Positions 1 to 64,000 of a DNA stretch of 64,000 bases are shown piece after piece. The DNA is from Sulfurifustis sp. GTDB taxonomy: Bacteria; Pseudomonadota; Gammaproteobacteria; Acidiferrobacterales; Sulfurifustaceae. A model generated the notes under the pieces. The model did no database searches. It was not told the DNA's origin and was given only the letters and a program-made list of their open reading frames with translations. The number at the start of each line of letters is the position of its first letter. Within the stretch, counting starts at the first letter, position 1. Position numbers and translations under genes: made by a program. Where the stretch lies: NCBI GenBank assembly GCA_045810625.1, contig JBJMVQ010000040.1:51904-115903 (forward strand). The letters run 5' to 3'.

Positions 1-1725
1 AAACACGCGGCGCCGGTGTCTGACCGGATCGGGCAGACGTGCATACGCGTCGTGCTCGGCGTCGGCCAGATCGAACGCGTCGGTCGCTATCCAGCGGCGC
101 AGCCGCGCGCGCGGCCGCGCGCGCCAGCGAAACGGTCCGGCGGCGTCCGCCTGGCTCAGGCCGTCCACCATCACCGTGCTGTGCGCGGCGCTGCTGCGGA
201 AGTAATCACGCCAGCCGGCATCGGCGGTGTAGCAATAAGTGCCGGCGTCGACGAGCGAAGGTTTCCCGAACACGGCGCACTGAATCGCGAGGAGATCAGC
301 GTGCCCGTGCCCGCCGCTCACCCGGCAGCCGAGCGGTCCGACGTCGAAGATCAGCTGATGCGCGCGCGGGTCCCAGCCGCTGCGCATGACGGCATACCCA
401 CCGTCCGGAAACAGGCGCGCCGACGCCGCCGACGGCATCGGCGTCAGCGCCGCGAAAATTTGCAAACTATCCGCTCCGAGCAGCCACAGCATTTCCGGCG
501 CCGGCTGCTGCGCCGCCCAAGCGTAGTCGGCGCGATGGAAAAACACGGCGGCGGCGGCAAAGACGCCGCGAAAATCGTCCGGCGCGCGGCGCGCGAGCGG
601 CAGCAGCGAGCCGCCGTCAGCATCGCCGATTTGCGGCATCGAGCCGTCCGGGGCGCGCACCGCCAACAGAAAGTCGAGCATGCGCTGCACGCACTGCGGC
701 ACGGCCGCGGGAACCGCCATCGCGTTGCGTGCCGCGAGTACTAATAAGTGTAAATAGATCTCGACGGTGTAGCGCTGATAGCAGGTCGACTGCTCGAAGT
801 AGACGCCGTCCGGCCACACTTGCGCGTCGATCTGCTCCAGCAGAATCCGCGTTCCGAGCGCGCGCCAGCGTGCGGCACCGCGCAGCTCGGGGAATATCAC
901 ACCGGCGTAAAACAGACCGAGCGCTTCGCCGGTAAGATGGGTGTTCGGCGAAAAATAATACGAGAGATAGCGTTCAATATATTCCGCATGCGCGCCGATC
1001 CACGCGAGCATGTTCGCGTAGAGCGCCGGCGTGAGCGCCGCCGAGCCGCGGAAGAGAAATAACGCCCAGGTCCAGGAAATCAACCGCAGCGCCGCTTCCA
1101 GGCTGCTCGTCCAGTTGATTCCCATGCCGGGCGGGTTTGCGCGCATCCAGTCCTGCACGCAGGCGGCGAACAGCTGCGCATAGCGCTCGTCGCCGGTATA
1201 GCGATACGCCTGGCCCAGATCGACCAGCCATTGGTGACGGTTCAGCTCCCACGTGACTTTGCTGTCGCCGACCTGCCCAACGTCGAGCGGATCGACGCGG
1301 CTCCAGTGCGTAAACGGGGCCGCCCGGCCCGATATCGGATCGACATGCCAGGCGATCGGATCGCCGAAATCCAAGTCGCGATAACCCAACAGGTCGAAAC
1401 GCTTGCGCGCCACCGCCTCGGCGGCGGCGACCGCGCGATCGCGCGCCCACGGCATCTGCGCAGCGACGACAGCGGGCGTGCGTTCGTCACCCGCGCCGCG
1501 AAAGAACCGCTCACCAGCCGCGGCGCAGAAGCGATCGTAAAGCGTCCACTCCGCCTGCAGCCTTCCCTCCTTCGCCCGCGCGCGGACTTCCGCGCGGGCG
1601 AGCTCGGGCGTCAATTGCCGGTAAAGACGCGGGAACCGGTGGCTGCCGCCGGCTGCGACAGCCACCCGGTCGAGTTGCTTCGCAGCCTCCTGCCAGCCGC
1701 GATAGGCCAGCTCGGATGGCCGCAT
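1..1725 (-). CDS. Heparinase II/III-like polysaccharide lyase family protein (C-terminus runs off the window start)
   Basis: Not in the ORF track because the reading frame has no stop before position 1. Manual reverse-complement translation gives ATG at 1725-1723 (MRPSELAYRGWQEAAKQLDR...). It gives ...NPPGMGINWTSSLEAALRL... around 1140-1081 (the N-W-x4-E-x2-R signature of the heparinase II/III family). It gives ...AEHDAYARLPDPVRHRRRV at 60-1 in the same frame. An in-frame TAG at 1803-1801 closes the frame upstream. Confidence 0.55.
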   Translation of the reverse strand, partial: MRPSELAYRGWQEAAKQLDRVAVAAGGSHRFPRLYRQLTPELARAEVRARAKEGRLQAEWTLYDRFCAAAGERFFRGAGDERTPAVVAAQMPWARDRAVAAAEAVARKRFDLLGYRDLDFGDPIAWHVDPISGRAAPFTHWSRVDPLDVGQVGDSKVTWELNRHQWLVDLGQAYRYTGDERYAQLFAACVQDWMRANPPGMGINWTSSLEAALRLISWTWALFLFRGSAALTPALYANMLAWIGAHAEYIERYLSYYFSPNTHLTGEALGLFYAGVIFPELRGAARWRALGTRILLEQIDAQVWPDGVYFEQSTCYQRYTVEIYLHLLVLAARNAMAVPAAVPQCVQRMLDFLLAVRAPDGSMPQIGDADGGSLLPLARRAPDDFRGVFAAAAVFFHRADYAWAAQQPAPEMLWLLGADSLQIFAALTPMPSAASARLFPDGGYAVMRSGWDPRAHQLIFDVGPLGCRVSGGHGHADLLAIQCAVFGKPSLVDAGTYCYTADAGWRDYFRSSAAHSTVMVDGLSQADAAGPFRWRARPRARLRRWIATDAFDLADAEHDAYARLPDPVRHRRRVF

Positions 1726-1813
1726 TCGGAGTAATCTTTGCAGATTCACATCCGTGCTCCGGCGACAACTCCCGGCTTCCCGCGTCGGTTTGGTTTTTTG
1801 CTACGCAACGCCG

Positions 1814-3316
1814 TCAGTTGCGCACGTCGAACGCATCGACCGCGATCTCGGTGCTGCTGGCGGCCGGGTTCTTCTTCTCGAGCAACTCAACCGTCAGCGT
1901 GTGTTGGCCGGCGGCAAGACCCGTGGTCGAGTAGACGACCGTCGATACTTGATCGGCGGGTAAATAGGTATCGATCTCGGCGACCGCGACCCCGTCGAGC
2001 ACCACTTTGGCGAAACCGCCGAAGTGGCCGCGGTAACCGATCCAGCTCACCCCGGTGCCGGTGAAGTTGAATGTGGCTTGTGAGCCGATGCTGGCGGTGT
2101 ACTTCGCCATCCCGCCGCTCCACGGCATCGTCGCCTCCAGGTTCCAGCCGGTGGTATAGGTGATCGACGGCGAGAACTCTTCGAAGCGCGTGACGGTTCC
2201 GCTCGGCGGCGGCGGAGGCGGCGGATTGCTCGAGCTGGTCACGTCGAACGCGTCGGCGACCACGATGGTGTCCGTCGCCAATGCATTCTTCGTGCCGGTC
2301 GCTTCGACCACCAGCGTGTGATCGCCGGCCGCGAGATCGGCGCTGGTAAATACCGGCTCCTGGATCGCCGCCGTCGCCGAGAACAGATCGACGGTGGCGA
2401 CGAGCGCGCCGTCCAGAAATACACGTGCGATACCGCCGCGCATCTCCCGCCAACCGATCCAGCTCACGCGCGTCCCGTTGAAATTGAACGTCGCCTGCGC
2501 ATTCGGGCCGCGCGTAAACGCCGCCGTGCCGCCGCTCCAGGCGAACGTGGTATCGCCGCGGACCCAGTTGGAGTCGAAACTCACGGACGGATCGGTCTCT
2601 TCGAAGCGCTTGACGGTCGTGGCCGGCGGCGTTGGCGCCGCATTCGCGACCTTGACGCTCACGGGCACCGACGTACCGATGTTACCGGCCGCGTCGCGCG
2701 CGACCGCCGTCAGGGTGTGCGTCGCATCGGCCGCGCCGGTGGTGTCCCACGCAATCGAATACGGCGCGGTCGTGTCTTCGGCGCCAAGGTTGGCGCCGTC
2801 GAGCTTGAACTGCACGCCCTTCACGCCGACGTTATCCGACGCGTCGGCGCTGACGGTGATCGTGCCGGCGACGGTCGAGTTGGTAGTGGGCGCGGTGATA
2901 TTCACCACCGGCGGCATGACATCGTTCGCAACCGTCACCGTTACCGGCGCCGACGTGACACGCAAGCCGAGCAGGCTGCGCCCGACCGCCGTCAGCGTAT
3001 GCTTGCCGTTCGTTGCGGTCGTCGTGTTCCACGACACCGAGTACGGCGCCTGGGTGTCTTCCGCGCCGAGGTTGGCGCCGTCGAGCTTGAACTGCACGCC
3101 GCCGACGACTAGAGCGCCGACGACGGTGACGCTCGCGGTCACCGTCGTCGTTCCGGTGACGGTAGCGCCATCCGCCGGCGAGGTAACGTTCACCGTCAGG
3201 CTGCCCAACAGGTCGGCGAGAACGGCGGGCGGCGACAGACAGGCCCAGCCGACGCCCACCGCCAGCGCCGCGGCGCGGATAAATCTACCAACACGCTTCT
3301 CACTGCTTCTGCTCAT
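1814..3316 (-). CDS. Secreted protein with two bacterial Ig-like domains and two about 120-aa C-terminal repeats (likely carbohydrate-binding or accessory domain of the lyase operon)
   Basis: 500 aa. N-terminal signal peptide (RFIRAAALAVGVGWACLSPPAVLA). Duplicated Ig-like motif GVQFKLDGANLGAEDT.APYS. Duplicated C-terminal modules (RFEE...SWIG.R...V.LDG...DAFDV). A PPPPPPP linker separates them. Confidence 0.75.
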   Translation of the reverse strand: MSRSSEKRVGRFIRAAALAVGVGWACLSPPAVLADLLGSLTVNVTSPADGATVTGTTTVTASVTVVGALVVGGVQFKLDGANLGAEDTQAPYSVSWNTTTATNGKHTLTAVGRSLLGLRVTSAPVTVTVANDVMPPVVNITAPTTNSTVAGTITVSADASDNVGVKGVQFKLDGANLGAEDTTAPYSIAWDTTGAADATHTLTAVARDAAGNIGTSVPVSVKVANAAPTPPATTVKRFEETDPSVSFDSNWVRGDTTFAWSGGTAAFTRGPNAQATFNFNGTRVSWIGWREMRGGIARVFLDGALVATVDLFSATAAIQEPVFTSADLAAGDHTLVVEATGTKNALATDTIVVADAFDVTSSSNPPPPPPPSGTVTRFEEFSPSITYTTGWNLEATMPWSGGMAKYTASIGSQATFNFTGTGVSWIGYRGHFGGFAKVVLDGVAVAEIDTYLPADQVSTVVYSTTGLAAGQHTLTVELLEKKNPAASSTEIAVDAFDVRN

Positions 3317-3370
3317 TTCCCTTTCTCCTCATCTCAAACGGGACCGCGACCATCGCGATCCCGTGCTCCA

Positions 3371-4504
3371 TCACGCCGGCGGTCCGGCGTACGCCGCGGC
3401 CCACGCCGCGCGCACGCACGACCACGTGTATTGCTCGACTTCGGTGCGCGCGCGCCACGCCAGGCCCCGCGCGCGCACGGGATTCTCCAAAAGCGCGGCG
3501 ACCGCGGCGGCCAGCGCCGCCGGGTCGTCCGGCGGAACGATGCAGCCGGTGTCGCCGCTGCGAACCAGGTTCGCGATGTCGCCGGTTCCCGTCGACACCA
3601 CGGGCAGTCCGGCGGCGAACGCCTCGAGCACCGATACCGGCTGGTTGTCGACGACCGAGGCGTTGACGAATATGTCGGCCGCGTCGTAATACGCCGGCAT
3701 CGCCGCCGGCTCGACGCGGCCGGCAAAGCGAATCCCGCCGCAGCGCGCCGCGAGTCGCCGCAGCCGCGGTTCCTCGCTGCCGTAGCCGGCGAGCGTCAGC
3801 GTCGCACCCGGATAGCGCGCCCGCAGCCGCGCGAACGCCTCGATCACGGCACACACCCGATAATGCGGCTCGAAGTTGCGCGCGCACAGCAGCCGCGGAC
3901 GCAGCGGCGTACGTTCGCGATAGCGAAAGCGCGACGTATCGACGACATTGGGAATCACGCGGGCGCGATAGCCGTGCCGCGCGAACACCTGCCGCAGGTA
4001 TTCAGAAGGAACCACGATCTCGTCGGCCAGGCGCAGCCACGGATGCACCAGGCGGCCCCAATGCGCCAGGTGATCGTGCGCCTCGCCGCTGTGGTAATTG
4101 AGCAGCACGCGTTTGCCGAGCGCGCGCGCGACGAGCATCGCCGGAACCGGCGCCAGCAGGAACGACCAGTACGACGCCGAATAGACGTGAACGACGTCGG
4201 CGCGGCGCAGCGCGCCGAGATTGGCGAAATAGAGCGCCTCGTTGAGAAGCGTCCTTATATAAGGATAACGGCGCAACCATTGCAGCCCGCGCGGGAACGC
4301 CGGATTGACGGGCACGAACGCGACCGGGTAGCCGTCCCGTCGCAGGCACTCGGCGAGCGCGTGCGCCTGCACGCCCTGCCCGCCGACGATGTCGAGGCTT
4401 GGCGCCACCACGGCGACGCGGGGACGCAGCTGCCGCGCGTCGCCCGCGGTGTTCCGGGCGATTGACGATTCAACGCCAGCCGTCGATGACATGGACGATT
4501 CCAA
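3371..4504 (-). CDS. GT4-family glycosyltransferase
   Basis: 377 aa. GT-B fold motifs (VVSTGTGDIANLV..., EAFAAGLPVV). Embedded in the polysaccharide operon. Confidence 0.85.
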   Translation of the reverse strand: MESSMSSTAGVESSIARNTAGDARQLRPRVAVVAPSLDIVGGQGVQAHALAECLRRDGYPVAFVPVNPAFPRGLQWLRRYPYIRTLLNEALYFANLGALRRADVVHVYSASYWSFLLAPVPAMLVARALGKRVLLNYHSGEAHDHLAHWGRLVHPWLRLADEIVVPSEYLRQVFARHGYRARVIPNVVDTSRFRYRERTPLRPRLLCARNFEPHYRVCAVIEAFARLRARYPGATLTLAGYGSEEPRLRRLAARCGGIRFAGRVEPAAMPAYYDAADIFVNASVVDNQPVSVLEAFAAGLPVVSTGTGDIANLVRSGDTGCIVPPDDPAALAAAVAALLENPVRARGLAWRARTEVEQYTWSCVRAAWAAAYAGPPA

Positions 4505-4596
4505 CCAAGGACCAGGAATGACGATCGAAAATGTTTAACCGAAGATGCGGTTTGCGAATCGCGCGATGTTTCCGTCAATACACGCCGGCACGTTGA

Positions 4597-6540
4597 TCAC
4601 GGGGAAGCGGCATGAGCGCCGACGGCGTTTTGCATCTGCGCGAGCGGCACACCGGGGCGCGCCGGCCGCGCAACACGCGCGGCGTCGCCGTCGAGAAACG
4701 TCCGGCACCACAGCTCGAACGAGATCAGCGTCCAAAGCTGCAGATCGAGCGGGCGGCCGCGATCGTGCAGCGCGATCAGCCGTTCGATGTAGGCGCCGTT
4801 GAAAATGCCGCGCCGCCGGCTGCGTTCGCCGAGCAGCAGCTCGCGCACGAACTCGCCGAGCCGGCCGCGGAACCAATGCCCGAGCGGAACGGCGAAGCCG
4901 CGCTTCGGCCGGTCGATGATGTCGTCGGGCAGGATGCCGCGCAGCGCCTGCTTGAAAATATATTTCCCGGTGCCGTCGCGCCGCTTGAGGTCGGGCGGAA
5001 TCCGGCCCGCCAACTCGACCAGCCGATGATCCAACAGCGGCACGCGCGCTTCGATCGAATGCGCCATGCTCATTCGATCCACCTTCGTCAGGATATCGAG
5101 CGGCAGATAGTGTTTGAGATCGAAGTATTGCAGCGCCGACAACCAATGGCCGTTCGGTCTGGCCAGCAACGCCGCGGCGTCGCGCCACGCGTCTTCATTA
5201 CGTATGCGCGCGGCCACTTCGGGGCAGAACAACCGCTGCTGCTCGTCGCGCCGAAAGAACGTCAGCGCGTCGAGATAGCGCTCCGTGCCGGCGAGGGCGA
5301 AGTGCCGCAGGAAGTTGCGCCCGTGCGCGCCCTCGGGCAGCGCTGCGCCCACAAAGCCGAGGAGCCGTCGGAGCGCGGCGGGTGCGTGGCGATAGCGCCG
5401 CTCTTTTTCCTCGACCCGATACTTGTCGTAGCCGGCGAACAGCTCATCGCCGCCGTCGCCCGAAAGCACCACGGTGACCTCTTGCGCAGCGAGCTTCGAT
5501 ACCACGTAGGTCGGGATCGCCGACGAATCGCCGAACGGCTCATCGAGGTGCCACGCGAGATCCGGCAACAGCTCGGCAATATCCGGCTCGAGAATCAGCT
5601 CGTGATGATCGGTCGCGAACGCGGCGGCGACGCGGCGCGCGTACGGCGCTTCGTTGTGGTCGGCCTCGCGAAACCCGATCGAGAACGTCTTGACCGGGCG
5701 CGCGCTCAGGCGCGCCATCGTCGCCACGACCGCGCTCGAGTCGATGCCGCCGCTCAGGAACGCGCCGAGCGGAACGTCGCTCACCATATGCAGCCGCACC
5801 GCTTCCTCGAGCAGCGCGCGCAAGCGCTCGACGAAGTACGCCTCGCCGCGCCCGTACTCCGGCGTGAACGAGGTGTCCCAGTAGCGCGCGATCCGCGGGG
5901 CACGCCGCGGCGCGAGCGTGAGCGTGTGACCGGGCTCGAGCTTGTGCACGCCGGCGACGATGCTTTCCGCCGCCGGCGTCGTCAAAAAAGCGAAGACGTG
6001 ATTGACGGCGCCCCAGTTCAATTTGCGCTCGACCTCGGGCAGCTGCAGCAGCACTTTCAGCTCCGAGGCGAACGCGAAGCGTCCGCCGACCTCGGTGTAG
6101 TACAGCGGCTTGATGCCGAGCCGGTCGCGCGCCACGAACAAGGTTTGCGCGCGCGCGTCCCACAGCGCGAACGCGAACATGCCGCGCAGCTTCTCGACGC
6201 ACGCCGTTCCGTATTCTTCGTAGAGATGAACGATGGTCTCGGTGTCGCTCGCCGTGTAGAAGGAATGCCCGCGGCGCTCCAGCTCGACGCGCAGCTCCCG
6301 GTAGTTGTAGATCTCGCCGTTCAAGACCACCCAGATGGAGCCGTCTTCGTTGCGCAGCGGCTGGCGGCCGGTATCGAGGTCGATGATGCTCAAGCGCCGC
6401 ATGCCGAGCCCGACGCCGGCGGCGACATAAAATCCCTCGTCGTCCGGTCCGCGGTGCGTCATCGCCGCGCACATGGCGCGCAGCTCCTCGAGCGCCACCG
6501 GCTTTGCGCCGGTGCTCACGATGCCGGCTATGCCGCACAT
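4597..6540 (-). CDS. asnB: Asparagine synthetase (glutamine-hydrolysing) family amidotransferase, EPS-locus type
   Basis: 647 aa. Starts MCGIAGIV (N-terminal Cys nucleophile of class II glutamine amidotransferases). Has SGGIDSS PP-loop. Such AsnB paralogs are typical of exosortase-associated EPS loci. Confidence 0.9.
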   Translation of the reverse strand: MCGIAGIVSTGAKPVALEELRAMCAAMTHRGPDDEGFYVAAGVGLGMRRLSIIDLDTGRQPLRNEDGSIWVVLNGEIYNYRELRVELERRGHSFYTASDTETIVHLYEEYGTACVEKLRGMFAFALWDARAQTLFVARDRLGIKPLYYTEVGGRFAFASELKVLLQLPEVERKLNWGAVNHVFAFLTTPAAESIVAGVHKLEPGHTLTLAPRRAPRIARYWDTSFTPEYGRGEAYFVERLRALLEEAVRLHMVSDVPLGAFLSGGIDSSAVVATMARLSARPVKTFSIGFREADHNEAPYARRVAAAFATDHHELILEPDIAELLPDLAWHLDEPFGDSSAIPTYVVSKLAAQEVTVVLSGDGGDELFAGYDKYRVEEKERRYRHAPAALRRLLGFVGAALPEGAHGRNFLRHFALAGTERYLDALTFFRRDEQQRLFCPEVAARIRNEDAWRDAAALLARPNGHWLSALQYFDLKHYLPLDILTKVDRMSMAHSIEARVPLLDHRLVELAGRIPPDLKRRDGTGKYIFKQALRGILPDDIIDRPKRGFAVPLGHWFRGRLGEFVRELLLGERSRRRGIFNGAYIERLIALHDRGRPLDLQLWTLISFELWCRTFLDGDAARVARPARPGVPLAQMQNAVGAHAASP

Positions 6541-6571
6541 GCGGTTCGCGTCTCTGTCGCGCCGACGAAAA

Positions 6572-7300
6572 TCATCGTGACGCCCACGAGCGCCGCACCC
6601 GCCGGCGCGTCATCTCCGGCCCGAGCGATTCCAACAAGAATGCGCAGCTCGGCGGCGTATCGTGCGCCGTCATCTGCACGCGCGGGCGCATGCAGATGCG
6701 CCGTAAGTACATGCCGGCCACGATCCGAAAGCCGGCCTTCTCGATCGAGCGCCGGCATGGCGTGTTTTGCTCCTCGACCTTGGTGACGATTGCGGCGACG
6801 CCCGCGCGGGCGAGGTGATCCGCCAATGTCGACCACGCGGCCGGCGCGACGCCGGTGCCGCGATAGCGCGGGTTGGCGATGGAATCCTCCATGCCGACGG
6901 TGCGCGCGGGAAGCGCGAGCCAGCCGCCGGGCGCGGCCAATACCGGCATGCGCCCGCGGAAAATCCAGCAGGCAAACAACGCGTCGTTGCCGTTGCGAAC
7001 CATCCACAGGTCGGCGCCGCCGGCGAGACGCCGTTGCGCCTCGGCGCGGCCGACCGTCTCGAGTTGCTCGAGCAGCGGCAAATCCGCCGCACCGGCGCGC
7101 ATCAATTCGAGACCGGGACGCAGGTCGAATCGCGGCCGTGGGCTGCCGAGGTCGAGCCGGTACCAAACGTGACGCTCGCGCAAATACAGCGCCCGGCCGG
7201 CCGCCCACGCCGCGAGACGCGCGGCGCGTACGACGGCACCGACCGCGCCGTAGCGGCCGACGGCGGCCCGCAGGCGTTCGGTTATCGCGGCAGTGATCAT
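6572..7300 (-). CDS. GNAT-family N-acetyltransferase
   Basis: ORF 6572..7441 trimmed to the internal ATG at 7300 (MITAAITERL...). C-terminal acetyl-CoA-binding-like region (RRSIEKAGFRIVA). Confidence 0.65.
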   Translation of the reverse strand: MITAAITERLRAAVGRYGAVGAVVRAARLAAWAAGRALYLRERHVWYRLDLGSPRPRFDLRPGLELMRAGAADLPLLEQLETVGRAEAQRRLAGGADLWMVRNGNDALFACWIFRGRMPVLAAPGGWLALPARTVGMEDSIANPRYRGTGVAPAAWSTLADHLARAGVAAIVTKVEEQNTPCRRSIEKAGFRIVAGMYLRRICMRPRVQMTAHDTPPSCAFLLESLGPEMTRRRVRRSWASR

Positions 7301-7364
7301 GGGTCTCTCGAATCGCGAGTCGCCGGCCGGGAGCGGCGGATGTTCGCCGTTTGCATCCGCTCGG

Positions 7365-8885
7365 CTACCATCCGGCGCTTCGACGCACGCCGGCGAGCGG
7401 ACGTTGCGCCCAATCGAGCAATGCGCGCTTCTCGGCAGCACTCAACGGACCGCACCGCCACAGCAGACCGGCGTACGACGCGGCATAGATCGAACCCGTC
7501 GTCGCCAAAGTGAACACCAGGTTCGCGTGGGTCAGCGCGGATTTCACCGCGAGCGCCGGGAGCGCCGCCGCCGCGCCGAGCGCGAGTATCGAGGCGAGCG
7601 CGCGCCACGGCAGGACGCGCGTGAAGCGCGTGTGCATCACGGTTCTGATTCGGACCAAGGCGATCGCCTTGGTCACGACCAGCGCCGTGAGCGTGGCGAG
7701 GACCGCGCCGTACAGGCCGAACACGGCCAGGAAACTGCTGATCGTCACGGCGATCAGCACCAGCTTGACCACGCTCAACCACATGAGGAAGCGGATCTGC
7801 GCGTACACGCGCAGTACCGCGTCGGTGGGAACGGTCGAGCACAGAATCGTCAGCGTCGAAACGATGAACACCGGCACGCTCGCCGCATATTTCGCCGTGA
7901 ACAATCCCACGATCAGCTCGTGCGCCAGCGTGATCAAACCGCCGACCAGCGGCACGAGCAGCAGCGCGAGCTTGCGCGTCGTGTCGCGCCAGAGCGCCAG
8001 CACCGGCTCGCTCTGCCCCGTCAGCAAGTCTTCGCGCATCCTGACCATCATGACGTTGGCCGTGGCGCCGGTGAGAAAGTCGACGAACGGAATCGAAAGA
8101 CAGCCGACGGCGTAGACGGCGAAGGTGGCCGCGTCGAAGCGAGCGGAGACCGCATACAGGTGCAGGTTGGTTTGCGCAACGTCGATCAGCACGTACAGCG
8201 CGAACGGCGCCGCATAGGCGAACTGAGCGCGCAGCAGACCGGCGTCCGGCGTGAACTCGCCGCGAAACTCGCGCGCCAGATAAAACAGCGCTGCGCCGAG
8301 ACGCAGTAATGCGAACGCCACGGCGCCGAGCATCAGGCCCTGCAATCCGCCGAATGCGAGCACCGGCACGACCAGCAGCGCGGCGCGCGCCAGATCGGAG
8401 ATCGCGTAGGCGCCCGAGGCATGCAAGTGGCGCTTGCGCGCGATCATGGCGATCTCGAGCGGGGTCGAGACCAGCATCAGCAACAGGAACAGGCCGATCA
8501 GCGGCACATACCCGCCGAGCGCATCGTTGTTGAGCCAGTGCGCGACGCTTGCTTGTCCGCTCCACAACGCCGCCGCGCACACGGCGCCGGCGCCGGCGAG
8601 AACGAGCGCGGCGTTGAGCACGTACTTCCCGCCGTTTCGCGGCGCCGCGGGAAGAAAGTAGAACAGACCCTCGGCCATGCCGAGCTGCGCGACCCCGTAA
8701 AGCGTGGAAAAAATCAGAAACAGCTGTTTATAGGTCCCGAAATCGCTTTGATCGAGCGCGCGCGCGAGCACCACGGGAATGGCGAACGCCGCGACAAACC
8801 CGAGCGCGCGCCCGGACATCAGCACGAACGCCGGACGAAAGACCGAGCCCGCCGGCGCGGCTACGACGCGTGGGCTTGCTTGCAT
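7365..8885 (-). CDS. Wzx-like oligosaccharide flippase (MOP/PST family)
   Basis: ORF 7365..9269 trimmed to ATG 8885 (MQASPRVV...). About 12 predicted TM helices. Typical polysaccharide transporter profile. Confidence 0.75.
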   Translation of the reverse strand: MQASPRVVAAPAGSVFRPAFVLMSGRALGFVAAFAIPVVLARALDQSDFGTYKQLFLIFSTLYGVAQLGMAEGLFYFLPAAPRNGGKYVLNAALVLAGAGAVCAAALWSGQASVAHWLNNDALGGYVPLIGLFLLLMLVSTPLEIAMIARKRHLHASGAYAISDLARAALLVVPVLAFGGLQGLMLGAVAFALLRLGAALFYLAREFRGEFTPDAGLLRAQFAYAAPFALYVLIDVAQTNLHLYAVSARFDAATFAVYAVGCLSIPFVDFLTGATANVMMVRMREDLLTGQSEPVLALWRDTTRKLALLLVPLVGGLITLAHELIVGLFTAKYAASVPVFIVSTLTILCSTVPTDAVLRVYAQIRFLMWLSVVKLVLIAVTISSFLAVFGLYGAVLATLTALVVTKAIALVRIRTVMHTRFTRVLPWRALASILALGAAAALPALAVKSALTHANLVFTLATTGSIYAASYAGLLWRCGPLSAAEKRALLDWAQRPLAGVRRSAGW

Positions 8886-9943
8886 GGCCGCGCGAAATCG
8901 AAAACGCCGCTCAACTGGCAGCTCATCAGCGCCGGTGAAAAACGTTCGAACGCGTCCAGGCAGGAGCGCTCCCACAACAGCCAGCGCGGGATGGTCAGCG
9001 CCGGATAGGCCCGGTCGCGATGCCGGCACGACGTATAAGCGCAGCGGTAACCGGCCGCGGCCACCGTGCGCACGACGCTCGCATTGAAGTCGCCGCCCGG
9101 ATAGGCGAAGTGCTCGACCCGCGTGTTGAGCTTTTGCTCGATGGCCGCGCGCGAGCCATTGGTCTCGGCGACGACGCTCTGCCAGCTCTCGCGGGTGAGG
9201 CGCGCGTGCGTGCGCGTGTGCGACCCGATGGTGAATCCCGCGCGCACCATGCGCGCGAGCATGTCCCAACTCAGCGCGCGCAACTCTTCGCGCATAAGCG
9301 GCGACAGCGCGGCGTCGGCCCGCAGCGCGCGCGCGAGTTGGTGAATTTGCGCCTGCGACAGCGTCTCGAGCAGCGCCGCCGCCAGCCGCGCCGGATCGGC
9401 GGCGGCGCGGCGCAGCGCGTCGAGCACGGGCGCGGCAAGCGCGAGACCGGTCAGCCGCTCGAGCACGCGCCGAGCGCCGCGCGATTGTGCGTACATGCTC
9501 GAGAGCAGCAGATGAAGCTCGTCGTGATTTTGCAGCCGCGCGGTCCCGACGAGGTCGGTCACGACGAACACCGCCGCCGGTATGCCCTTGCGCGCGAGCA
9601 CGGGAAAGCCGTGGTGGTACAGGTCGGCATAGCCGTCATCGAAGGTGATCGCGACCGCCGGGCGCTCGAAGCGCCGTGCGCCCTCGGCCCACGCCGCCAC
9701 GTCCGCGAGCGTGACAAAGGCGAAGCGGCGCCCGAGCCAATCGAGATGCCGCTCGAACGTGCGTGCGCTGATCAGCATCGGCGCGAGCGTTCGCCGCGCG
9801 TGCGCGCGGAAATCGTCCACCACCCGGTGATAGCCGATGACGATCGGCGCGTTCTTCGCGCCGGCGCGCGCCGCGAGCAAGCGCTCCGCGCCGCTCCAGT
9901 GCAGCGCCGCCGCGACCCCGGTCTTGGCCAATTTACGCAACAT
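8861..9943 (-). CDS. Polysaccharide deacetylase (NodB-homology domain)
   Basis: 360 aa. NodB motifs TFDDGY and YPGGDFN. Its 3' end overlaps the flippase start. Confidence 0.85.
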   Translation of the reverse strand: MLRKLAKTGVAAALHWSGAERLLAARAGAKNAPIVIGYHRVVDDFRAHARRTLAPMLISARTFERHLDWLGRRFAFVTLADVAAWAEGARRFERPAVAITFDDGYADLYHHGFPVLARKGIPAAVFVVTDLVGTARLQNHDELHLLLSSMYAQSRGARRVLERLTGLALAAPVLDALRRAAADPARLAAALLETLSQAQIHQLARALRADAALSPLMREELRALSWDMLARMVRAGFTIGSHTRTHARLTRESWQSVVAETNGSRAAIEQKLNTRVEHFAYPGGDFNASVVRTVAAAGYRCAYTSCRHRDRAYPALTIPRWLLWERSCLDAFERFSPALMSCQLSGVFDFARPCKQAHAS

Positions 9944-11270
9944 CGCGCGCGGTGGCGGACTCGGTAATGCGCGCCGCGGCCGCGGGCGCGCCGAACCACC
10001 TTTTGATGCTGCCGCGGAAGTTCATCGCCCGGCGATAAAACGCGCCGCGCGCGGACGGCGGATACAGCTCGAAGCGCCGCAGCTCGCGGCTCTGCCGCGC
10101 CCAGAGAAATTTGTACTGCTCGTCACCGTGCAGGAAGTCATAAAGCGCCACCCCTTCCTCGATGGCGCTCTTGATGGCGAGCCCCATGATGACGAGCCCG
10201 ACGCTGTACTTGTTGAAATCGGGATCGAAGCCCGACTGATAAAAGTAAAAGACGCGGTTGTAGTTGAAGCCGTACAAAGCGGCCGCCGGTTGGCCGTCGA
10301 GCCGCAGCACGTACAGCCGCAGCCACCCGCGGCGCAGTGCCGCCGCGCTCAGCTCCTCATGAAACGCCAGCAGCCCGGGCTCGTGGAATGCATCGGCGTC
10401 GGCGCGCCCGCGCCAGCGCTTGCGGTGCAGCGCGATCAGCAGCCGCATCGCCTCGCGCCGCTCGGCTTCGGAATCCGCCCGCTCGAAGCGCACGTCGAAC
10501 TGCTTGCTCAAGTTCCGCAGCCTGCGCCGGAAATTGTAACGATGCGCCGCGCCGAGGCTGTCGAGATACGATTCCCACGATTGCCCGGTCAAGTCGATGT
10601 AGGGACAGAGATCCGTGGTCCGGCAGAACGAAGGCCAGCCGTGGCGCGCGAGCGCCGCGGCGAGATCGGCCACGCGCGCGTCGCGCCCGACCTGCGCCAA
10701 CTCCAGCATGCGCTTGTGCCCGGCGAGGCATTGCGCGAGCCGTGTCACCGCCGCGTGCTCGTCGTCCCGGTGAATCAGCACGTCCAAGTAATCCGAGCCG
10801 ACGCTGCCGGCGCCAAGAAATTCCAGGACCGGAAACGGCACGAGCCGCCGCATCCGGCTCGGCCGCAGCGCGAGCGGCGCGATCGCCACAAGCCGGGCGC
10901 CGCGGCGCACGGTGACGATTTCGAGCTGCCGATCCTCGCGCAGATGTTTCCACCAGGTGTACAACCACTCCCAAGTGAGGAACAGCCCGTCGGCGCGGCT
11001 CGCTTGGAGCAGCTCGTTCCATTCCGTTTGGAGCGCGGCAAAGCCGGCGGCGTTGTCGATTTTCTCCACCGCGAGCGCTGCGTCATCGGCCGCAACGCGC
11101 ATAGCGTCGGCGCCGGCCGATCGAGCGAGCGCGTTCGGCGTCGGCGTACCGTGTGCCGCGCTTTCCCGCCGGAGCGGCAGCGCCTTGTGCGAAACCGCGA
11201 CGGCAGTACGTGCACCACTCGCCGCATCGCCGGCGTGCAGCGGATCGCGTAGGGAATCGGATTCAGACAT
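9933..11270 (-). CDS. FemAB-like / BioF2-like GNAT acyltransferase (the kind found in PEP-CTERM/EPS loci)
   Basis: 445 aa. FemAB-family-like architecture (LFLTWEWLYTWWKHL..., RLYVLRLDGQPAAALYGFNY). Confidence 0.7.
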   Translation of the reverse strand: MSESDSLRDPLHAGDAASGARTAVAVSHKALPLRRESAAHGTPTPNALARSAGADAMRVAADDAALAVEKIDNAAGFAALQTEWNELLQASRADGLFLTWEWLYTWWKHLREDRQLEIVTVRRGARLVAIAPLALRPSRMRRLVPFPVLEFLGAGSVGSDYLDVLIHRDDEHAAVTRLAQCLAGHKRMLELAQVGRDARVADLAAALARHGWPSFCRTTDLCPYIDLTGQSWESYLDSLGAAHRYNFRRRLRNLSKQFDVRFERADSEAERREAMRLLIALHRKRWRGRADADAFHEPGLLAFHEELSAAALRRGWLRLYVLRLDGQPAAALYGFNYNRVFYFYQSGFDPDFNKYSVGLVIMGLAIKSAIEEGVALYDFLHGDEQYKFLWARQSRELRRFELYPPSARGAFYRRAMNFRGSIKRWFGAPAAAARITESATARDVA

Positions 11271-11302
11271 CGATCAGCGCAACGTTTGCGGATGACGGCG
11301 TG

Positions 11303-12571
11303 TCAGTAGCCCAAAAGGAAACTGATCCACCACTCGCCTTCCAGGCGCGTCAGGAACGCATCGCCGCGGTGGATGGCGTGGAGCAACTCGGCATGCGGCG
11401 AATGAACCAAAATCCAGGAACCGCCGTCGTGATGGAACAGGCAGTCTTTGCGTGCATAGGCGTGAAACAACGCCGGATCCACTTGGCCCGACAGCGCGAC
11501 GACGCCGCGGCGGGCGGCATCGTCGAAAAGATGATCGAGCACTTCCTCGGCGCAACCGTCTTTCGCGCCCAGCTGTACGACGGCGCCGATACCGCGGCTA
11601 TCGCCGTGGTACAGGTACCAGCCGATCGTCTCCCGGCGGGTGTTGCGCACGAGCGCTTTGTGCAACGCGCCGGGTCCGCATTTTTGCGCGAGCGCCTGCA
11701 ACAGCCAGTCGAGCGAACGCTCGTCGTATACCGGCTGCAACGCACGCTTGCCCGCGATGGCGCCGATGGCGTCGCGCAGCGACGCCGCGTCGAGCTCGGC
11801 GCGCGCGCCGCCCGGCGCGGCCAGGCGGAACAATCGCGGCGCCACCCGCGCCGCCGCCGCATCGGTCAGCCGGCACAGCGGCCGCAACGCTGCCGCCGCG
11901 GCCGCCGGCAGGCCGCGTTTGCGCAGGAACGACAGCGCATAGCGGGCCGGCCGCAACGGGCGCGTCCAGCAGAGGCTGTAAAGGAGGGACACGCTGCCGC
12001 CGGCCGCTTCCAATATTTTCCGCGACGCATTGCTGCCCTCGGCGATTGAAAGCTGTTGCGGCCCGGCGAGGAATTGTTTCGCGAGCGCGAGCGCCGCCAA
12101 CGTCGAGCGGCCGCCCGGTGCCACCACGAAGCTGTGGCTCACTGCGGCGGTAAGCGGCCGGCCGTCGAATGACATCGGCCGCGGCAGCACGCCGAGATGG
12201 CCGAGGAGTTCGCCGCGGCTGTCTTCATACACCAGCGACGGCAGGGAATCGTCGCGCCAGGGATGTTGCAACAGAATGCGCGGCAGATGCACGGCCGGCG
12301 GCGCCCGGTCGGCTTTGGCGAATGCGCGGGCGTGCAAGTCGGCGACGCGCGCGATGTCGCCTGCTTCGAGCGGGCGCACTCTTCCCGCCGGTTGGTCCGC
12401 CGTCACGACGGTGCGGCTCGCGCCCGCGCGCACGGGATTCGCCGTCGGCGACGCGCCGCCCGCGCGGGACGAACGCGTCTTGCTCAGCCAGCGTATTTCC
12501 ACGGCAGCTCCGCCACGGTCAGCGGCGGCTGGAAGCACGCCTGGGAAATCCAGGTCACGGTCGCGGCGCAC
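11303..12571 (-). CDS. GNAT-fold acyltransferase-like protein of unknown specificity
   Basis: 422 aa ORF with weak GNAT-like N-terminal region. The start is uncertain and may be internal. Lies between the FemAB-like gene and the repeat-containing gap. Confidence 0.45.
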   Translation of the reverse strand: MRRDRDLDFPGVLPAAADRGGAAVEIRWLSKTRSSRAGGASPTANPVRAGASRTVVTADQPAGRVRPLEAGDIARVADLHARAFAKADRAPPAVHLPRILLQHPWRDDSLPSLVYEDSRGELLGHLGVLPRPMSFDGRPLTAAVSHSFVVAPGGRSTLAALALAKQFLAGPQQLSIAEGSNASRKILEAAGGSVSLLYSLCWTRPLRPARYALSFLRKRGLPAAAAAALRPLCRLTDAAAARVAPRLFRLAAPGGARAELDAASLRDAIGAIAGKRALQPVYDERSLDWLLQALAQKCGPGALHKALVRNTRRETIGWYLYHGDSRGIGAVVQLGAKDGCAEEVLDHLFDDAARRGVVALSGQVDPALFHAYARKDCLFHHDGGSWILVHSPHAELLHAIHRGDAFLTRLEGEWWISFLLGY

Positions 12572-12696
12572 TGCCGCTCCTCGCTGCCGGAGGTCATGAC
12601 GTACATGCCGTTGTGCAGCATTCGCAGCACCTGCTTTTTTGCGTTGCTGTACACGATGCGTCGCTTAGGGAAGGTCTGAATAATTCCGTTCGTCCT

Positions 12697-12766
12697 GAGC
12701 CTGTCGAAGGGAGCCTGTCGAAGGGAGCCTGTCGAAGGGAGCCTGTCGAAGGGAGCCTGTCGAAGG
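12697..12766. repeat. Perfect tandem repeat, 5 copies of the 14-bp unit gagcctgtcgaagg
   Basis: Read directly from the sequence: (gagcctgtcgaagg)x5 at 12697-12766. It is flanked by ttcgtcc/ggacgaa inverted repeats. A 9-bp-stem hairpin (ccgttcgtg...cacgaacgg) follows at 12798-12830. The shadow ORFs 12484..12843 and 12594..12824 span it and are not believed. Confidence 0.9.
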
Positions 12767-12854
12767 ACGAATAGTACGAGGCGTTGATGACAGTGGCCCG
12801 TTCGTGGTTCGACAAGCTCATCACGAACGGTGGAACGAATCATTCAGACCTTCC

Positions 12855-13169
12855 TTAGCCGTGCCGCGCCGAGCGGCCGTGATCCGGGCGCTCGGGCGGT
12901 TCCTGTGTGCCGGCGCCCGCGCGCGCCGCGGTGGCCGCGGCGATGAACACCGCGATGCGCGCGATCGAGCGGAAATTGTCGAGCTCGAGATCCGCGAGCG
13001 ATACCTTCACGCCGAATTCGTTCTCGAGCTGGACCAGCAGCTCGACGAACGACAGCGAATCGAGCGCCGCGCTGTCGAACAGGTCGGTGTCGCGCGTCGG
13101 CACCGCGACATGGAGGTGGTCGCGAAATATTTCGCTTAGCCGCTGTTCGAATCGGGCTGCATCACCCAT
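12855..13169 (-). CDS. Acyl carrier protein (phosphopantetheine attachment site DSL)
   Basis: 104 aa. ...LFDSAALDSLSFVELLVQLENEFGV... is the canonical ACP Ser motif. Confidence 0.75.
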   Translation of the reverse strand: MGDAARFEQRLSEIFRDHLHVAVPTRDTDLFDSAALDSLSFVELLVQLENEFGVKVSLADLELDNFRSIARIAVFIAAATAARAGAGTQEPPERPDHGRSARHG

Positions 13170-13713
13170 GGCCGATCTCCCGGTGCTCCGCTGTGTGTTC
13201 GCCGACGTCCGCGAGCTCGTCGGGCAACATATCGAACAGCAGCCGGTCGTAAACGCGCCCGTCGATCACGTGGCAGCGGCGCAGTCTGCCGACCGGCCGG
13301 AATCCCAGGCGGTGGATGATGCGCTGCGACGCTTCGTTGCACTCGACCGCCCAGGCGCTGATCATCTGCAGGCCCAGCTCGTGGAAGCCGTATGCGAGAA
13401 TTTGCCAGGCGGCGCGCAGCGCGTAGCCTTTCAGGTTGTAGCGCTTGTCGCCGAGCGCGATCCAGATGGTCGCGGTCTTGAAGTTGCGATCGATATTACT
13501 CAGGCCGACCACGCCGATCGGCGTGCCGTCTTCCGCGGTGAACGCACGCAGCGCGTGCAGGTCCTTCTGCGCCATGATCTTCACCGCCACCGCGCTCAAT
13601 TGCTGCACGCCGTTGCCGAAGTCGAGCCACTGGTAATTGCGCTTGTCCGCGAGCCAACCGGCGACGGTGTCGATCAGCTCAGGCGTGTTGAGGAGCTTTA
13701 GCTGTGTGTTCAC
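13162..13713 (-). CDS. GNAT-family N-acetyltransferase (RimJ/RimL-like)
   Basis: 183 aa. Typical GNAT core (VGLSNIDRNFKTATIWIALGDKRYNLKGYALRAAWQILAYGFHELGLQMISAWAVECNEASQRIIHRLGF). Confidence 0.8.
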   Translation of the reverse strand: MNTQLKLLNTPELIDTVAGWLADKRNYQWLDFGNGVQQLSAVAVKIMAQKDLHALRAFTAEDGTPIGVVGLSNIDRNFKTATIWIALGDKRYNLKGYALRAAWQILAYGFHELGLQMISAWAVECNEASQRIIHRLGFRPVGRLRRCHVIDGRVYDRLLFDMLPDELADVGEHTAEHREIGHG

Positions 13714-15298
13714 GAAAGGTCTCCGCCAGGAGGCGCCGGTCGATCTTGCCGTTGGCGTTCTTCGGCAGCGCCGCGAACGCCAGCCAGTGGACCGGCATCA
13801 TGTAACCGGGCAGGAGCTTTGCCAGCTCCGCCCGCAGGGTCGCGGGCGCGACCGCCTGCCCGGTGCGCGGCACGTACGCGCAGCAGATCGTCGCACCCTC
13901 GAAGCCCTCGCTCGTCACCGCCACCACCGCGCACTCTTGCAGGCAGTCGAGCGTCGCCGCCGCGGCCTCGATTTCGCCGAGCTCGATCCGATAGCCGCGG
14001 CTCTTGATCTGTGAATCGGACCGGCCGAGAAAGTACACCAAGCCGTCGGCGCCGCGGCGCGCGAGGTCGCCGGTCTTGTAGATGCGGTCGGCGGGATCGG
14101 CGGCGTGCGGATTGCGCAGGAACACCTGCTCGGTCTTGCGCGCGTCGCGCCAGTAGCCCGGGCTGAGCCCGACGCCGCGGATATAGAGATCGCCGATCTC
14201 GCCCGCGGGCAGCGGCTGCAGCGCCTCGTCCAGCACCAGCAGCTCCTCGCCGGCGCACGCCGTGCCGATCGGAATCGCGGCGCGCGCCTCCGGCGGCTCC
14301 GACGGCATCGTGTAGTAGCTGCTCGCGATGGTGGTCTCCGTCGGCCCGTACAGATTCGTGAACCGGACGTGCGGCAGCCGCTTCATGAAGTAGCCAAGCG
14401 CCGGCACCGGGAACACGTCGCCGCACCAGAGCAACCGCTTCAACCTGGGAAAATCGTTGAATTGCACCACGTCGAACGCGGCAAGGTAATTGAGCGCCGA
14501 CGGCACGGAAAACCATTGGGTCAACCGGGACGCGCGGATCCAGTCGGCCAATTTGTTCGGCAGCACGTTCACCTCGGGCGGCACCAGGTGCAGCTCGGCG
14601 CCGGCGGCGAAGGCGCCGAAGATGTCGAACACGGACAGATCGAAGTGCAGCGGCGGATGCCCGGAGAGCCGATCGGCGGGGTCGAGCGCGAAATAGTCGT
14701 GCGCCCATTCGACGAAGTGAATGACGTTGGCGTGCGTGATGACGACGCCTTTGGGAACGCCGGTGGAGCCGGAAGTGAAGAGGATATGCGCCGGGTCCGC
14801 GCGGCGGTTCTGCGCCGGCAGCGGCGCGCTCGGACAATTCGATACATCGTGCAGCGAGAACGCCGGCGTGAAAACACCGTCCGCCGCCGGCGGCGCCGCG
14901 TCGAGCCAGCCGATCGCCAGCGACGCGCGCAACGGCTCTTGCGCGAGCAGCCCGGCGAGCACCGACGTAACATTGCCCCCGGCCAGCATCCAGCGCGTAT
15001 CGCACGAGTCGACGATCTTGGCGAGCCGCGCCGGCGGGCTCGCCGGATCGAGCGGAACGTAGATACAGTCGGCCTTGTAGATGCCGAGGATCGCGGCGAT
15101 CGCGAGCGGCGACTTCGGCATGAGCAGGCACACGCGGTCGCCGCGGCGGCAGCCGGCCGCGCGCAACGCCCGCGCCAGGCGGTTGGAAAGCGTCTCCAAT
15201 TCGCCGTAGCGCAGACGCTCGGCGCGCAGCACCACGGCCGTCGCCTGCGGGCGCCGCTCCGCCTGCGCGGTCACCCAGTCTTGGAGTAACTCGGGCAT
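13679..15298 (-). CDS. Free-standing adenylation-domain protein / AMP-dependent synthetase-ligase (ANL superfamily)
   Basis: 539 aa. A3 motif ILFTSGSTGVPKGV, A5 NLYGPTE, A7 YKTGDLAR, A8 GRSDSQIKSRGYRIELGEIE, A10 KNANGKIDR. Confidence 0.9.
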   Translation of the reverse strand: MPELLQDWVTAQAERRPQATAVVLRAERLRYGELETLSNRLARALRAAGCRRGDRVCLLMPKSPLAIAAILGIYKADCIYVPLDPASPPARLAKIVDSCDTRWMLAGGNVTSVLAGLLAQEPLRASLAIGWLDAAPPAADGVFTPAFSLHDVSNCPSAPLPAQNRRADPAHILFTSGSTGVPKGVVITHANVIHFVEWAHDYFALDPADRLSGHPPLHFDLSVFDIFGAFAAGAELHLVPPEVNVLPNKLADWIRASRLTQWFSVPSALNYLAAFDVVQFNDFPRLKRLLWCGDVFPVPALGYFMKRLPHVRFTNLYGPTETTIASSYYTMPSEPPEARAAIPIGTACAGEELLVLDEALQPLPAGEIGDLYIRGVGLSPGYWRDARKTEQVFLRNPHAADPADRIYKTGDLARRGADGLVYFLGRSDSQIKSRGYRIELGEIEAAAATLDCLQECAVVAVTSEGFEGATICCAYVPRTGQAVAPATLRAELAKLLPGYMMPVHWLAFAALPKNANGKIDRRLLAETFREHTAKAPQHA

Positions 15299-16302
15299 TC
15301 AGCGACCTCGCGCGCGCGTGCGAACGCCATGCGGATATGCATCAGCTCCTCCGCGCTCGGCGGTACATCGATGATGAACGTGCGATAGCCGAGCGCGATG
15401 TACCCGGCCAATTCCTGTCCGACGCGGTCGTAACTGCCGACCAGATACGGACACATGGTCTTGTAGTTCTCGAACGGCACGGTCCAATACGGGCTCGGTT
15501 CGGTGCGCTCGCCCAGTTCCGCCAATTGCTTGTGCCACACCGAGTCGGAAACCTTGTTCGCGAGCTGACGCGTCAGCTGGCCTTTGCGGTCCTCGGGAAA
15601 ACGCGCGCGCGCCACCTGCCACGCCTCGTCTTCGTGCTCGCGGCTGACGATGCCGACGCGCACGCCGGCTTCGACGCCGTCCGCCGGACTCTCGTTGCGA
15701 CTGTCGGCCAGCGGTTTGGGGTATTTGATCGCGGTCGCCTTCATCGTGCGCGCCGCCGCGAGCCCCGCGTCCGACGAACCGGAAACGAAGATCCCCGGAA
15801 ACAACTCCGCCGGCAACGGCGGCGCCAGCTTCAATTTGTCGACTTTGTAAAACTTACCTTCGTAGCTCACCGGCCCGCCCGCAGCCAACTGCTGGATGAT
15901 CGCGGTGTACTCCGCCAGGCGCTCGTAGCGGCTGTCGTGCGGCGTCGTGTCGTTCAGCGCGATCAAATCGTTCTTGAATCCGCCGGCGACCATGTTGAGG
16001 TAAAGGCGGCGCCCGTACAGGTAAGCGATCGACGTCAGATTTTTCGCCACCGTGTAGGGGTGCATGTAGATCGGCTGCACCGCGACCAACGGGCAAAGCG
16101 CGCGCGTCTCCTGGACGATGAGGTGCGCCAGCAGCCACGGATCGAGCAGCGAATTATCGGCATAGACGAGAATTCCGGTGCATCCCGCCTCCTCGCTCCA
16201 GCGCGCGACGTCGGCGACTTGCCGGCGGTAGGCGTGCTGGTCGGTGCCGCTCGACGGCGGACAAGTGGAGAACAGCTCGATATCTTTGTCGGTTGGTTTC
16301 AT
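15271..16302 (-). CDS. LLM-class (luciferase-like) flavin-dependent oxidoreductase
   Basis: ORF 15271..16482 trimmed to ATG 16302 (MKPTDKDIELFSTCPP...). TIM-barrel LLM family features. Confidence 0.75.
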   Translation of the reverse strand: MKPTDKDIELFSTCPPSSGTDQHAYRRQVADVARWSEEAGCTGILVYADNSLLDPWLLAHLIVQETRALCPLVAVQPIYMHPYTVAKNLTSIAYLYGRRLYLNMVAGGFKNDLIALNDTTPHDSRYERLAEYTAIIQQLAAGGPVSYEGKFYKVDKLKLAPPLPAELFPGIFVSGSSDAGLAAARTMKATAIKYPKPLADSRNESPADGVEAGVRVGIVSREHEDEAWQVARARFPEDRKGQLTRQLANKVSDSVWHKQLAELGERTEPSPYWTVPFENYKTMCPYLVGSYDRVGQELAGYIALGYRTFIIDVPPSAEELMHIRMAFARAREVAECPSYSKTG

Positions 16303-16313
16303 TGCCGTACCCC

Positions 16314-17588
16314 TCAGTGTGGTGGGATTGGCGACGACCGCGGCCGTCGGCGCGCCGTCTTCTCGCGAAGCAATGTCGCATACAGCTCCTCGGTTTCGCG
16401 CACCATGCGCTCGAGCGAGAAGCATTCGGTGACGCGCCGCTTTGCTTCCCGTCCAAGCGTGCGCGCGCGCTCCGGCTCGCACAAAATCGCGCTGATCGCC
16501 TGCGCCAGCGCGCGAGGATCGCGCGGCGGGACGAGCAGCCCGTCGATGCCGTCGCGGATCAGCTCGGGATTGCCGCCGACGCGCGTCGCCACGACCGGCA
16601 CACCGGCCGCCATCGATTCGAGCACGGTGTTGGACAGACCTTCGCTGAGCGACGGCAGCACGGAGACGGCGGATTCGGAAAGCAGCGCCGGCACGTCCGG
16701 CCGAAAGCCGGTGAACACGACGTGATCGCCGATACCCAGGCGCGCGGCCTGGCGCGCCAACGCATCGCGGTAGGTGGCGTCGCGCTCGATGGCGCCGTCG
16801 CGCCGCACGAACGTTTCACCGACAATGAGGAAGCGCGCCTGCGGACAGTCGCGGACGACGGCCGCCGCCGCGTCGAGGAAGTCCTCGAACCCCTTGAGCG
16901 GGCTCAGCCGCGCGAGCATGACGACGAGACGCGCGTCCGCCGGCAGTCCGAGCTCCCGGCGCAGTCCCGGGGCGCTCGGTGCCGACGGGAATCTTTTCAG
17001 ATCGATGCCGTTGCGGATGACCGCTATGCGCTCCGGTGGGTAATGCTCCTCGATGAGCCATTGGCGGATCGATTCGGCGTTCACCAGCACGCAGTCGGCG
17101 AAGCGGCAGGCGAGCCGCTGCACCCGCTTTTTCGCGGGCGTGAGGTAGACCCCGGCATCGCGGATCGACGCGATGACGACGGGCACGCCGGCCAACCGCG
17201 CGGCGGGAACGGCGAAGACGTTCGCATAAAAATTGTAGCTGTGGACGATCTCGATCCGCTCCCGGCGCATGTCGCGGGCGAGGCGCCATTGCTGGCGCAA
17301 CGTGCGCGGCTTGTAGAGGCTGTCGATGCGGTACTCGGAAACGGGTATCCCTTGCTGTTCCAACTCGTCGAGAAAATGTCCCCAACGCTTCAAGCACGCA
17401 AAACGCGGCTCGAAGCGCACCCGATCGAGTCCGTGCGTGAGGTTCATCACCTGTCGCTCGGTGCCGCCGAAACCGAAGACCACGACGAACTTCAGCAGCT
17501 TGATGCGTGCCGCCCGCGCGACCGCGTCGGTGGCGGTAAGCGCCGCTTCGACCGGCGGGACAACCGGGCGGGTTTCGACAATGCTCAT
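16314..17588 (-). CDS. GT4-family glycosyltransferase
   Basis: ORF trimmed to ATG 17588 (MSIVETRPV...). ATGA start/stop overlap with the upstream gene. GT4 motifs (ESMAAGVPVVATRVGGNPELI). Confidence 0.85.
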   Translation of the reverse strand: MSIVETRPVVPPVEAALTATDAVARAARIKLLKFVVVFGFGGTERQVMNLTHGLDRVRFEPRFACLKRWGHFLDELEQQGIPVSEYRIDSLYKPRTLRQQWRLARDMRRERIEIVHSYNFYANVFAVPAARLAGVPVVIASIRDAGVYLTPAKKRVQRLACRFADCVLVNAESIRQWLIEEHYPPERIAVIRNGIDLKRFPSAPSAPGLRRELGLPADARLVVMLARLSPLKGFEDFLDAAAAVVRDCPQARFLIVGETFVRRDGAIERDATYRDALARQAARLGIGDHVVFTGFRPDVPALLSESAVSVLPSLSEGLSNTVLESMAAGVPVVATRVGGNPELIRDGIDGLLVPPRDPRALAQAISAILCEPERARTLGREAKRRVTECFSLERMVRETEELYATLLREKTARRRPRSSPIPPH

Positions 17589-18961
17589 GCAGCCCTCCAT
17601 GACCGCACCGCTGTTGCCGGCGTCGGCGTCGCGTCCGCGCGCTCGCGCGCGCCGCGATCGGCAATCGCGCCTGCGGCGACCGCCAGGCCGGCGATGTAGT
17701 AGAAGTAGAAGTGGTAGCCCGCCGGGTGAAACGGCGCGGCAACGGCGAACGCGATGAGGCTCACGCGGATACCGCCGGCGAGCCAGTACAGATCTGCCGC
17801 CGCGGATGCCTGCGCCATTCGTTGCACCCGCCCGACGCTCTTCAAGCACGCGCGCAGCAGCAGGAGAAATAGAATCAGTCCCGGAATCCCGAGATCGACG
17901 GCGTACTGCAAATAGGCGTTGTGGACTTCGGTCCAGCGCGCGCCGCGCACTTCGTTCAGCGCCAGCACGTCCATTCCGACGCCGGCGCCGATGAGCGGAT
18001 GCTGCGCGACGTATCCCGCCGCCGCCACGGTGTCGCTCCAGCGCGCCTGCGACGAGCCGGTGGGATCGGAATCGACGTCGGTGATGGTGCTCAGCCGGTC
18101 GAGGTAGCTCGACGGCAGGAACGGCGCGGCCGCGAGCGCGAGCACGATCACCAGGTATCCCCAGCGGCGCTCCGGGCGCTTGCGCAACACCCACAGGTAA
18201 GTGGCGAAGGTCACCGCCAGCGTCACGAAGCCGGCGCGGGAAAACGTGATGACGATGCCGATCACGTCGAGACCGATGATGCCGAGCGCCGCGGCGCGCA
18301 CGAGCGGGTTGCGGTTCGCCAGCAGCAGCGCGATGGTCAACGGCAGGATCAGATTGAGCATCAGCGCCAGGTCATTCGGATTTGCCGTCAGCGCCGCCTG
18401 GTAGCCGACGATGCGCGCCTGATCGGGCGGCAGCCCTTCGTGCAAAAAGTTTCCCGAGAGAAAATTCTCCACGCCGCCGAGCGCGAGCGGAACCGCCATC
18501 AGGCTCAACGCCCAGGCGATCGTGCGCAGCCGCGCTACGGTGGTGACGACGTGCCCGAGCAGCCAAAACACGATCAGCGTCTTCAGATAGACGTCGGCGA
18601 GAAACGAAACGCTGCCGCCGACCCAATAGGAAAACGGCAGCGTCACGACGGCCCAACCGAGGAGGCAGGCGGCGATGCGCATTTCCGGCGTGAAGCGCAC
18701 CAGCGGCCGGCGCCGGATGAAGCAATCGACGACATACGTCGCCACGCCAAGCACGGCGGCGATGAGCGCGATGCGCAGCGGCGCGAGCGCCGGGAAGATC
18801 GACTGCGGCGCGATCAACAAAATGAACGTAAACACGAGCAGCGCGCGAAACGGCATTGCGCTCGGCGGCGGCGCGGTGGCGAGCGGCGGTTGCGCCCAGC
18901 CGCCGGCGCCGTCGCTCGCTACCGCCGGTCGCCACCAGGGCGCGCGCGATTGCGGATTCAC
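17585..18961 (-). CDS. O-antigen ligase / Wzy-like polysaccharide polymerase family membrane protein
   Basis: 458 aa, multi-TM. O-antigen-ligase-family loop region (TFSRAGFVTLAV...). Confidence 0.75.
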   Translation of the reverse strand: MNPQSRAPWWRPAVASDGAGGWAQPPLATAPPPSAMPFRALLVFTFILLIAPQSIFPALAPLRIALIAAVLGVATYVVDCFIRRRPLVRFTPEMRIAACLLGWAVVTLPFSYWVGGSVSFLADVYLKTLIVFWLLGHVVTTVARLRTIAWALSLMAVPLALGGVENFLSGNFLHEGLPPDQARIVGYQAALTANPNDLALMLNLILPLTIALLLANRNPLVRAAALGIIGLDVIGIVITFSRAGFVTLAVTFATYLWVLRKRPERRWGYLVIVLALAAAPFLPSSYLDRLSTITDVDSDPTGSSQARWSDTVAAAGYVAQHPLIGAGVGMDVLALNEVRGARWTEVHNAYLQYAVDLGIPGLILFLLLLRACLKSVGRVQRMAQASAAADLYWLAGGIRVSLIAFAVAAPFHPAGYHFYFYYIAGLAVAAGAIADRGARERADATPTPATAVRSWRAA

Positions 18962-20007
18962 GCCTCGCGCTCGTGCAGCGCGGCGGCAATGCGGTGCGAT
19001 GCCGCCGCCGCAGGCGCTGCCACACGCCCGGCCGGCAGCGGCCGGCGGACCGGTAGATCACCCGCGCTCGACGTCTTGCCCGCGCCGCGCATGCGAATCG
19101 GGTCGTCGTACACTTCCACGTCGGCGAAGCCGTTGGCGCGAAACCAGCGGAAGATTTCGGGATAGAAGAATTTGAACTGGTACTTCGGCGTATACCAGTC
19201 GAACGTATCGAGCCAGCGCCAGCGCCAGTTCGCGTGCAACGAGATGGGACAGAGCACGCGCAGCACGTTGCCGAGAACCGGCACTTGGTACAGATAGTAG
19301 AGCGGTATGGCGAGCGTGCTCAGCGCGAACATCAGTCGCAGCGGTAAACGCGTGGTCAGGCGGCGGATCACGTCCGCGCAGCGATTGCCGGGACCGTAGC
19401 CGTGGTACAGGTAAACGGCGAGGCCGCCGCCCGGCTTCACCGTGGCGGCCACGTGATCGAAGGCGGCGCGGGGTTCGGGCGTGTGATGCAGCACGCCGAT
19501 CGAGTAGACCAGATCGAATGTCTCCGCGCGAAACGGCATGGCGAAGATGTCCGCCTGGATCAAGTGTACGTTCTCGCGCCGCCCGATGTTCGCGTACGCC
19601 GCGTCGACGGCGTCCGTCAGGTCGATGCCGACGACTTCGCCGCCGTATTGCGCCACGATTTCCGCGAACCGGCCGCAACCGACACCGGCATCGAGCACCA
19701 GGCGGCCGCGATAATCTTCGCGCGTCCAGCCGGTGGTCGCGTGCAGGGTACGTTCCGACTCTCCGCTGCCGCTGTGCGAGTCGAGCTGTACCCGGCGAAA
19801 CCAGTTCCATTGGCGGCCGAAGCTCGACGCGTACGTCATCGCGCGCACGAACCGCGGCACGCCGCGCGTGATGGGGTACTCGGCGCGACAGCCGCGGCAC
19901 GACAACGCGCCTTCCATGATTTCCGATCCCGGCTCGGGCGGCGCGTGCAGGTCGAGACTCTGCCGGCATTGCGGACAGACGAGGAATCTGAGAGCGCTGG
20001 TTTTCAC
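18958..20007 (-). CDS. Class I SAM-dependent methyltransferase with N-terminal Trm112-like zinc ribbon
   Basis: 349 aa. CPQC...CRGC Zn-ribbon, then SAM motif I LVLDAGVGCGRFA. Confidence 0.8.
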   Translation of the reverse strand: MKTSALRFLVCPQCRQSLDLHAPPEPGSEIMEGALSCRGCRAEYPITRGVPRFVRAMTYASSFGRQWNWFRRVQLDSHSGSGESERTLHATTGWTREDYRGRLVLDAGVGCGRFAEIVAQYGGEVVGIDLTDAVDAAYANIGRRENVHLIQADIFAMPFRAETFDLVYSIGVLHHTPEPRAAFDHVAATVKPGGGLAVYLYHGYGPGNRCADVIRRLTTRLPLRLMFALSTLAIPLYYLYQVPVLGNVLRVLCPISLHANWRWRWLDTFDWYTPKYQFKFFYPEIFRWFRANGFADVEVYDDPIRMRGAGKTSSAGDLPVRRPLPAGRVAAPAAAASHRIAAALHEREA

Positions 20008-20022
20008 TGGTTTAGCTCCGTC

Positions 20023-21204
20023 CTAAATTCGGCCCGCCGCATCGGCGATCCACTCGCCCTGCGCCGCGACTTCCGGCTCGGGCGCGAGATCGCCGGCGGA
20101 CACCGCCCGCGCGGCGCCGGCCGCAGCCGGTATCGCTTCCCGCAGCGGCGCCGACTCCACCGTCCGCGCCGGCGGCGTGGACCCGGCGTCCCGATGGCGG
20201 CGCAACCACGTGGCCCTGAGGGTCGCGAGCAGGATGCGCAGATCGAGCCCGATCGAAAGGTGCTTGATGTAGTACAGGTCGTAGCGCAGCTTTTCCATTT
20301 CTTCGTCGAGATCGTTGGCGTAGCGGTAGCGGACCTGGGCCCAACCGGTGATGCCCGGCCGCACCAGCGTGCGCAGCGAGTAGTACGGAATCTTTTTGCC
20401 GCACTGCGGTATGTTGCGCGACACCAGCGCGAACAGCTCGAAGTTCGACGCCGGGTGCGGCCGCGGGCCGACCAGGTTCATATCGCCGCGCAGGACGTTG
20501 ATGAATTGCGGCAGCTCATCGAGCCGGAGCTTGCGCAGCCAGCGTCCGACGCGAGTGATGCGGTCGCCGTTGTCGCGCTCCCATTCGGTACGCTGCTCGG
20601 CCGCCGGATGCATGCTGCGGAACTTCAGCAGCGGAAAGATCCGTCCATCCCTGCCGACCCGATGCTGGACGAAGAGCACCGGACCGCGCGAGTCGAGCTT
20701 GATCGCGAGTGCAATCAGCGCCAGCAGCGGAGCGAAACCGACCAGCCCCACAACCGCCGCGAGCACGCTTATCGCGCGCCCCACGATGAGCGCGGGACCG
20801 GACGGCCGAAAGCCGGTCGAGAAAATCACGTCGCTCGGCGCGAGCGAGTCGATCGCGAGTTTTCCGGTGAGGCGTTCGTAAAGCTCCTCGCCGTCCTCGA
20901 TCACCGCGCCGCGGCAGATGCGCGCCTGCAACAACGGATCCCACGGCAAATCGGCACGCCGCTCCGTCAGCGCCACGACGATTTGTTCCGGCTGAAACTC
21001 ATCGATGATGCGCGGCAGGTCCGCCAGCGCTCCGAGCAGCGGCCAGGATCCGGCGGCGCTGCCGTCGGTGCGCTGTTCGCTGACGACGCCGACAACGGGG
21101 CGGCCGCGACGCGCGCGCGTGCCGATCAACTCGACCAGCGCTTGCGCCAACGGCGTCGTGCCGAGAATCAATATGCGCTTATGCAGGCGCGGGCGGAGGA
21201 ACAC
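20023..21204 (-). CDS. Polyprenyl-phosphate sugar phosphotransferase (bacterial sugar transferase, EPS priming enzyme)
   Basis: 393 aa. Conserved C-terminal catalytic domain (PLLKFRSM...DELPQFINVLRGDMNLVGPRP). Short N-terminus, like PEP-CTERM-locus EpsB-type enzymes. Confidence 0.85.
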   Translation of the reverse strand: MFLRPRLHKRILILGTTPLAQALVELIGTRARRGRPVVGVVSEQRTDGSAAGSWPLLGALADLPRIIDEFQPEQIVVALTERRADLPWDPLLQARICRGAVIEDGEELYERLTGKLAIDSLAPSDVIFSTGFRPSGPALIVGRAISVLAAVVGLVGFAPLLALIALAIKLDSRGPVLFVQHRVGRDGRIFPLLKFRSMHPAAEQRTEWERDNGDRITRVGRWLRKLRLDELPQFINVLRGDMNLVGPRPHPASNFELFALVSRNIPQCGKKIPYYSLRTLVRPGITGWAQVRYRYANDLDEEMEKLRYDLYYIKHLSIGLDLRILLATLRATWLRRHRDAGSTPPARTVESAPLREAIPAAAGAARAVSAGDLAPEPEVAAQGEWIADAAGRI

Positions 21205-21226
21205 GGCGAAGACGGCGCGGCGACGA

Positions 21227-22081
21227 CTACTTCCGCAGGAGCGAAGTCCACCAGCTGCGGCGCTTGCGGTTCGTCGCCGGCGTATAGCCGTAGCTGCGGT
21301 AACCGTACTGTCTGGCCAGCGAGCGGTCGTAGCGGTTGAAAACCAGGCCGAGGACGGATTCGGGGCTGAGCAAATTCAACGCTTCGGCGAGCGCCGCGCG
21401 CGGCGTGCGGTCGGCGGCGACGACCATGAAGAAACCGTCCACCCATTTGCTGATGAGCCGGCAATCCGGCACCGGCACCACCGGCGGCGCATCGAGGATC
21501 ACGTAGTCGTAGCGCTGCCGCGCCTGCGCGAGCAATTCGCCGAGACGGGGCGAGCGCAGCAGCTCATACGGCGCCGCCGGACATGCGCCCGCCGGCAGCA
21601 CGGCGAAGTTGAACGTCGGGACCGGCTGAATGACTTTTTCGAGCGGCAGGCCGGTATCGCGCACGGCATCGGCCAAACCCCGATGGTCGCGGTAGCGCAG
21701 GGTGAGGTGCTCGCCCGACGTGACCGAGGACCGGCGCAAATCGACTTCCACCAGCAGGACGCGCGCCTTGGGATCGCGCGCCAGCGCGCCGACGAGATTG
21801 ATCGCCGTCACCGACTTGCCGTCGCCCGGCGTCGGGCTGCATATGCCGACGATCACGCCGCCGCCCGGTTTGCGCATCTGCTCGACGATATAGCGCAGGC
21901 CGAGGTACTGCTCGGCTTCGAGCGAGTCCGGCGCGGTCAGGCTCACCAGGCGCGGATCGACGCGGACGACACAGTCTTCCATCGGCGCCGCCGGCGCCGC
22001 GCGCTGTCGTTGCACGGCGCCGAGGACGACCGCGCCGTCGTCGGTCCCGTCGAGCTTCACTTCCGACATCGAATGTTCCAT
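21227..22081 (-). CDS. Bacterial tyrosine (BY) kinase, cytoplasmic ATPase domain protein
   Basis: ORF 21227..22177 trimmed to ATG 22081 (MEHSMSEVKL). Walker A GICSPTPGDGKS, Walker B VILDAPP. C-terminal Tyr-rich tail (YGYRSYGYTP). Confidence 0.85.
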   Translation of the reverse strand: MEHSMSEVKLDGTDDGAVVLGAVQRQRAAPAAPMEDCVVRVDPRLVSLTAPDSLEAEQYLGLRYIVEQMRKPGGGVIVGICSPTPGDGKSVTAINLVGALARDPKARVLLVEVDLRRSSVTSGEHLTLRYRDHRGLADAVRDTGLPLEKVIQPVPTFNFAVLPAGACPAAPYELLRSPRLGELLAQARQRYDYVILDAPPVVPVPDCRLISKWVDGFFMVVAADRTPRAALAEALNLLSPESVLGLVFNRYDRSLARQYGYRSYGYTPATNRKRRSWWTSLLRK

Positions 22082-22133
22082 ACCGCCGTTTCCTGATTCA
22101 ACGCAAGCACAGCCGGAGCATTGCGCGCACCGA

Positions 22134-23561
22134 TCACGTTCCGCGCTGCGCCAGCACCCACACGAGTTGCTCCGCACGATGGGCGACGTGATAGCAGCCC
22201 TGCGCGATCAGCACGAGCGCGATGCCCGACAAAACCGTGGTCGCACCGAAACCGAGCCAGCGGCGCCACGCGTCGGCGCGGCTGGCGATTTGCGGAATGC
22301 CGGCGAGGATCGGCAGATGCGCGAACGCGTGCAGCTCCGCCATGCTGTGGAAAGACGTGTCGAGCCGTTCGGCGAGGAGCATCGCCGCGGCGGCGAGCAT
22401 GAGCGCAACGATCAGACCGAACAGCAGGAGCCGCACTCGCGGCGGCGCCGCCGGCGCCGCCGGCGCGATCGCCGGATCGACGATGCGGAACTGATTTTGC
22501 TTCTGGCGCTCCACCGTTTCGGCGAGCCGCGCTTCCTCGTAGCGCTTGAGCAGCGAGGCGTAGAGCTCCAGCACGGCGATGTGATCGCGCCCCGCCGACG
22601 GCTCGCTCTGGTCGTCGGCCGGCGCCTCCGCGGCGGCCGGCAACGGCGCGCGCGCGCGTCGCTCCGCGCCCGCGACCGGTCTGGCCAGACCGGCGCGATC
22701 CGCCGGGCGCGCACTCGGCGCGCCCGCACCGGCATCGGCGGTTTCCAGTTGCTGCTCCAGCGCCGCGATTTCGCGCTCGAGCTGAACCACATCGGGATGC
22801 TTGTCGCTCAGTCGCGTGCGCATCTCCGCCAGTTCCCGTTTCGACCGCTCGAGCCGATCGACGAGGGTATCGCCGGTGCTGCCAGCGGCGCGGGAGCGCT
22901 GTTGGCGCGCGCGCCGTTGCTCCGCGCGCTGCCGGTCCGCCCGCTGCTGCTCCGCGCGCAACTGCTGTTGGATATCATCGAGCTGCTGCTTGAGGAGCGC
23001 CGTGGTACCGACCGCCTGGCGCTCGCGAATCTTCTCGTTTTCCTGCACGTAAAACGAGGCGAGCGTGTTCGTCACTTCCGCCACGGTCTGCGGATCCCAG
23101 CCTTGATAGCTCAGGGTGAAAGCAACGGTGAGCCCGCGCCCCCATTGCTGGTTGACTTCCTTGCGCACCAACTGGATGTCGCGGCGCATCCGCTCGATCA
23201 CCGCCTCGGGCGGCGCTTGCTGGCGCAGGCGCGGGTACAAATCGAAACGGTCGATCAGCTCCTGTAAGCGCGCGCGGCTCAGGATTTCCTGCGTGACGGC
23301 TTGCAGCCGCGGCTCGATCTCGCTGCTCACGGACGATTTGGCGAAGCTCTCCGATATCTGGGCCTGCTCCACCAGGACCAACGCGGTCGCCCGATAAAGA
23401 TCCGGCAGGCCCGCCACCAGACCGGCCGCGGCGCTAAACACGGCGGCGAACACGAGGATGCCGAGCCACTTGCGCCGGTGCCACAACACCGACGCGTACG
23501 CGACGGCCGATCCATGGCCGATCGGCGCATTCACTTCCAGCGCCTGCATACGCATCTCCAA
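22134..23561 (-). CDS. Polysaccharide chain-length determinant (Wzz/PCP family) protein
   Basis: 475 aa. N-terminal TM helix, long coiled-coil periplasmic region (QQQLRAEQQRADRQRAEQRRARQQ), C-terminal TM helix. TTG start. Confidence 0.8.
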   Translation of the reverse strand: MEMRMQALEVNAPIGHGSAVAYASVLWHRRKWLGILVFAAVFSAAAGLVAGLPDLYRATALVLVEQAQISESFAKSSVSSEIEPRLQAVTQEILSRARLQELIDRFDLYPRLRQQAPPEAVIERMRRDIQLVRKEVNQQWGRGLTVAFTLSYQGWDPQTVAEVTNTLASFYVQENEKIRERQAVGTTALLKQQLDDIQQQLRAEQQRADRQRAEQRRARQQRSRAAGSTGDTLVDRLERSKRELAEMRTRLSDKHPDVVQLEREIAALEQQLETADAGAGAPSARPADRAGLARPVAGAERRARAPLPAAAEAPADDQSEPSAGRDHIAVLELYASLLKRYEEARLAETVERQKQNQFRIVDPAIAPAAPAAPPRVRLLLFGLIVALMLAAAAMLLAERLDTSFHSMAELHAFAHLPILAGIPQIASRADAWRRWLGFGATTVLSGIALVLIAQGCYHVAHRAEQLVWVLAQRGT

Positions 23562-23570
23562 TTAGGGCAG

Positions 23571-24173
23571 CTATGGAACGACAATGATGTCTCCCGGCTG
23601 CACCTGCACGTTTTCGCTCTCGCCGCCGGGTGCGATCGCCCGGTCGTAGTCGAACGGTATCCGCTTCACGGAGTTTCCGTTGGCACGCAGCAGCACGATG
23701 CGCTTGCGTCCGGCGAATTCGGTAATACCGCCGGCGCTTGCCAGCAGGTCGAGCACGGTCGCGCCGTTTTTGAACTCGTACCGGCCGGCCTTCCTGACCT
23801 CTCCCAAAACCGACGCGGTCAGATTGCGCACCTGCTGCACCACGACGGAAACTTCGGGGTTGACCACGTATCCCGTGAGCTTCTCGGCCAGCACACCGCG
23901 CAGCTGCATGGCGGTCAGGCCGGCGGCGCGCACGTCGTTCACGAGCGGCAGCGAGATCATGCCGTCCGGCCGCACCGGCACGGTTCGCGCCAGCGCCTCC
24001 TGCTTCCACACGGAAATTTGCAGCACGTCGCCCGGGCCGATCCGATATTCTTCGACCGACGCCGTATCGACGGCCGCGGCCGGCGGCCGCGGGTCCGGTG
24101 CGCTGGCGCAGCTCGCGGCCGCGCCGACGCAGATCGCGGCGAGAAGCACGCGACCGGCACGTCGCGCCGCCAT
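23571..24173 (-). CDS. Short Wza-like polysaccharide export outer-membrane lipoprotein (EpsE-like)
   Basis: ORF trimmed to ATG 24173 (MAARRAGRVLLAAICVGAAASCAS, lipobox AASC). Conserved IGPGDVLQISVW and PVRPDGMISLP (Poly_export/SLBB). Confidence 0.8.
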   Translation of the reverse strand: MAARRAGRVLLAAICVGAAASCASAPDPRPPAAAVDTASVEEYRIGPGDVLQISVWKQEALARTVPVRPDGMISLPLVNDVRAAGLTAMQLRGVLAEKLTGYVVNPEVSVVVQQVRNLTASVLGEVRKAGRYEFKNGATVLDLLASAGGITEFAGRKRIVLLRANGNSVKRIPFDYDRAIAPGGESENVQVQPGDIIVVP

Positions 24174-24210
24174 CGACGACTGTTTCCCATCGTTTCCCGG
24201 AATGCACATG

Positions 24211-25404
24211 TCAGGGTAGCTCGTCCTCGCCCGGTGCTTCCGTCGTGCGCCAGCGCGCACGACCGGGCGACAACTCGGCACGCGCCGGGGCGCCGACGAC
24301 GACGCCGAATGCGAGCACGTGGTGAACGATTTGCGTATCGCTCGGGACATCGAGCGTTCCGCGTTGCCTAACGGCGTCATAAGAACCGGTCAGCGCCAGT
24401 AGCGAGCTGATTCGGTAACTGGCCGCGACGCGGTAGCTGTAGGCATCGACCTCACCGTCGCCGCGCGCGCTTCTGGCAGCTCGCGCGCCCGCGCGGATTT
24501 CGAGCGCAGTTCCAAACGCGCGGACGGCGCTGGCCCCGATCGCGTCGGTGCTGACGACGCCGGCTTGGCCGATCACGGTCGACTGGCTGCGGCCGTATTC
24601 GAGCGCCAGCGTCCCGCGCTCGATCGTCTGCTGCAGCGACGCGGACGCCTCGACATCGTTCGACGCCTGCGACCAGCGCGGACCGGCGAGGAGCGCGACG
24701 CGGGTGCGCGACGTGAACGCATGGGTTCCACCGAAGAGCAATACGTGTGCGCTCGTGATGTCGCCGCCATCGAAATCGAAGCGGCGATAGAGATAGTCCA
24801 CGGTTGCGCTGTCGCGCCGGGTGATGGCGCGATCGACGCGCAGCTCCACCGTACGCGTGTCGCCCGCGACACCTCCCGCGAGCCGGTCGCCGATGAAGGT
24901 GTACGAGGCGGTTGCGACGCTGACCGGATCAAACCGGTACTCCACGGCGGGACCAACCGAGAGGCGCTCGGCGGGCGCCCGGCCCAAATTGAGGCCCGTC
25001 ACCGGGTTCAGCTCGCTCGGCGTCTGCGTCGCCGCGTAGTCGGCGCCGGCCGAGACGGTCAGCACCCGCGTCGGCCGGTAACGCCAATCGAGCGCGGCAT
25101 GCTGGCGTGCGCGGTTGGTGTCGAGATCCGGATGCTCGGCATAAGTTTCCGCGTCCTGGCTGTAGCGCCCCGCCAGCGTCCACGGCGCCGAGTCGTAACC
25201 CATTTCGATCGCGGGGCTCAGCCGCCCGATGCGATCCGGCTGCGGGCGCGACGGCGATGCGAAAATATTGTCGTCGTAGACTTCCGCCGCCGAAACCGAA
25301 GGCGTCATGGAGAACCCGGATTGCGCCGCCGCGCCGCCCGGCACGCCGCCGCCGAGCGCGATCAACAGCGCAACGATCCGGCATGCTCTTTCCCGGGCAT
25401 CCAT
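24211..25404 (-). CDS. Predicted outer-membrane beta-barrel protein of the EPS locus
   Basis: ORF trimmed to ATG 25404 (MDARERACRIVALLIALGGG...). Signal peptide. Alternating beta-strand pattern rich in Y/R/S/T/G. Confidence 0.5.
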   Translation of the reverse strand: MDARERACRIVALLIALGGGVPGGAAAQSGFSMTPSVSAAEVYDDNIFASPSRPQPDRIGRLSPAIEMGYDSAPWTLAGRYSQDAETYAEHPDLDTNRARQHAALDWRYRPTRVLTVSAGADYAATQTPSELNPVTGLNLGRAPAERLSVGPAVEYRFDPVSVATASYTFIGDRLAGGVAGDTRTVELRVDRAITRRDSATVDYLYRRFDFDGGDITSAHVLLFGGTHAFTSRTRVALLAGPRWSQASNDVEASASLQQTIERGTLALEYGRSQSTVIGQAGVVSTDAIGASAVRAFGTALEIRAGARAARSARGDGEVDAYSYRVAASYRISSLLALTGSYDAVRQRGTLDVPSDTQIVHHVLAFGVVVGAPARAELSPGRARWRTTEAPGEDELP

Positions 25405-25492
25405 CGCTGCGCCAATTCCGGCGCGCGCAACCCCGTCGGCAGGAGGCAATCGATCTTGCCCCGCGAAACGGTACCGCCACCCGTGCCGCCGC

Positions 25493-26104
25493 TTACGCGA
25501 GCGCGACCGCGGTGCAATCGATCTGTACGGCGATGCTCTGCCGCAGCAGCTCGACGGAAAGAACCAGGAGGCCTTTCTTGGGATCGGTCTTCACCAGGAT
25601 GCCTTCCGCGCTCGCGAGCGGCCCGTGGGTGATGCGCACGCGCTCGCCCTGGCGCAGGTAAGGATACGGAATCGTCGGAACGTCGGCAGCGAGAATGCGC
25701 TCGATCGCTTCGATCTCGCCGCCCGAAACCACCCCGAGCCGATCCCAGCGTTCGCCGAGCATGCGCACGACACCGCGGGTCTTGCACACCTCGATGTAGC
25801 TGTATTTGTCGATCGCGTGATGCAGAAACAGATAGCCGGGAAACATCGGGACACGGCCGAGGTAGCGCAGCCGCGCGCGCCGCGACCAACGGCCGACCTG
25901 CGGCAGCAACGTCTTGAATCCCTTCGCCGTCAGCTCGCCGTGCACCACGTGCTCGCAATTGCTGCGCGTCCATACCACGTGCCATTGCGGCTGAGGTTTC
26001 GCGGCCGCATGCGGGCCGACGGCCGCGACGAGCGCTGCGGTCTGGGCATCGATATTTTTTGGCAAAGCTTCGCCCCTTCGCGCCCCTTGCCTTCGCAGGG
26101 GCAA
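25493..26104 (-). CDS. NusG-family paralog (NGN + KOW), operon-specific transcription antiterminator-like protein
   Basis: 203 aa. NGN region WHVVWTRSNCEHVVHGELTAKGFKTLLPQV...MFPGYLFL and KOW GERVRITHGPLASAEGILV. Annotated start is TTG, and the true start may be internal. Confidence 0.75.
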   Translation of the reverse strand: MPLRRQGARRGEALPKNIDAQTAALVAAVGPHAAAKPQPQWHVVWTRSNCEHVVHGELTAKGFKTLLPQVGRWSRRARLRYLGRVPMFPGYLFLHHAIDKYSYIEVCKTRGVVRMLGERWDRLGVVSGGEIEAIERILAADVPTIPYPYLRQGERVRITHGPLASAEGILVKTDPKKGLLVLSVELLRQSIAVQIDCTAVALA

Positions 26105-26449
26105 TCGCTTTTACAGATTGTGCTGAATGGCGATCCGCTCCCCGTCGGCTACGCCCAAGAAGTGTCGCCGGCGGAACGCGCATCGCTACGCTTGTTCCGC
26201 CGTCAGACGCTCGTTGCGTCTCGTATTAACCGTACTCGGACAGGAACGCGGGGCGCAGAGTGCCCGCCACCGGACAATTCAACAATCGAGTAAATGCCCA
26301 AGTCGGGAGGAGACAGATCCCTTAGAAGCGCCTATCGATGCCACTTAATCGGCGGGAGAAATTTACGCAGCAAATCGGCACCCGTGCGCGCAGGCGGCCG
26401 AACGCGTGCGCGCCGGCGGCTCGGGCCGAAACCGGCGGTGCAGGTTGGA

Positions 26450-27091
26450 TCAGGTATGGACCAGTCCGCGGCGAATCGCGTAACGCACGAGTCCCGCGAC
26501 ATCGTGGATGTCGAGCTTTTTCATGGCGCGATTGCGATGCGCTTCGGCGGTTTTGAAGCTGACGTTGAGCACCCGCGCAATCTCTTTCGTGGTATTGCCC
26601 TCCGCCACCAATTGCAATATCTGCCGCTCGCGCGGCGTCAGCGGATCCTCGTCGTCGCCGGCGTTCTTGGTCAAGGCCAGGTAGGCGTCGACCACCGAGG
26701 CGGAAACCCCGGGGCTCAGGTAAATCTCGCCGTTGCGCACCTCGTGGATGGCACGGATCAGGTCGTCCGCCGCTTGGGTCTTCAGCAGATAACCGCGGGC
26801 GCCCATGCGCAGCGCCTGCAGCACATAGCTCTTTTCGGTGTACATCGTCAGCAGGATCGTCTTGATCTCGGGCGCGGTGCGGCGAAGCTCGTCGGCCGCG
26901 TCCAACCCGTTCAGCACCGGCATGGATAGATCGAGCACGGCGACGTCGGGACGCAGCGTGTGCGCGAGCGCGGCCGCTTCGCGTCCGTCCGAGGCTTCGC
27001 CGACGACTTCGTGGCCGGCTTTCTCCAGCAGCCCGCGCAATCCCTGGCGCAGGATCAAGTGGTCGTCCGCGAGCAGTATGCGGCTATGCAT
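26450..27091 (-). CDS. NarL/FixJ-family response regulator (REC + LuxR HTH)
   Basis: 213 aa. DDH...D phospho-acceptor region. C-terminal LTPRERQILQLVAEGNTTKEIARVLNVSFKTAEAHRNRAMKKL. Confidence 0.9.
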   Translation of the reverse strand: MHSRILLADDHLILRQGLRGLLEKAGHEVVGEASDGREAAALAHTLRPDVAVLDLSMPVLNGLDAADELRRTAPEIKTILLTMYTEKSYVLQALRMGARGYLLKTQAADDLIRAIHEVRNGEIYLSPGVSASVVDAYLALTKNAGDDEDPLTPRERQILQLVAEGNTTKEIARVLNVSFKTAEAHRNRAMKKLDIHDVAGLVRYAIRRGLVHT

Positions 27092-28010
27092 GCGTGCCTC
27101 CGAGCGGGATGTCGGCGATGAGCGTCGTGCCGCGCCGAGGCTCGGCGCGAATCTGCAGCGAGCCGCCGAGGGCGTTCAGCCGCTCGCGGATGCCGAGCAG
27201 CCCGAGACCCTGCGCCGCCGGCGCGCCCTGCGCGTCGAAGCCGCGGCCGTCATCGCTGACATGACAGGTAACGTGCGCCGGCAGGCGCCGCAGCTCGATA
27301 CGCACCGCGCGGGCGTGCGCATGCTTCACGGTATTGTTGAGCGCTTCCTGAACGATCCGGTACAGCGCGATCTCGACCGCCGCCGGCAGGCGCTCGCCGA
27401 CCGCCGCGTCCACCGTGACCACGAGCCCGGTGCGTTTGGCGACGCGCTCCGCCAGAAACTCGAGCGCCGCCGCGAGCCCGAGGTCATCGAGCACCGTCGG
27501 GCGCAACTCATGCGAGAGATTGCGCAAGTCGTCCTCGATCTGTTTGAGCAGGCGGCCGATCTCGCTGAAGCGCGCGCGCGCCGCCGCCGGCACGCCGGCG
27601 GCGACGATGTCGGCCAGCACGATATGCACCGACGCGAGCATTTGCCCGGCCTCGTCGTGCAGCGCGTGCGCGATCCGCTTCGATTCGGCCTCGAGCGCTT
27701 CGTTCAGGCCGCGCAGCGCGCGCATGCCTTCGCGTGCGCCGCGATGACTCATCTCGAACGCCGACAGGCATTCGGCGAAGAACTCCCCCGCCGCGCGCAG
27801 CGTTCGATCCAGCTCGCACTGCTCCGCCGCCAGGCGCCGCAACGCGAGATGATGGATCGCGGCCATTTCGAGCACGCCGCGGCCGTCCATCAGCGCGCGC
27901 CGACCGAGCTCGTAGCCGCGATTGAGCAGGGTTTCGCCGTCATGCTCGAGATACTCCCGCAGGATCTGCCAATACTGCTCGGTCAGCGGCGCTACCTCCA
28001 CCGTCGTCAT
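27084..28010 (-). CDS. Sensor histidine kinase (HisKA_3 + HATPase_c) with an about 110-aa N-terminal soluble domain, possibly RsbU-N-like (RsbT-receiving)
   Basis: ORF trimmed to ATG 28010 (MTTVEVAPLTEQYWQ...). H-box RIAHALHDEAGQML, N-box EALNNTVKHAHA, DDGRGFD, GLGLLGIRERL. No TM segments. ATGA overlap with the upstream phosphatase gene. Confidence 0.8.
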   Translation of the reverse strand: MTTVEVAPLTEQYWQILREYLEHDGETLLNRGYELGRRALMDGRGVLEMAAIHHLALRRLAAEQCELDRTLRAAGEFFAECLSAFEMSHRGAREGMRALRGLNEALEAESKRIAHALHDEAGQMLASVHIVLADIVAAGVPAAARARFSEIGRLLKQIEDDLRNLSHELRPTVLDDLGLAAALEFLAERVAKRTGLVVTVDAAVGERLPAAVEIALYRIVQEALNNTVKHAHARAVRIELRRLPAHVTCHVSDDGRGFDAQGAPAAQGLGLLGIRERLNALGGSLQIRAEPRRGTTLIADIPLGGTHA

Positions 28011-28612
28011 TTGCCACCGTTGTAGCGGAATATCACCACGGTCGCGTCGTCGCTGCCCTTGGCGTAGCCGTCGATTATCCGGTCCGCGAGGCGCTGCGGC
28101 TCGATCGCCGCCGGCAACATCTCGGCGAACTCGGTGCGCACGCCGTCGCTCGCGAGGATCAGCATGTCGCCCGCGGCCACCGGTTCGACCGACGGCCGCA
28201 GCGCCGGCAGCCGGTCGCCCACCGTGCCGGCGCGCACCAGCAGCGCGCGCACGCGCGGATGCGCGTCGGGATCGGCGTACACCAGCAGTCCGGTCACGTT
28301 GCCGATGCCGAGCCATTGTATGGTGTGCTGGCCGCAATCGAACGACGCGATGCTGATGGCGGCGCCGCGCAACCCGCGCATGTTCAGATGACAGCGCTCG
28401 ATGAGCGCCGCCGGTGCATCGCCCGCATGCTGCTCCAGCGTCCGCGCTGCGACGCCGGCGGCCTCGGCCGCGTAGTGCCCGTGACCAAGCGCATCGATCA
28501 CCGCGACCAGCGCGCCGTCGTCGAACGTTTGCACGACCGACCGATCGCCGCATTCGGTCTCGCCCGCGTGCACTAGCGACGCCGCGCCCCAGTCGAAACA
28601 CGGCGCGTTCAT
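28007..28612 (-). CDS. PP2C-type (SpoIIE/RsbX-like) serine phosphatase
   Basis: ORF trimmed to ATG 28612 (MNAPCFDWGAASLVHAGETECGDRSVV...). GD..VVA..DGLGHG and ASDGV motifs of RsbX/RsbU phosphatase domains. Confidence 0.75.
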   Translation of the reverse strand: MNAPCFDWGAASLVHAGETECGDRSVVQTFDDGALVAVIDALGHGHYAAEAAGVAARTLEQHAGDAPAALIERCHLNMRGLRGAAISIASFDCGQHTIQWLGIGNVTGLLVYADPDAHPRVRALLVRAGTVGDRLPALRPSVEPVAAGDMLILASDGVRTEFAEMLPAAIEPQRLADRIIDGYAKGSDDATVVIFRYNGGK

Positions 28613-29049
28613 CACCGCAACCACTTGGTCACCGTGACGGTGGTGCCGCACCCGACCTTGGAGACGATGTCGAACTCGTCCATGATGCGCCGCACGCCGG
28701 GAAGTCCGAGCCCGAGACTCGCCGACGTGGAATAACCCTCGCGCACCGCGAGCTTCGTATCCGCGATCCCGGGACCGCGGTCGCGCGCGACGATGGTAAT
28801 GCCGCAGCGGCCGGCACCGTCCACCGGGCGCACCAGGATCTCGCCGGTCTTGGCATAGTGAACGATGTTGCGCGCGAGCTCCGAGATCGCCGTCGCGACG
28901 AGCGTCGCCTCGCTTGCCGAGAAACCGATCTGCTCCGCCAGCGCCCGCCCCTGGCGCCGCGCCTGCACGATGTCGATATCCGACGCGACGGTTACGTACA
29001 CGCCGGAGTTTGCCTCAGCCTCGACCTTGCCCATGAACCGTTTTTCCAT
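28612..29049 (-). CDS. RsbT-like GHKL serine kinase (stressosome kinase / anti-sigma-type kinase)
   Basis: ORF trimmed to ATG 29049 (MEKRFMGKVE...). N-box ELARNIVHYA, G-boxes DRGPGI and GLGLPGV. Confidence 0.75.
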   Translation of the reverse strand: MEKRFMGKVEAEANSGVYVTVASDIDIVQARRQGRALAEQIGFSASEATLVATAISELARNIVHYAKTGEILVRPVDGAGRCGITIVARDRGPGIADTKLAVREGYSTSASLGLGLPGVRRIMDEFDIVSKVGCGTTVTVTKWLR

Positions 29050-29386
29050 CCAGGTATTTGATGCCTTCCTCGAGATCGAGCGCCGTCGTGACTCGCTCCA
29101 ACGTGATGCCGAGCTGCACCATCGCAAACGCGACTTCCGGTTGAATCCCGACGATCACCGTTTCGGCGCCGCGCAGCCGGATCATGTGGGCCAAATCGCG
29201 CACGGTCCGCGACGCGAACGAATCGAGCACATCGAGCGCGGTCACGTCGACGATTACGCCGCGCGAACGGAATTTCCCCACCTGCTGGACCAGCGCGTCG
29301 CGCAGCTGCACCAGGTCCGCATCCGTCAGCGCCGACTGGATGGTCGCTATCAGGTAGTCCTGCTGCTTGAGAATAGGAACCGCCAT
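29015..29386 (-). CDS. RsbS-like single-domain STAS protein (stressosome scaffold/antagonist)
   Basis: 123 aa STAS domain with conserved phosphorylatable Ser in VLDSFASR. Confidence 0.8.
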   Translation of the reverse strand: MAVPILKQQDYLIATIQSALTDADLVQLRDALVQQVGKFRSRGVIVDVTALDVLDSFASRTVRDLAHMIRLRGAETVIVGIQPEVAFAMVQLGITLERVTTALDLEEGIKYLDGKTVHGQGRG

Positions 29387-29396
29387 CGATTAAGCC

Positions 29397-30317
29397 TCAT
29401 TGCGCGCGAATCGCGCTCACCGGCTTCGGCGGCGTGTTTTCGCCCATCGGCATCACTTTGTATCCGAGCAGCCGCTCCGCCTCTTCGATGCCCCCCTGCA
29501 GATCGCCGACCGTGTTCATCTTGCCGAGGTCGACGCCGATATTGACCAGCGTTTGCGCGATCTCGGGCGACAGCCCGGTGACGATCACGGTGGCGCCGAG
29601 CAGCCGCGACGCCTCGACCGTCTGCACCAAGTGGTTGGCGACGTTCGAGTCGAGCGCGGCGACGCCGGTGATGTCGATCACGACCACACGCGCGCGGTTC
29701 GCGCGTATGCCGCGCAGCAATTGCTCGGTGAGCTGGCGCGCGCGCTGCGGATCCATCACGCCGATGATCGGCAGAATCAGCAGGCGCTCGCGCACTTGCA
29801 GGACCGGCGTCGACAATTCGCGGATCGCCTCCTGCTGCTCGCGGATGATGCGCTCGCGCTCCTGCACGAAACCGACCGCGACGGTGTTGGCGATGCGGTT
29901 GGCCGCCGGCTCGTAGGCGTCGAGGATGCGGTTCAGCAGCTGGAAGTCGGCCTGATATTTTGCGAACAGCGAGCGCGCGAGCACGTCGCGCAGCAGCAGC
30001 ACGATGCCGACGACCTCGTCCGTTTGCACGCCGCGCGGGATGATGCGTTCGGACAGGTTACGCGCATACGCCTGCAGCGCTTCGAACGTACCGGTCTCGA
30101 GCGCTTCGACGTAGTTGTCGTACACCGATGTCGCTTCCGCGAAAATTTCCTCCTTGCTCATCGCCGTCAGTAACTTCGCTTCGGTGATGCGGCGCGCCCA
30201 CTCTTCGCGCAGCTCGGTGCGGTGTTGGCGCAGATGCGCGACGAGCTCGCGCAGCAACGCGGCGGTCGAACCGGTTGCCGCTTCGGGCGCGCGAGATTTC
30301 TCTGTAGCCATCTTCAT
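29397..30317 (-). CDS. RsbR-like stressosome sensor (N-terminal sensor domain + C-terminal STAS)
   Basis: 306 aa. C-terminal STAS with conserved Thr region (VVVIDITGVAALDSNVANHL). N-terminal about 150-aa helical sensor domain. Confidence 0.75.
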   Translation of the reverse strand: MKMATEKSRAPEAATGSTAALLRELVAHLRQHRTELREEWARRITEAKLLTAMSKEEIFAEATSVYDNYVEALETGTFEALQAYARNLSERIIPRGVQTDEVVGIVLLLRDVLARSLFAKYQADFQLLNRILDAYEPAANRIANTVAVGFVQERERIIREQQEAIRELSTPVLQVRERLLILPIIGVMDPQRARQLTEQLLRGIRANRARVVVIDITGVAALDSNVANHLVQTVEASRLLGATVIVTGLSPEIAQTLVNIGVDLGKMNTVGDLQGGIEEAERLLGYKVMPMGENTPPKPVSAIRAQ

Positions 30318-31128
30318 GACGGATTCCTCCTCTGTGCGGAAAACACGGACAACAAAATTCGCAGGCGACTTCGGCGAAGCGAAGCGCCCGGTCGATTCGG
30401 GAACACCAGAAATGCGCGCGGCCGTAACCTCCCAACCACCTTACGTGCCTTAGGTAGTTATTTTTATGTCATCGGTTATTTCATTTGCATTTTATGGCTT
30501 TCGCCGCGAATAACAATGAGTGAGTTATGAGTACTGAATTGGACGCGTCGTGCTTCGTTAACGAATGCGTGCGGCAAACGCGCATCGATTGCGCTTTACC
30601 ACGATGTCACCATGGAAATTGCGCTTTGCGAAAACAGCAGCAGAGAAATGTGCGCGCAATCACCGGACGCCGCGCAATCAAAACCGTTCGTCGCAGCGAG
30701 ATCAATGATCGAGTCACGCCGGTGACTCCGACTTTCGAACAGGAGCAACGGAAAGGCTGTGAGACGTCCCGCGAATTCCCACCGGAGTATCAGGGCTAAA
30801 TACCTTAGCAGGCTCCGAGCAGTACTGAGCAAGAAAATTTTTGCGGAAGCGAACATGCGCGCTTTCGGTGAAACCTTCGCGCGACCGCCTTCGATTATCT
30901 GCACTCACCGAATGGATAGGTCGAACGGATCATCTTTACTACGTTGGTTGAATGATGGTTTGATATCGCGCCGCGTTTTTGGTTGGGTAGCTCGCACAAA
31001 ACCCTCCCGATAACTTTGGACGTAATTTCCCGCGCGTCTAAATTGTGTCTATCGCTTCTGTAGAACACGGCTACTTTGTTTTTCGCCCCGCCGAAACGAG
31101 CGGTAAAGGGGAGTTTAAAGGGAGTTCA

Positions 31129-31404
31129 ATGATGGCGGTTCTGCTGGTCCTTTACGAAACAAAAGACGACGAGAATAGAAAGAAGATGATGCATGCCTTG
31201 AAGGCGCGACATCCGAATTCAATAGAACTGACGAAAACCGCCTGCGCAGTTCACACGCGGTTGTTGCCGGTTCGGATATTCGATCAGTTGAAAGAGTATC
31301 TGAGGAGCGATGATCGGCTTTACGTGATTCCCCTCTCGCAGCCCTACGTGGGATATGGACCGCGCGAGACGACGCAGTGGCTAAGCGACTACTTGGCGGC
31401 ATGA
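31129..31404 (+). CDS. Small hypothetical protein (91 aa)
   Basis: In-frame part of ORF 31045..31404. Strong SD aaagggag 6 nt upstream of ATGATG at 31129. No recognisable family. Confidence 0.4.
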   Translation: MMAVLLVLYETKDDENRKKMMHALKARHPNSIELTKTACAVHTRLLPVRIFDQLKEYLRSDDRLYVIPLSQPYVGYGPRETTQWLSDYLAA

Positions 31405-31586
31405 CGCGCCCGCCCGTTTATTGACGGGCGTCTATCCTCCATCGCCCGCTGCTGCACGATCGCCGTCGCGGATCGCCGCAGGTCACGCAACGAAGCGGTA
31501 GCACTCTGTTCGCGTGCTACCGCCGCTTCGTTTCACCCCCGGCCCGCACGTCCGTGTGCGGGCGACGGAGCAGGGATCGCTGCGCG

Positions 31587-32153
31587 TCAGATGTCGCAAA
31601 CCGACGGAGTGGCCGGAGCCGTGTTGGAGTTGTTTCCCTTGTGCAGCTGAATATTGCCGCCGCCGGGCTGAGAGCCGCCCAGCGTGTGGTCCGGGTCGTT
31701 TTCCGTGGTGTAGACGAAGACGCCGTTCTTGCCCAGGCGGATGATGAAAATATCATCCACGCCGGGTTCGCCGTTGTCCGTCACGCGGACATGAAACAGG
31801 ACGTCGCCGAAGAGGTCGGTCTGGGCGTGGCCGCAGATATCCCGCGTGCGTTCATCGATCAGAATGTAGCCGGTTATATCCTGCTGCTGCGCCTGCACGT
31901 GCAGGCCGTTGCCATGGTCGATGTAGTTCAGATGGCCCCAGAACGCGCCGTTCTTGACGCCGCCGCCCACGCCGAAGTTCCCCTTATCGCCCGTCGGACG
32001 CACAATGAATCCGCCGCCCGTTATGAAATCGAGCGGGGTCGGCGGTCCCTCGCCCGGGTGGGCGCGTGCCGAGCCTGCGGGAAACATCCACGCGGTCGCC
32101 CCAAGGATCAGGCCCGCCAGGATTGCGGAAATTGTCATCGCTCGAACTTGCAT
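31587..32153 (-). CDS. Secreted hypothetical protein (signal peptide, Gly-rich)
   Basis: 188 aa. N-terminal signal MTISAILAGLILGATAWMFPAGSARA. No recognised domain. Confidence 0.5.
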   Translation of the reverse strand: MQVRAMTISAILAGLILGATAWMFPAGSARAHPGEGPPTPLDFITGGGFIVRPTGDKGNFGVGGGVKNGAFWGHLNYIDHGNGLHVQAQQQDITGYILIDERTRDICGHAQTDLFGDVLFHVRVTDNGEPGVDDIFIIRLGKNGVFVYTTENDPDHTLGGSQPGGGNIQLHKGNNSNTAPATPSVCDI

Positions 32154-32222
32154 TGTTCTTCTCCTACAGAAAGTTTCGTGTAAACCGCTTCATGCGCCGC
32201 TCTTCTTCCCGCTTCGGAAGAC

Positions 32223-32879
32223 TTAGAGCAACGGCAGTTTCAGAATCGGGAGAGTCGACGAGGTCGACGGTGTGATCCCGGCCGCCGCACCGGCGACCAC
32301 GACATCCGCCACGCCGGTGATGACGACATGCAAAGCGTTGACCACCATGCCGCTCGTGGACGGCACCTGCTCGTTGATCACGACCTTGGCGCCGATCAAG
32401 TTGAGCGCCTGGTTCGGCGCCCCGGTCACGACGACCGGCGAGCCGTTGATCGTCAGCCCGGCGATGCTCGAGGCGCCGCTCGGCGCGCCGCTCACGGGCG
32501 CGAGCGCCCGCGCCATCGCAAATTCGGCGCCGATGGAGATCCCCGGAAGGCTCAGGCCCACGTTCGCCGCCGACGCTTCGGACGCGACCGCATCCACCGA
32601 GCTGATGGTCGTCGCGTGCAAGACTTCCGCCGCGCCCGTGAGCGGGATATTCCCCGTCAATGACGACGCTTCGCGCGCGTCGCCCGCACCGCTGAGCGTC
32701 CCGGTGTCGGCGAGCGCGGTGGTTGTCCCGAGAACGGTAGCCTGGACCGCGCGCGCCTGGCCGCTGACATCGGCGATTCCGAGGGCAGGCCATAGAGTCA
32801 GGCCGGCCAGCAAGGTGGCCGCTTTGACTGCATTGCAGCGATGAAACATTGAGTAGTACTGCATCGTTAACCTCCGCAT
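32223..32879 (-). CDS. Secreted hypothetical protein (signal peptide, Ala/Gly/Thr/Ser-rich)
   Basis: 218 aa. Signal KAATLLAGLTLWPALGIA. Low-complexity repeats. Lies in tandem with the 31587 gene. Confidence 0.5.
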   Translation of the reverse strand: MRRLTMQYYSMFHRCNAVKAATLLAGLTLWPALGIADVSGQARAVQATVLGTTTALADTGTLSGAGDAREASSLTGNIPLTGAAEVLHATTISSVDAVASEASAANVGLSLPGISIGAEFAMARALAPVSGAPSGASSIAGLTINGSPVVVTGAPNQALNLIGAKVVINEQVPSTSGMVVNALHVVITGVADVVVAGAAAGITPSTSSTLPILKLPLL

Positions 32880-33698
32880 ACCAGTTGAAGTGGATGTGTG
32901 TGCTATCTCGGTGAACCTTCTCGTAGTCCGGACGGAATTCCGATCGTGGCGCTATGCATCCGCGCTAAATTGTTCTGCGGACAGCACACAGGCAGGACGT
33001 TGACCAAAAACTGATTCCGCCGGCGAACGGACGTTAAGCATCTGCGCGAATCTCCCCTTTCGTATTGGCCTTTTTCAACTCGCTCGCCGCGGCACTACCT
33101 GCGGGTCGCGGTGAAAATCAAACAGCAATCGTTTGATTCTTCGGCACAGTCCTCCGGCAGGTGCTTCTTAATCTGCACGGACGTCAACGTCAGGCAAACC
33201 GCATCGCACGCACCGCTGCTGGTTCGATCGCTACTTCTCGCTCGTTTTCGCCAGCGGTGCAGCTTTCGATCCGGCGCGTCCGATGCTCTCCCGCCCGCTG
33301 TCGAGGGCACAAGCCGGCAAGCGCCTGCAATTACCGGAGCCGATACTTCAAGTGAGCGCAGGCAAACACTGCAGGCTAGGCAGCGCCTCGATGCCAGTTG
33401 ATCGATTCGCATAGGACGAGGAAACAACCTGCGGGGTATCCGCGCGTGCAGTGCTGCGAACTTCGCGCGAGTGCCGGCTGCGCGCCGGCCACGCCGCGTC
33501 ACCGCGCGTCAATTGTTGATTCGGCAGCGGCGGACAGTCGAGCCGGGTAGGCACCCAAATTGACACGCTAGGCTTTCCGGTCGAACCGTCGCCGCAGCTC
33601 GCGCCTCGATCGTCGCTAGAACGCGACGCAATGATCACGCGTCCCGAAAGACGTTAGTAACGACGACGCATCAAACGAGGGTCAGTCGCCGAGAAGCG

Positions 33699-34721
33699 CT
33701 ACGGCTTGCCGAGTTTGACGAGGAGGGCGTCGACACATTGCGGGTCAAAGTGCTTGCCCTTCTGCTCTTGCAGATACTCGTGCACTTGCGCCATCGGCCA
33801 CGGCTCGCGGTGCGGCCGGGGGCTGCTGAGTGCGTCGTAAACGTCGGCGACCGCCACGATGCGCGCGGGTAACGGGATATCCTCGCCGCCGACGCCCCGC
33901 GGATAGCCGCTGCCGTCGTAGCGCTCGTGATGGAAGAGCGCGATGTCGGCGGCGCATTGCAGGTGCGCGGCCTGCTGATCCTTGAGGAGGCGGTAGCCGA
34001 TCAGGGTGTGCGTCTGCATGTCTTTGCGCTCCCCGTCGGTCAGGGGCCCGGGTTTTCTGAGTATGGAATCGGCGACGCCGATGTTGCCGATATCGTGCAA
34101 CGGCGCGGCTGTTTCGATGAGGCCGCGCTGCGCCGGGGGCAATTCGAGCGCCTCGGCAATGGCGCGGCTGAACAGGCGCAGGCGCTGGCCACGCGCCCGC
34201 GCCGCTTTCTCGCGGAAATCGCCCACGTTCGCGACCGGGCGCAGCCGCTCTTGATCGCGCGCGCGGATGTCCGCGCGCGGCTCTCCTAGAGCCTCGAGCC
34301 GGTGGCTGTAGTCGCGCAGTCGCTGCCGCTGCATGCCGAGCTCCGCCAAATTAAGAATGCGCGCCTGGCACTCATACGGGTCCAGCGGCGCCGTTATCAG
34401 GTCCGTCGCGCCTCCTACTATCAGTATGCCGCGAGACGCACGGCGATATTCATCGACCACGGCAAGTATCGGGATGTCATCACAGGTGCGGTCGCGACGA
34501 ATCTGGCCCATGAAGTCGATCGCATCGAACCCGATCGTGCGAACATCGATTATCAGCAGATGCGGCCGGTGCAAGCTCGCCCACCCATGCGCCGCCGTGA
34601 GATTGATGATGGAGTGCACGAGCGGCGCGTCGCCTTCCATGCTGGCGACCTCCCGAAGCAGCCGTACCTCTTCCTCCCCGCAACCGACATTTAAGATCCA
34701 AAGAGACATTCCGCGGCCCAC
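33699..34721 (-). CDS. HD-GYP domain protein (c-di-GMP phosphodiesterase family) with degenerate N-terminal receiver-like domain
   Basis: 340 aa. HD (PLHDIGNIGV) and HHERYDGSGYP motifs. The N-terminal about 130 aa are REC-like (LLIIDV) but lack the canonical acidic pocket. Confidence 0.85.
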   Translation of the reverse strand: MGRGMSLWILNVGCGEEEVRLLREVASMEGDAPLVHSIINLTAAHGWASLHRPHLLIIDVRTIGFDAIDFMGQIRRDRTCDDIPILAVVDEYRRASRGILIVGGATDLITAPLDPYECQARILNLAELGMQRQRLRDYSHRLEALGEPRADIRARDQERLRPVANVGDFREKAARARGQRLRLFSRAIAEALELPPAQRGLIETAAPLHDIGNIGVADSILRKPGPLTDGERKDMQTHTLIGYRLLKDQQAAHLQCAADIALFHHERYDGSGYPRGVGGEDIPLPARIVAVADVYDALSSPRPHREPWPMAQVHEYLQEQKGKHFDPQCVDALLVKLGKP

Positions 34722-34959
34722 CGACCGTAAAACTGACGACTGTGCGCAAATAGGTTCGCCCGGGGAGTATCACGATGGGAGGTGAGGAAAGGTTCCATGA
34801 CCTCGCGCAGGGAGTGGGCATCCGCGGCGCGGCTGATCGTCAAGACGCTCTACAGCCACCTTGGCTTGATGCATACCGGGAGCCAGTCGCGGATCAGTCA
34901 CGGCGATTTGTGCGATGACCAACAGGCAAACACCACGCTGACATCCCCGGCGCCCGAAT

Positions 34960-35003
34960 GGTGGGCCGTGTAGGAATCGAACCTACGACCAACTGGTTAA
35001 AAG
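34960..35003 (-). repeat. Direct repeat copy 1 (tRNA-Lys(UUU) 3'-half-like, candidate att site)
   Basis: ggtgggccgtgtaggaatcgaacctacgaccaactggttaaaag. Its reverse complement reads as a tRNA anticodon-arm, T-arm and acceptor end with CCA (CTTTTAA loop, GGTTCGATTCC, ACGGCCCACCA). 43/44 identical to copy 2. Confidence 0.85.
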
Positions 35004-35157
35004 CCGGTGTATAGGTAATCCGGGATTTCTAACTCAACAACTTACGGAACGCCCGTTGCACAAAGTAGCACCGTAAAGCACCAAAGAGCACGAGCGAGTG
35101 GGCCCAAAACTGGGCCCAAACTTTTTCGACCACTCTAAGGTCGTCGGCGATATACGA

Positions 35158-37038
35158 CTATTTATAAAGCACCTGCTCGCCTAGATTGTCGATGACTTTA
35201 TCGCCGAACTTTTTGTATTCGACGAAAACTTGCGGCGCACAAACGTTGCCTTTGGTCCTGTCGTCGATCGTGCGCTGCACCGTGAGAACGTTGCCCTTCA
35301 GCTTGTACGTTCCGCTGTAGGACAAGAAATCGTTTGCCACTTTCAGGTTCTGAGGAATTGAAAGCACTTTCATCTTTTTAGGTAGCTCGATTACGTACTC
35401 TTCCGTCGCAGCCCCGCTCGTGCAAACCACGTCGGCCTCTTTTTCCGGCTCCATCGAATACGTGAAAAACGCGTGAATCGATCGCGCGATATCCATTGGC
35501 GGATCGATGTTAAAAGCGCCCGAACCCGGAAACTTAATATACTTCTCGGCGGTAAAGCTGACTTTGTAGTGATAATCGCCATCGAGCGCCGTCGGATCGT
35601 CTTTTACCAGCGTGCCGCTCCCGATCTTTCCCTGCCCCCGGAAAATATCCTTGACGAGATCGGTTTCCCGCTCCTTTGTAAGCTTGCGAGCCCACGCCCG
35701 CATCTGCGCACCCAGTTCGCCTTTCTGCGTCACCTCGATGGTTCCGGAAACCGAGCCGTCCGGGGCAATCTTTAGAACACTCTTCGTCTTTTGCTGGTTG
35801 CTGCCAATCGGAGGCACGGGCGTCTTGGTTCCGTCCTTAAAGCCCTCCACCCAGAGCACCGGTTTGTCCTGTACAGCCAACGGCAGCATGCCGAACGGCG
35901 TGTAATTCGAGGTCGAGTCGGCGTATAGATTCAACGATGGGATGTAGTTGATGACATGATTGACCGTCGAAGCGACGGGTATTTTCGGCAGGCGATAGAT
36001 GGGACCGGCGTTGACGAGCGCTTGCGTGCTCGGAATGCCGCGCGCCGCGAGAAGCGCCTGCAGAAGCGTCGCGTGGTCCTTGCAATCACCCATGCGGTTA
36101 TCGAGCACGACATCCAGGTCGCGCGGCACGACGGCGCCAATCCCAATGCAGTTCCCCGCATACGTAATATTCGTCGCAACCCAATCGTAGAGTGCGCGCG
36201 CCTGGTCCCTCGGCGCGGTCTTATCCTTCACGATTTCGCCCGCGAGCTTTCGGATCCGCTCGGTAATGGCCGCTTTGGGCAGCGCGCGGGCGCCGTAAGC
36301 GCTCGCGATCTCGCCGTAAGTCCGGAACGTCGAAAACGAAAAGCCGGTGGTCGTATCGGAATCGAAAACCGAGTAGTCTCGACGCTCATCCTTGACCGGA
36401 TTCGGGTTGGAATAGCTCCACTCGATCACCTTCCGGCCATCCTTTCCCTCGCTCTCTTTTTGCGACATGCCGCGAGCGTCGTACTGGACCCAAAGCGTTG
36501 CCGGATATTCGATGCGCACGCGGATATCGTCAAAGGCCATTTGCTTGAAGAAAGTCTGCGCGGTGGAGAAATGACCGGGAAACAGCGGTTCAGTTTGAAT
36601 CAGGCGGTAGGACACTACGACACTGTCACCCACCGCGACATCCGGAAAGACGACCGTCGCGGTGGATATATCGGAGTAAACCGGGGAGTCTTTCCCTTTG
36701 CCGCGATTTATCTCGACCTGATAGTTGTCTTTCGGCACATCGATGCGGCGACCATCTGCCTTCTTCGTGTACGCCTCGACGAACTCCAGCTTCTGCGCGC
36801 TGGTGCTGTAACTGATCGACGCCCGCTTTGAGTATTCCAACGCGGCTTCCTTGAGCACCGTCATCGACCATTCACGCGACTCCGCAGCCGTACCGTCTTT
36901 GTTCACTACGATCGTGGTGTAATAGCGGCCGTACTTTACTTGAGGATCAAGCGGCTCGGCGGCACTCGCATGACCAATGATCGAGAATACGGAAAGAACG
37001 AACGCGATTAGCAATTGAGTCTTCATTACGTTATCCAT
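35158..37038 (-). CDS. Secreted DUF3857-like / transglutaminase-like domain protein
   Basis: 626 aa, Lys-rich with lower GC than its surroundings. Signal peptide MKTQLLIAFVLSVFSIIGHASA. Transglutaminase-like core (GDCKDHATLLQALLAARGIP). Confidence 0.65.
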   Translation of the reverse strand: MDNVMKTQLLIAFVLSVFSIIGHASAAEPLDPQVKYGRYYTTIVVNKDGTAAESREWSMTVLKEAALEYSKRASISYSTSAQKLEFVEAYTKKADGRRIDVPKDNYQVEINRGKGKDSPVYSDISTATVVFPDVAVGDSVVVSYRLIQTEPLFPGHFSTAQTFFKQMAFDDIRVRIEYPATLWVQYDARGMSQKESEGKDGRKVIEWSYSNPNPVKDERRDYSVFDSDTTTGFSFSTFRTYGEIASAYGARALPKAAITERIRKLAGEIVKDKTAPRDQARALYDWVATNITYAGNCIGIGAVVPRDLDVVLDNRMGDCKDHATLLQALLAARGIPSTQALVNAGPIYRLPKIPVASTVNHVINYIPSLNLYADSTSNYTPFGMLPLAVQDKPVLWVEGFKDGTKTPVPPIGSNQQKTKSVLKIAPDGSVSGTIEVTQKGELGAQMRAWARKLTKERETDLVKDIFRGQGKIGSGTLVKDDPTALDGDYHYKVSFTAEKYIKFPGSGAFNIDPPMDIARSIHAFFTYSMEPEKEADVVCTSGAATEEYVIELPKKMKVLSIPQNLKVANDFLSYSGTYKLKGNVLTVQRTIDDRTKGNVCAPQVFVEYKKFGDKVIDNLGEQVLYK

Positions 37039-37738
37039 TTTTGGCTGAGCGCGAGAGATGGATTATTTCTTATCGAACCGCTGACACTGCTGATGGTTGA
37101 GTATAGACGTGCGCAGAAGCTTGCTAGATTTCGATCTTCATGCGCGGTTATGCATGCCTCGTCTGCATGTCGTGCGATACCGCTACGATCCTGACGGATC
37201 CGAAACGGTGTCAGTCCCATGTCGGGGCGGTCCGCTTTTAGTTAGCGACAACATTGGATCTTTTGGTTGTATCTGGGGCCGGACGACCACCCGATCGAGC
37301 GCTTCAACAACTCAAATGAATACGGCTCAACCGCCGGGGAAGTTCGTTTATTTAACAGTCTTAGTAACGGTTACGCACCGGCGCAGATAGCACCTGATTT
37401 GTCGCCCGCCGATATCAACGAAAAAATCTTGCAAAGCAAATTTTTTCGAGTAGACTTCCGCGCTTCTTAGAGGAAGGCATTTTTCGACCTGAAACGAGCA
37501 GCAAAGATGAGACGCAGATCGCAACAACATACGTTCTTATCGTTCGCGCGCACATCCGCCGCGGCTGCTCTGTTTGCGCGCCTAGAAAATCGCAAGCCCG
37601 AACTCGGCCTGTCCGGGACGCGGGTTATTAGCGGTTATTCGATGCTCGCGCAGGACGATACGACGACGTAGGCCCTCTCGATTCTTGGAGGGGCCTGCGC
37701 AGCCAGGTGCCCTCCAAAGGTTCTAGCTCCATCCAGAA

Positions 37739-37779
37739 ACCCCGGTCGGCATCCGCTAACCGGGGTTTTTCTTTTGACC
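37739..37779 (+). terminator. Rho-independent terminator-like hairpin
   Basis: ccccggt-cggcatccgcta-accgggg followed by tttttctttt. Confidence 0.5.
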
Positions 37780-37989
37780 CCGTTTGATTTTTGCCCTTTG
37801 CGCCGGCGACGCGCTGCGTCGGCGAGAGCGTGCGCTCGTGGGTGTTTTTTGCGCGATGTTCTTTAACAACTTGAAGCCTTAACCCGCTGTCTTTGCAGCG
37901 GGCGGGTGAGATACGCGTGCGGCGAAAGCCGCCGGCGTATCGCGCTGCGCGAATTTTTTGCAGCGTCCGTCGGGGCGGTCACCCAGTAT

Positions 37990-38063
37990 GCGGACATAGC
38001 TCAATGGCAGAGCGCGACCTTGCCAAGGTCGAGACATGGGATCGATACCCATCGTCCGCTCCA
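37990..38063 (+). tRNA. tRNA-Gly(GCC)
   Basis: Manual cloverleaf fit. Anticodon loop TTGCCAA, T-arm ATGGG-ATCGATA-CCCAT, CCA encoded. Confidence 0.8.
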
Positions 38064-38097
38064 TTTTGCGTGATTTCGAACGACAGCGAGATCATTT

Positions 38098-38184
38098 GGA
38101 GAGATGCGCGAATTGGTAAGCGGCCTGACTGTAACTCAGGAGCAGGCGTAGGCCTTGGAGGTTCGAGTCCTCCTCTCTCCACCA
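38098..38184 (+). tRNA. tRNA-Tyr(GTA), class II
   Basis: Acceptor GGAGAGA/TCTCTCC. Anticodon arm CCTGA-CTGTAAC-TCAGG. Long variable arm. T-arm GGAGG-TTCGAGT-CCTCC. CCA. Confidence 0.85.
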
Positions 38185-38316
38185 GTTTTTCAGCGCGCGC
38201 TGGTTGCTGCGGCGTGGACGGTGACACGCGAGAGTTGATCCCGAGCGGGCCCTCTCAGGAACGTTTTGGCCAAACGAGTTGGTTCAATTCCAACCAGCAA
38301 CGGGCGCGGCGCGAAT

Positions 38317-45271: not shown

Positions 45272-47413
45272 TTAACGAGTGGTCAGTATGACGCTCGTTT
45301 GCGGGCCGACAGGATAGGAGTGTGATCCTTCGTGTGATGAATACGAGTCTTGCGTTGTCTCGCGATAGGTGTCCACAGCGACGCGCCAGTGTTGATCGTC
45401 TGGTACGCCGGGCACGCGGAAAGCGACCGCCTCCGTGCCGGCATTGAACATCAGGTAGAGAATGCAGCGCTCATCTTCGTGCACCAGACACGCGAGCTGC
45501 TTTGCCTTCGGATCGAACCAATTTGGCAACCCACCCTGCGGACTAAACCATTGGACGTCTGCGCTTTTATAGAACTGCTCCTTGCTTAGCATCGGATGCG
45601 CTTTGCGAAAGGCAATCATGTTTCGGGTGAAACGATAAATATCCTGATGCCGCTCCAAATCATTCCAGTCGTACCAGCTTGTCTCATTGTCCTGGCAGTA
45701 CGCGTTATTGTTGCCGCCCTGCGTGCGGCGGAATTCATCGCCCCCGAGCAGCATCGGCACACCGCGCGAGATCAACAGGCTCACGACGAAGTTTTTGATC
45801 TGGCGTTTGCGCAGCGCCGCGATTTCTTCGTTGGTCGTATCACCCTCGACGCCGTAGTTGGCGCTGAAATTCGCGTCGCTTCCGTCGCGATTCTCTTCTC
45901 CATTCGCTTCGTTGTGTTTGTGTCGATAACTGACCAGGTCGTTCAAGGTGAAGCCGTCGTGACAGGTGACGAAATTGATGCTGCACTCCGGACCTTTGCC
46001 GGACTTGGCATAGATATCGGCGCTGCCGCCAATGCGGCTGGCGAACAGACCGAGCATACCGTCGTCGCCGCGCCAGAAACGCCGAACATCATCGCGAAAC
46101 CTGCTGTTCCATTCGGTCCAGCGGCGTTCGTGGAAGCTCCCGACCTCGTAAGCGCCGGCGACATCCCACGCCTCGGCGATGAGTTTCACGTCTCTCAGGA
46201 TCGGGTCCTCGGCGATCCGCTCGAGAACGGTGGCGTTCGCCAGCAACTTGCCCGTGTCATCCCGTCCGAGAACTGACGCCAGATCGAACCGGAATCCGTC
46301 CACGTGCATCTCGACCACCCAATAGCGCAACGCCGCTAAGATGTGGTCCCGCACCACCGGATGATTGGCGTTGATCGTATTGCCAGTGCCGGTGTAGTTC
46401 TCGTAGTAGCGCTTGTCCTGCGACAACCGGTAGAAGATAGCGTTATCCATTCCGCGAAAACACAGCGTCGGGCCCAGTTCATTTCCTTCCGCCGTATGAT
46501 TGAACACGACATCGAGAATTACCTCGATGCCAGCGCCGTGGAGCGCCCGAACCATCTCCTTGAATTCCGCCTTCTGTTGGCCTCGCCCGCCCGAGCTGCT
46601 GTAGGAGGCTTTAGGCGCAAAGAACGTCACCGGATCGTAGCCCCAGTATTTTTTGAGCGGTTCGCCCGTCTGCGGGTTGATACCCGTTACGTGATGTTCG
46701 TTGAACTCGTGCAGGGGCATCAGTTCCACGGCCGTTATTCCCAGTTCTTTAAGATATGGGATTTTTTCCACCAGGCCGCGGTATGTGCCCGGCGCTGCCA
46801 CTCCGGCGCTGGGATGAATGGTTAAGCCGCGTATGTGCGTTTCATAAATCACGGTCTGCGACCACGGATGCGCCGGCGGTCGATCGTCATGCCAGTCGAA
46901 GTGCTCCTGCGTGAAGACGCATTTCGGCATGGCCGCCGCATCATCGACTGTCGAGCAGATCAGGTCGCGTGCGGGCGAGGACGCGTCATAACCGAGCGCG
47001 AGATCAAAAGCCCAGGCCGGCAACGGCGCGATCGCCGTCGCCATAGGATCGAGGAGCAGTTTGTTGAAGTTGAAGCGGTGCCCTTCGGCAGGTTGGTATG
47101 GGCCGCCCACCCGATAGGCGTAGAGTTGACCTGACCCAATCCCTTCACACCGGACGTGCCACACGTCACCCGTGCGGTTGCGCACGGGATCGAGGTCGAT
47201 CACTCTGGCGGGCGTTGCGTCGGTCGGATGATCGAACAACTCCAGCCGAACGCGCGTAGCGTGACGGCTGAACAACGCGAAGTTAACGCCTCCCTCGTAT
47301 CCATGAGCACCCAAACGCAGCGGGTCACCGCGGCGAGCTTCCGTATATTCTGAAGCTGCGGCGGTATCGTTTATACCTTTGGCGATTTCGAGAGATCGAT
47401 TCATCGCTGCCAC
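45272..47413 (-). CDS. glgX: Glycogen debranching enzyme GlgX (isoamylase, GH13)
   Basis: 713 aa. GH13 catalytic motifs (DVVFNH, GFRFDLASVL, EAWD, FVTCHDGFTLND). Confidence 0.9.
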   Translation of the reverse strand: MAAMNRSLEIAKGINDTAAASEYTEARRGDPLRLGAHGYEGGVNFALFSRHATRVRLELFDHPTDATPARVIDLDPVRNRTGDVWHVRCEGIGSGQLYAYRVGGPYQPAEGHRFNFNKLLLDPMATAIAPLPAWAFDLALGYDASSPARDLICSTVDDAAAMPKCVFTQEHFDWHDDRPPAHPWSQTVIYETHIRGLTIHPSAGVAAPGTYRGLVEKIPYLKELGITAVELMPLHEFNEHHVTGINPQTGEPLKKYWGYDPVTFFAPKASYSSSGGRGQQKAEFKEMVRALHGAGIEVILDVVFNHTAEGNELGPTLCFRGMDNAIFYRLSQDKRYYENYTGTGNTINANHPVVRDHILAALRYWVVEMHVDGFRFDLASVLGRDDTGKLLANATVLERIAEDPILRDVKLIAEAWDVAGAYEVGSFHERRWTEWNSRFRDDVRRFWRGDDGMLGLFASRIGGSADIYAKSGKGPECSINFVTCHDGFTLNDLVSYRHKHNEANGEENRDGSDANFSANYGVEGDTTNEEIAALRKRQIKNFVVSLLISRGVPMLLGGDEFRRTQGGNNNAYCQDNETSWYDWNDLERHQDIYRFTRNMIAFRKAHPMLSKEQFYKSADVQWFSPQGGLPNWFDPKAKQLACLVHEDERCILYLMFNAGTEAVAFRVPGVPDDQHWRVAVDTYRETTQDSYSSHEGSHSYPVGPQTSVILTTR

Positions 47414-49944
47414 AGGATGAGCGCGGCCTCCAACGGGACGGCAACGCCGTCGTGGCGTGGGATCAAGCGCGCCGTGTAATCGGTCGCCGGACGTGCCGCG
47501 GACACTCGCGCGCCATAGACATGGTTGTGTGTTGCATCCGCCGACCGCAGGCGCTGCATCTCCAGGCGTACGGGGAGCCCCTGCTCTGCTCCATTGGCAT
47601 AGAGCTCCACCCGTACGGCCGCGGGATCAAGGTCATCGAGATACACCTCGATCTCAAATACGTGCCGCTCCCGATCCGTCTCGACCTTCACTGTGCCGAA
47701 GCGCAGCGCCGCCCATTTTTGTTCGAGCGTGCGCCGCCAATTCACGATCTGCACGCCGCTCGCGCCGTTATCGGCGGCTCGTTCGCGATAGGCGGCGGCC
47801 GCGGAAAGGTAGTGTTGCTCGGTGTACTCCCGCACGGTGCGGTTGGTGGAAAAGCGCGGCGCCAGCTGCGCCATGCTTTCGCGTACCCGCGCCACCCACG
47901 CGACGGGGATATCCTGCGCACCACGCGTATAAAACTCGGAGATCACATGGCGTTCCAGCAGATCGTAGAGAGCGTCGGCTTCGAGGGCGTCGGTGGCGGA
48001 ATCGTCGCCATGTTCCTTCCCATCGCCCAACGCCCATCCGACTTCCGGCGTGTAGGCTTCCGCCCACCAGCCGTCCAGTTCCGAAAGATTGACGCCGCCG
48101 TTCACGAGCACCTTCATCCCGCTGGTTCCGCTCGCTTCCCACGGTCGTCGCGGCAAGTTGAGCCAAACGTCCACCCCCTGCACCAGGCGCTTCGTCAACA
48201 GCATGTCGTAGTCGCTGAGGAAGACCACGTGCGGGCGAACCTCCGCTCGCCGGATGAAGCCCAGCCACTCATGAATCATGGCCTGTCCTGCTTGGTCCGC
48301 GGGATGGGCCTTGCCGGCGACGATGAGTTGTACCGGGCGCTGCGCATTTTTTAACAAACGCAGCAGTCGGTCGGGGTCGCGCAGCAGCAGGTTGGGTCGC
48401 TTGTACGTCGCGAAGCGGCGCGCGAAGCCCAACGTCAGCGCGTTCGGATCGAATATATGCCTTGCCGCTTCAACCCGCGCGGGCGCAGCCCCCGAGGCGG
48501 CGAGCTGCCGCGCCAGATGTTCCCGCACGTACTCCACAAGCGATTTGCGGGCGGCGGCGCGAAATTCCCAGAGATCGTTATCGGCGATGCCGCGGATCAT
48601 CTGCTCCAGCGCATCCGTCGTTCCCAACCAGCGATTCTTTCCGCAAGTTGTCGTCCAAAGTTTGTCTGCAGCACCTGAGTGCCAGCTCGGCATGTGCACG
48701 CCGTTGGTCACGTATCCGACGGGCACTTCGTCTTGCGGCCAGCGGGGAAACAACGGCTCGAACAGCCGCCGGCTCACCGTTCCGTGCAGGCGGCTCACGC
48801 CGTTCACCGCTCCGCTTCCGCGGATCGCGAGATACGCCATGTTGAAGTCCTCAGCCGGGTCGTGCGCGTTGCGGCGGCCGAGTGCAAGCAGATCGTGAAA
48901 CGAAATGCCGAGCTGCTTGGTGGCATAACCGCCCAAGCAGTTTTCGATAAGCGCTGGAGCGAAACGATCGAAACCGGCCGCGACCGCCGTGTGCGAGGTG
49001 AAGAGATTTCCCGCGCGCGTAACCGCCAACGCGACGTCAAAAGGCTGTCCGGTCGCTTGCATGAAACTGCGCGCGCGCTCCAACACCGCGAGCGCCGCGT
49101 GACCCTCATTGAGGTGGCAGACTTCCGGATGGATTCCGAGCGCGGTCAGCAGCCGCCAGCCGCCGATGCCGAGGACCAGCTCCTGCATGAGGCGCATCTC
49201 GGGTTGTCCTCCATATAGCTCGCTCGTGATGCCTCGGTACGGCGGGAAGTTCGCGGCATCGTTGCTGTCCAACAGGTAGAGCTTTGCTCTGCCCACCTGG
49301 ACCTGCCAGGCGCGCAGCCAGATCGGGTAACCCGGGAGGTCGAGCTGCAGCCGCAGCCACTCCCCGTTCGAGTGCCGCAGCGGCGTGATCGGCAGCTGTC
49401 CCGGGTCGTTGTACGGAAACACAGCTTGTTGTTTGCCGTCGGCGTCGATCAGCTGGCGAAAGTAGCCCTGTTGATAGAGCAGCCCCACGCCGACGACCGG
49501 AACGCCGAGATCATTCGCCGCTTTGAGCTGATCGCCGGCGACATTGCCCAGCCCGCCCGAATAGATAGGCAGCGCTTCGCTCAACATGAACTCCATGCTG
49601 AAGTAGGCGACCGCGGTCAGCGCGGATTGCGGATACGTTTGCTGAAACCACGCGGGCGTCCGCGCCGCGTCGCGCTTGGTTTGTACCAGGCTATCGAGGC
49701 TCTTACGGAAAACGGGGTCGCTCGACAGCCGCTCGATCCGCTCGCGCGAGACCGTTCGCAGGACCACCCAGGGATTGTGCGTGACATCCCACAAGTCGGG
49801 ATCGAGCTGCCGCCACAACTGATCGGCGGCGTGATCCCATGACCAGCGCATATCCAGCGCAAGCTCGGCGAGCAAGTCGAGCCCATCGACATTCGTCGCG
49901 GGTTGGAGTTGGTACAACTGACTGGCACGGATGGGCTGGCTCAC
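47401..49944 (-). CDS. glgP: Alpha-glucan (glycogen/maltodextrin) phosphorylase family protein
   Basis: 847 aa. GT35-type phosphorylase with DUF3417-like N-terminus (LAELALDMRWSWDH...). PLP-site region TSGMK. Confidence 0.85.
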   Translation of the reverse strand: MSQPIRASQLYQLQPATNVDGLDLLAELALDMRWSWDHAADQLWRQLDPDLWDVTHNPWVVLRTVSRERIERLSSDPVFRKSLDSLVQTKRDAARTPAWFQQTYPQSALTAVAYFSMEFMLSEALPIYSGGLGNVAGDQLKAANDLGVPVVGVGLLYQQGYFRQLIDADGKQQAVFPYNDPGQLPITPLRHSNGEWLRLQLDLPGYPIWLRAWQVQVGRAKLYLLDSNDAANFPPYRGITSELYGGQPEMRLMQELVLGIGGWRLLTALGIHPEVCHLNEGHAALAVLERARSFMQATGQPFDVALAVTRAGNLFTSHTAVAAGFDRFAPALIENCLGGYATKQLGISFHDLLALGRRNAHDPAEDFNMAYLAIRGSGAVNGVSRLHGTVSRRLFEPLFPRWPQDEVPVGYVTNGVHMPSWHSGAADKLWTTTCGKNRWLGTTDALEQMIRGIADNDLWEFRAAARKSLVEYVREHLARQLAASGAAPARVEAARHIFDPNALTLGFARRFATYKRPNLLLRDPDRLLRLLKNAQRPVQLIVAGKAHPADQAGQAMIHEWLGFIRRAEVRPHVVFLSDYDMLLTKRLVQGVDVWLNLPRRPWEASGTSGMKVLVNGGVNLSELDGWWAEAYTPEVGWALGDGKEHGDDSATDALEADALYDLLERHVISEFYTRGAQDIPVAWVARVRESMAQLAPRFSTNRTVREYTEQHYLSAAAAYRERAADNGASGVQIVNWRRTLEQKWAALRFGTVKVETDRERHVFEIEVYLDDLDPAAVRVELYANGAEQGLPVRLEMQRLRSADATHNHVYGARVSAARPATDYTARLIPRHDGVAVPLEAALILWQR

Positions 49945-50001
49945 AGGTCGTTCCTCGGGTGTTCGTACGATGCAGCCGATACTCGCTTTCCGACTGTCGG
50001 G

Positions 50002-51681
50002 TCAGGACTGCGCGACCGCCCCTCCTCCGCCACGCCGCGGCATGGTCAATGCATCGCGCACGACCGTCTGCGCTTCGTCCAGAATGCGGCGCAGGTGATC
50101 CGCTCCACGAAAGCTCTCGGCGTAAATCTTGTAGATGTCCTCCGTCCCGGACGGGCGCGCGGCGAACCAACCGTTTGCCGCTGCCACCTTGACGCCGCCG
50201 AAAGCCGCGCCGTTTCCCGGCGCGCGGGTGAGAATCGTCTCGATTTTTTCGCCGGCCAGCGTCGTGGAGACGATCTGCTGCGCCGACAGCGTCTCCAGCA
50301 TTTTCTTCTGCGCTGAAGTCGCTTGCGCTTCTACGCGATCGTAAACCGACTCGCCGAGCTCACCGGCAAGAGCGCGGTAAATTTCGCCGGGATCGCGGCC
50401 GAGACGCGCCGTGATCTCCGCCGACAGCAACGCCGGAACGATTCCGTCTTTGTCCGTCGTCCACACGCTGCCGTCGGTGCGCAGAAAGGACGCGCCCGCG
50501 CTCTCCTCGCCGCCGAAGCCGAGCGAGCCCTTGAGCAGGCCATCCACAAACCACTTGAAGCCGACCGGCACTTCGTAGAGCGTCCGACCAAGCTTCGCTG
50601 CGACGCGATCGATCATCCGGCTGCTCACCATCGTCTTGCCGACCGCGGCGGTCGCGCTCCACTTCGGCCGGTGCTGGAACAGATAGAAGATGGCGACGGC
50701 GAGGTAGTGATTCGGCGGCAGCAACCCGGCGCTCCGCGCCGTTATCCCATGACGATCGTGATCGGTGTCGCACGCGAACGCGATGTCGAAGCAGTCCTTA
50801 AGCCCGATCAACCGCCGCATGGCGTAGGGCGAGGACGGGTCCATGCGAACGCGGCCGTCCCAGTCGAGCGGCATGAAGCGGAACGTCGGATCGACGATGT
50901 CGTTGACCACGGTAAGGTTCAAGCCGTAGCGCTCGGCGATCCGCGGCCAGTAGTGAACGCCCGCGCCGCCGAGCGGATCCACGCCCATGCGGACGTCCGC
51001 GCCGCGAATCGCGTCCATGTCGATCACCTGATCGAGGTCGGCCACATACGCAGCGAGAAAATTGTGCCGATGCGTAGTGGCGGCGCGCGCTGCTTGCTCG
51101 AATGCGACTTTCTTTACGCCGCGCAGGCCGGTTTCGAGATGTGCGTTGGCTTTCGCTTCGATCCATGCGGTGACCTCGATTTGCGCCGGCCCGCCGTGAG
51201 GCGGGTTGTACTTGAACCCGCCGTCTTCGGGCGGATTGTGCGAAGGCGTTATGACGATACCATCGGCGAGTCGTGAATCGCGCCCGCGGTTGTAGGTGAG
51301 TATCGCGTGCGAAATCGCCGGCGTCGGGGTGTATTCGTCATGCTCGGCAAGCATGACGTCCACGTCGTTCGCCGCCAGCACTTCGAGAGCGCTCGCGCAC
51401 GCCGGCACGGAGAGCGCGTGCGTGTCCATACCGAGGAACAGCGGACCATCCACACCGCGCCGCTGGCGATATTCGCAAATCGCCTGTGTGATCGCGAGAA
51501 CGTGCCGTTCGTTGAAACTCGTGGCGAAAGCAGAACCGCGATGCCCCGACGTACCGAACGCGACGCGCTGCCCGGCGACCGACGGATCCGGGATTTCCGT
51601 GTAATAGGCCGTCACGAGTTTAGGTACGTCGACCAGCATCGAAACTTCGAGTGGTTTACCTGCCATGGGATGAGTTTTCAT
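50002..51681 (-). CDS. pgm: Phosphoglucomutase (alpha-D-glucose phosphate-specific)
   Basis: 559 aa. Active-site TPSHNP, GGFKYNPPHGGP, metal-binding DTDHDRHG. Confidence 0.9.
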   Translation of the reverse strand: MKTHPMAGKPLEVSMLVDVPKLVTAYYTEIPDPSVAGQRVAFGTSGHRGSAFATSFNERHVLAITQAICEYRQRRGVDGPLFLGMDTHALSVPACASALEVLAANDVDVMLAEHDEYTPTPAISHAILTYNRGRDSRLADGIVITPSHNPPEDGGFKYNPPHGGPAQIEVTAWIEAKANAHLETGLRGVKKVAFEQAARAATTHRHNFLAAYVADLDQVIDMDAIRGADVRMGVDPLGGAGVHYWPRIAERYGLNLTVVNDIVDPTFRFMPLDWDGRVRMDPSSPYAMRRLIGLKDCFDIAFACDTDHDRHGITARSAGLLPPNHYLAVAIFYLFQHRPKWSATAAVGKTMVSSRMIDRVAAKLGRTLYEVPVGFKWFVDGLLKGSLGFGGEESAGASFLRTDGSVWTTDKDGIVPALLSAEITARLGRDPGEIYRALAGELGESVYDRVEAQATSAQKKMLETLSAQQIVSTTLAGEKIETILTRAPGNGAAFGGVKVAAANGWFAARPSGTEDIYKIYAESFRGADHLRRILDEAQTVVRDALTMPRRGGGGAVAQS

Positions 51682-51700
51682 CGGCCGAGGCTCGCGCTGC

Positions 51701-53809
51701 TCAATGGCTCGCAGCGCGCAATTGCTTCTTGGCGGCAGCGACGACGTGAGCGGGTTCGAACCCGAAGTGCTGGGCGACGACCTTCATCGGTGCGGACAGC
51801 CCGAAGGTGTGCACGCCGAGGATCGTCCCGCCCGAACCGGTATAGCGTTCCCAACCGAAGCCGGACGCTTCTTCAACCGCAACGCGCGCGGTTACCGCTG
51901 GAGGCAACACGCTATCGCGATACTCCTGGCTCTGATGCTCGAACAGCTCCCACGAAGCCATGCTGACCACGCGCGCCTTAATACCTTCCGACGCCAGTTG
52001 CTCGTAAGCGGCGATGCAGAGCGAGACTTCGCTGCCGGTCGCGAGCAGCAACACCTCGGGCCGCCGGTTCGGGGCGTCCGCGAGTACGTAAGCCCCGCGC
52101 GCGACGCCGCTCGCCGGCGCGTACTTGGTGCGGTCCAACGTCGGAAGCGCCTGCCGCGTCAGCACCAGGCTGACCGGCCGATCCTTGATCTGCATGGCCA
52201 CCCGCCAAGCTTCGACCACTTCGTTGGCATCGGCCGGGCGCAACAAAATCATGCCGGGCATCGCGCGAAACGACGCGAGTTGCTCGATCGGCTGATGCGT
52301 CGGTCCGTCCTCGCCCATGCTGATCGAGTCATGCGTCCAGATGAAGATGACCGGTAGTTCCATCATCGCACTGAGCCGCAATGCGCCCCGGCAGTAGTCG
52401 GTGAAGACGAGGAAGCTCGCGGCATAGGGCCGCAATTTTGCCAGGCTCAATCCGCTCGCGACGGAGCACATCGCGTGCTCGCGGACACCGAAATGAAAGT
52501 TCCGCCCGCGGTAGTCGCCCTCCGCGCCCGGCGCCTGAAACGCGCCGGCGAAGTCGAAGCTCAAGTGCGTCTTCGTTGAAGGCGCGAGGTCCGCCGCGCC
52601 GCCGAGCAGCCAGGGGATTTTTTGGGCGATGGCGTTCAACACTTGGCCGGATGAGTCGCGCGTCGCGATGCCCTTCGCATCGGCCGGAAAAACAGGCAGC
52701 GCGCTGTCCCAACCGTCCGGCAAGTCGCGATGCTGTATTCGATCGATCTGGTCGGCGAGGTCCGGATATTGCTTGCGGTACGCTTCGAACAACTGGTGCC
52801 AGGCAGCGCGCGCGGTTGCACCGCGCCGGCCGACGTGCTCCTTGAAGTGTGTCGTCACGCCGGCCGGGATGTAGAACTGCGCGTCGGGATCCCAGCCGTA
52901 AAATTCCTTCGCGAGTCGCGCCTCTTGCGCACCCAGCGGTTCGCCGTGGGCTTCGCGCGTGTCCTGTTTATGCGGCGCACCATAGCCAATGTGGCTTTGC
53001 ACGATGATCAACGTAGGCCGATCGTGCGTATCGAGAAATGTTTGGAAAGCCCGGGTCAACATCTCCAGATCGTTGGCATCGCTGACGCGCACGACGTTCC
53101 ACCCGTAGCCGAGAAAACGGGCCGCCACGTCTTCGGTGAACGTAAGGCTCGTTGGACCCTCGATCGTGACGTGGTTGTCGTCGTAGACCCAGCAGAGGTT
53201 GGCCAATTTGAGGTGACCGGCGAGCGATGCCGCTTCGCTGCTGACCCCCTCCATCATGTCGCCATCGCCGCAAAGCGCATACACGCGGTAGTCGAATAGT
53301 TCGTGGCCAGGCCGGTTGTAGGTGGCGGCGAGCCAGCGCTCCGCAATTGCCATGCCGACGCTTGTCGCCGCGCCCTGTCCGAGCGGCCCGGTGGTCGTTT
53401 CCACTCCCGACGTCCAGCCATACTCCGGATGACCCGTGCAACGGCTGCCGGCCTGGCGGAACGTTTTAATGTCGTCGAGCGTCACGGCGAGCCGATCGCG
53501 GTGTTCGTAAGACGCGTTCATGGCCTTGACGCCGCAGAGGTGCAGCACGCTGTAGAGCACCATTGACGCATGGCCGGCCGAGAGCACGAACCGATCGCGG
53601 TTCGGCCAGTTCGGATCTTGCGGGTCGAAGCCAAGAAAACGTTGCCAGAGGCAGTAGACCGTCGGCGCGGCGTCCATCGGCGTGCCGGGGTGGCCGGACT
53701 GTGCCTTTTGCACGGCATCGATCGAAAGCGCGCGGATCGTGTTGACGCAGAGCTTGTCCAGTTGAGCCGCGGTCGTGCTGCGCGCCGCCGTTTCCTCGCC
53801 GACGTTCAT
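51701..53809 (-). CDS. tkt: Transketolase
   Basis: 702 aa. TPP-binding GDG..MEG and C-terminal domain. Confidence 0.9.
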
Positions 53810-55458
53810 GACGGCGCTCGCCGGAGTCGGCGATAGCGCCGAATGAGCGTGTTGGTCGAACTGTCATGCCGCGGCGCCGGCTCGTCTTCACCCACAAGCT
53901 CGGACATCGTGCGCTGCGCCAACGCTTTGCCGAGCTCGACACCCCACTGATCGAATGAATCGATGTTCCAGATCGTGCCTTGGGTGAAGACGCTGTGCTC
54001 GTAAAGTGCGATCAGCGCTCCCAATGTTTGCGGCGTGAGGCGCTCGGCGAGCAACGTGTTGGTCGGGCGATTGCCCTCGAACACGCGGTGCGGTACCAGC
54101 CAATCAGGGATGCCATCGGCTTTCACTTCATCCGCCGACTTGCCGAATGCCAGCGCCTCGGTTTGGGCGAACAAGTTTGACATCAATAAATCATGATGTT
54201 CGCCGATGGGGTTCAGGGATTGGCAGAAACCGATGAAGTCGCATGGCACGCAGCGGGTCCCTTGATGTATCAGCTGATAGAACGAGTGTTGGCCGTTGGT
54301 GCCCGGCTCGCCCCACACGATGGGAGCGGTTTGGTAGTCGACGCGGACGCCGTCGCATGTGACGTGCTTACCGTTACTCTCCATCGTCAGTTGCTGCAGA
54401 TAGGCCGGGAAGCGCTTGAGCGACTGCGCGTAAGGCAACACCGCGACGGTCTCAGCGCCGAGAAAGTTGTTGTTCCAGACCGCGAGCAACCCCATGAGTG
54501 CCGGCAAGTTGCGGTCAAAGGGGGCGCTGCGGAAATGCTCATCGAGCGCGCGGAAACCGGCGAGCATGGCGCGAAAGTTTTCCGCGCCGATCGCGATCAT
54601 GGTAGAGAGCCCGACCGCCGAATCCATCGAGTAACGGCCACCGACCCAGTCCCAGAAACCGAACATGTTGGCGGTGTCGATGCCGAAGCTCGTCACCGCG
54701 TCGGCGTTGGTCGAAACCGCCACGAAGTGCCTCGCGACGGCTCGATCGTCGCCGAGCTTGCGCAAGGTCCAGGCGCGGGCGGTACGCGCGTTCGTCAGCG
54801 TCTCGAGCGTCGTGAAAGTTTTCGAACATACGATAAACAACGTCTCTTCGGGATCGAGGTCGTGCGTTGCTTCTTCGAAATCGGTGCCGTCCATGTTGGA
54901 GACGAACCGCAGCTGCAGGCTGGCCTGGCTGTAATGGCGCAACGCTTCGTACGCCATCGCCGGGCCGAGATCGGAGCCGCCGATGCCGATATTGACGATG
55001 TTGCGGATGCGCCTGCCCGTATATCCGCGCCATTCCCCGCTACGGACCTGCTCGGAGAAGGCAGCCATGCGACCGAGCACCGCGTGCACTTCGGACACGA
55101 CGTCGCGGCCGTCGACGGCGATCCGCGCATTCTTCGGCGCACGCAATGCGACATGCAGCGCGGCGCGCTTTTCCGTTGCGTTGACGGCCTCGCCTGCGAA
55201 CATCGCGGCCATCCGTTCGCGCAGGCGGCACTCCTCGGCGAGATTCACCAGCAGCCCGATTGTTTCTCCGGTGATGCGGTTCTTGGAGTAATCGAGGTAA
55301 ATCCCGGCCGCTTCGCACGCGAAGCGCTCGCCGCGACCGGGATCGCGGTCGAAGAGCTGGCGCAGAGACAAATGGCGCACGGTTTGGCAGTGCGCCTCGA
55401 GCGCCTGCCATGCGCGCACGTGCGTTCGCGGCAGCGTTGAAGCCGAATGCGCGGTCAT
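53806..55458 (-). CDS. pgi: Glucose-6-phosphate isomerase
   Basis: 550 aa. Full-length PGI family match. Confidence 0.9.
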
Positions 55459-56558
55459 CCTCGCCCTCCGGCTCGATGCGCTTGCGTGAGCGTGGCGCGC
55501 TTCGTATCGAGGCGGCTCATGAGATCCGCCCAGGACTTGGCGAAGGCCCGCGTTCCGGCCTGTTGCAGTTGAACGGCGAGCTCCGCGTCGTTCACCCCGG
55601 CGCGAGCAAATTCCGCGAGCACTTCTTCCGCGTCGCCGCCATCGACCGGCATCACGTCTTTCACCTGGCCGTGCGCCGCGAATGCACGCAATGTTTTCTC
55701 GGGTAACGTATTGATCGTGTCCGGCGCCGCGAGCGCTTCGACGTAGAGCGTGTCCGGCGCGCTCGGGTCTTTCGTGCCCGTGCTGGCCCAGAGCAGGCGT
55801 TGTGGCTGAGCGCTGGCGTTGGCGAGCGTGCGCCAGCGCACCGACGTCAGTAATTCGCGGTACGCGCGGTACGTGCGTCGCGCGATGGCTATGCCGAGGC
55901 GGTTCCGCAGGCTGTTCGGCACCCTGTCGGCGACCGCGGCGTCCCAGCGGCTGACGAAAATCGACGCGGCCGAGCCGACCACCGGGTCGAGGCCGGCGGC
56001 GATGCGCCGTTCGATGCCGCGCATGTAGGCTTCGGCGGACGCGATGTACTGCTCGCGCGAGAACAGCAACGTGACGTTGACCGGCACACCGGCGAAGATC
56101 GCTTCCTCTATCGCGGGTATGCCGGCCGGGGTGCCGGGGATCTTGATGAAGAGGTTCGGGCGCTGCGCACGCACATGAAACTCTATAGCCGCCTTGACGC
56201 TGCCGGCAGTGTCCTCCGAGAGCAGCGGCGACAACTCCAGCGACACCCAGCCGTCGACGCCGTCCGTGGCGTCGTGAATCGGGCGGAAAAGATCCGCGGC
56301 TTGCACCAAATCCTCCAACGCCAGTTCATAGAACAGCGCCTCACCCGACATGCCGGTGGCCGCCTTTTGGTCGATCGCCTCGTCATAGAAGTCGGCGTCC
56401 TTGATCGCCTTGTCAAAGATCGTGGGGTTGGAGGTCAGCCCCGTTACCGAATAATCGTCCATGTAGCGGCGCAGCCCGCCGCTGGTCAGGAGTCCGCGCG
56501 TGATGTTGTCGAGCCAAAGACTCTGGCCGAGATCATGCAGCTTCTGTGTCGTCTTCAT
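55455..56558 (-). CDS. tal: Transaldolase
   Basis: 367 aa. TSNPTIF motif. Schiff-base lysine region. Confidence 0.9.
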
Positions 56559-57361
56559 CGTTCCTCCTGTTCATTTGGCCGTCCTACCGAACCGATCGGA
56601 TGGCCGGCCGTTAAACACAGCGGGTCGGGTCTGCTCTGGCGCACACCGGGAGTTTGCGCATCCGCGTCTCCGTTTTCCGGCCGCGGCTCGCGGAAAGCGG
56701 CATGGTCGGAGACTTCCTCGATCAGACAGTCGATGCGTTCGATCGTCACGTCGGCCGGCGAATAGGCGGCGGTGATTTTGGCGTCCAGTGCGTAGTGGCC
56801 CTGGCGTGGGAAAACGGTCGTCAGACGATTCCCCCAAATCCTTTTCATCGCCGCCAGAATGCGCAGCTTGTCATCCACCATGACGTAGTGACCGGCCGGG
56901 TAACGTTGCTCGACGTCATCCAGCATTTGTTCCTTGTGCAGATAAATCAGTACTCGCCCGTCGACCGCGTCCCACAGCCCCGATCGTTGAATCTTGCGCG
57001 GCTGGAATACGACATCGCCGTCCGACAGGATGACCGTCTCCCCCCAATTGCGAAGATGGGCGATGACATCGAGCGCGCCGGGATAAAGCCGCTCGGCGAA
57101 CGGATAGTCGACCAGGAACGCGGACATGAGCAGCAACCGCGGATCGGTAAGGGCCGCGAGCCGGTAACGTTGCAAGGCGCCCAGGTAATCCGCGTAGCCG
57201 AGCTCGGCGCGCAGCGCTTCGAAAATACTCCAGTATCGGTCTCGGCTGTCGCCACCGAACTGGTGCAACAGATAATCGTCGAGATCGGCCGCGATGCGAT
57301 CGTTATCGAGCAACGTGTTATCTACATCGAGCAGAAACACGACTTCGCGCGCGGTCCTCAT
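56555..57361 (-). CDS. HAD-superfamily hydrolase
   Basis: ORF trimmed to ATG 57361 ([22 protein letters not shown] motif I). Confidence 0.65.
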
Positions 57362-58824
57362 ACGGTTCCCTCCGCCGGTAGCGTGCCGGGCCGATCGTCG
57401 GCGAGGGCGGGCACCGGACGCTTCGCGCCGGGCGGCGCAACCGCGGCGCCGCTGTCTCGCCGTCGGCACGGGTTGCGCCAACCGCCGTTGCCGTTGATCC
57501 GCTCAGCGTCGGGAGGTCCCCACGTATGGGGCAGGTACTCGACGGGTGGCGGCGCGTTTTTCAGAATCGGCTCGACGACACGCCACGCGGCCTCCACGCA
57601 GTCGGCGCGGGTGAAGAGCGAACCGTCTCCGCGCAGCGCATCACCGAGCAGGCGTTCATACGGCGTCATGGCATCGCCCGATTGTTCATCGACGATCAGC
57701 TCGGCGTCTTTGCCTGCCATGGCTTCGCCGGGCGCCTTGATTCGTGCCCCGAGTGCGATAAGCGCATCCGGGCTGAGTCGAAAGCGAAAGTAATTCGGTT
57801 CGCTCGATTTCAAATCGTCGAAAACGATTTGCCTGGGTTGCTTGAGCTCGACCACGACTTCGGTGGCCGTAACGGGAAGTTGCTTGCCGGCGCGAATGTA
57901 GAACGGGACGCCCGCCCAGCGCTGCGTATCGATGAGCAATCGCAGCGCGACGAACGTCTCGACTTGCGAATTTGCCGACACCCCGGCTTCATCGCGATAC
58001 CCGCGAAACTGCCCGCGCACGACGTCTTGGTGGGCCAGCGGCCGTATCGCGCCGAAGATTCGCCGCTTCTCGTCATGCATGGCATCCGCGCTGGCGTTGG
58101 CCGGCGGCTCCATCGTGAGCAGCGCAATGACCTGCAACACGTGATTCTGCACCACGTCGCGGACCGTCCCGACCTCTTCATAAAAACGTCCCCGGCCCTG
58201 CACGCCGAAATTTTCGGCCATGGTGATCTGCACGCTCGCGATGTAGTCGCGATTCCAGATCGGTTCCAGAAAGGCATTCGCGAAGCGAAAGTAGAGCAGA
58301 TTTTCAACCGGCTCCTTGCCGAGGTAGTGATCGATGCGAAACACCGAAGTCTCGGGGAAAACGGCGTGAAGCGCCCGGTTGAGCGAGCGCGCCGAGGCAA
58401 GGTCTCGGCCGAAAGGTTTCTCGACGATCACGCGGGCGTTCTTGGCGCAGCCCGACCGCGCCAATCCCGTGATCACGGCGTCGAACAGGCTGGGCGGGAT
58501 CGCGAGGTAGTGCAATGGCCGCTCGGCGTTGCCGAGCGCTTGGCGCAAGCGGTCGTAGGTCGACGGGTCGTTGTAGTCGCCGCTGATGTACTGCACTCGG
58601 GCGCAGAGCGTTGCAAACGCGCCGGCATCCAGAACGCCATGCCGCTCCAAGCTGTCGCGCATGCGTGCGATAAATTGCGCGTTCGTCCACGGAGACTTCG
58701 CCACACCGACGATCCGCGTTTCGAGACGACCGCGTCGAGTTAGCGCCTGAAGCGCCGGAAAAATCTGCTTGTACGCCAAATCGCCGCTGGCGCCGAAGAA
58801 GACGAAGGCGTCCGCCGGCGTCAT
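57358..58824 (-). CDS. zwf: Glucose-6-phosphate 1-dehydrogenase
   Basis: 488 aa. NADP-binding FGASGDLA and RIDHYLGKE signature. Confidence 0.9.
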
Positions 58825-59855
58825 CGTCGCGCCTCCGCGCTACGAGTTGCGGTTTCCGCGTGCCCGCCGAACTCTCGCCGCATTGCCGACAATACCCGAT
58901 CGGCAAAGTCCGCATTGCCGCGCGAGTTGAAGCGCTCATAAAGCGCCGCGCTAAGGACCGGAGCCGGCACGCCCTCATCGATGGCAGCCGCTATCGTCCA
59001 CCGCCCTTCGCCGGAGTCCGCCACGTGGCCCGCGTAGTTTGTCAAACCGGGATCATTGAAAAGCGCTAGCGCGGTTAGATCGAGCAACCAGGAGCCGACC
59101 ACGCTACCGCGACGCCACACTTCTGCGATCTCGGGCAGATCGAAGTCATATCGGTAATATTCCGGGTCCCGCAGCGGGGTCGTCTCGGCATCGTTACGGC
59201 GCGATTGAGCGCCGGCATTGGCGTTACGCAAGATGTTCAGCCCCTCGGCGAATGCCGCCATGACGCCGTACTCGATCCCGTTATGGATCATCTTGACGAA
59301 GTGTCCAGCGCCGTGCGGCCCACAATGCAGGTAGCCTTGTTCGGCTGTCCCCTCGCGCCGTTGCCGGCCGGGTGTGCGCGGCGCGGCATCGATGCCGGGC
59401 GCGAGCGTTGAAAAAATGGGGGAAAGATATTTCACGATTCGCGTCTCGCCGCCGATCATCAAGCAGTACCCGCGATCGAGTCCCGCGACGCCACCGCTGG
59501 TTCCAACGTCGACGTAGTGCACGTGCCGGGATTTCAGCTCCGTGGCACGCCGAATATCGTCGCGATAATGGGAATTGCCGCCATCGACGACGATGTCACC
59601 GGCGTCGAGAAACGGTACCAACGTTGCTAGCGCTTGATCGACCCGCGCCGCGGGCAGCATGAGCCACACCGTGCGCGGTTTGGTCAGCCGGGCGACGAGC
59701 GCCTCGAGGGACGCCGCCCCGACCGCCTGTTGCACAGCCAGTTTTTCCACGGCGCTGGCGCGCACGTCATACACCACGCATTCGTGGCCGCCCTTCATGA
59801 GACGTCGCGCCATGCTGGCGCCCATCCGTCCCAACCCAATCAGCCCGAGTTGCAT
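58821..59855 (-). CDS. gnd: 6-phosphogluconate dehydrogenase (decarboxylating), short-chain type
   Basis: ORF trimmed to ATG 59855 ([12 protein letters not shown] Rossmann motif). Confidence 0.85.
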
Positions 59856-59874
59856 CTTAAGCCTCCGCCTGGAG

Positions 59875-60846
59875 TCACATACTCTGTTGTCGAACCGTTT
59901 CGCCGGATCGAGGATGGCGCACGTCATCGTAGGGAGCGGCGTGGATCAGGCCTTTCGCGAGGAGACTTCCGCCAAGAGCGCAGAAATAAAGATAACCGCG
60001 GCGATCGCCGAAGCGCTCGATAACGCGGCCAAGCGATGTGCGTGGGCTCAGACGCAACAACGCACGCAACCCGCGCTCGGCGCCAACGTCCCCCGGCGGG
60101 AACACGTCGATGCGACCGAGCCCGCGAAGCAGCACGAGCGCCGCGCTCCACGGTCCGATGCCCGGCAGATCGACGAGGCGTCTGAGCGCATCCGGCGTAC
60201 TCATGCCGACAAGCTCTGCTTCGCTCAGCGTGCCCGAGGTAATTATGCGAGCGAGATAACTCAGCGTTTGAGCTTTTTGCGCGCTCAGGCCGCATGACTG
60301 CAGCCGCTCGAGATGCGCAACGGCAATGCGCTGCGCTGCGGGGAACGCGTAGTAACGGCGCCCCTCGCGCTCGATCGACTCGCCGAATCGCTCGACCAGT
60401 CGTCCGACGATGGCGACGCCCGCGTCCAAACTCAGCTGCTGAAACGGAACCACGCTCGCGAAGGTCTCGAACAGATCGGCGAAACGCGGCGGCCGCATGC
60501 CGCGCAGCGCGAGAAGCGTAGATCGAAACGGTTGCCCGGCGTCGGCAAAGTGCGTTAGGCGTTCCGGATCGATATCCAAACCTAGTATCTTTCGCACCGC
60601 TTGACGCACGCACTGCTCCGTCGCCGCCGATACGTCGCCGCGGAAGGCGCAGCGAACGTCGGGGCGGTCGATCGTGCCGTGATTTTCCACCTCGACAAGT
60701 ACCGGATTCTTCGCCGTCGCGAACGCTCGCAGATAGCGGCCCTGTTCCCAGACGTCGACCCGGTTCGACAGCCGCCGCTGCAGCACGCGCACGGTCGCCT
60801 CGAGATGGAACGGCGCCCGCGTGCCGAGGGCCGACCGCCGCGTCAT
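59875..60846 (-). CDS. alkA: DNA-3-methyladenine glycosylase II (AlkA-like, HhH-GPD)
   Basis: ORF trimmed to ATG 60846. HhH-GPD motif LPGIGPWSAALVLLRGLGRIDVFPPGDVG. Confidence 0.7.
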   Translation of the reverse strand: MTRRSALGTRAPFHLEATVRVLQRRLSNRVDVWEQGRYLRAFATAKNPVLVEVENHGTIDRPDVRCAFRGDVSAATEQCVRQAVRKILGLDIDPERLTHFADAGQPFRSTLLALRGMRPPRFADLFETFASVVPFQQLSLDAGVAIVGRLVERFGESIEREGRRYYAFPAAQRIAVAHLERLQSCGLSAQKAQTLSYLARIITSGTLSEAELVGMSTPDALRRLVDLPGIGPWSAALVLLRGLGRIDVFPPGDVGAERGLRALLRLSPRTSLGRVIERFGDRRGYLYFCALGGSLLAKGLIHAAPYDDVRHPRSGETVRQQSM

Positions 60847-61274
60847 TGCGGACGAAGCCTGGCTTCGAGCGTGATCTCGGTGCCGGCGAGTGCTTTGGAT
60901 ACGGGACAGTTCGCCTTGGCGTTCTCCGCGTGCCGCTCGAACGTCGGCGCGTCGATGCTCGGTACACTGGCCTCGCACACCAGATGGCTCTTCGCTATCT
61001 GAAAACCGCCATCGTGCGGCCTGATCGTGACGTGGGCGGTGGCATCGACATAGCGCGGTTCAAAACCGGCTTCGCTCAAAATCAACGACAGCGCCATGGC
61101 GAAGCAGCTCGCGTGGGAGGCGCCCAACAGCTCTTCTGGATTCGTACCGCGGCCGTCCTCGAAGCGCGAGGCAAACGAATACGGACCTTTGAACATACCG
61201 CGCCCGAAGTCGACCGTGCCGGCTCCGTTCTTCAGATTTCCTTCCCAACGTGCGTGCGCTTGTCGTGTGGCCAT
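60843..61274 (-). CDS. osmC: OsmC/Ohr-family peroxiredoxin
   Basis: 143 aa. Two conserved Cys (HASCFAMAL ... CPVSKAL). Confidence 0.8.
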   Translation of the reverse strand: MATRQAHARWEGNLKNGAGTVDFGRGMFKGPYSFASRFEDGRGTNPEELLGASHASCFAMALSLILSEAGFEPRYVDATAHVTIRPHDGGFQIAKSHLVCEASVPSIDAPTFERHAENAKANCPVSKALAGTEITLEARLRPQ

Positions 61275-61301
61275 GATCGCTCCTTGGGTCGATATGTTCC
61301 T

Positions 61302-61697
61302 TCAGATCCTTCGCGACGATGCGTTCGTCCGTTTACTTCGCGGAGGCGTGCGGCTCCGTGCGGTGAGATAGTCACGCAGAACCCGGGCGCCGTTGTGTTC
61401 CATATCGCGAGCGCTATAGAGCAGCGTTACCGTGCCGCGTTTACTGGCATCGAGGATCGGCTGCCACGCACGGGGATTCGCGCTCAGCTCTTTCTTGTAG
61501 CGCCGCTGGAACTCGTCCCAGCGCTCCACGCGGTGATCGAACCACTGCCGCAGTTCCGTGCTCGGCGCGACCTCCTTCACCCAGGCGTCCGCGTCGAGAT
61601 CCTCTTTCTTTATGCCGCGCGGCCACAGACGCTCAACGAGGATCCGTCGGCCATCTCCGCGGGCGCCCGCTTCATACGTGCGCTTGATGCGAATCAT
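61302..61697 (-). CDS. DUF488-family protein
   Basis: 131 aa. [10 protein letters not shown]-terminus typical of DUF488/YeaO-like. Confidence 0.65.
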
Positions 61698-64000
61698 GAT
61701 GCTCCTTTTGCGGCGTCGTGCGGTCTGGGTTCGTCAGTAGTTGCTTCAGCACGTAGGGCAGAATGCCACCCGCCGCGTAGTAGGCTGCCTCGATCGGCGT
61801 GTCGATCCGTACGAGAAGATTTATCGAATCGCGCCGACCGCCGCGGCGCTCGATGTGCAACGTGGCCGAGTCGCGCGGCTGCACGCTTTCGGAAAGCAGC
61901 AGGTTGAAGCGCTCCGTGCCGTCGAGCCCGAGCGCTTCGGCGCTCACACCTTCGGGGAACTGGCACGGCAATATCCCCATGCCGATGAGATTCGAACGAT
62001 GAATGCGCTCGAAGCCGCGGGCGACCACCACACGGACACCGAGCAGGCGCGGACCTTTGGCCGCCCAGTCGCGGGAGCTGCCGGCGCCGTAGTCTTCTCC
62101 CGCGATCACGATCAGCGGCACGCCTTCCGCGCGATAACGTTCCGCGGCGTCGAAGATGGTCATCGTCTCGCCGTCCGGTTGATGCCGCGTCATGCCGCCT
62201 TCGATGCCGGGCGCCATGAGATTGCGGATGCGAACGTTGGCGAACGTTCCGCGCACCATGACCTCGTGATTGCCCCGGCGCGCGCCGTAACTGTTGAGGT
62301 CCGCTGCGGCTACGTGGCGCTCGCGCAGATAAATACCCGCCGCCGATGACGGCTTGATCGCACCGGCCGGGCTGATGTGGTCGGTCGTGATGGAGTCGCC
62401 AAAGATCGCGAGCGCACGGGCCGCCGAAATACCGCCCGGCGGATACGCCGCCATCGACGCATCGAAATACGGCGGCTCGCGGATATAGAGCGATGAGGGC
62501 TGCCATTCGTAGACGTCGCCCGCCCCCGCCGCTATCTCGTTCCACAGCGGGTTCTGGTTCGCGAAATCGCCGTAGACCCGCCGGTACTCGGCCGGATCGA
62601 ACGCGCTCGCGATCAATGCCTCGATGTCCTGCAACGACGGCCACACGTCGCGCAGATAAACTTCGCGCCCTTCGACGACAGCGAGCGGCTCGCGGGTGAG
62701 ATCGATGTCGATTCGTCCCGCAATCGCGAAGGCCACGACCAGCGGCGGACTCATGAGGAAATTCGCCTTTACGCTCTGGTGAATCCGCGCTTCAAAGTTG
62801 CGGTTTCCGGACAATACGCTCGCGGCGATGATGTCGTTCTGGATGAGCGTATCCTCGATATCACGATCGAGCGGCCCGGAATTGCCGATGCATGTCGTGC
62901 AGCCGAATCCGACGACGTTGAACCCCAAGCGGTCGAGGAACGGTTGCAGTCCGGTCTTGTTCAGGTAATCGCTCACGACGCGCGAACCCGGGGCGAGCGA
63001 CGTCTTCACCCATGGCTGGACGCTCAGCCCGCGTTCGACGGCGTTCCTCGCCAGCAATCCGGCGGCGATCATTACTGCGGGATTCGAAGTGTTGGTGCAA
63101 GAGGTAATCGCGGCGATGACCACATCGCCATGTAACAGATCGCGCGTCGATCGCACCGTCGCCGCCGGCGCATGGCCGGATCGGTTAGGCGTCGGCCGGT
63201 TGTCCATCATCTCGACTTCGGTGAGCGTGCTGGTGTTCTTGGTGCGGCCGTTCGGCAGCGAATCGCCCGACTGCATGCCGCCGCCCGGAAACGGATCGCC
63301 CGCCGCTTCTTGCAACAACTGAAAGCGGCGCGCGACTTCGGCTTGCGGTTTGCCGTAACCGTCGCTCCGGGTGAGTAGCGTAAGAAACTGATCTTTGAGA
63401 CGGTCGAGCGGGATCCGGTCTTGCGGTCGCTTGGGGCCCGCCACTGAGGGCTCGATGGCGCCGAGGTCCACGTCGATCACGCTGCTGTAGTCGCACTGAC
63501 CCGAGGCCGGCATGCCGAACAATCCTTGCGCCTGGTAATAACGGCGCACGCGCTCGACGGCGGCTTCGCTACGACCGGTCGCGCGCAGATAACGGCAGGT
63601 CTGTTCGTCGACCGGGAAATAGCCGATTGTCGCGCCGTACTCCGGAGACATGTTGCCGAGCGTCGCCCGATCCGGTACCGATAGGCTCGCGGCGCCCTCG
63701 CCGTGAAATTCGACAAATTTGCCGACAACGTGGGCTTGCCGCAGTACTTCCGTAATCCGCAGAACCAGATCGGTGGCCGTCACCCCGTCGCGCAACCGGC
63801 CGTGCAGGTGCACGCCCACCACGTCGGGCAACAGCAGGTACACCGGTTGACCGAGCATCGCCGCCTCGGCTTCGATGCCACCGACCCCCCAGCCGACAAC
63901 GCCGAGTCCGTTTATCATCGGCGTATGCGAGTCGGTGCCGACCAGCGGGTCCGGATAGAGCAGGCCGTCCTTCTCGAGCACGCCGGACGCTAGAAACTCG
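61672..64000 (-). CDS. acnA: Aconitate hydratase A (3' portion; N-terminus lies beyond the window end)
   Basis: The frame is open to position 64000. Aconitase family domains 2-4 ([11 protein letters not shown], swivel domain). Confidence 0.85.

Follow-up and report, generated by a model that had tools for sequence, protein, structure and literature searches.

What is the function of a NusG-like protein encoded at the head of a long exopolysaccharide (EPS) gene array, and by what signal could it be brought to the RNA polymerase that transcribes this array? These questions are raised by a locus on the minus strand of a 64,000-nt stretch of DNA from Sulfurifustis sp. (the window), in which the relevant features are the following:

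25493..26104 (-), longest open reading frame (ORF) of the NusG paralog, 203 aa, starting at a TTG
25493..26065 (-), probable coding sequence of the paralog, 190 aa from the TTG at 26065, composed of a disordered N-terminal tail followed by NGN and beta-barrel KOW domains
26066..26449 (-), intergenic leader of 384 nt, from the regulator stop codon to the paralog TTG
26450..27091 (-), NarL/LuxR-type response regulator gene on the same strand, directly upstream (Pfam Response_reg and GerE)

The product of 25493..26104 (-) is a specialised NusG paralog with NGN and KOW domains and not the housekeeping NusG, as the initial annotation had proposed, because it scored 39.7 bits against the housekeeping model TIGR00922 (cut-off, 135.7 bits) and because its gene is part of an EPS locus. 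The housekeeping nusG gene is found in the context secE-nusG-rplK-rplA, with one copy per genome. The paralog gene, in contrast, is located between a response regulator gene and EPS export genes, and several MAGs have two loci of the paralog family. The NGN domain (Pfam PF02357) was found at residues 40-134 (E = 3.4e-12), and the UpxY, LoaP, RfaH and NusG models all aligned with the paralog over their full lengths, to residues 196-200. Among the NusG-type models, the UpxY model NF033644 gave the top score (68.5 bits; cut-off, 100), the LoaP model NF033641 gave 62.2 bits (cut-off, 125), the RfaH model TIGR01955 gave 60.9 bits (cut-off, 144.5) and the RfaH-type model NF006534 gave 35.7 bits (cut-off, 124). 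The paralog family counts 1550 database clusters (E <= 1e-3), most of which come from metagenomes of soil and groundwater. In a PDB search, the profile of this family matched RfaH as well as E. coli NusG, the latter across both domains (1.3e-15). Profile positions 140-192 matched the isolated NusG KOW domains 1nz9 (1.4e-6) and 2kvq at ~1e-6, and a precomputed KOW match (PF00467) is present in some of the homologs.

[quoted passage not shown] Foldseek searches with this model returned NusG and RfaH, and the 8f5g chains ("NusG-RNA complex") ranked second by E-value with TM-scores of 0.45-0.53, the highest of the top matches. Alignment with E. coli RfaH by hhalign (probability, 94.5%; identity, 22%) was also obtained. 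R47 and R110 of the paralog are the basic counterparts of K10 and R73 of RfaH, and the side chains of RfaH H20, R23 and Q24, which align with E57, A60 and K61, are not kept. That only two of the four ops-touching RfaH side chains have counterparts is an observation against reading the site described below as a loading site. A cysteine cluster (C50, C107 and C197) that was invariant in the first 28 sequences was discarded, as it is replaced in wider sampling.

The start of the paralog is likely an internal TTG at 26065, a possibility that had been raised in the initial annotation. An NCBI protein from a Sulfurifustis sp. MAG (P0001) that is 99% identical to the paralog starts 13 codons later than the longest ORF, at TTG 26065..26063. 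An AAGGGG is found at SD distance before this TTG, with the G-run 7 nt away, and 53 of 73 related loci keep the TTG in frame, with ATG or GTG at the same place in three more. Counted from this TTG to the regulator stop (26450), the leader is 384 nt long and not about 345 nt as previously given.

The paralog gene is the first gene of a co-oriented EPS array of ~24 kb, which the ORF map, NCBIfam and Pfam bear out as far as ~1814:

24211..25449 (-), second gene, predicted 412-aa outer-membrane beta-barrel (Pfam BBP2_2; TIGR03016-like, PEP-CTERM-system-associated, below cut-off)
20023..24380 (-), export and assembly core (TIGR03027, TIGR03007, TIGR03018, TIGR03013 and TIGR03025), made up of the next four features
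23571..24380 (-), Poly_export/SLBB protein
22134..23561 (-), chain-length determinant
21227..22177 (-), tyrosine-kinase-like ATPase
20023..21204 (-), priming sugar transferase
1814..20007 (-), remaining co-oriented EPS array (NCBIfam and Pfam scans, ORF map), with methyltransferase, O-antigen-ligase-like protein, GT4 glycosyltransferases, adenylating enzyme, GNAT proteins, flippase, deacetylase, XrtA/PEP-CTERM-type amidotransferase and Big_7 protein

TIGR03007, TIGR03013, TIGR03018, TIGR03027 and TIGR03108 were best or near-best matches, all below their curated cut-offs, and the broader TIGR03025 passed its cut-off (304.3 vs. 295.55 bits). No XrtA exosortase gene was identified among the window ORFs scanned. 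A homolog of the outer-membrane barrel follows the paralog in 35 of 80 related loci (median, 111 nt downstream of the paralog), and the same order of export and assembly genes is found in 18 loci, with partial versions in many others. Rokubacteria, Acidobacteriota, Nitrospirota, Gammaproteobacteria, Binatia and others likewise have these EPS export and assembly genes after the paralog, with variable upstream regulators. The proposal of a specialised paralog as first gene of a long polysaccharide array is supported, and the family heads EPS clusters of this type in many phyla, a genomic pattern that agrees with that of UpxY and other cis-encoded antiterminators.

In the window, the upstream NarL-type regulator, whose likely target was given as the leader in the initial annotation, is a candidate initiator-level regulator without a conserved partnership to the paralog: a NarL-type gene is located upstream on the same strand in just 13 of 80 related loci, and other loci have an OmpR-type regulator or a divergent TetR gene at this place. 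The leader contains a pair of hairpins, present in both its minimum-energy and centroid folds, upstream of the conserved element described below:

26170..26221 (-), leader hairpin pair

One of the two is the previously noted gacgc-tcgtt-gcgtc hairpin at 26206..26220 of the plus strand (about 26205..26221), which is indeed present in the minimum-energy fold of the leader, and the other is an adjoining 8-bp hairpin, GGCGGAAC/GTTCCGCC, at 26170..26201. The fold of the whole leader was not better than those of shuffled sequences (z = -0.77). Scanning of the leader revealed neither a sigma-70-like promoter nor a terminator-like site on the minus strand, and a sigma-54-like TGGC-N9-TGC at ~26268..26253 was rejected since the frequency of such sites upstream of the element does not exceed that on the reverse complement. 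Rfam returned no family above threshold at the leader or the element; a c-di-GMP-I-GGC match in the leader (13.3 bits, E = 3.3, most of the model missing) and a P35 match at the hairpins of 26170..26221 (17 bits) were both at chance level.

A search of the leader for elements conserved among related loci, which the initial annotation had suggested as a check, revealed a hairpin (P1) and an adjoining core that overlaps the likely paralog start:

26107..26063 (-), conserved element: covarying hairpin P1, then GGGGCGAAGCTTTG
26079..26107 (-), hairpin P1, directly 5' of the core, with stem 26103-26095 paired with 26090-26081 and loop GAAG at 26094-26091
26063..26076 (-), invariant core GGGGCGAAGCTTTG, with SD-like G-run at 26076..26073, GCGAAGC at 26073..26067 and TTG at 26065..26063

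The 10-mer GGGGCGAAGC is exact in 61 of 81 upstream regions (60 of 80 related loci and the window), and GGA or AGA loop variants of it are found in another 8-10. Its carriers include Rokubacteria, Acidobacteriota, Nitrospirota, Gammaproteobacteria and others. The core holds ~1.8 bits per position over ten consecutive positions, while the paralog proteins are only 45-63% identical. The consensus site across loci is GGCGAAGC(C/T)TTG. In the window, GGGGCGAAGCTTTG has a sole exact copy, which is also the sole PWM match above shuffles (19.7 vs. a maximum of 14.6), and exact and PWM searches of the operon found no further copies of the element.

The GG-N8-TG at 26074..26063 fits the consensus pause, and the predicted RNA 3' end at this pause would be T26064. 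The GCGNAGC of the core has the same form as the non-template DNA hairpin of Bacteroides opsX (YGCGNAGCR) and the d(GCGNAGC) mini-hairpin, and the commonest natural variant, GAA to GGA, alters only the free N position. Absence of an RfaH-type ops from the leader had been reported in the initial annotation, along with the suggestion that any recruitment element would be of a different kind. The literal ops (GGCGGTAGCGTG) is indeed absent, but the ops-type element at 26107..26063 had been overlooked, and its GG-N8-TG flanks, GCGNAGC mini-hairpin and preceding candidate nascent-RNA hairpin correspond to the architecture of RfaH ops and opsX, contrary to that suggestion. On balance, we consider it probable that the paralog serves as a cis-encoded processive antiterminator for the EPS operon, with 26107..26063 as its candidate loading site.

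[quoted passage not shown] 2009) and LoaP (Goodson et al. 2017). The ops element is a consensus pause, in which RfaH reads a non-template hairpin made by the central bases (Zuber et al. 2018, PMC5995543), and at the UpxY sites of Bacteroides a pause is found together with a nascent-RNA pause hairpin and a YGCGNAGCR hairpin of the non-template strand, with a start codon 9 to 111 nt downstream, at +9 in class 2 (Saba et al. 2024, PMC11685472). Like UpxY of Bacteroides fragilis, the paralog of the window is encoded by the first gene of the polysaccharide operon that it presumably serves, and its site, to which recruitment is predicted, has a putative nascent-RNA hairpin, a predicted consensus-like pause, a hairpin sequence of GCGNAGC form and a nearby start codon as in class 2. 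Unlike in the UpxY system, the paralog is below the UpxY cut-off, the second gene encodes an outer-membrane barrel and no UpxZ-like inhibitor, the loci resemble the XrtA/PEP-CTERM type, and the hosts are Proteobacteria, Rokubacteria, Acidobacteriota and Nitrospirota rather than Bacteroidota. The core is the same across phyla, whereas opsX is locus-specific, and copies of it also precede EPS genes without an adjacent paralog. Given that genomes with two paralog loci have the same element at both, there is no locus specificity in the manner of opsX.

With RfaH and its ops (GGCGGTAGnnTG; JUMPStart region of Enterobacteria), the system of the window shares a specialised NusG paralog, long envelope-polysaccharide operons, the basic equivalents of K10 and R73, and a 12-nt site with GG...TG pause flanks and a centre of GCG...AGC form that folds as a small non-template hairpin in ops and is predicted to do so here; the right-aligned majority form GGCGAAGCCTTG has 7 of 12 bases in common with ops. 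In contrast to RfaH, the paralog is below the RfaH cut-off, lacks H20, R23 and Q24, is cis-encoded rather than stand-alone and has a CTD predicted by AlphaFold2 to be a beta-barrel rather than an autoinhibiting alpha-hairpin, while its site has a 3-nt instead of a 4-nt loop, has no T6 equivalent and overlaps a strong SD. RfaH targets were described as being without canonical ribosome-binding sites (PMC5995543). Like LoaP of Bacillus velezensis and related Firmicutes (PMC12691694), the paralog has a gene adjoining its presumed target cluster, a leader hairpin that may be involved in recruitment (implicated for LoaP; here the covarying P1, with putative binding) and a comparable HMM similarity, although below the LoaP cut-off. 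LoaP, however, has polyketide antibiotic clusters as its targets and works on intrinsic terminators of the leader, while the coding-strand scan found no terminator-like site after the element here, and the invariant part here is a DNA-type mini-hairpin. A 2026 preprint linked "monomorphic" paralogs to location within their target operons and proposed a stepwise model in which cis-acting paralogs preceded the autoinhibited, trans-acting RfaH (PMC13015549). The predicted constitutive beta-KOW fold of a paralog at its presumed target operon fits this link, but the set described there passes the RfaH model and is mostly from Proteobacteria, whereas the family of the window does not pass. In the literature, no publication joining NusG and PEP-CTERM was found, and the motif sequence was found only in unrelated primers.

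The element varies naturally in its loop (GAA, GGA or AGA), in the length of its G-run (4 or 5), in whether the TG flank is present and in the position of the start codon (-25 to +58). The Nitrospira clade has no G after the T-run, and the TG pause flank is therefore not universal. No clear covariation between the loop variant and the predicted DNA-contact residues of the protein was found: one locus with a GAA loop (L077) has the same contact residues as its GGA relatives, and G111E is paired with a GGA or AGA loop in L022 and L035 only. The non-universal TG flank, the lack of clear covariation between protein and element and the shared element of genomes with two paralog loci all count against the loading-site reading.

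The position of the core at the likely start codon raises the alternative of translation-initiation control, in which P1, the G-rich SD and the weak TTG would set or regulate the amount made of the paralog or another first cistron, whether by an RNA-binding regulator or by alternative pairing in which the G-run becomes hidden; recruitment of the paralog would take place elsewhere or need no specific site. Along with the AAGGGG(G) 7 nt before an in-frame TTG in most loci, this would account for the capacity of the P1 5' arm in the window to pair alternatively with the AGGGGC of the motif, by which the SD would be hidden, and for several paralog-less copies: in L088 and L124, short ORFs from the TTG end at or overlap the next ATG, which suggests translational coupling, and in L097 a glycosyltransferase starts at the TTG. 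Against this alternative, the 7-nt spacer CGAAGCC shows the same invariance as the SD, and ribosome binding needs no such constancy. The canonical TTG is missing from 17 of 73 loci, which have a start codon elsewhere with its own SD and an unchanged core: the likely start is 25 nt upstream with its own GGAGG in the Nitrospira clade, where the core is inside the ORF, and 17 to 58 nt downstream in the others. A second copy in L011 is located ~100 nt before the next gene. Because the core remains constant while the start codon moves, the element is not just a ribosome-binding site, and we regard translational control as an improbable explanation for it. It should be noted that the G-run at ideal spacing to the TTG, together with the short ORFs that start at the TTG in paralog-less copies, also suits a translational role and, as such, speaks against the loading-site reading.

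P1, in comparative terms, is a real hairpin and a candidate nascent-RNA pause hairpin. As the P1 5' arms are out of register in MAFFT alignments, energy and position statistics, own- versus other-locus complementarity and a position-anchored permutation test were used. In 61 of 69 related loci, the G-run is preceded at a distance of 1-3 nt by the end of a hairpin, and the mean energy of P1 is -15.4 kcal/mol, compared to -9.5 and -8.6 in controls. Perfect 8/8 complementarity of the arms was found in 27% of own-locus versus 4% of other-locus combinations, and position-anchored pairs exceeded 2000 permutations at five positions (49 loci). The exchanges comprise T-A, C-G and G-C as well as T.G wobbles, with almost no C/A pairs, and the sequence varies freely above a GGT/ACC base. 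Support for P1 is comparative, the fold of the element from the window only being unconvincing (z = -1.5). P1 stops 16-17 nt short of the predicted pause position. Most characterised pause hairpins are at -9 to -14, with one UpxY outlier at -16 (PMC11685472), and this greater distance is another observation against a loading-site reading.

About as unlikely as translational control is recruitment at the RNA level as proposed for LoaP, in which the KOW domain or a basic surface would bind nascent P1 and/or GGGGC-GAA-GCCUU, and non-template DNA would have no specific role. RNA pairing is what the T.G (G.U) wobbles and near absence of C/A pairs in P1 point to, a 5-bp RNA stem with G.U pairs is possible between GGGGC and GCCUU, and the ranking of the 8f5g chains in the Foldseek search agrees with RNA binding. 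Yet the sequence-invariant part of the element is the minimal GCGNAGC, which is extraordinarily stable as DNA and weak as RNA, d(GCGNAGC) melting at 76.5 C and its RNA form being much weaker (PMC13037366), and characterised UpxY sites have a non-template hairpin of this form. A sequence-specific RNA ligand common to several phyla would also not usually vary as freely as P1 does above its base.

The distribution of the element bears on its relation to the paralog gene. Among 120 metagenomic sequences with exact 18-mers, 95 have the element before the paralog, and a contig end truncates 5; of the other 20, ~9 keep P1 and the core before other EPS genes. Paralog-less copies precede GT2, chain-length determinant and sugar-transferase operons, second copies are found inside the clusters of L011 and L200, and in L045 it stands at the operon head, one gene ahead of the paralog. 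As copies head EPS genes without an adjacent paralog, the element is not tied to the paralog gene. These copies, and the purine-rich GA/GGA loops frequent in P1, would suit an operator or binding site of another EPS regulator (a DNA-binding factor, a small RNA or a CsrA-like protein) with merely positional paralog adjacency, but this explanation is very improbable given that no conserved candidate regulator gene lies alongside and upstream regulators differ among loci, that GGA is not consistently present in the P1 loops, that 95 of 115 assessable metagenomic copies are directly before the paralog, and that no Rfam family is found at the site.

The reading that we favor, a cis-encoded antiterminator with its loading site, draws on the protein family, synteny, conservation of the element, covariation of P1 and independence of the element from both start codon and paralog gene; the mechanism proposed here is derived from anatomy and analogy. 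RNA polymerase would start from a promoter within the 384-nt leader, transcribe P1 and pause at GG-N8-TG with the RNA 3' end at T26064, where the nascent P1 hairpin would help to hold the pause. In the open bubble, the non-template strand would fold into the very stable GCGAAGC mini-hairpin, which the NGN domain of the paralog may recognise, perhaps together with the conserved AACCRAAG just upstream. The paralog would then occupy the NusG site on the polymerase, remain bound and suppress pausing and Rho-dependent or intrinsic termination across ~24 kb. Because the paralog is the first cistron after the site, a self-reinforcing arrangement would be expected. In most loci the site overlaps the SD-like G-run and the weak TTG, so that loading of the factor and of the first ribosome may be coupled.

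A broader view, which we put forward tentatively and consider rather unlikely to hold in full, is that a single ops-type universal loading site, nearly unchanged in its bases, is used across at least six or seven phyla by one paralog family and marks a regulon of EPS transcription units. The parts of such a site would be an RNA pause hairpin, the GCGAAGC non-template mini-hairpin and the TG pause, and in most loci the same 17 nt serve as SD and TTG start, such that the antiterminator and the first ribosome would load in physical coupling at one paused complex. The element would then be both a built-in device for this coupling and a portable module by which whole EPS loci could function after horizontal transfer.

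To our knowledge, the signals that recruit specialised NusG paralogs are understood in only three groups (RfaH, UpxY and LoaP), all of which are, as far as we know, from cultured, host-associated or model bacteria. The locus described here adds a large uncharacterised paralog family with a sharply defined candidate site and a natural mutational series. If the proposed role is correct, the GCG..AGC non-template hairpin would be an ancient and widely reused handle for NusG-type factors, beyond Enterobacteria and Bacteroides. For annotation, the element would also mark where EPS and biofilm-matrix operons begin in uncultured Rokubacteria, Acidobacteriota and Nitrospirota, and it would be a compact synthetic-biology part for driving very long operons.

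The initial annotation had described the first gene of the exopolysaccharide (EPS) array as a NusG paralog, and its open reading frame is real (25493..26104, minus strand, 203 aa counted from a TTG). An NGN domain was found by Pfam (E = 3.4e-12), and the NCBIfam alignments to the UpxY, LoaP, RfaH and NusG models span the full length, although none of these named subfamilies admits the paralog at its curated threshold:

UpxY model: 68.5 bits, cut-off 100
LoaP model: 62.2 bits, cut-off 125
RfaH model: 60.9 bits, cut-off 144.5
NusG model: 39.7 bits, cut-off 135.7

The profile of the paralog family matched E. coli NusG across both domains (1.3e-15), isolated KOW domains (~1e-6) and RfaH (~2e-4). 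In the AlphaFold2 model (mean pLDDT 79), residues 1-33 are disordered and are followed by an NGN domain and a beta-barrel C-terminal domain, and the Foldseek matches were NusG, a NusG-RNA complex (8f5g) and RfaH. Thus, the paralog is a specialised NGN+KOW protein. Its predicted beta-KOW is consistent with the pattern of the 'monomorphic' RfaH homologs, which, according to a recent report, are located in their target operons or next to them (PMC13015549).

The suspicion that the true start is internal is backed by a 99%-identical protein of a Sulfurifustis sp. MAG, which begins 13 codons later, at the TTG 26065..26063 of the window. AAGGGG lies 7 nt upstream of this codon, and an equivalent in-frame TTG is found at the same position in 53/73 related loci. 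Counted from TTG 26065, 384 nt of untranslated sequence separate the paralog from the stop codon of the NarL-type response regulator upstream of the leader (26450..27091, minus strand), rather than the ~345 nt initially given. The small leader hairpin quoted in that annotation exists (26206..26220) and is adjoined by an 8-bp hairpin (26170..26201); a weak CUUCUU tract comes after this stable pair (26170..26221, minus strand) without making up a canonical terminator. The whole leader folds no better than shuffled sequence, and scanning it revealed no sigma-70-like promoter and no coding-strand terminator. In nine other loci, from Nitrospira and some Rokubacteria (L019, L032, L064, L067, L069, L071, L073, L078 and L080), YGGCTAG-N5-(T)TGCY, which may be a -24/-12-type or ECF-type promoter, recurs at a rather uniform distance, ~115-140 nt, upstream of the conserved element described below; no evident copy of it is seen in the window.

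Comparison of the 500 nt preceding the NGN domain among all loci, a search for conserved leader elements that had been suggested earlier, brought out an almost invariant stretch unnoticed in the first reading. It lies downstream of the leader hairpin pair and is laid out as a variable hairpin (P1), RAA and GGGG(G)C GAA GCC TTG:

26107..26079, minus strand: hairpin P1, 5' of the core
26076..26063, minus strand: element core GGGGCGAAGCTTTG, from the locus comparison

The 10-mer GGGGCGAAGC is exact in 61/81 upstream regions (60/80 related loci and the window), and a further 8-10 loci carry the loop variants GGA (Nitrospira clade, L022, L068) or AGA (L035, L041). The core holds ~1.8 bits per position across ten consecutive positions, while the paralog proteins of loci sharing it are just 45-63% identical. 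The window contains a single copy (exact search; PWM score 19.7 vs. <=14.6 in shuffles). No Rfam family covers the element, and the literature search did not find its sequence in any relevant context.

The start codon is not fixed relative to the element, and the canonical TTG is absent in 17/73 loci. The Nitrospira clade has an ATG, with a separate GGAGG, 25 nt upstream of the element, so that the core is translated there; in L010, L016 and L021 the ATG lies 6 nt further downstream, and L040, L041, L044, L054 and L066 have their own SD and an ATG 26-58 nt downstream. The core is constant in every locus with a displaced start codon. Scanning metagenome contigs for RAAGGGGGCGAAGCCTTG yielded at least 120 loci, and among the matches listed the paralog follows directly in 95, the contig breaks off in 5 and no paralog follows in 20. 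About 9 of the 20 paralog-less copies among these matches retain P1 and the core ahead of other EPS genes. In L097, a GT2 glycosyltransferase begins at the TTG of the element, and the deacetylase behind it has an N-terminus that, judged by eye, resembles the PEP-CTERM-locus type; in L088, L124 and L170, a short ORF from the TTG leads into sugar-transferase operons. In L200, the element precedes a chain-length determinant, and the paralog 0.5 kb upstream bears its own variant copy; L011 has a second full copy ~100 nt ahead of the chain-length determinant, behind an inserted glmS, and in L045 the element stands at the operon head, one gene ahead of the paralog. Judged from these sequences, the element is more than a ribosome-binding site and does not belong to the paralog gene, and the copies before paralog-less EPS genes, together with the second copies, indicate that it marks the heads of EPS transcription units. 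Just upstream of the element in L124 (44..430) and L170 (4139..4468), on the same strand and before the sugar-transferase operons, is a small PilZ-like protein (by eye; ...RYAFRAPVLYR...LNVSPSGALI...), which hints at c-di-GMP input.

The mean fold energy of the 40 nt preceding the G-run is -15.4 kcal/mol, compared to -9.5 kcal/mol for other upstream segments of the same loci and -8.6 kcal/mol for shuffles, and the hairpin ends 1-3 nt ahead of the G-run in 61/69 loci. A perfect 8/8 complement to the 3' arm occurs in 27% of own upstream regions vs. 4% with arms of other loci. When 49 loci were anchored without fitting on the conserved stem base GGT...ACC and their arms were permuted among loci, one pair just outside and four just inside the stem base far exceeded permuted pairing (0-7/2000 permutations reached the observed value). 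By this sequence comparison P1 is a true hairpin, and its exchanges (T-A, C-G, G-C) and T.G wobbles, with C/A nearly absent, point to pairing at the RNA level. In the window, AAGGGGCG occurs in tandem (26088..26081 and 26078..26071, minus strand), which gives the 5' arm (UGCCCCU) two possible partners: the first copy, in which case P1 forms, and the G-run of the motif itself. At minimum energy, the 61-nt window segment folds with the G-run pairing, which would hide the SD-like G-run.

Ops-type sites are already known for RfaH and UpxY. The ops site of RfaH has been called 'an exemplar of a consensus pause'; its pause-inducing TG occupies positions 11/12, and its centre folds on the non-template strand into a small hairpin (C3:G8 pair, T6 flipped out) that is read by the NGN domain (PMC5995543). 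In Bacteroides fragilis, the recruitment site of every UpxY is a pause site in the leader, opsX, where a consensus-like pause occurs together with a NusA-enhanced nascent-RNA pause hairpin; class 1 sites have a non-template hairpin as well. The non-template hairpins are GCGGTAGC in E. coli and YGCGNAGCR in Bacteroides, and upxY starts 9 to 111 nt beyond opsX (PMC11685472). The invariant core G-GCGAAGC-C has exactly the GCGNAGC form, and its sole common natural variant, GAA to GGA, alters the free N. The 'mini-hairpin' DNAs d(GCGNAGC) and d(GCGNNAGC) have a melting temperature of 76.5 C, with RNA versions much weaker, and phage N4 virion RNA polymerase reads mini-hairpins with GAA and GGA loops in single-stranded promoters (PMC13037366). 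Right-aligned with ops, GGCGAAGCCTTG has the same GG-N8-TG frame, with 7/12 bases identical:

26074..26063, minus strand: window form GGCGAAGCTTTG of the GG-N8-TG frame

A pause is therefore predicted with the RNA 3' end at T26064. P1 ends 16-17 nt ahead of it, farther away than most pause hairpins. Alignment of the paralog with E. coli RfaH (hhalign) gave R47 and R110 as basic counterparts of the ops-contacting K10 and R73; H20, R23 and Q24 are not kept, as would be expected for a different loop. In the Nitrospirae MAGs L022 and L035, whose elements have the rare loops GGA and AGA, the otherwise invariant TRGLV of the paralog, corresponding to the ops-contacting T72-V75 of RfaH, reads TRELV (G111E).

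We infer an antitermination role for the paralog, with the element as its candidate loading site. RNA polymerase would pause at the GG-N8-TG site, supported by P1 in the nascent RNA, and the NGN domain would recognise the non-template GCGAAGC mini-hairpin; the conserved AACCRAAG just upstream may also be read, as upstream duplex, in a UpxY-like manner. The paralog would displace NusG, keep the polymerase processive across the ~24-kb array and, because it is the first cistron, exert positive feedback. Given that at most loci a good SD and a weak TTG overlap with the site, loading of the factor and of the first ribosome may be linked, as suggested for class-2 UpxY sites next to start codons (PMC11685472). 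Three observations fit this model poorly: P1 is farther from the predicted pause than most pause hairpins, the Nitrospira clade lacks the G of the TG flank, and the core is identical in two loci of one genome, leaving no locus specificity.

LoaP-like recruitment at the RNA level is possible for P1 and less likely for the invariant core, because the core is a DNA-type motif. Binding of an unrelated regulator is unlikely, since the paralog follows 95/115 assessable copies among the matches listed. A purely translational role has support from the SD-like G-run, the TTG conservation and the short coupled ORFs, but conflicts with the invariance of the spacer and with the loci that start elsewhere.

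The genes downstream of the paralog in the window are as follows, with the number of the 80 related loci having such a gene downstream of the paralog on its strand:

24211..25449, minus strand: outer-membrane beta-barrel (35/80)
23571..24380, minus strand: Poly_export/SLBB exporter (39/80)
22134..23561, minus strand: chain-length determinant (49/80)
21227..22177, minus strand: tyrosine-kinase-like ATPase (kinase, 44/80)
20023..21204, minus strand: priming sugar transferase (49/80)
beyond the sugar transferase, minus strand: methyltransferase, O-antigen-ligase-like, GT4, adenylation and GNAT genes (NCBIfam/Pfam)
down to ~1814, minus strand: flippase, deacetylase, XrtA/PEP-CTERM-type amidotransferase and Big_7 genes (NCBIfam/Pfam)

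This gene order is the most frequent among the 80 loci, and the top NCBIfam matches of the EPS genes are XrtA/PEP-CTERM locus families, mostly under cut-offs. The upstream gene is not constant: 13/80 loci have a NarL-type regulator, L081 one of the OmpR type and L083 a TetR gene in divergent orientation. In the window, the leader is immediately preceded by a stressosome-like module (26450..30317, minus strand):

29397..30317, minus strand: RsbR (RsbRD_N + STAS)
29015..29386, minus strand: RsbS (STAS)
28612..29127, minus strand: RsbT-like kinase
28007..28651, minus strand: PP2C/SpoIIE phosphatase
~27084..28004, minus strand: histidine kinase with an RsbU_N domain, after the phosphatase and before the NarL-type regulator

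With this arrangement, the stressosome may feed a two-component system sited in front of the EPS operon. Elsewhere in the window, 23 tRNA genes are arrayed at 37990..44209 (plus strand) inside a lower-GC stretch (~30000..47000; 53-60% vs. 65-70% in the EPS locus), and the region resembles a tRNA-array island or mobile element.

The paralog family comprises 1550 clusters at E <= 1e-3. Its hosts among species-representative genomes, all of them MAGs, include Rokubacteria/Methylomirabilota, Acidobacteriota, Nitrospirota, Gammaproteobacteria, Binatia, Gemmatimonadales and others. Two loci occur within one MAG in L002/L009, L014/L016, L049/L059, L006/L029 and L024/L034, with identical core motifs and different P1 sequences; no UpxZ-like inhibitor gene is present. 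NusG paralogs adjoining envelope-polysaccharide clusters are a known class (PMC7593976, PMC7819879), and the literature search found no description of this family or of its candidate loading site. What appears to be new, on the sequences compared, is a large uncharacterised paralog family tied to XrtA/PEP-CTERM-type EPS loci, mostly of uncultured phyla, and the sharply conserved candidate loading site that accompanies it.

Follow-up and report, generated by a model that had tools for sequence, protein, structure and literature searches.

A stressosome-type module in the DNA analysed here (64 kb, hereafter the window) very probably has a two-component system as its output, that is, a histidine kinase and a DNA-binding regulator instead of a sigma factor. 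The minus strand (30317-26450) carries, in this order, the genes for RsbR, RsbS, RsbT, an RsbX-type PP2C phosphatase, a soluble histidine kinase and a NarL-type regulator, each overlapping or nearly touching the next. rsbR (30317-29397; 306 aa) carries GAGGAGGA 8 nt upstream of its ATG; rsbS (29386-29015; 123 aa) encodes a single STAS domain; rsbT, encoding a GHKL serine kinase (29049, alternative start 29034, to 28612), shares 20-35 nt with the 3' end of rsbS; the start of the PP2C gene (28612-28007; 201 aa) overlaps the rsbT stop codon (TGATG); the kinase gene (28010-27084; 308 aa) has an ATGA junction with the PP2C gene; and the gene of the NarL/GerE-family response regulator (27091-26450; 213 aa) shares the 8 nt ATGCATAG with the kinase gene. 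An independent gene caller recovered the same six genes on two metagenome contigs. The initial annotation had described this stressosome and two-component gene set, which the Pfam domains and the junctions bear out; the genes are co-oriented as it claimed, on the minus strand, which it had left unstated. Its term "one operon" fits the six genes, as a prediction, and does not fit the polysaccharide genes that lie downstream. Within the window, no further STAS, RsbT/W-like kinase, PP2C or RsbU_N copy was found, nor do rsbV, rsbW and the sigma gene of the canonical sigma-B partner switch occur beside the module.

RsbR, RsbS, RsbT and the phosphatase constitute a stressosome-type module, as originally annotated and as corroborated by domains, motifs and similarity to solved stressosomes; RsbR and RsbS would be expected to assemble into a megadalton core that sequesters RsbT. 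RsbR consists of an N-terminal sensor domain of the RsbR type (non-haem-globin-like), a linker helix and a C-terminal STAS domain (Pfam STAS, 54.2 bits; RsbRD_N, 23.2 bits, just under the cutoff of 24.3), and it aligns over its full length with Listeria RsbR1, a component of solved stressosomes (residues 26-286 to 6-271, E 2e-33). Orthologues in other phyla show a median amino acid identity of 88%. Both phospho-threonines of the Bacillus type (Thr171 and Thr205) are missing here: the equivalent of Bacillus Thr171 (Listeria Thr175) is Pro190, with Pro in 37, Ser in 6 and Ala in 3 of 46 family members, and the equivalent of Thr205 is Ser224, at a variable position occupied among family members by Ala (19), Ser (14), Val (7) or Leu (6). 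Because of Pro190 and the non-conserved Ser224 at these sites, the phospho-regulation of RsbR is presumably unlike the Bacillus model. RsbS, similar over its full length to Listeria and Bacillus RsbS (E 1.5e-24), has its phosphorylatable Ser56 in the motif LDVLDSF (Bacillus Ser59, Listeria Ser56); this residue is invariant in 52/52 orthologues and aligns with the Ser that is swapped for Ala in a deposited Listeria RsbS variant. In RsbT (Pfam HATPase_c_2, 48 bits) the ATP-binding motifs are intact, and ELARN, DRGPGI and GLGLPG are kept in 59 orthologues. The phosphatase is a single SpoIIE domain (41.8 bits) with no extra domain, in which the motifs GD, D-x-x-GHG, DG and DDAT, with the metal-binding Asp, are conserved.

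The probable link between the two halves of the operon is the N-terminus of the kinase. About residues 6-86 match Pfam RsbU_N with 35.1 bits, well above the curated cutoff of 25.5, as had been foreseen when a Pfam search of this domain was proposed, and the domain is therefore the expected docking site of RsbT. The family profile of the kinase matches the solved RsbU N-domains (2J70/1W53) with E 2.4e-4 and DesK with E 1e-19. HisKA_3 (32.4 bits) and HATPase_c (55.2 bits) complete the protein, His118 being the phospho-acceptor, and the regulator contains Response_reg (97.6 bits) with receiver Asp54 and GerE (65.3 bits). His box, ATP-binding boxes, receiver Asp and GerE helix-turn-helix are all present, and the motifs of both proteins are conserved. 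An AlphaFold model of the kinase has four N-terminal helices followed by a single helix (89-138) that leads into the bundle with His118 and bears this residue; the N-domain modelled separately is again four-helical (pLDDT 84), its last helix spanning residues 67-104. A Foldseek search with this domain listed RsbU N-domains third, fifth and sixth, at non-significant E values of 0.7-1.1. A longer variant of the kinase carries an inserted PAS domain and retains RsbU_N.

That RsbT binds the kinase is, on these grounds, probable. The competing view that the N-domain is solely a dimerisation module, with RsbT signalling either by phosphorylation (of the kinase or of some other protein) or via an unlinked RsbU-type phosphatase, is improbable, although it can draw on several observations. 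Glu24, Tyr28, Ile74 and Ile78 of RsbU are published RsbT-contact residues, and three of the four differ in the kinase (Tyr28 is Asn30, Ile74 is Ala79 and Ile78 is Ser83); RsbT-dependent phosphorylation of downstream kinases without RsbU_N has been suggested (PMC9237108); and the genomic view spans only 64 kb. Against this view stand not only the RsbU_N match above threshold but also the co-occurrence of the RsbU_N kinase with rsbT in 59 loci. Furthermore, Glu26, which aligns with RsbU Glu24, is invariant in a 20-sequence alignment, and no segment of the kinase is better conserved than the linker (fraction of identical columns 0.59, versus 0.41 in the N-domain). The persistence of RsbU_N beside the inserted PAS domain likewise speaks for a specific partner for which the N-domain has been kept. 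A further alternative, namely that a stressosome module and an unrelated two-component system came to lie side by side by accident, has next to no probability: the genes overlap, the kinase bears RsbU_N, and the identical order in dozens of loci across phyla already contradicts it.

Signalling from the stressosome via RsbT and the RsbU_N kinase to the NarL regulator is thus the likely explanation of the locus as a whole. What is directly seen is gene order, domains, catalytic and phospho-acceptor motifs and co-conservation; the module could operate on them in the following manner: RsbR and RsbS, the STAS proteins, would build a core that holds the kinase RsbT. Upon a signal at the N-domain of RsbR, RsbT would phosphorylate Ser56 of RsbS and be released, and the RsbX-type phosphatase would reset the core. 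Free RsbT, for which the 64-kb window offers no alternative partner, would dock on the soluble kinase, at its dimeric RsbU_N domain and the helical linker next to it. Since this linker runs on into the helix with His118, docking may shift the kinase/phosphatase balance and thereby alter phosphorylation of the regulator at Asp54. The regulator would then alter transcription, in many relatives probably at its own promoter and in this genome possibly also at the adjacent polysaccharide cluster. The same mechanism has been proposed for RsbU_N kinases in PMC12143880.

Stressosome-to-kinase wiring is accordingly not new, and the locus is a further example of a known, experimentally uncharacterised kind. 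The initial annotation had remarked that such links were noted bioinformatically; the literature is stronger than it stated (PMC12143880, PMC9237108). RsbU_N kinases have been described in stressosome operons of alpha-, beta- and gamma-Proteobacteria (PMC9237108), and the architecture has been modelled for the "NreB" of a gammaproteobacterium (PMC12143880, Fig. 5E); Pane-Farre et al. 2005 is cited in this literature for such operons. These reports agree with the present locus in architecture and in the proposed action of RsbT on the RsbU_N dimer and coiled-coil linker, but they are bioinformatic or modelling studies and do not cover the cross-phylum cassette, how extremely RsbR is conserved, the palindrome or a polysaccharide neighbour. 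What is added here is the six-gene order across phyla, the RsbR identity of ~88%, the palindrome of the relatives and the GGDEF/PilZ and polysaccharide neighbourhoods.

Compared with better-known systems, the locus shares with Bacillus subtilis and Listeria monocytogenes RsbR (globin-like N-domain plus STAS), RsbS with the conserved Ser, RsbT, an RsbX-type phosphatase and an output protein in which a helical linker connects RsbU_N with the effector domain. There, however, the effector is a PP2C phosphatase feeding a partner switch (RsbU-RsbV-RsbW-sigma B), whereas here it is a HisKA_3 kinase with a NarL regulator; moreover, rsbX directly follows rsbT, rsbV, rsbW and a sigma gene are absent from the window, and RsbR has Pro at the first phospho-Thr. 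Vibrio vulnificus, likewise a Gram-negative host without sigma B, also has RsbRSTX followed by a two-component module (D1/D2), and a link to c-di-GMP and motility has been proposed (PMC10014275). Its RsbR is a haem globin-coupled O2 sensor, unlike RsbR here, the presumed output is c-di-GMP turnover instead of a DNA-binding regulator, and for its downstream kinase D1, which lacks RsbU_N, interaction with RsbT was not detected (PMC9237108). In Moorella thermoacetica (Quin et al. 2012, as described in PMC12143880), RsbT and RsbU_N also control a non-phosphatase effector, with a biofilm/second-messenger theme; according to the same description this effector is a diguanylate cyclase (RsbU_N-GAF-GGDEF), whereas c-di-GMP genes are merely neighbours of the present cassette, in relatives.

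The six-gene order of the cassette is preserved in ~59 loci spread over many phyla, among them Gamma- and Betaproteobacteria, Acidobacteriota, Nitrospirota, Rokubacteria, NC10 and Verrucomicrobiota. Downstream of the cassette in the window, beyond a non-coding gap of about 380 nt (26067..26449), lies a polysaccharide cluster of ~24 kb of co-directional minus-strand genes (26066-1814). The first gene encodes a NusG paralog of the UpxY/LoaP/RfaH-like kind (25493..26066, minus strand; Pfam NusG 47.1 bits; NCBIfam UpxY 68.5, LoaP 62.2 and RfaH 60.9 bits, all under the curated cutoffs). The remainder (1814..25449) encodes an outer-membrane barrel, an export protein, a chain-length determinant, a tyrosine-kinase-like ATPase, a priming transferase, a polymerase/ligase-like protein, glycosyltransferases, an adenylation enzyme with carrier protein, acetyltransferases, a deacetylase and an amidotransferase; the best NCBIfam matches are to families of XrtA/PEP-CTERM systems, mostly below cutoffs. 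The co-oriented polysaccharide operon with a NusG paralog in the initial annotation is thus real as a cluster, but the gap sets it apart from the six-gene unit.

Control of these genes by the regulator is plausible, if tentative, and the link rests on recurrent gene neighbourhood; no regulator site that would support it was found. Somewhat more credit, close to an even chance, is given to the reading that the relay is real but the regulator acts on its own operon and on unlinked or c-di-GMP genes, the polysaccharide adjacency reflecting a loose "surface and biofilm" neighbourhood. In many relatives, the palindrome TCAGGT-N4-ACCTGA, a candidate operator, occurs upstream of rsbR: in 1.32 Mb of related loci, 29 of 31 near-perfect sites lie 90-390 bp upstream of this gene and none upstream of a NusG-paralog gene, where the palindrome is barely enriched. 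Among the 44 loci with enough flank, 35 lack a polysaccharide neighbour. GGDEF (22 loci) and PilZ (21 loci) are the commonest other neighbours and commoner than the polysaccharide cluster, in front of which lies a 380-nt leader of its own, containing a conserved element. Against this reading, 9 of the 44 loci (~20%) do have a NusG-paralog-led cluster downstream, with the NusG-paralog, export and chain-length genes in shared order, and this arrangement extends over at least three divergent kinase subgroups and other phyla (e.g., L087). Terminator prediction gave none on the minus strand between regulator gene and cluster, and a two-mismatch palindrome (TCAGGTATGGACCAGT, 26450-26465), the sole match in the window, stands at the regulator stop codon, where the leader starts; L050 and L058 have similarly weak sites. 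The palindrome is absent upstream of rsbR in this window. Stress control of the polysaccharide operon, as initially suggested, is therefore not established: the neighbourhood recurs, but most cassettes lack it, and the candidate operator of the relatives is missing upstream of rsbR.

More speculatively, and rather unlikely in its full extent, the cassette may represent the stressosome type with the widest distribution among soil and sediment bacteria, with RsbR (~88% identity, at least 8 phyla) reading a universal intracellular cue and the relay serving as a master switch both for matrix polysaccharide and for a sessile life dependent on c-di-GMP; here this switch would directly drive the NusG-paralog-led operon.

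A sigma-70-like promoter candidate (TTGTTA-16-TAAAAT; 30489..30516, minus strand) lies ~170 nt upstream of rsbR; it is a mere lead, as a single consensus match is at chance level (1 found, 0.7 expected). In the leader of the polysaccharide cluster, a minus-strand hairpin followed by AAGGGGCGAAGC (26078-26067; whole element 26061..26106) overlaps the NusG-paralog start and its probable ribosome-binding site. The element matched no Rfam family; 7 related loci belonging to other phyla have the same 12-mer, likewise after a hairpin, whose sequence varies.

In the cassette, which lies on the minus strand, rsbR (30317-29397) is preceded by GAGGAGGA and followed by rsbS (29386-29015), the end of which is overlapped by rsbT (start at 29049 or 29034, end at 28612). 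The PP2C gene (28612-28007) has one base in common with the rsbT stop codon (TGATG), the kinase gene (28010-27084) follows through an ATGA junction, and the regulator gene (27091-26450) overlaps its predecessor by 8 nt. A second, independent gene caller predicted the same genes on two contigs from metagenomes that carry an identical kinase, and the identical kinase protein is also on record in a Sulfurifustis-like metagenome-assembled genome. Pfam assigns STAS and, just below threshold, RsbRD_N to RsbR, STAS to RsbS, HATPase_c_2 to RsbT, SpoIIE/PP2C to the phosphatase, and Response_reg and GerE to the regulator. The profile search by which the initial annotation was to be checked was positive: the kinase carries RsbU_N (35.1 bits; curated cutoff 25.5), then HisKA_3 and HATPase_c. 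Coordinates, junctions and domains confirm the six-gene stressosome and two-component set described there; a further STAS, RsbT/W-like kinase, PP2C or RsbU_N copy was not found within the 64 kb window.

Almost the full length of RsbR aligns with Listeria RsbR1 of the solved stressosomes (E 2e-33), and RsbS aligns with its Listeria and Bacillus counterparts (E 1.5e-24). The phospho-sites were located through point variants deposited in the solved stressosome entries. Ser56 of RsbS is present in the window and in 52 of 52 orthologues examined, whereas Thr175 and Thr209 of Listeria RsbR are replaced by Pro190 and by Ser224, the latter varying within the family. Judged from these residues, phosphorylation of RsbS is expected, and RsbR must be regulated otherwise than in Bacillus. 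That RsbR binds haem, like its Vibrio counterpart, is considered unlikely: no evidence of haem was found for RsbR, and its best structural relatives are the non-haem Listeria RsbR1 proteins.

The family profile of the kinase matches DesK-type kinases (E 1e-19), and its N-terminal 105 residues alone match crystal structures of RsbU N-domains (E 2.4e-4). Together with the RsbU_N assignment above cutoff, this match upholds the earlier view of the kinase N-domain as the candidate receiver of RsbT. AlphaFold models the kinase (pLDDT 81) with four helices (residues 7-86) and, after them, one long helix (89-138) bearing His118. Foldseek retrieved only DesK/CpxA-type kinases with the full model; with a model of the N-domain only (pLDDT 84), RsbU N-domains appeared at PDB ranks 3, 5 and 6 with non-significant E-values, the KaiA C-domain being among the non-significant matches as well. 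Since these E-values are non-significant, the modelled fold is supportive of, rather than independent evidence for, likeness to RsbU N-domains. Among the published RsbT-contact residues, RsbU Glu24 corresponds to the invariant Glu26 of the kinase; Tyr28, Ile74 and Ile78 show no conservation. Signal relay from the stressosome to the kinase is the best-supported reading and probably correct, in agreement with the published model. In some alpha-, beta- and gamma-Proteobacteria, the products of genes that lie behind rsbX have been reported to possess an RsbU_N-like N-terminus (PMC9237108), and an AlphaFold dimer of such an RsbU_N-kinase, with a coiled-coil linker, has been shown (PMC12143880), so that the kinase architecture and the proposed RsbT mechanism are already published as a bioinformatic and model-based proposal. 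In a longer variant of the kinase, PAS is inserted between RsbU_N and HisKA_3; this variant, seen in the related cassette loci L048, L050, L052-L054, L058-L060, L063, L064, L066-L068 and L070, often has another NarL-type regulator gene as its immediate downstream neighbour.

When GTDB was scanned with one genome for each species, more than 590 confirmed kinase relatives emerged, from which 80 loci were kept. An rsbT homologue and the RsbU_N-kinase occur together in 59 of these 80, and the order rsbR-rsbS-rsbT-rsbX-kinase-regulator is maintained where flanks permit. The hosts include Gamma- and Betaproteobacteria, Acidobacteriota, Nitrospirota, Rokubacteria, NC10/Methylomirabilota, Udaeobacter, Dormibacterota and Eisenbacteria. 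Conservation within the cassette is uneven: across the 29 loci that carry the complete set of six, the proteins have median identities to those of the window of 88% for RsbR, 78% for RsbS, 61% for RsbT, 42% for the RsbX-type phosphatase, 48% for the kinase and 55% for the regulator. Within RsbR, the sensor domain (residues 26-150) equals STAS in conservation (0.87 versus 0.91 of columns identical), and a protein search with RsbR gave at least 8000 matches, the best 120 clusters of which are 84-96% identical. As an explanation of the RsbR conservation across distant phyla, recent horizontal transfer was rejected: at the synonymous sites of rsbR, 34-55% of identical-residue codons differ, and the other five cassette proteins are only 42-78% identical. 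The codon comparison instead indicates strong purifying selection on the whole RsbR protein, and its near-invariant sensor domain hints at a ligand or partner that is likewise conserved.

The palindrome TCAGGT-N4-ACCTGA, allowing at most one mismatch, occurs at 31 sites in 1.32 Mb of related loci, 29 of which lie 90-390 bp upstream of rsbR (e.g. L053:7587, L083:7536 and L009:7503) and the remaining two upstream of a second regulator gene. It is a plausible candidate binding site of the NarL-type cassette regulator, and its position suggests autoregulation. Upstream of rsbR in the window the palindrome was not found; the sole match in the window (26450-26465) has two mismatches, lies on the regulator stop codon and equals the chance expectation of one such site per window. 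Scanning the two intergenic regions for inverted repeats turned up nothing but short GC-rich ones. Immediately upstream of rsbR (30400-46000), G+C drops from about 0.67 to 0.55-0.60 (0.57 right next to rsbR), and the original upstream region may thus have been replaced, this stretch possibly being acquired DNA that displaced it. It encodes small proteins without Pfam match, a DUF3857-transglutaminase protein, a Band 7 protein, RtcB and an HNH endonuclease.

As far as searches show, the occurrence of the cassette across phyla, the near-invariance of RsbR and the candidate operator are undescribed details. To our knowledge, the output of stressosomes outside Firmicutes has not been established, and Vibrio is the only Gram-negative system studied; in contrast to the cassette, it is devoid of an RsbU_N docking domain, and contact between its RsbT and the kinase was not detected. 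With its docking domain, simple DNA-binding output and recognisable candidate operator in relatives, the cassette is a clean system for asking whether RsbT switches a histidine kinase via a coiled-coil linker.

Downstream of the regulator gene, a gap of ~380 nt, in which no minus-strand terminator is predicted, leads to the NusG paralog (25493-26066) and ~24 kb of co-directional polysaccharide genes. NusG-led polysaccharide genes follow the cassette in 9 of the 44 loci whose flank is 5 kb or longer, and in L014 on a shorter flank. The recurrent order is regulator, sometimes a second regulator, NusG paralog, export protein, chain-length determinant, kinase-like ATPase and priming transferase; several phyla and both variants of the kinase are represented among these loci, and the layout of L087 is nearly gene-for-gene that of the window. 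When all loci are counted, a GGDEF protein (22 loci) and small PilZ proteins (21 loci) are the most frequent neighbours; in one relative, a pilus or secretion cluster follows downstream. The neighbourhood centres on surface and biofilm behaviour, which makes the polysaccharide control proposed in the initial annotation reasonable. The recurrent arrangement speaks for this control; against it, the regions upstream of NusG-paralog genes show hardly any enrichment of the palindrome (present with at most two mismatches in 2 of 12). Direct control of the polysaccharide operon by the cassette is accordingly a tentative proposal, and a somewhat doubtful one. No publication that ties the cassette to a polysaccharide operon came up in literature searches. 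If the link is true, it would couple the production of biofilm matrix by abundant uncultured soil lineages to stressosome sensing. In the window, an HD-GYP-like gene 3.4 kb upstream of the cassette (33699-34721, minus strand; weak receiver match and HD_5), possibly encoding a c-di-GMP phosphodiesterase, echoes the GGDEF and PilZ neighbours of the relatives.

At the start of the NusG-paralog gene, a hairpin is followed by AAGGGGCGAAGC (26061-26106, minus strand), an element kept in seven loci of other phyla. Its role may lie in ribosome binding or translation, or in recruiting the NusG paralog. No Rfam match was obtained in 25300-31000, this element included. Inside the polysaccharide cluster, translation of a short non-coding gap (12571-12855) contains repeated FDRLPSTGSLRQAPFDRL, implying a tandem DNA repeat. 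The adjoining minus-strand genes (12855-16482) encode an adenylation enzyme, a small carrier-protein-like ORF, a GNAT-like protein and a luciferase-like monooxygenase, which suggests acyl or aminoacyl decoration of the polymer.
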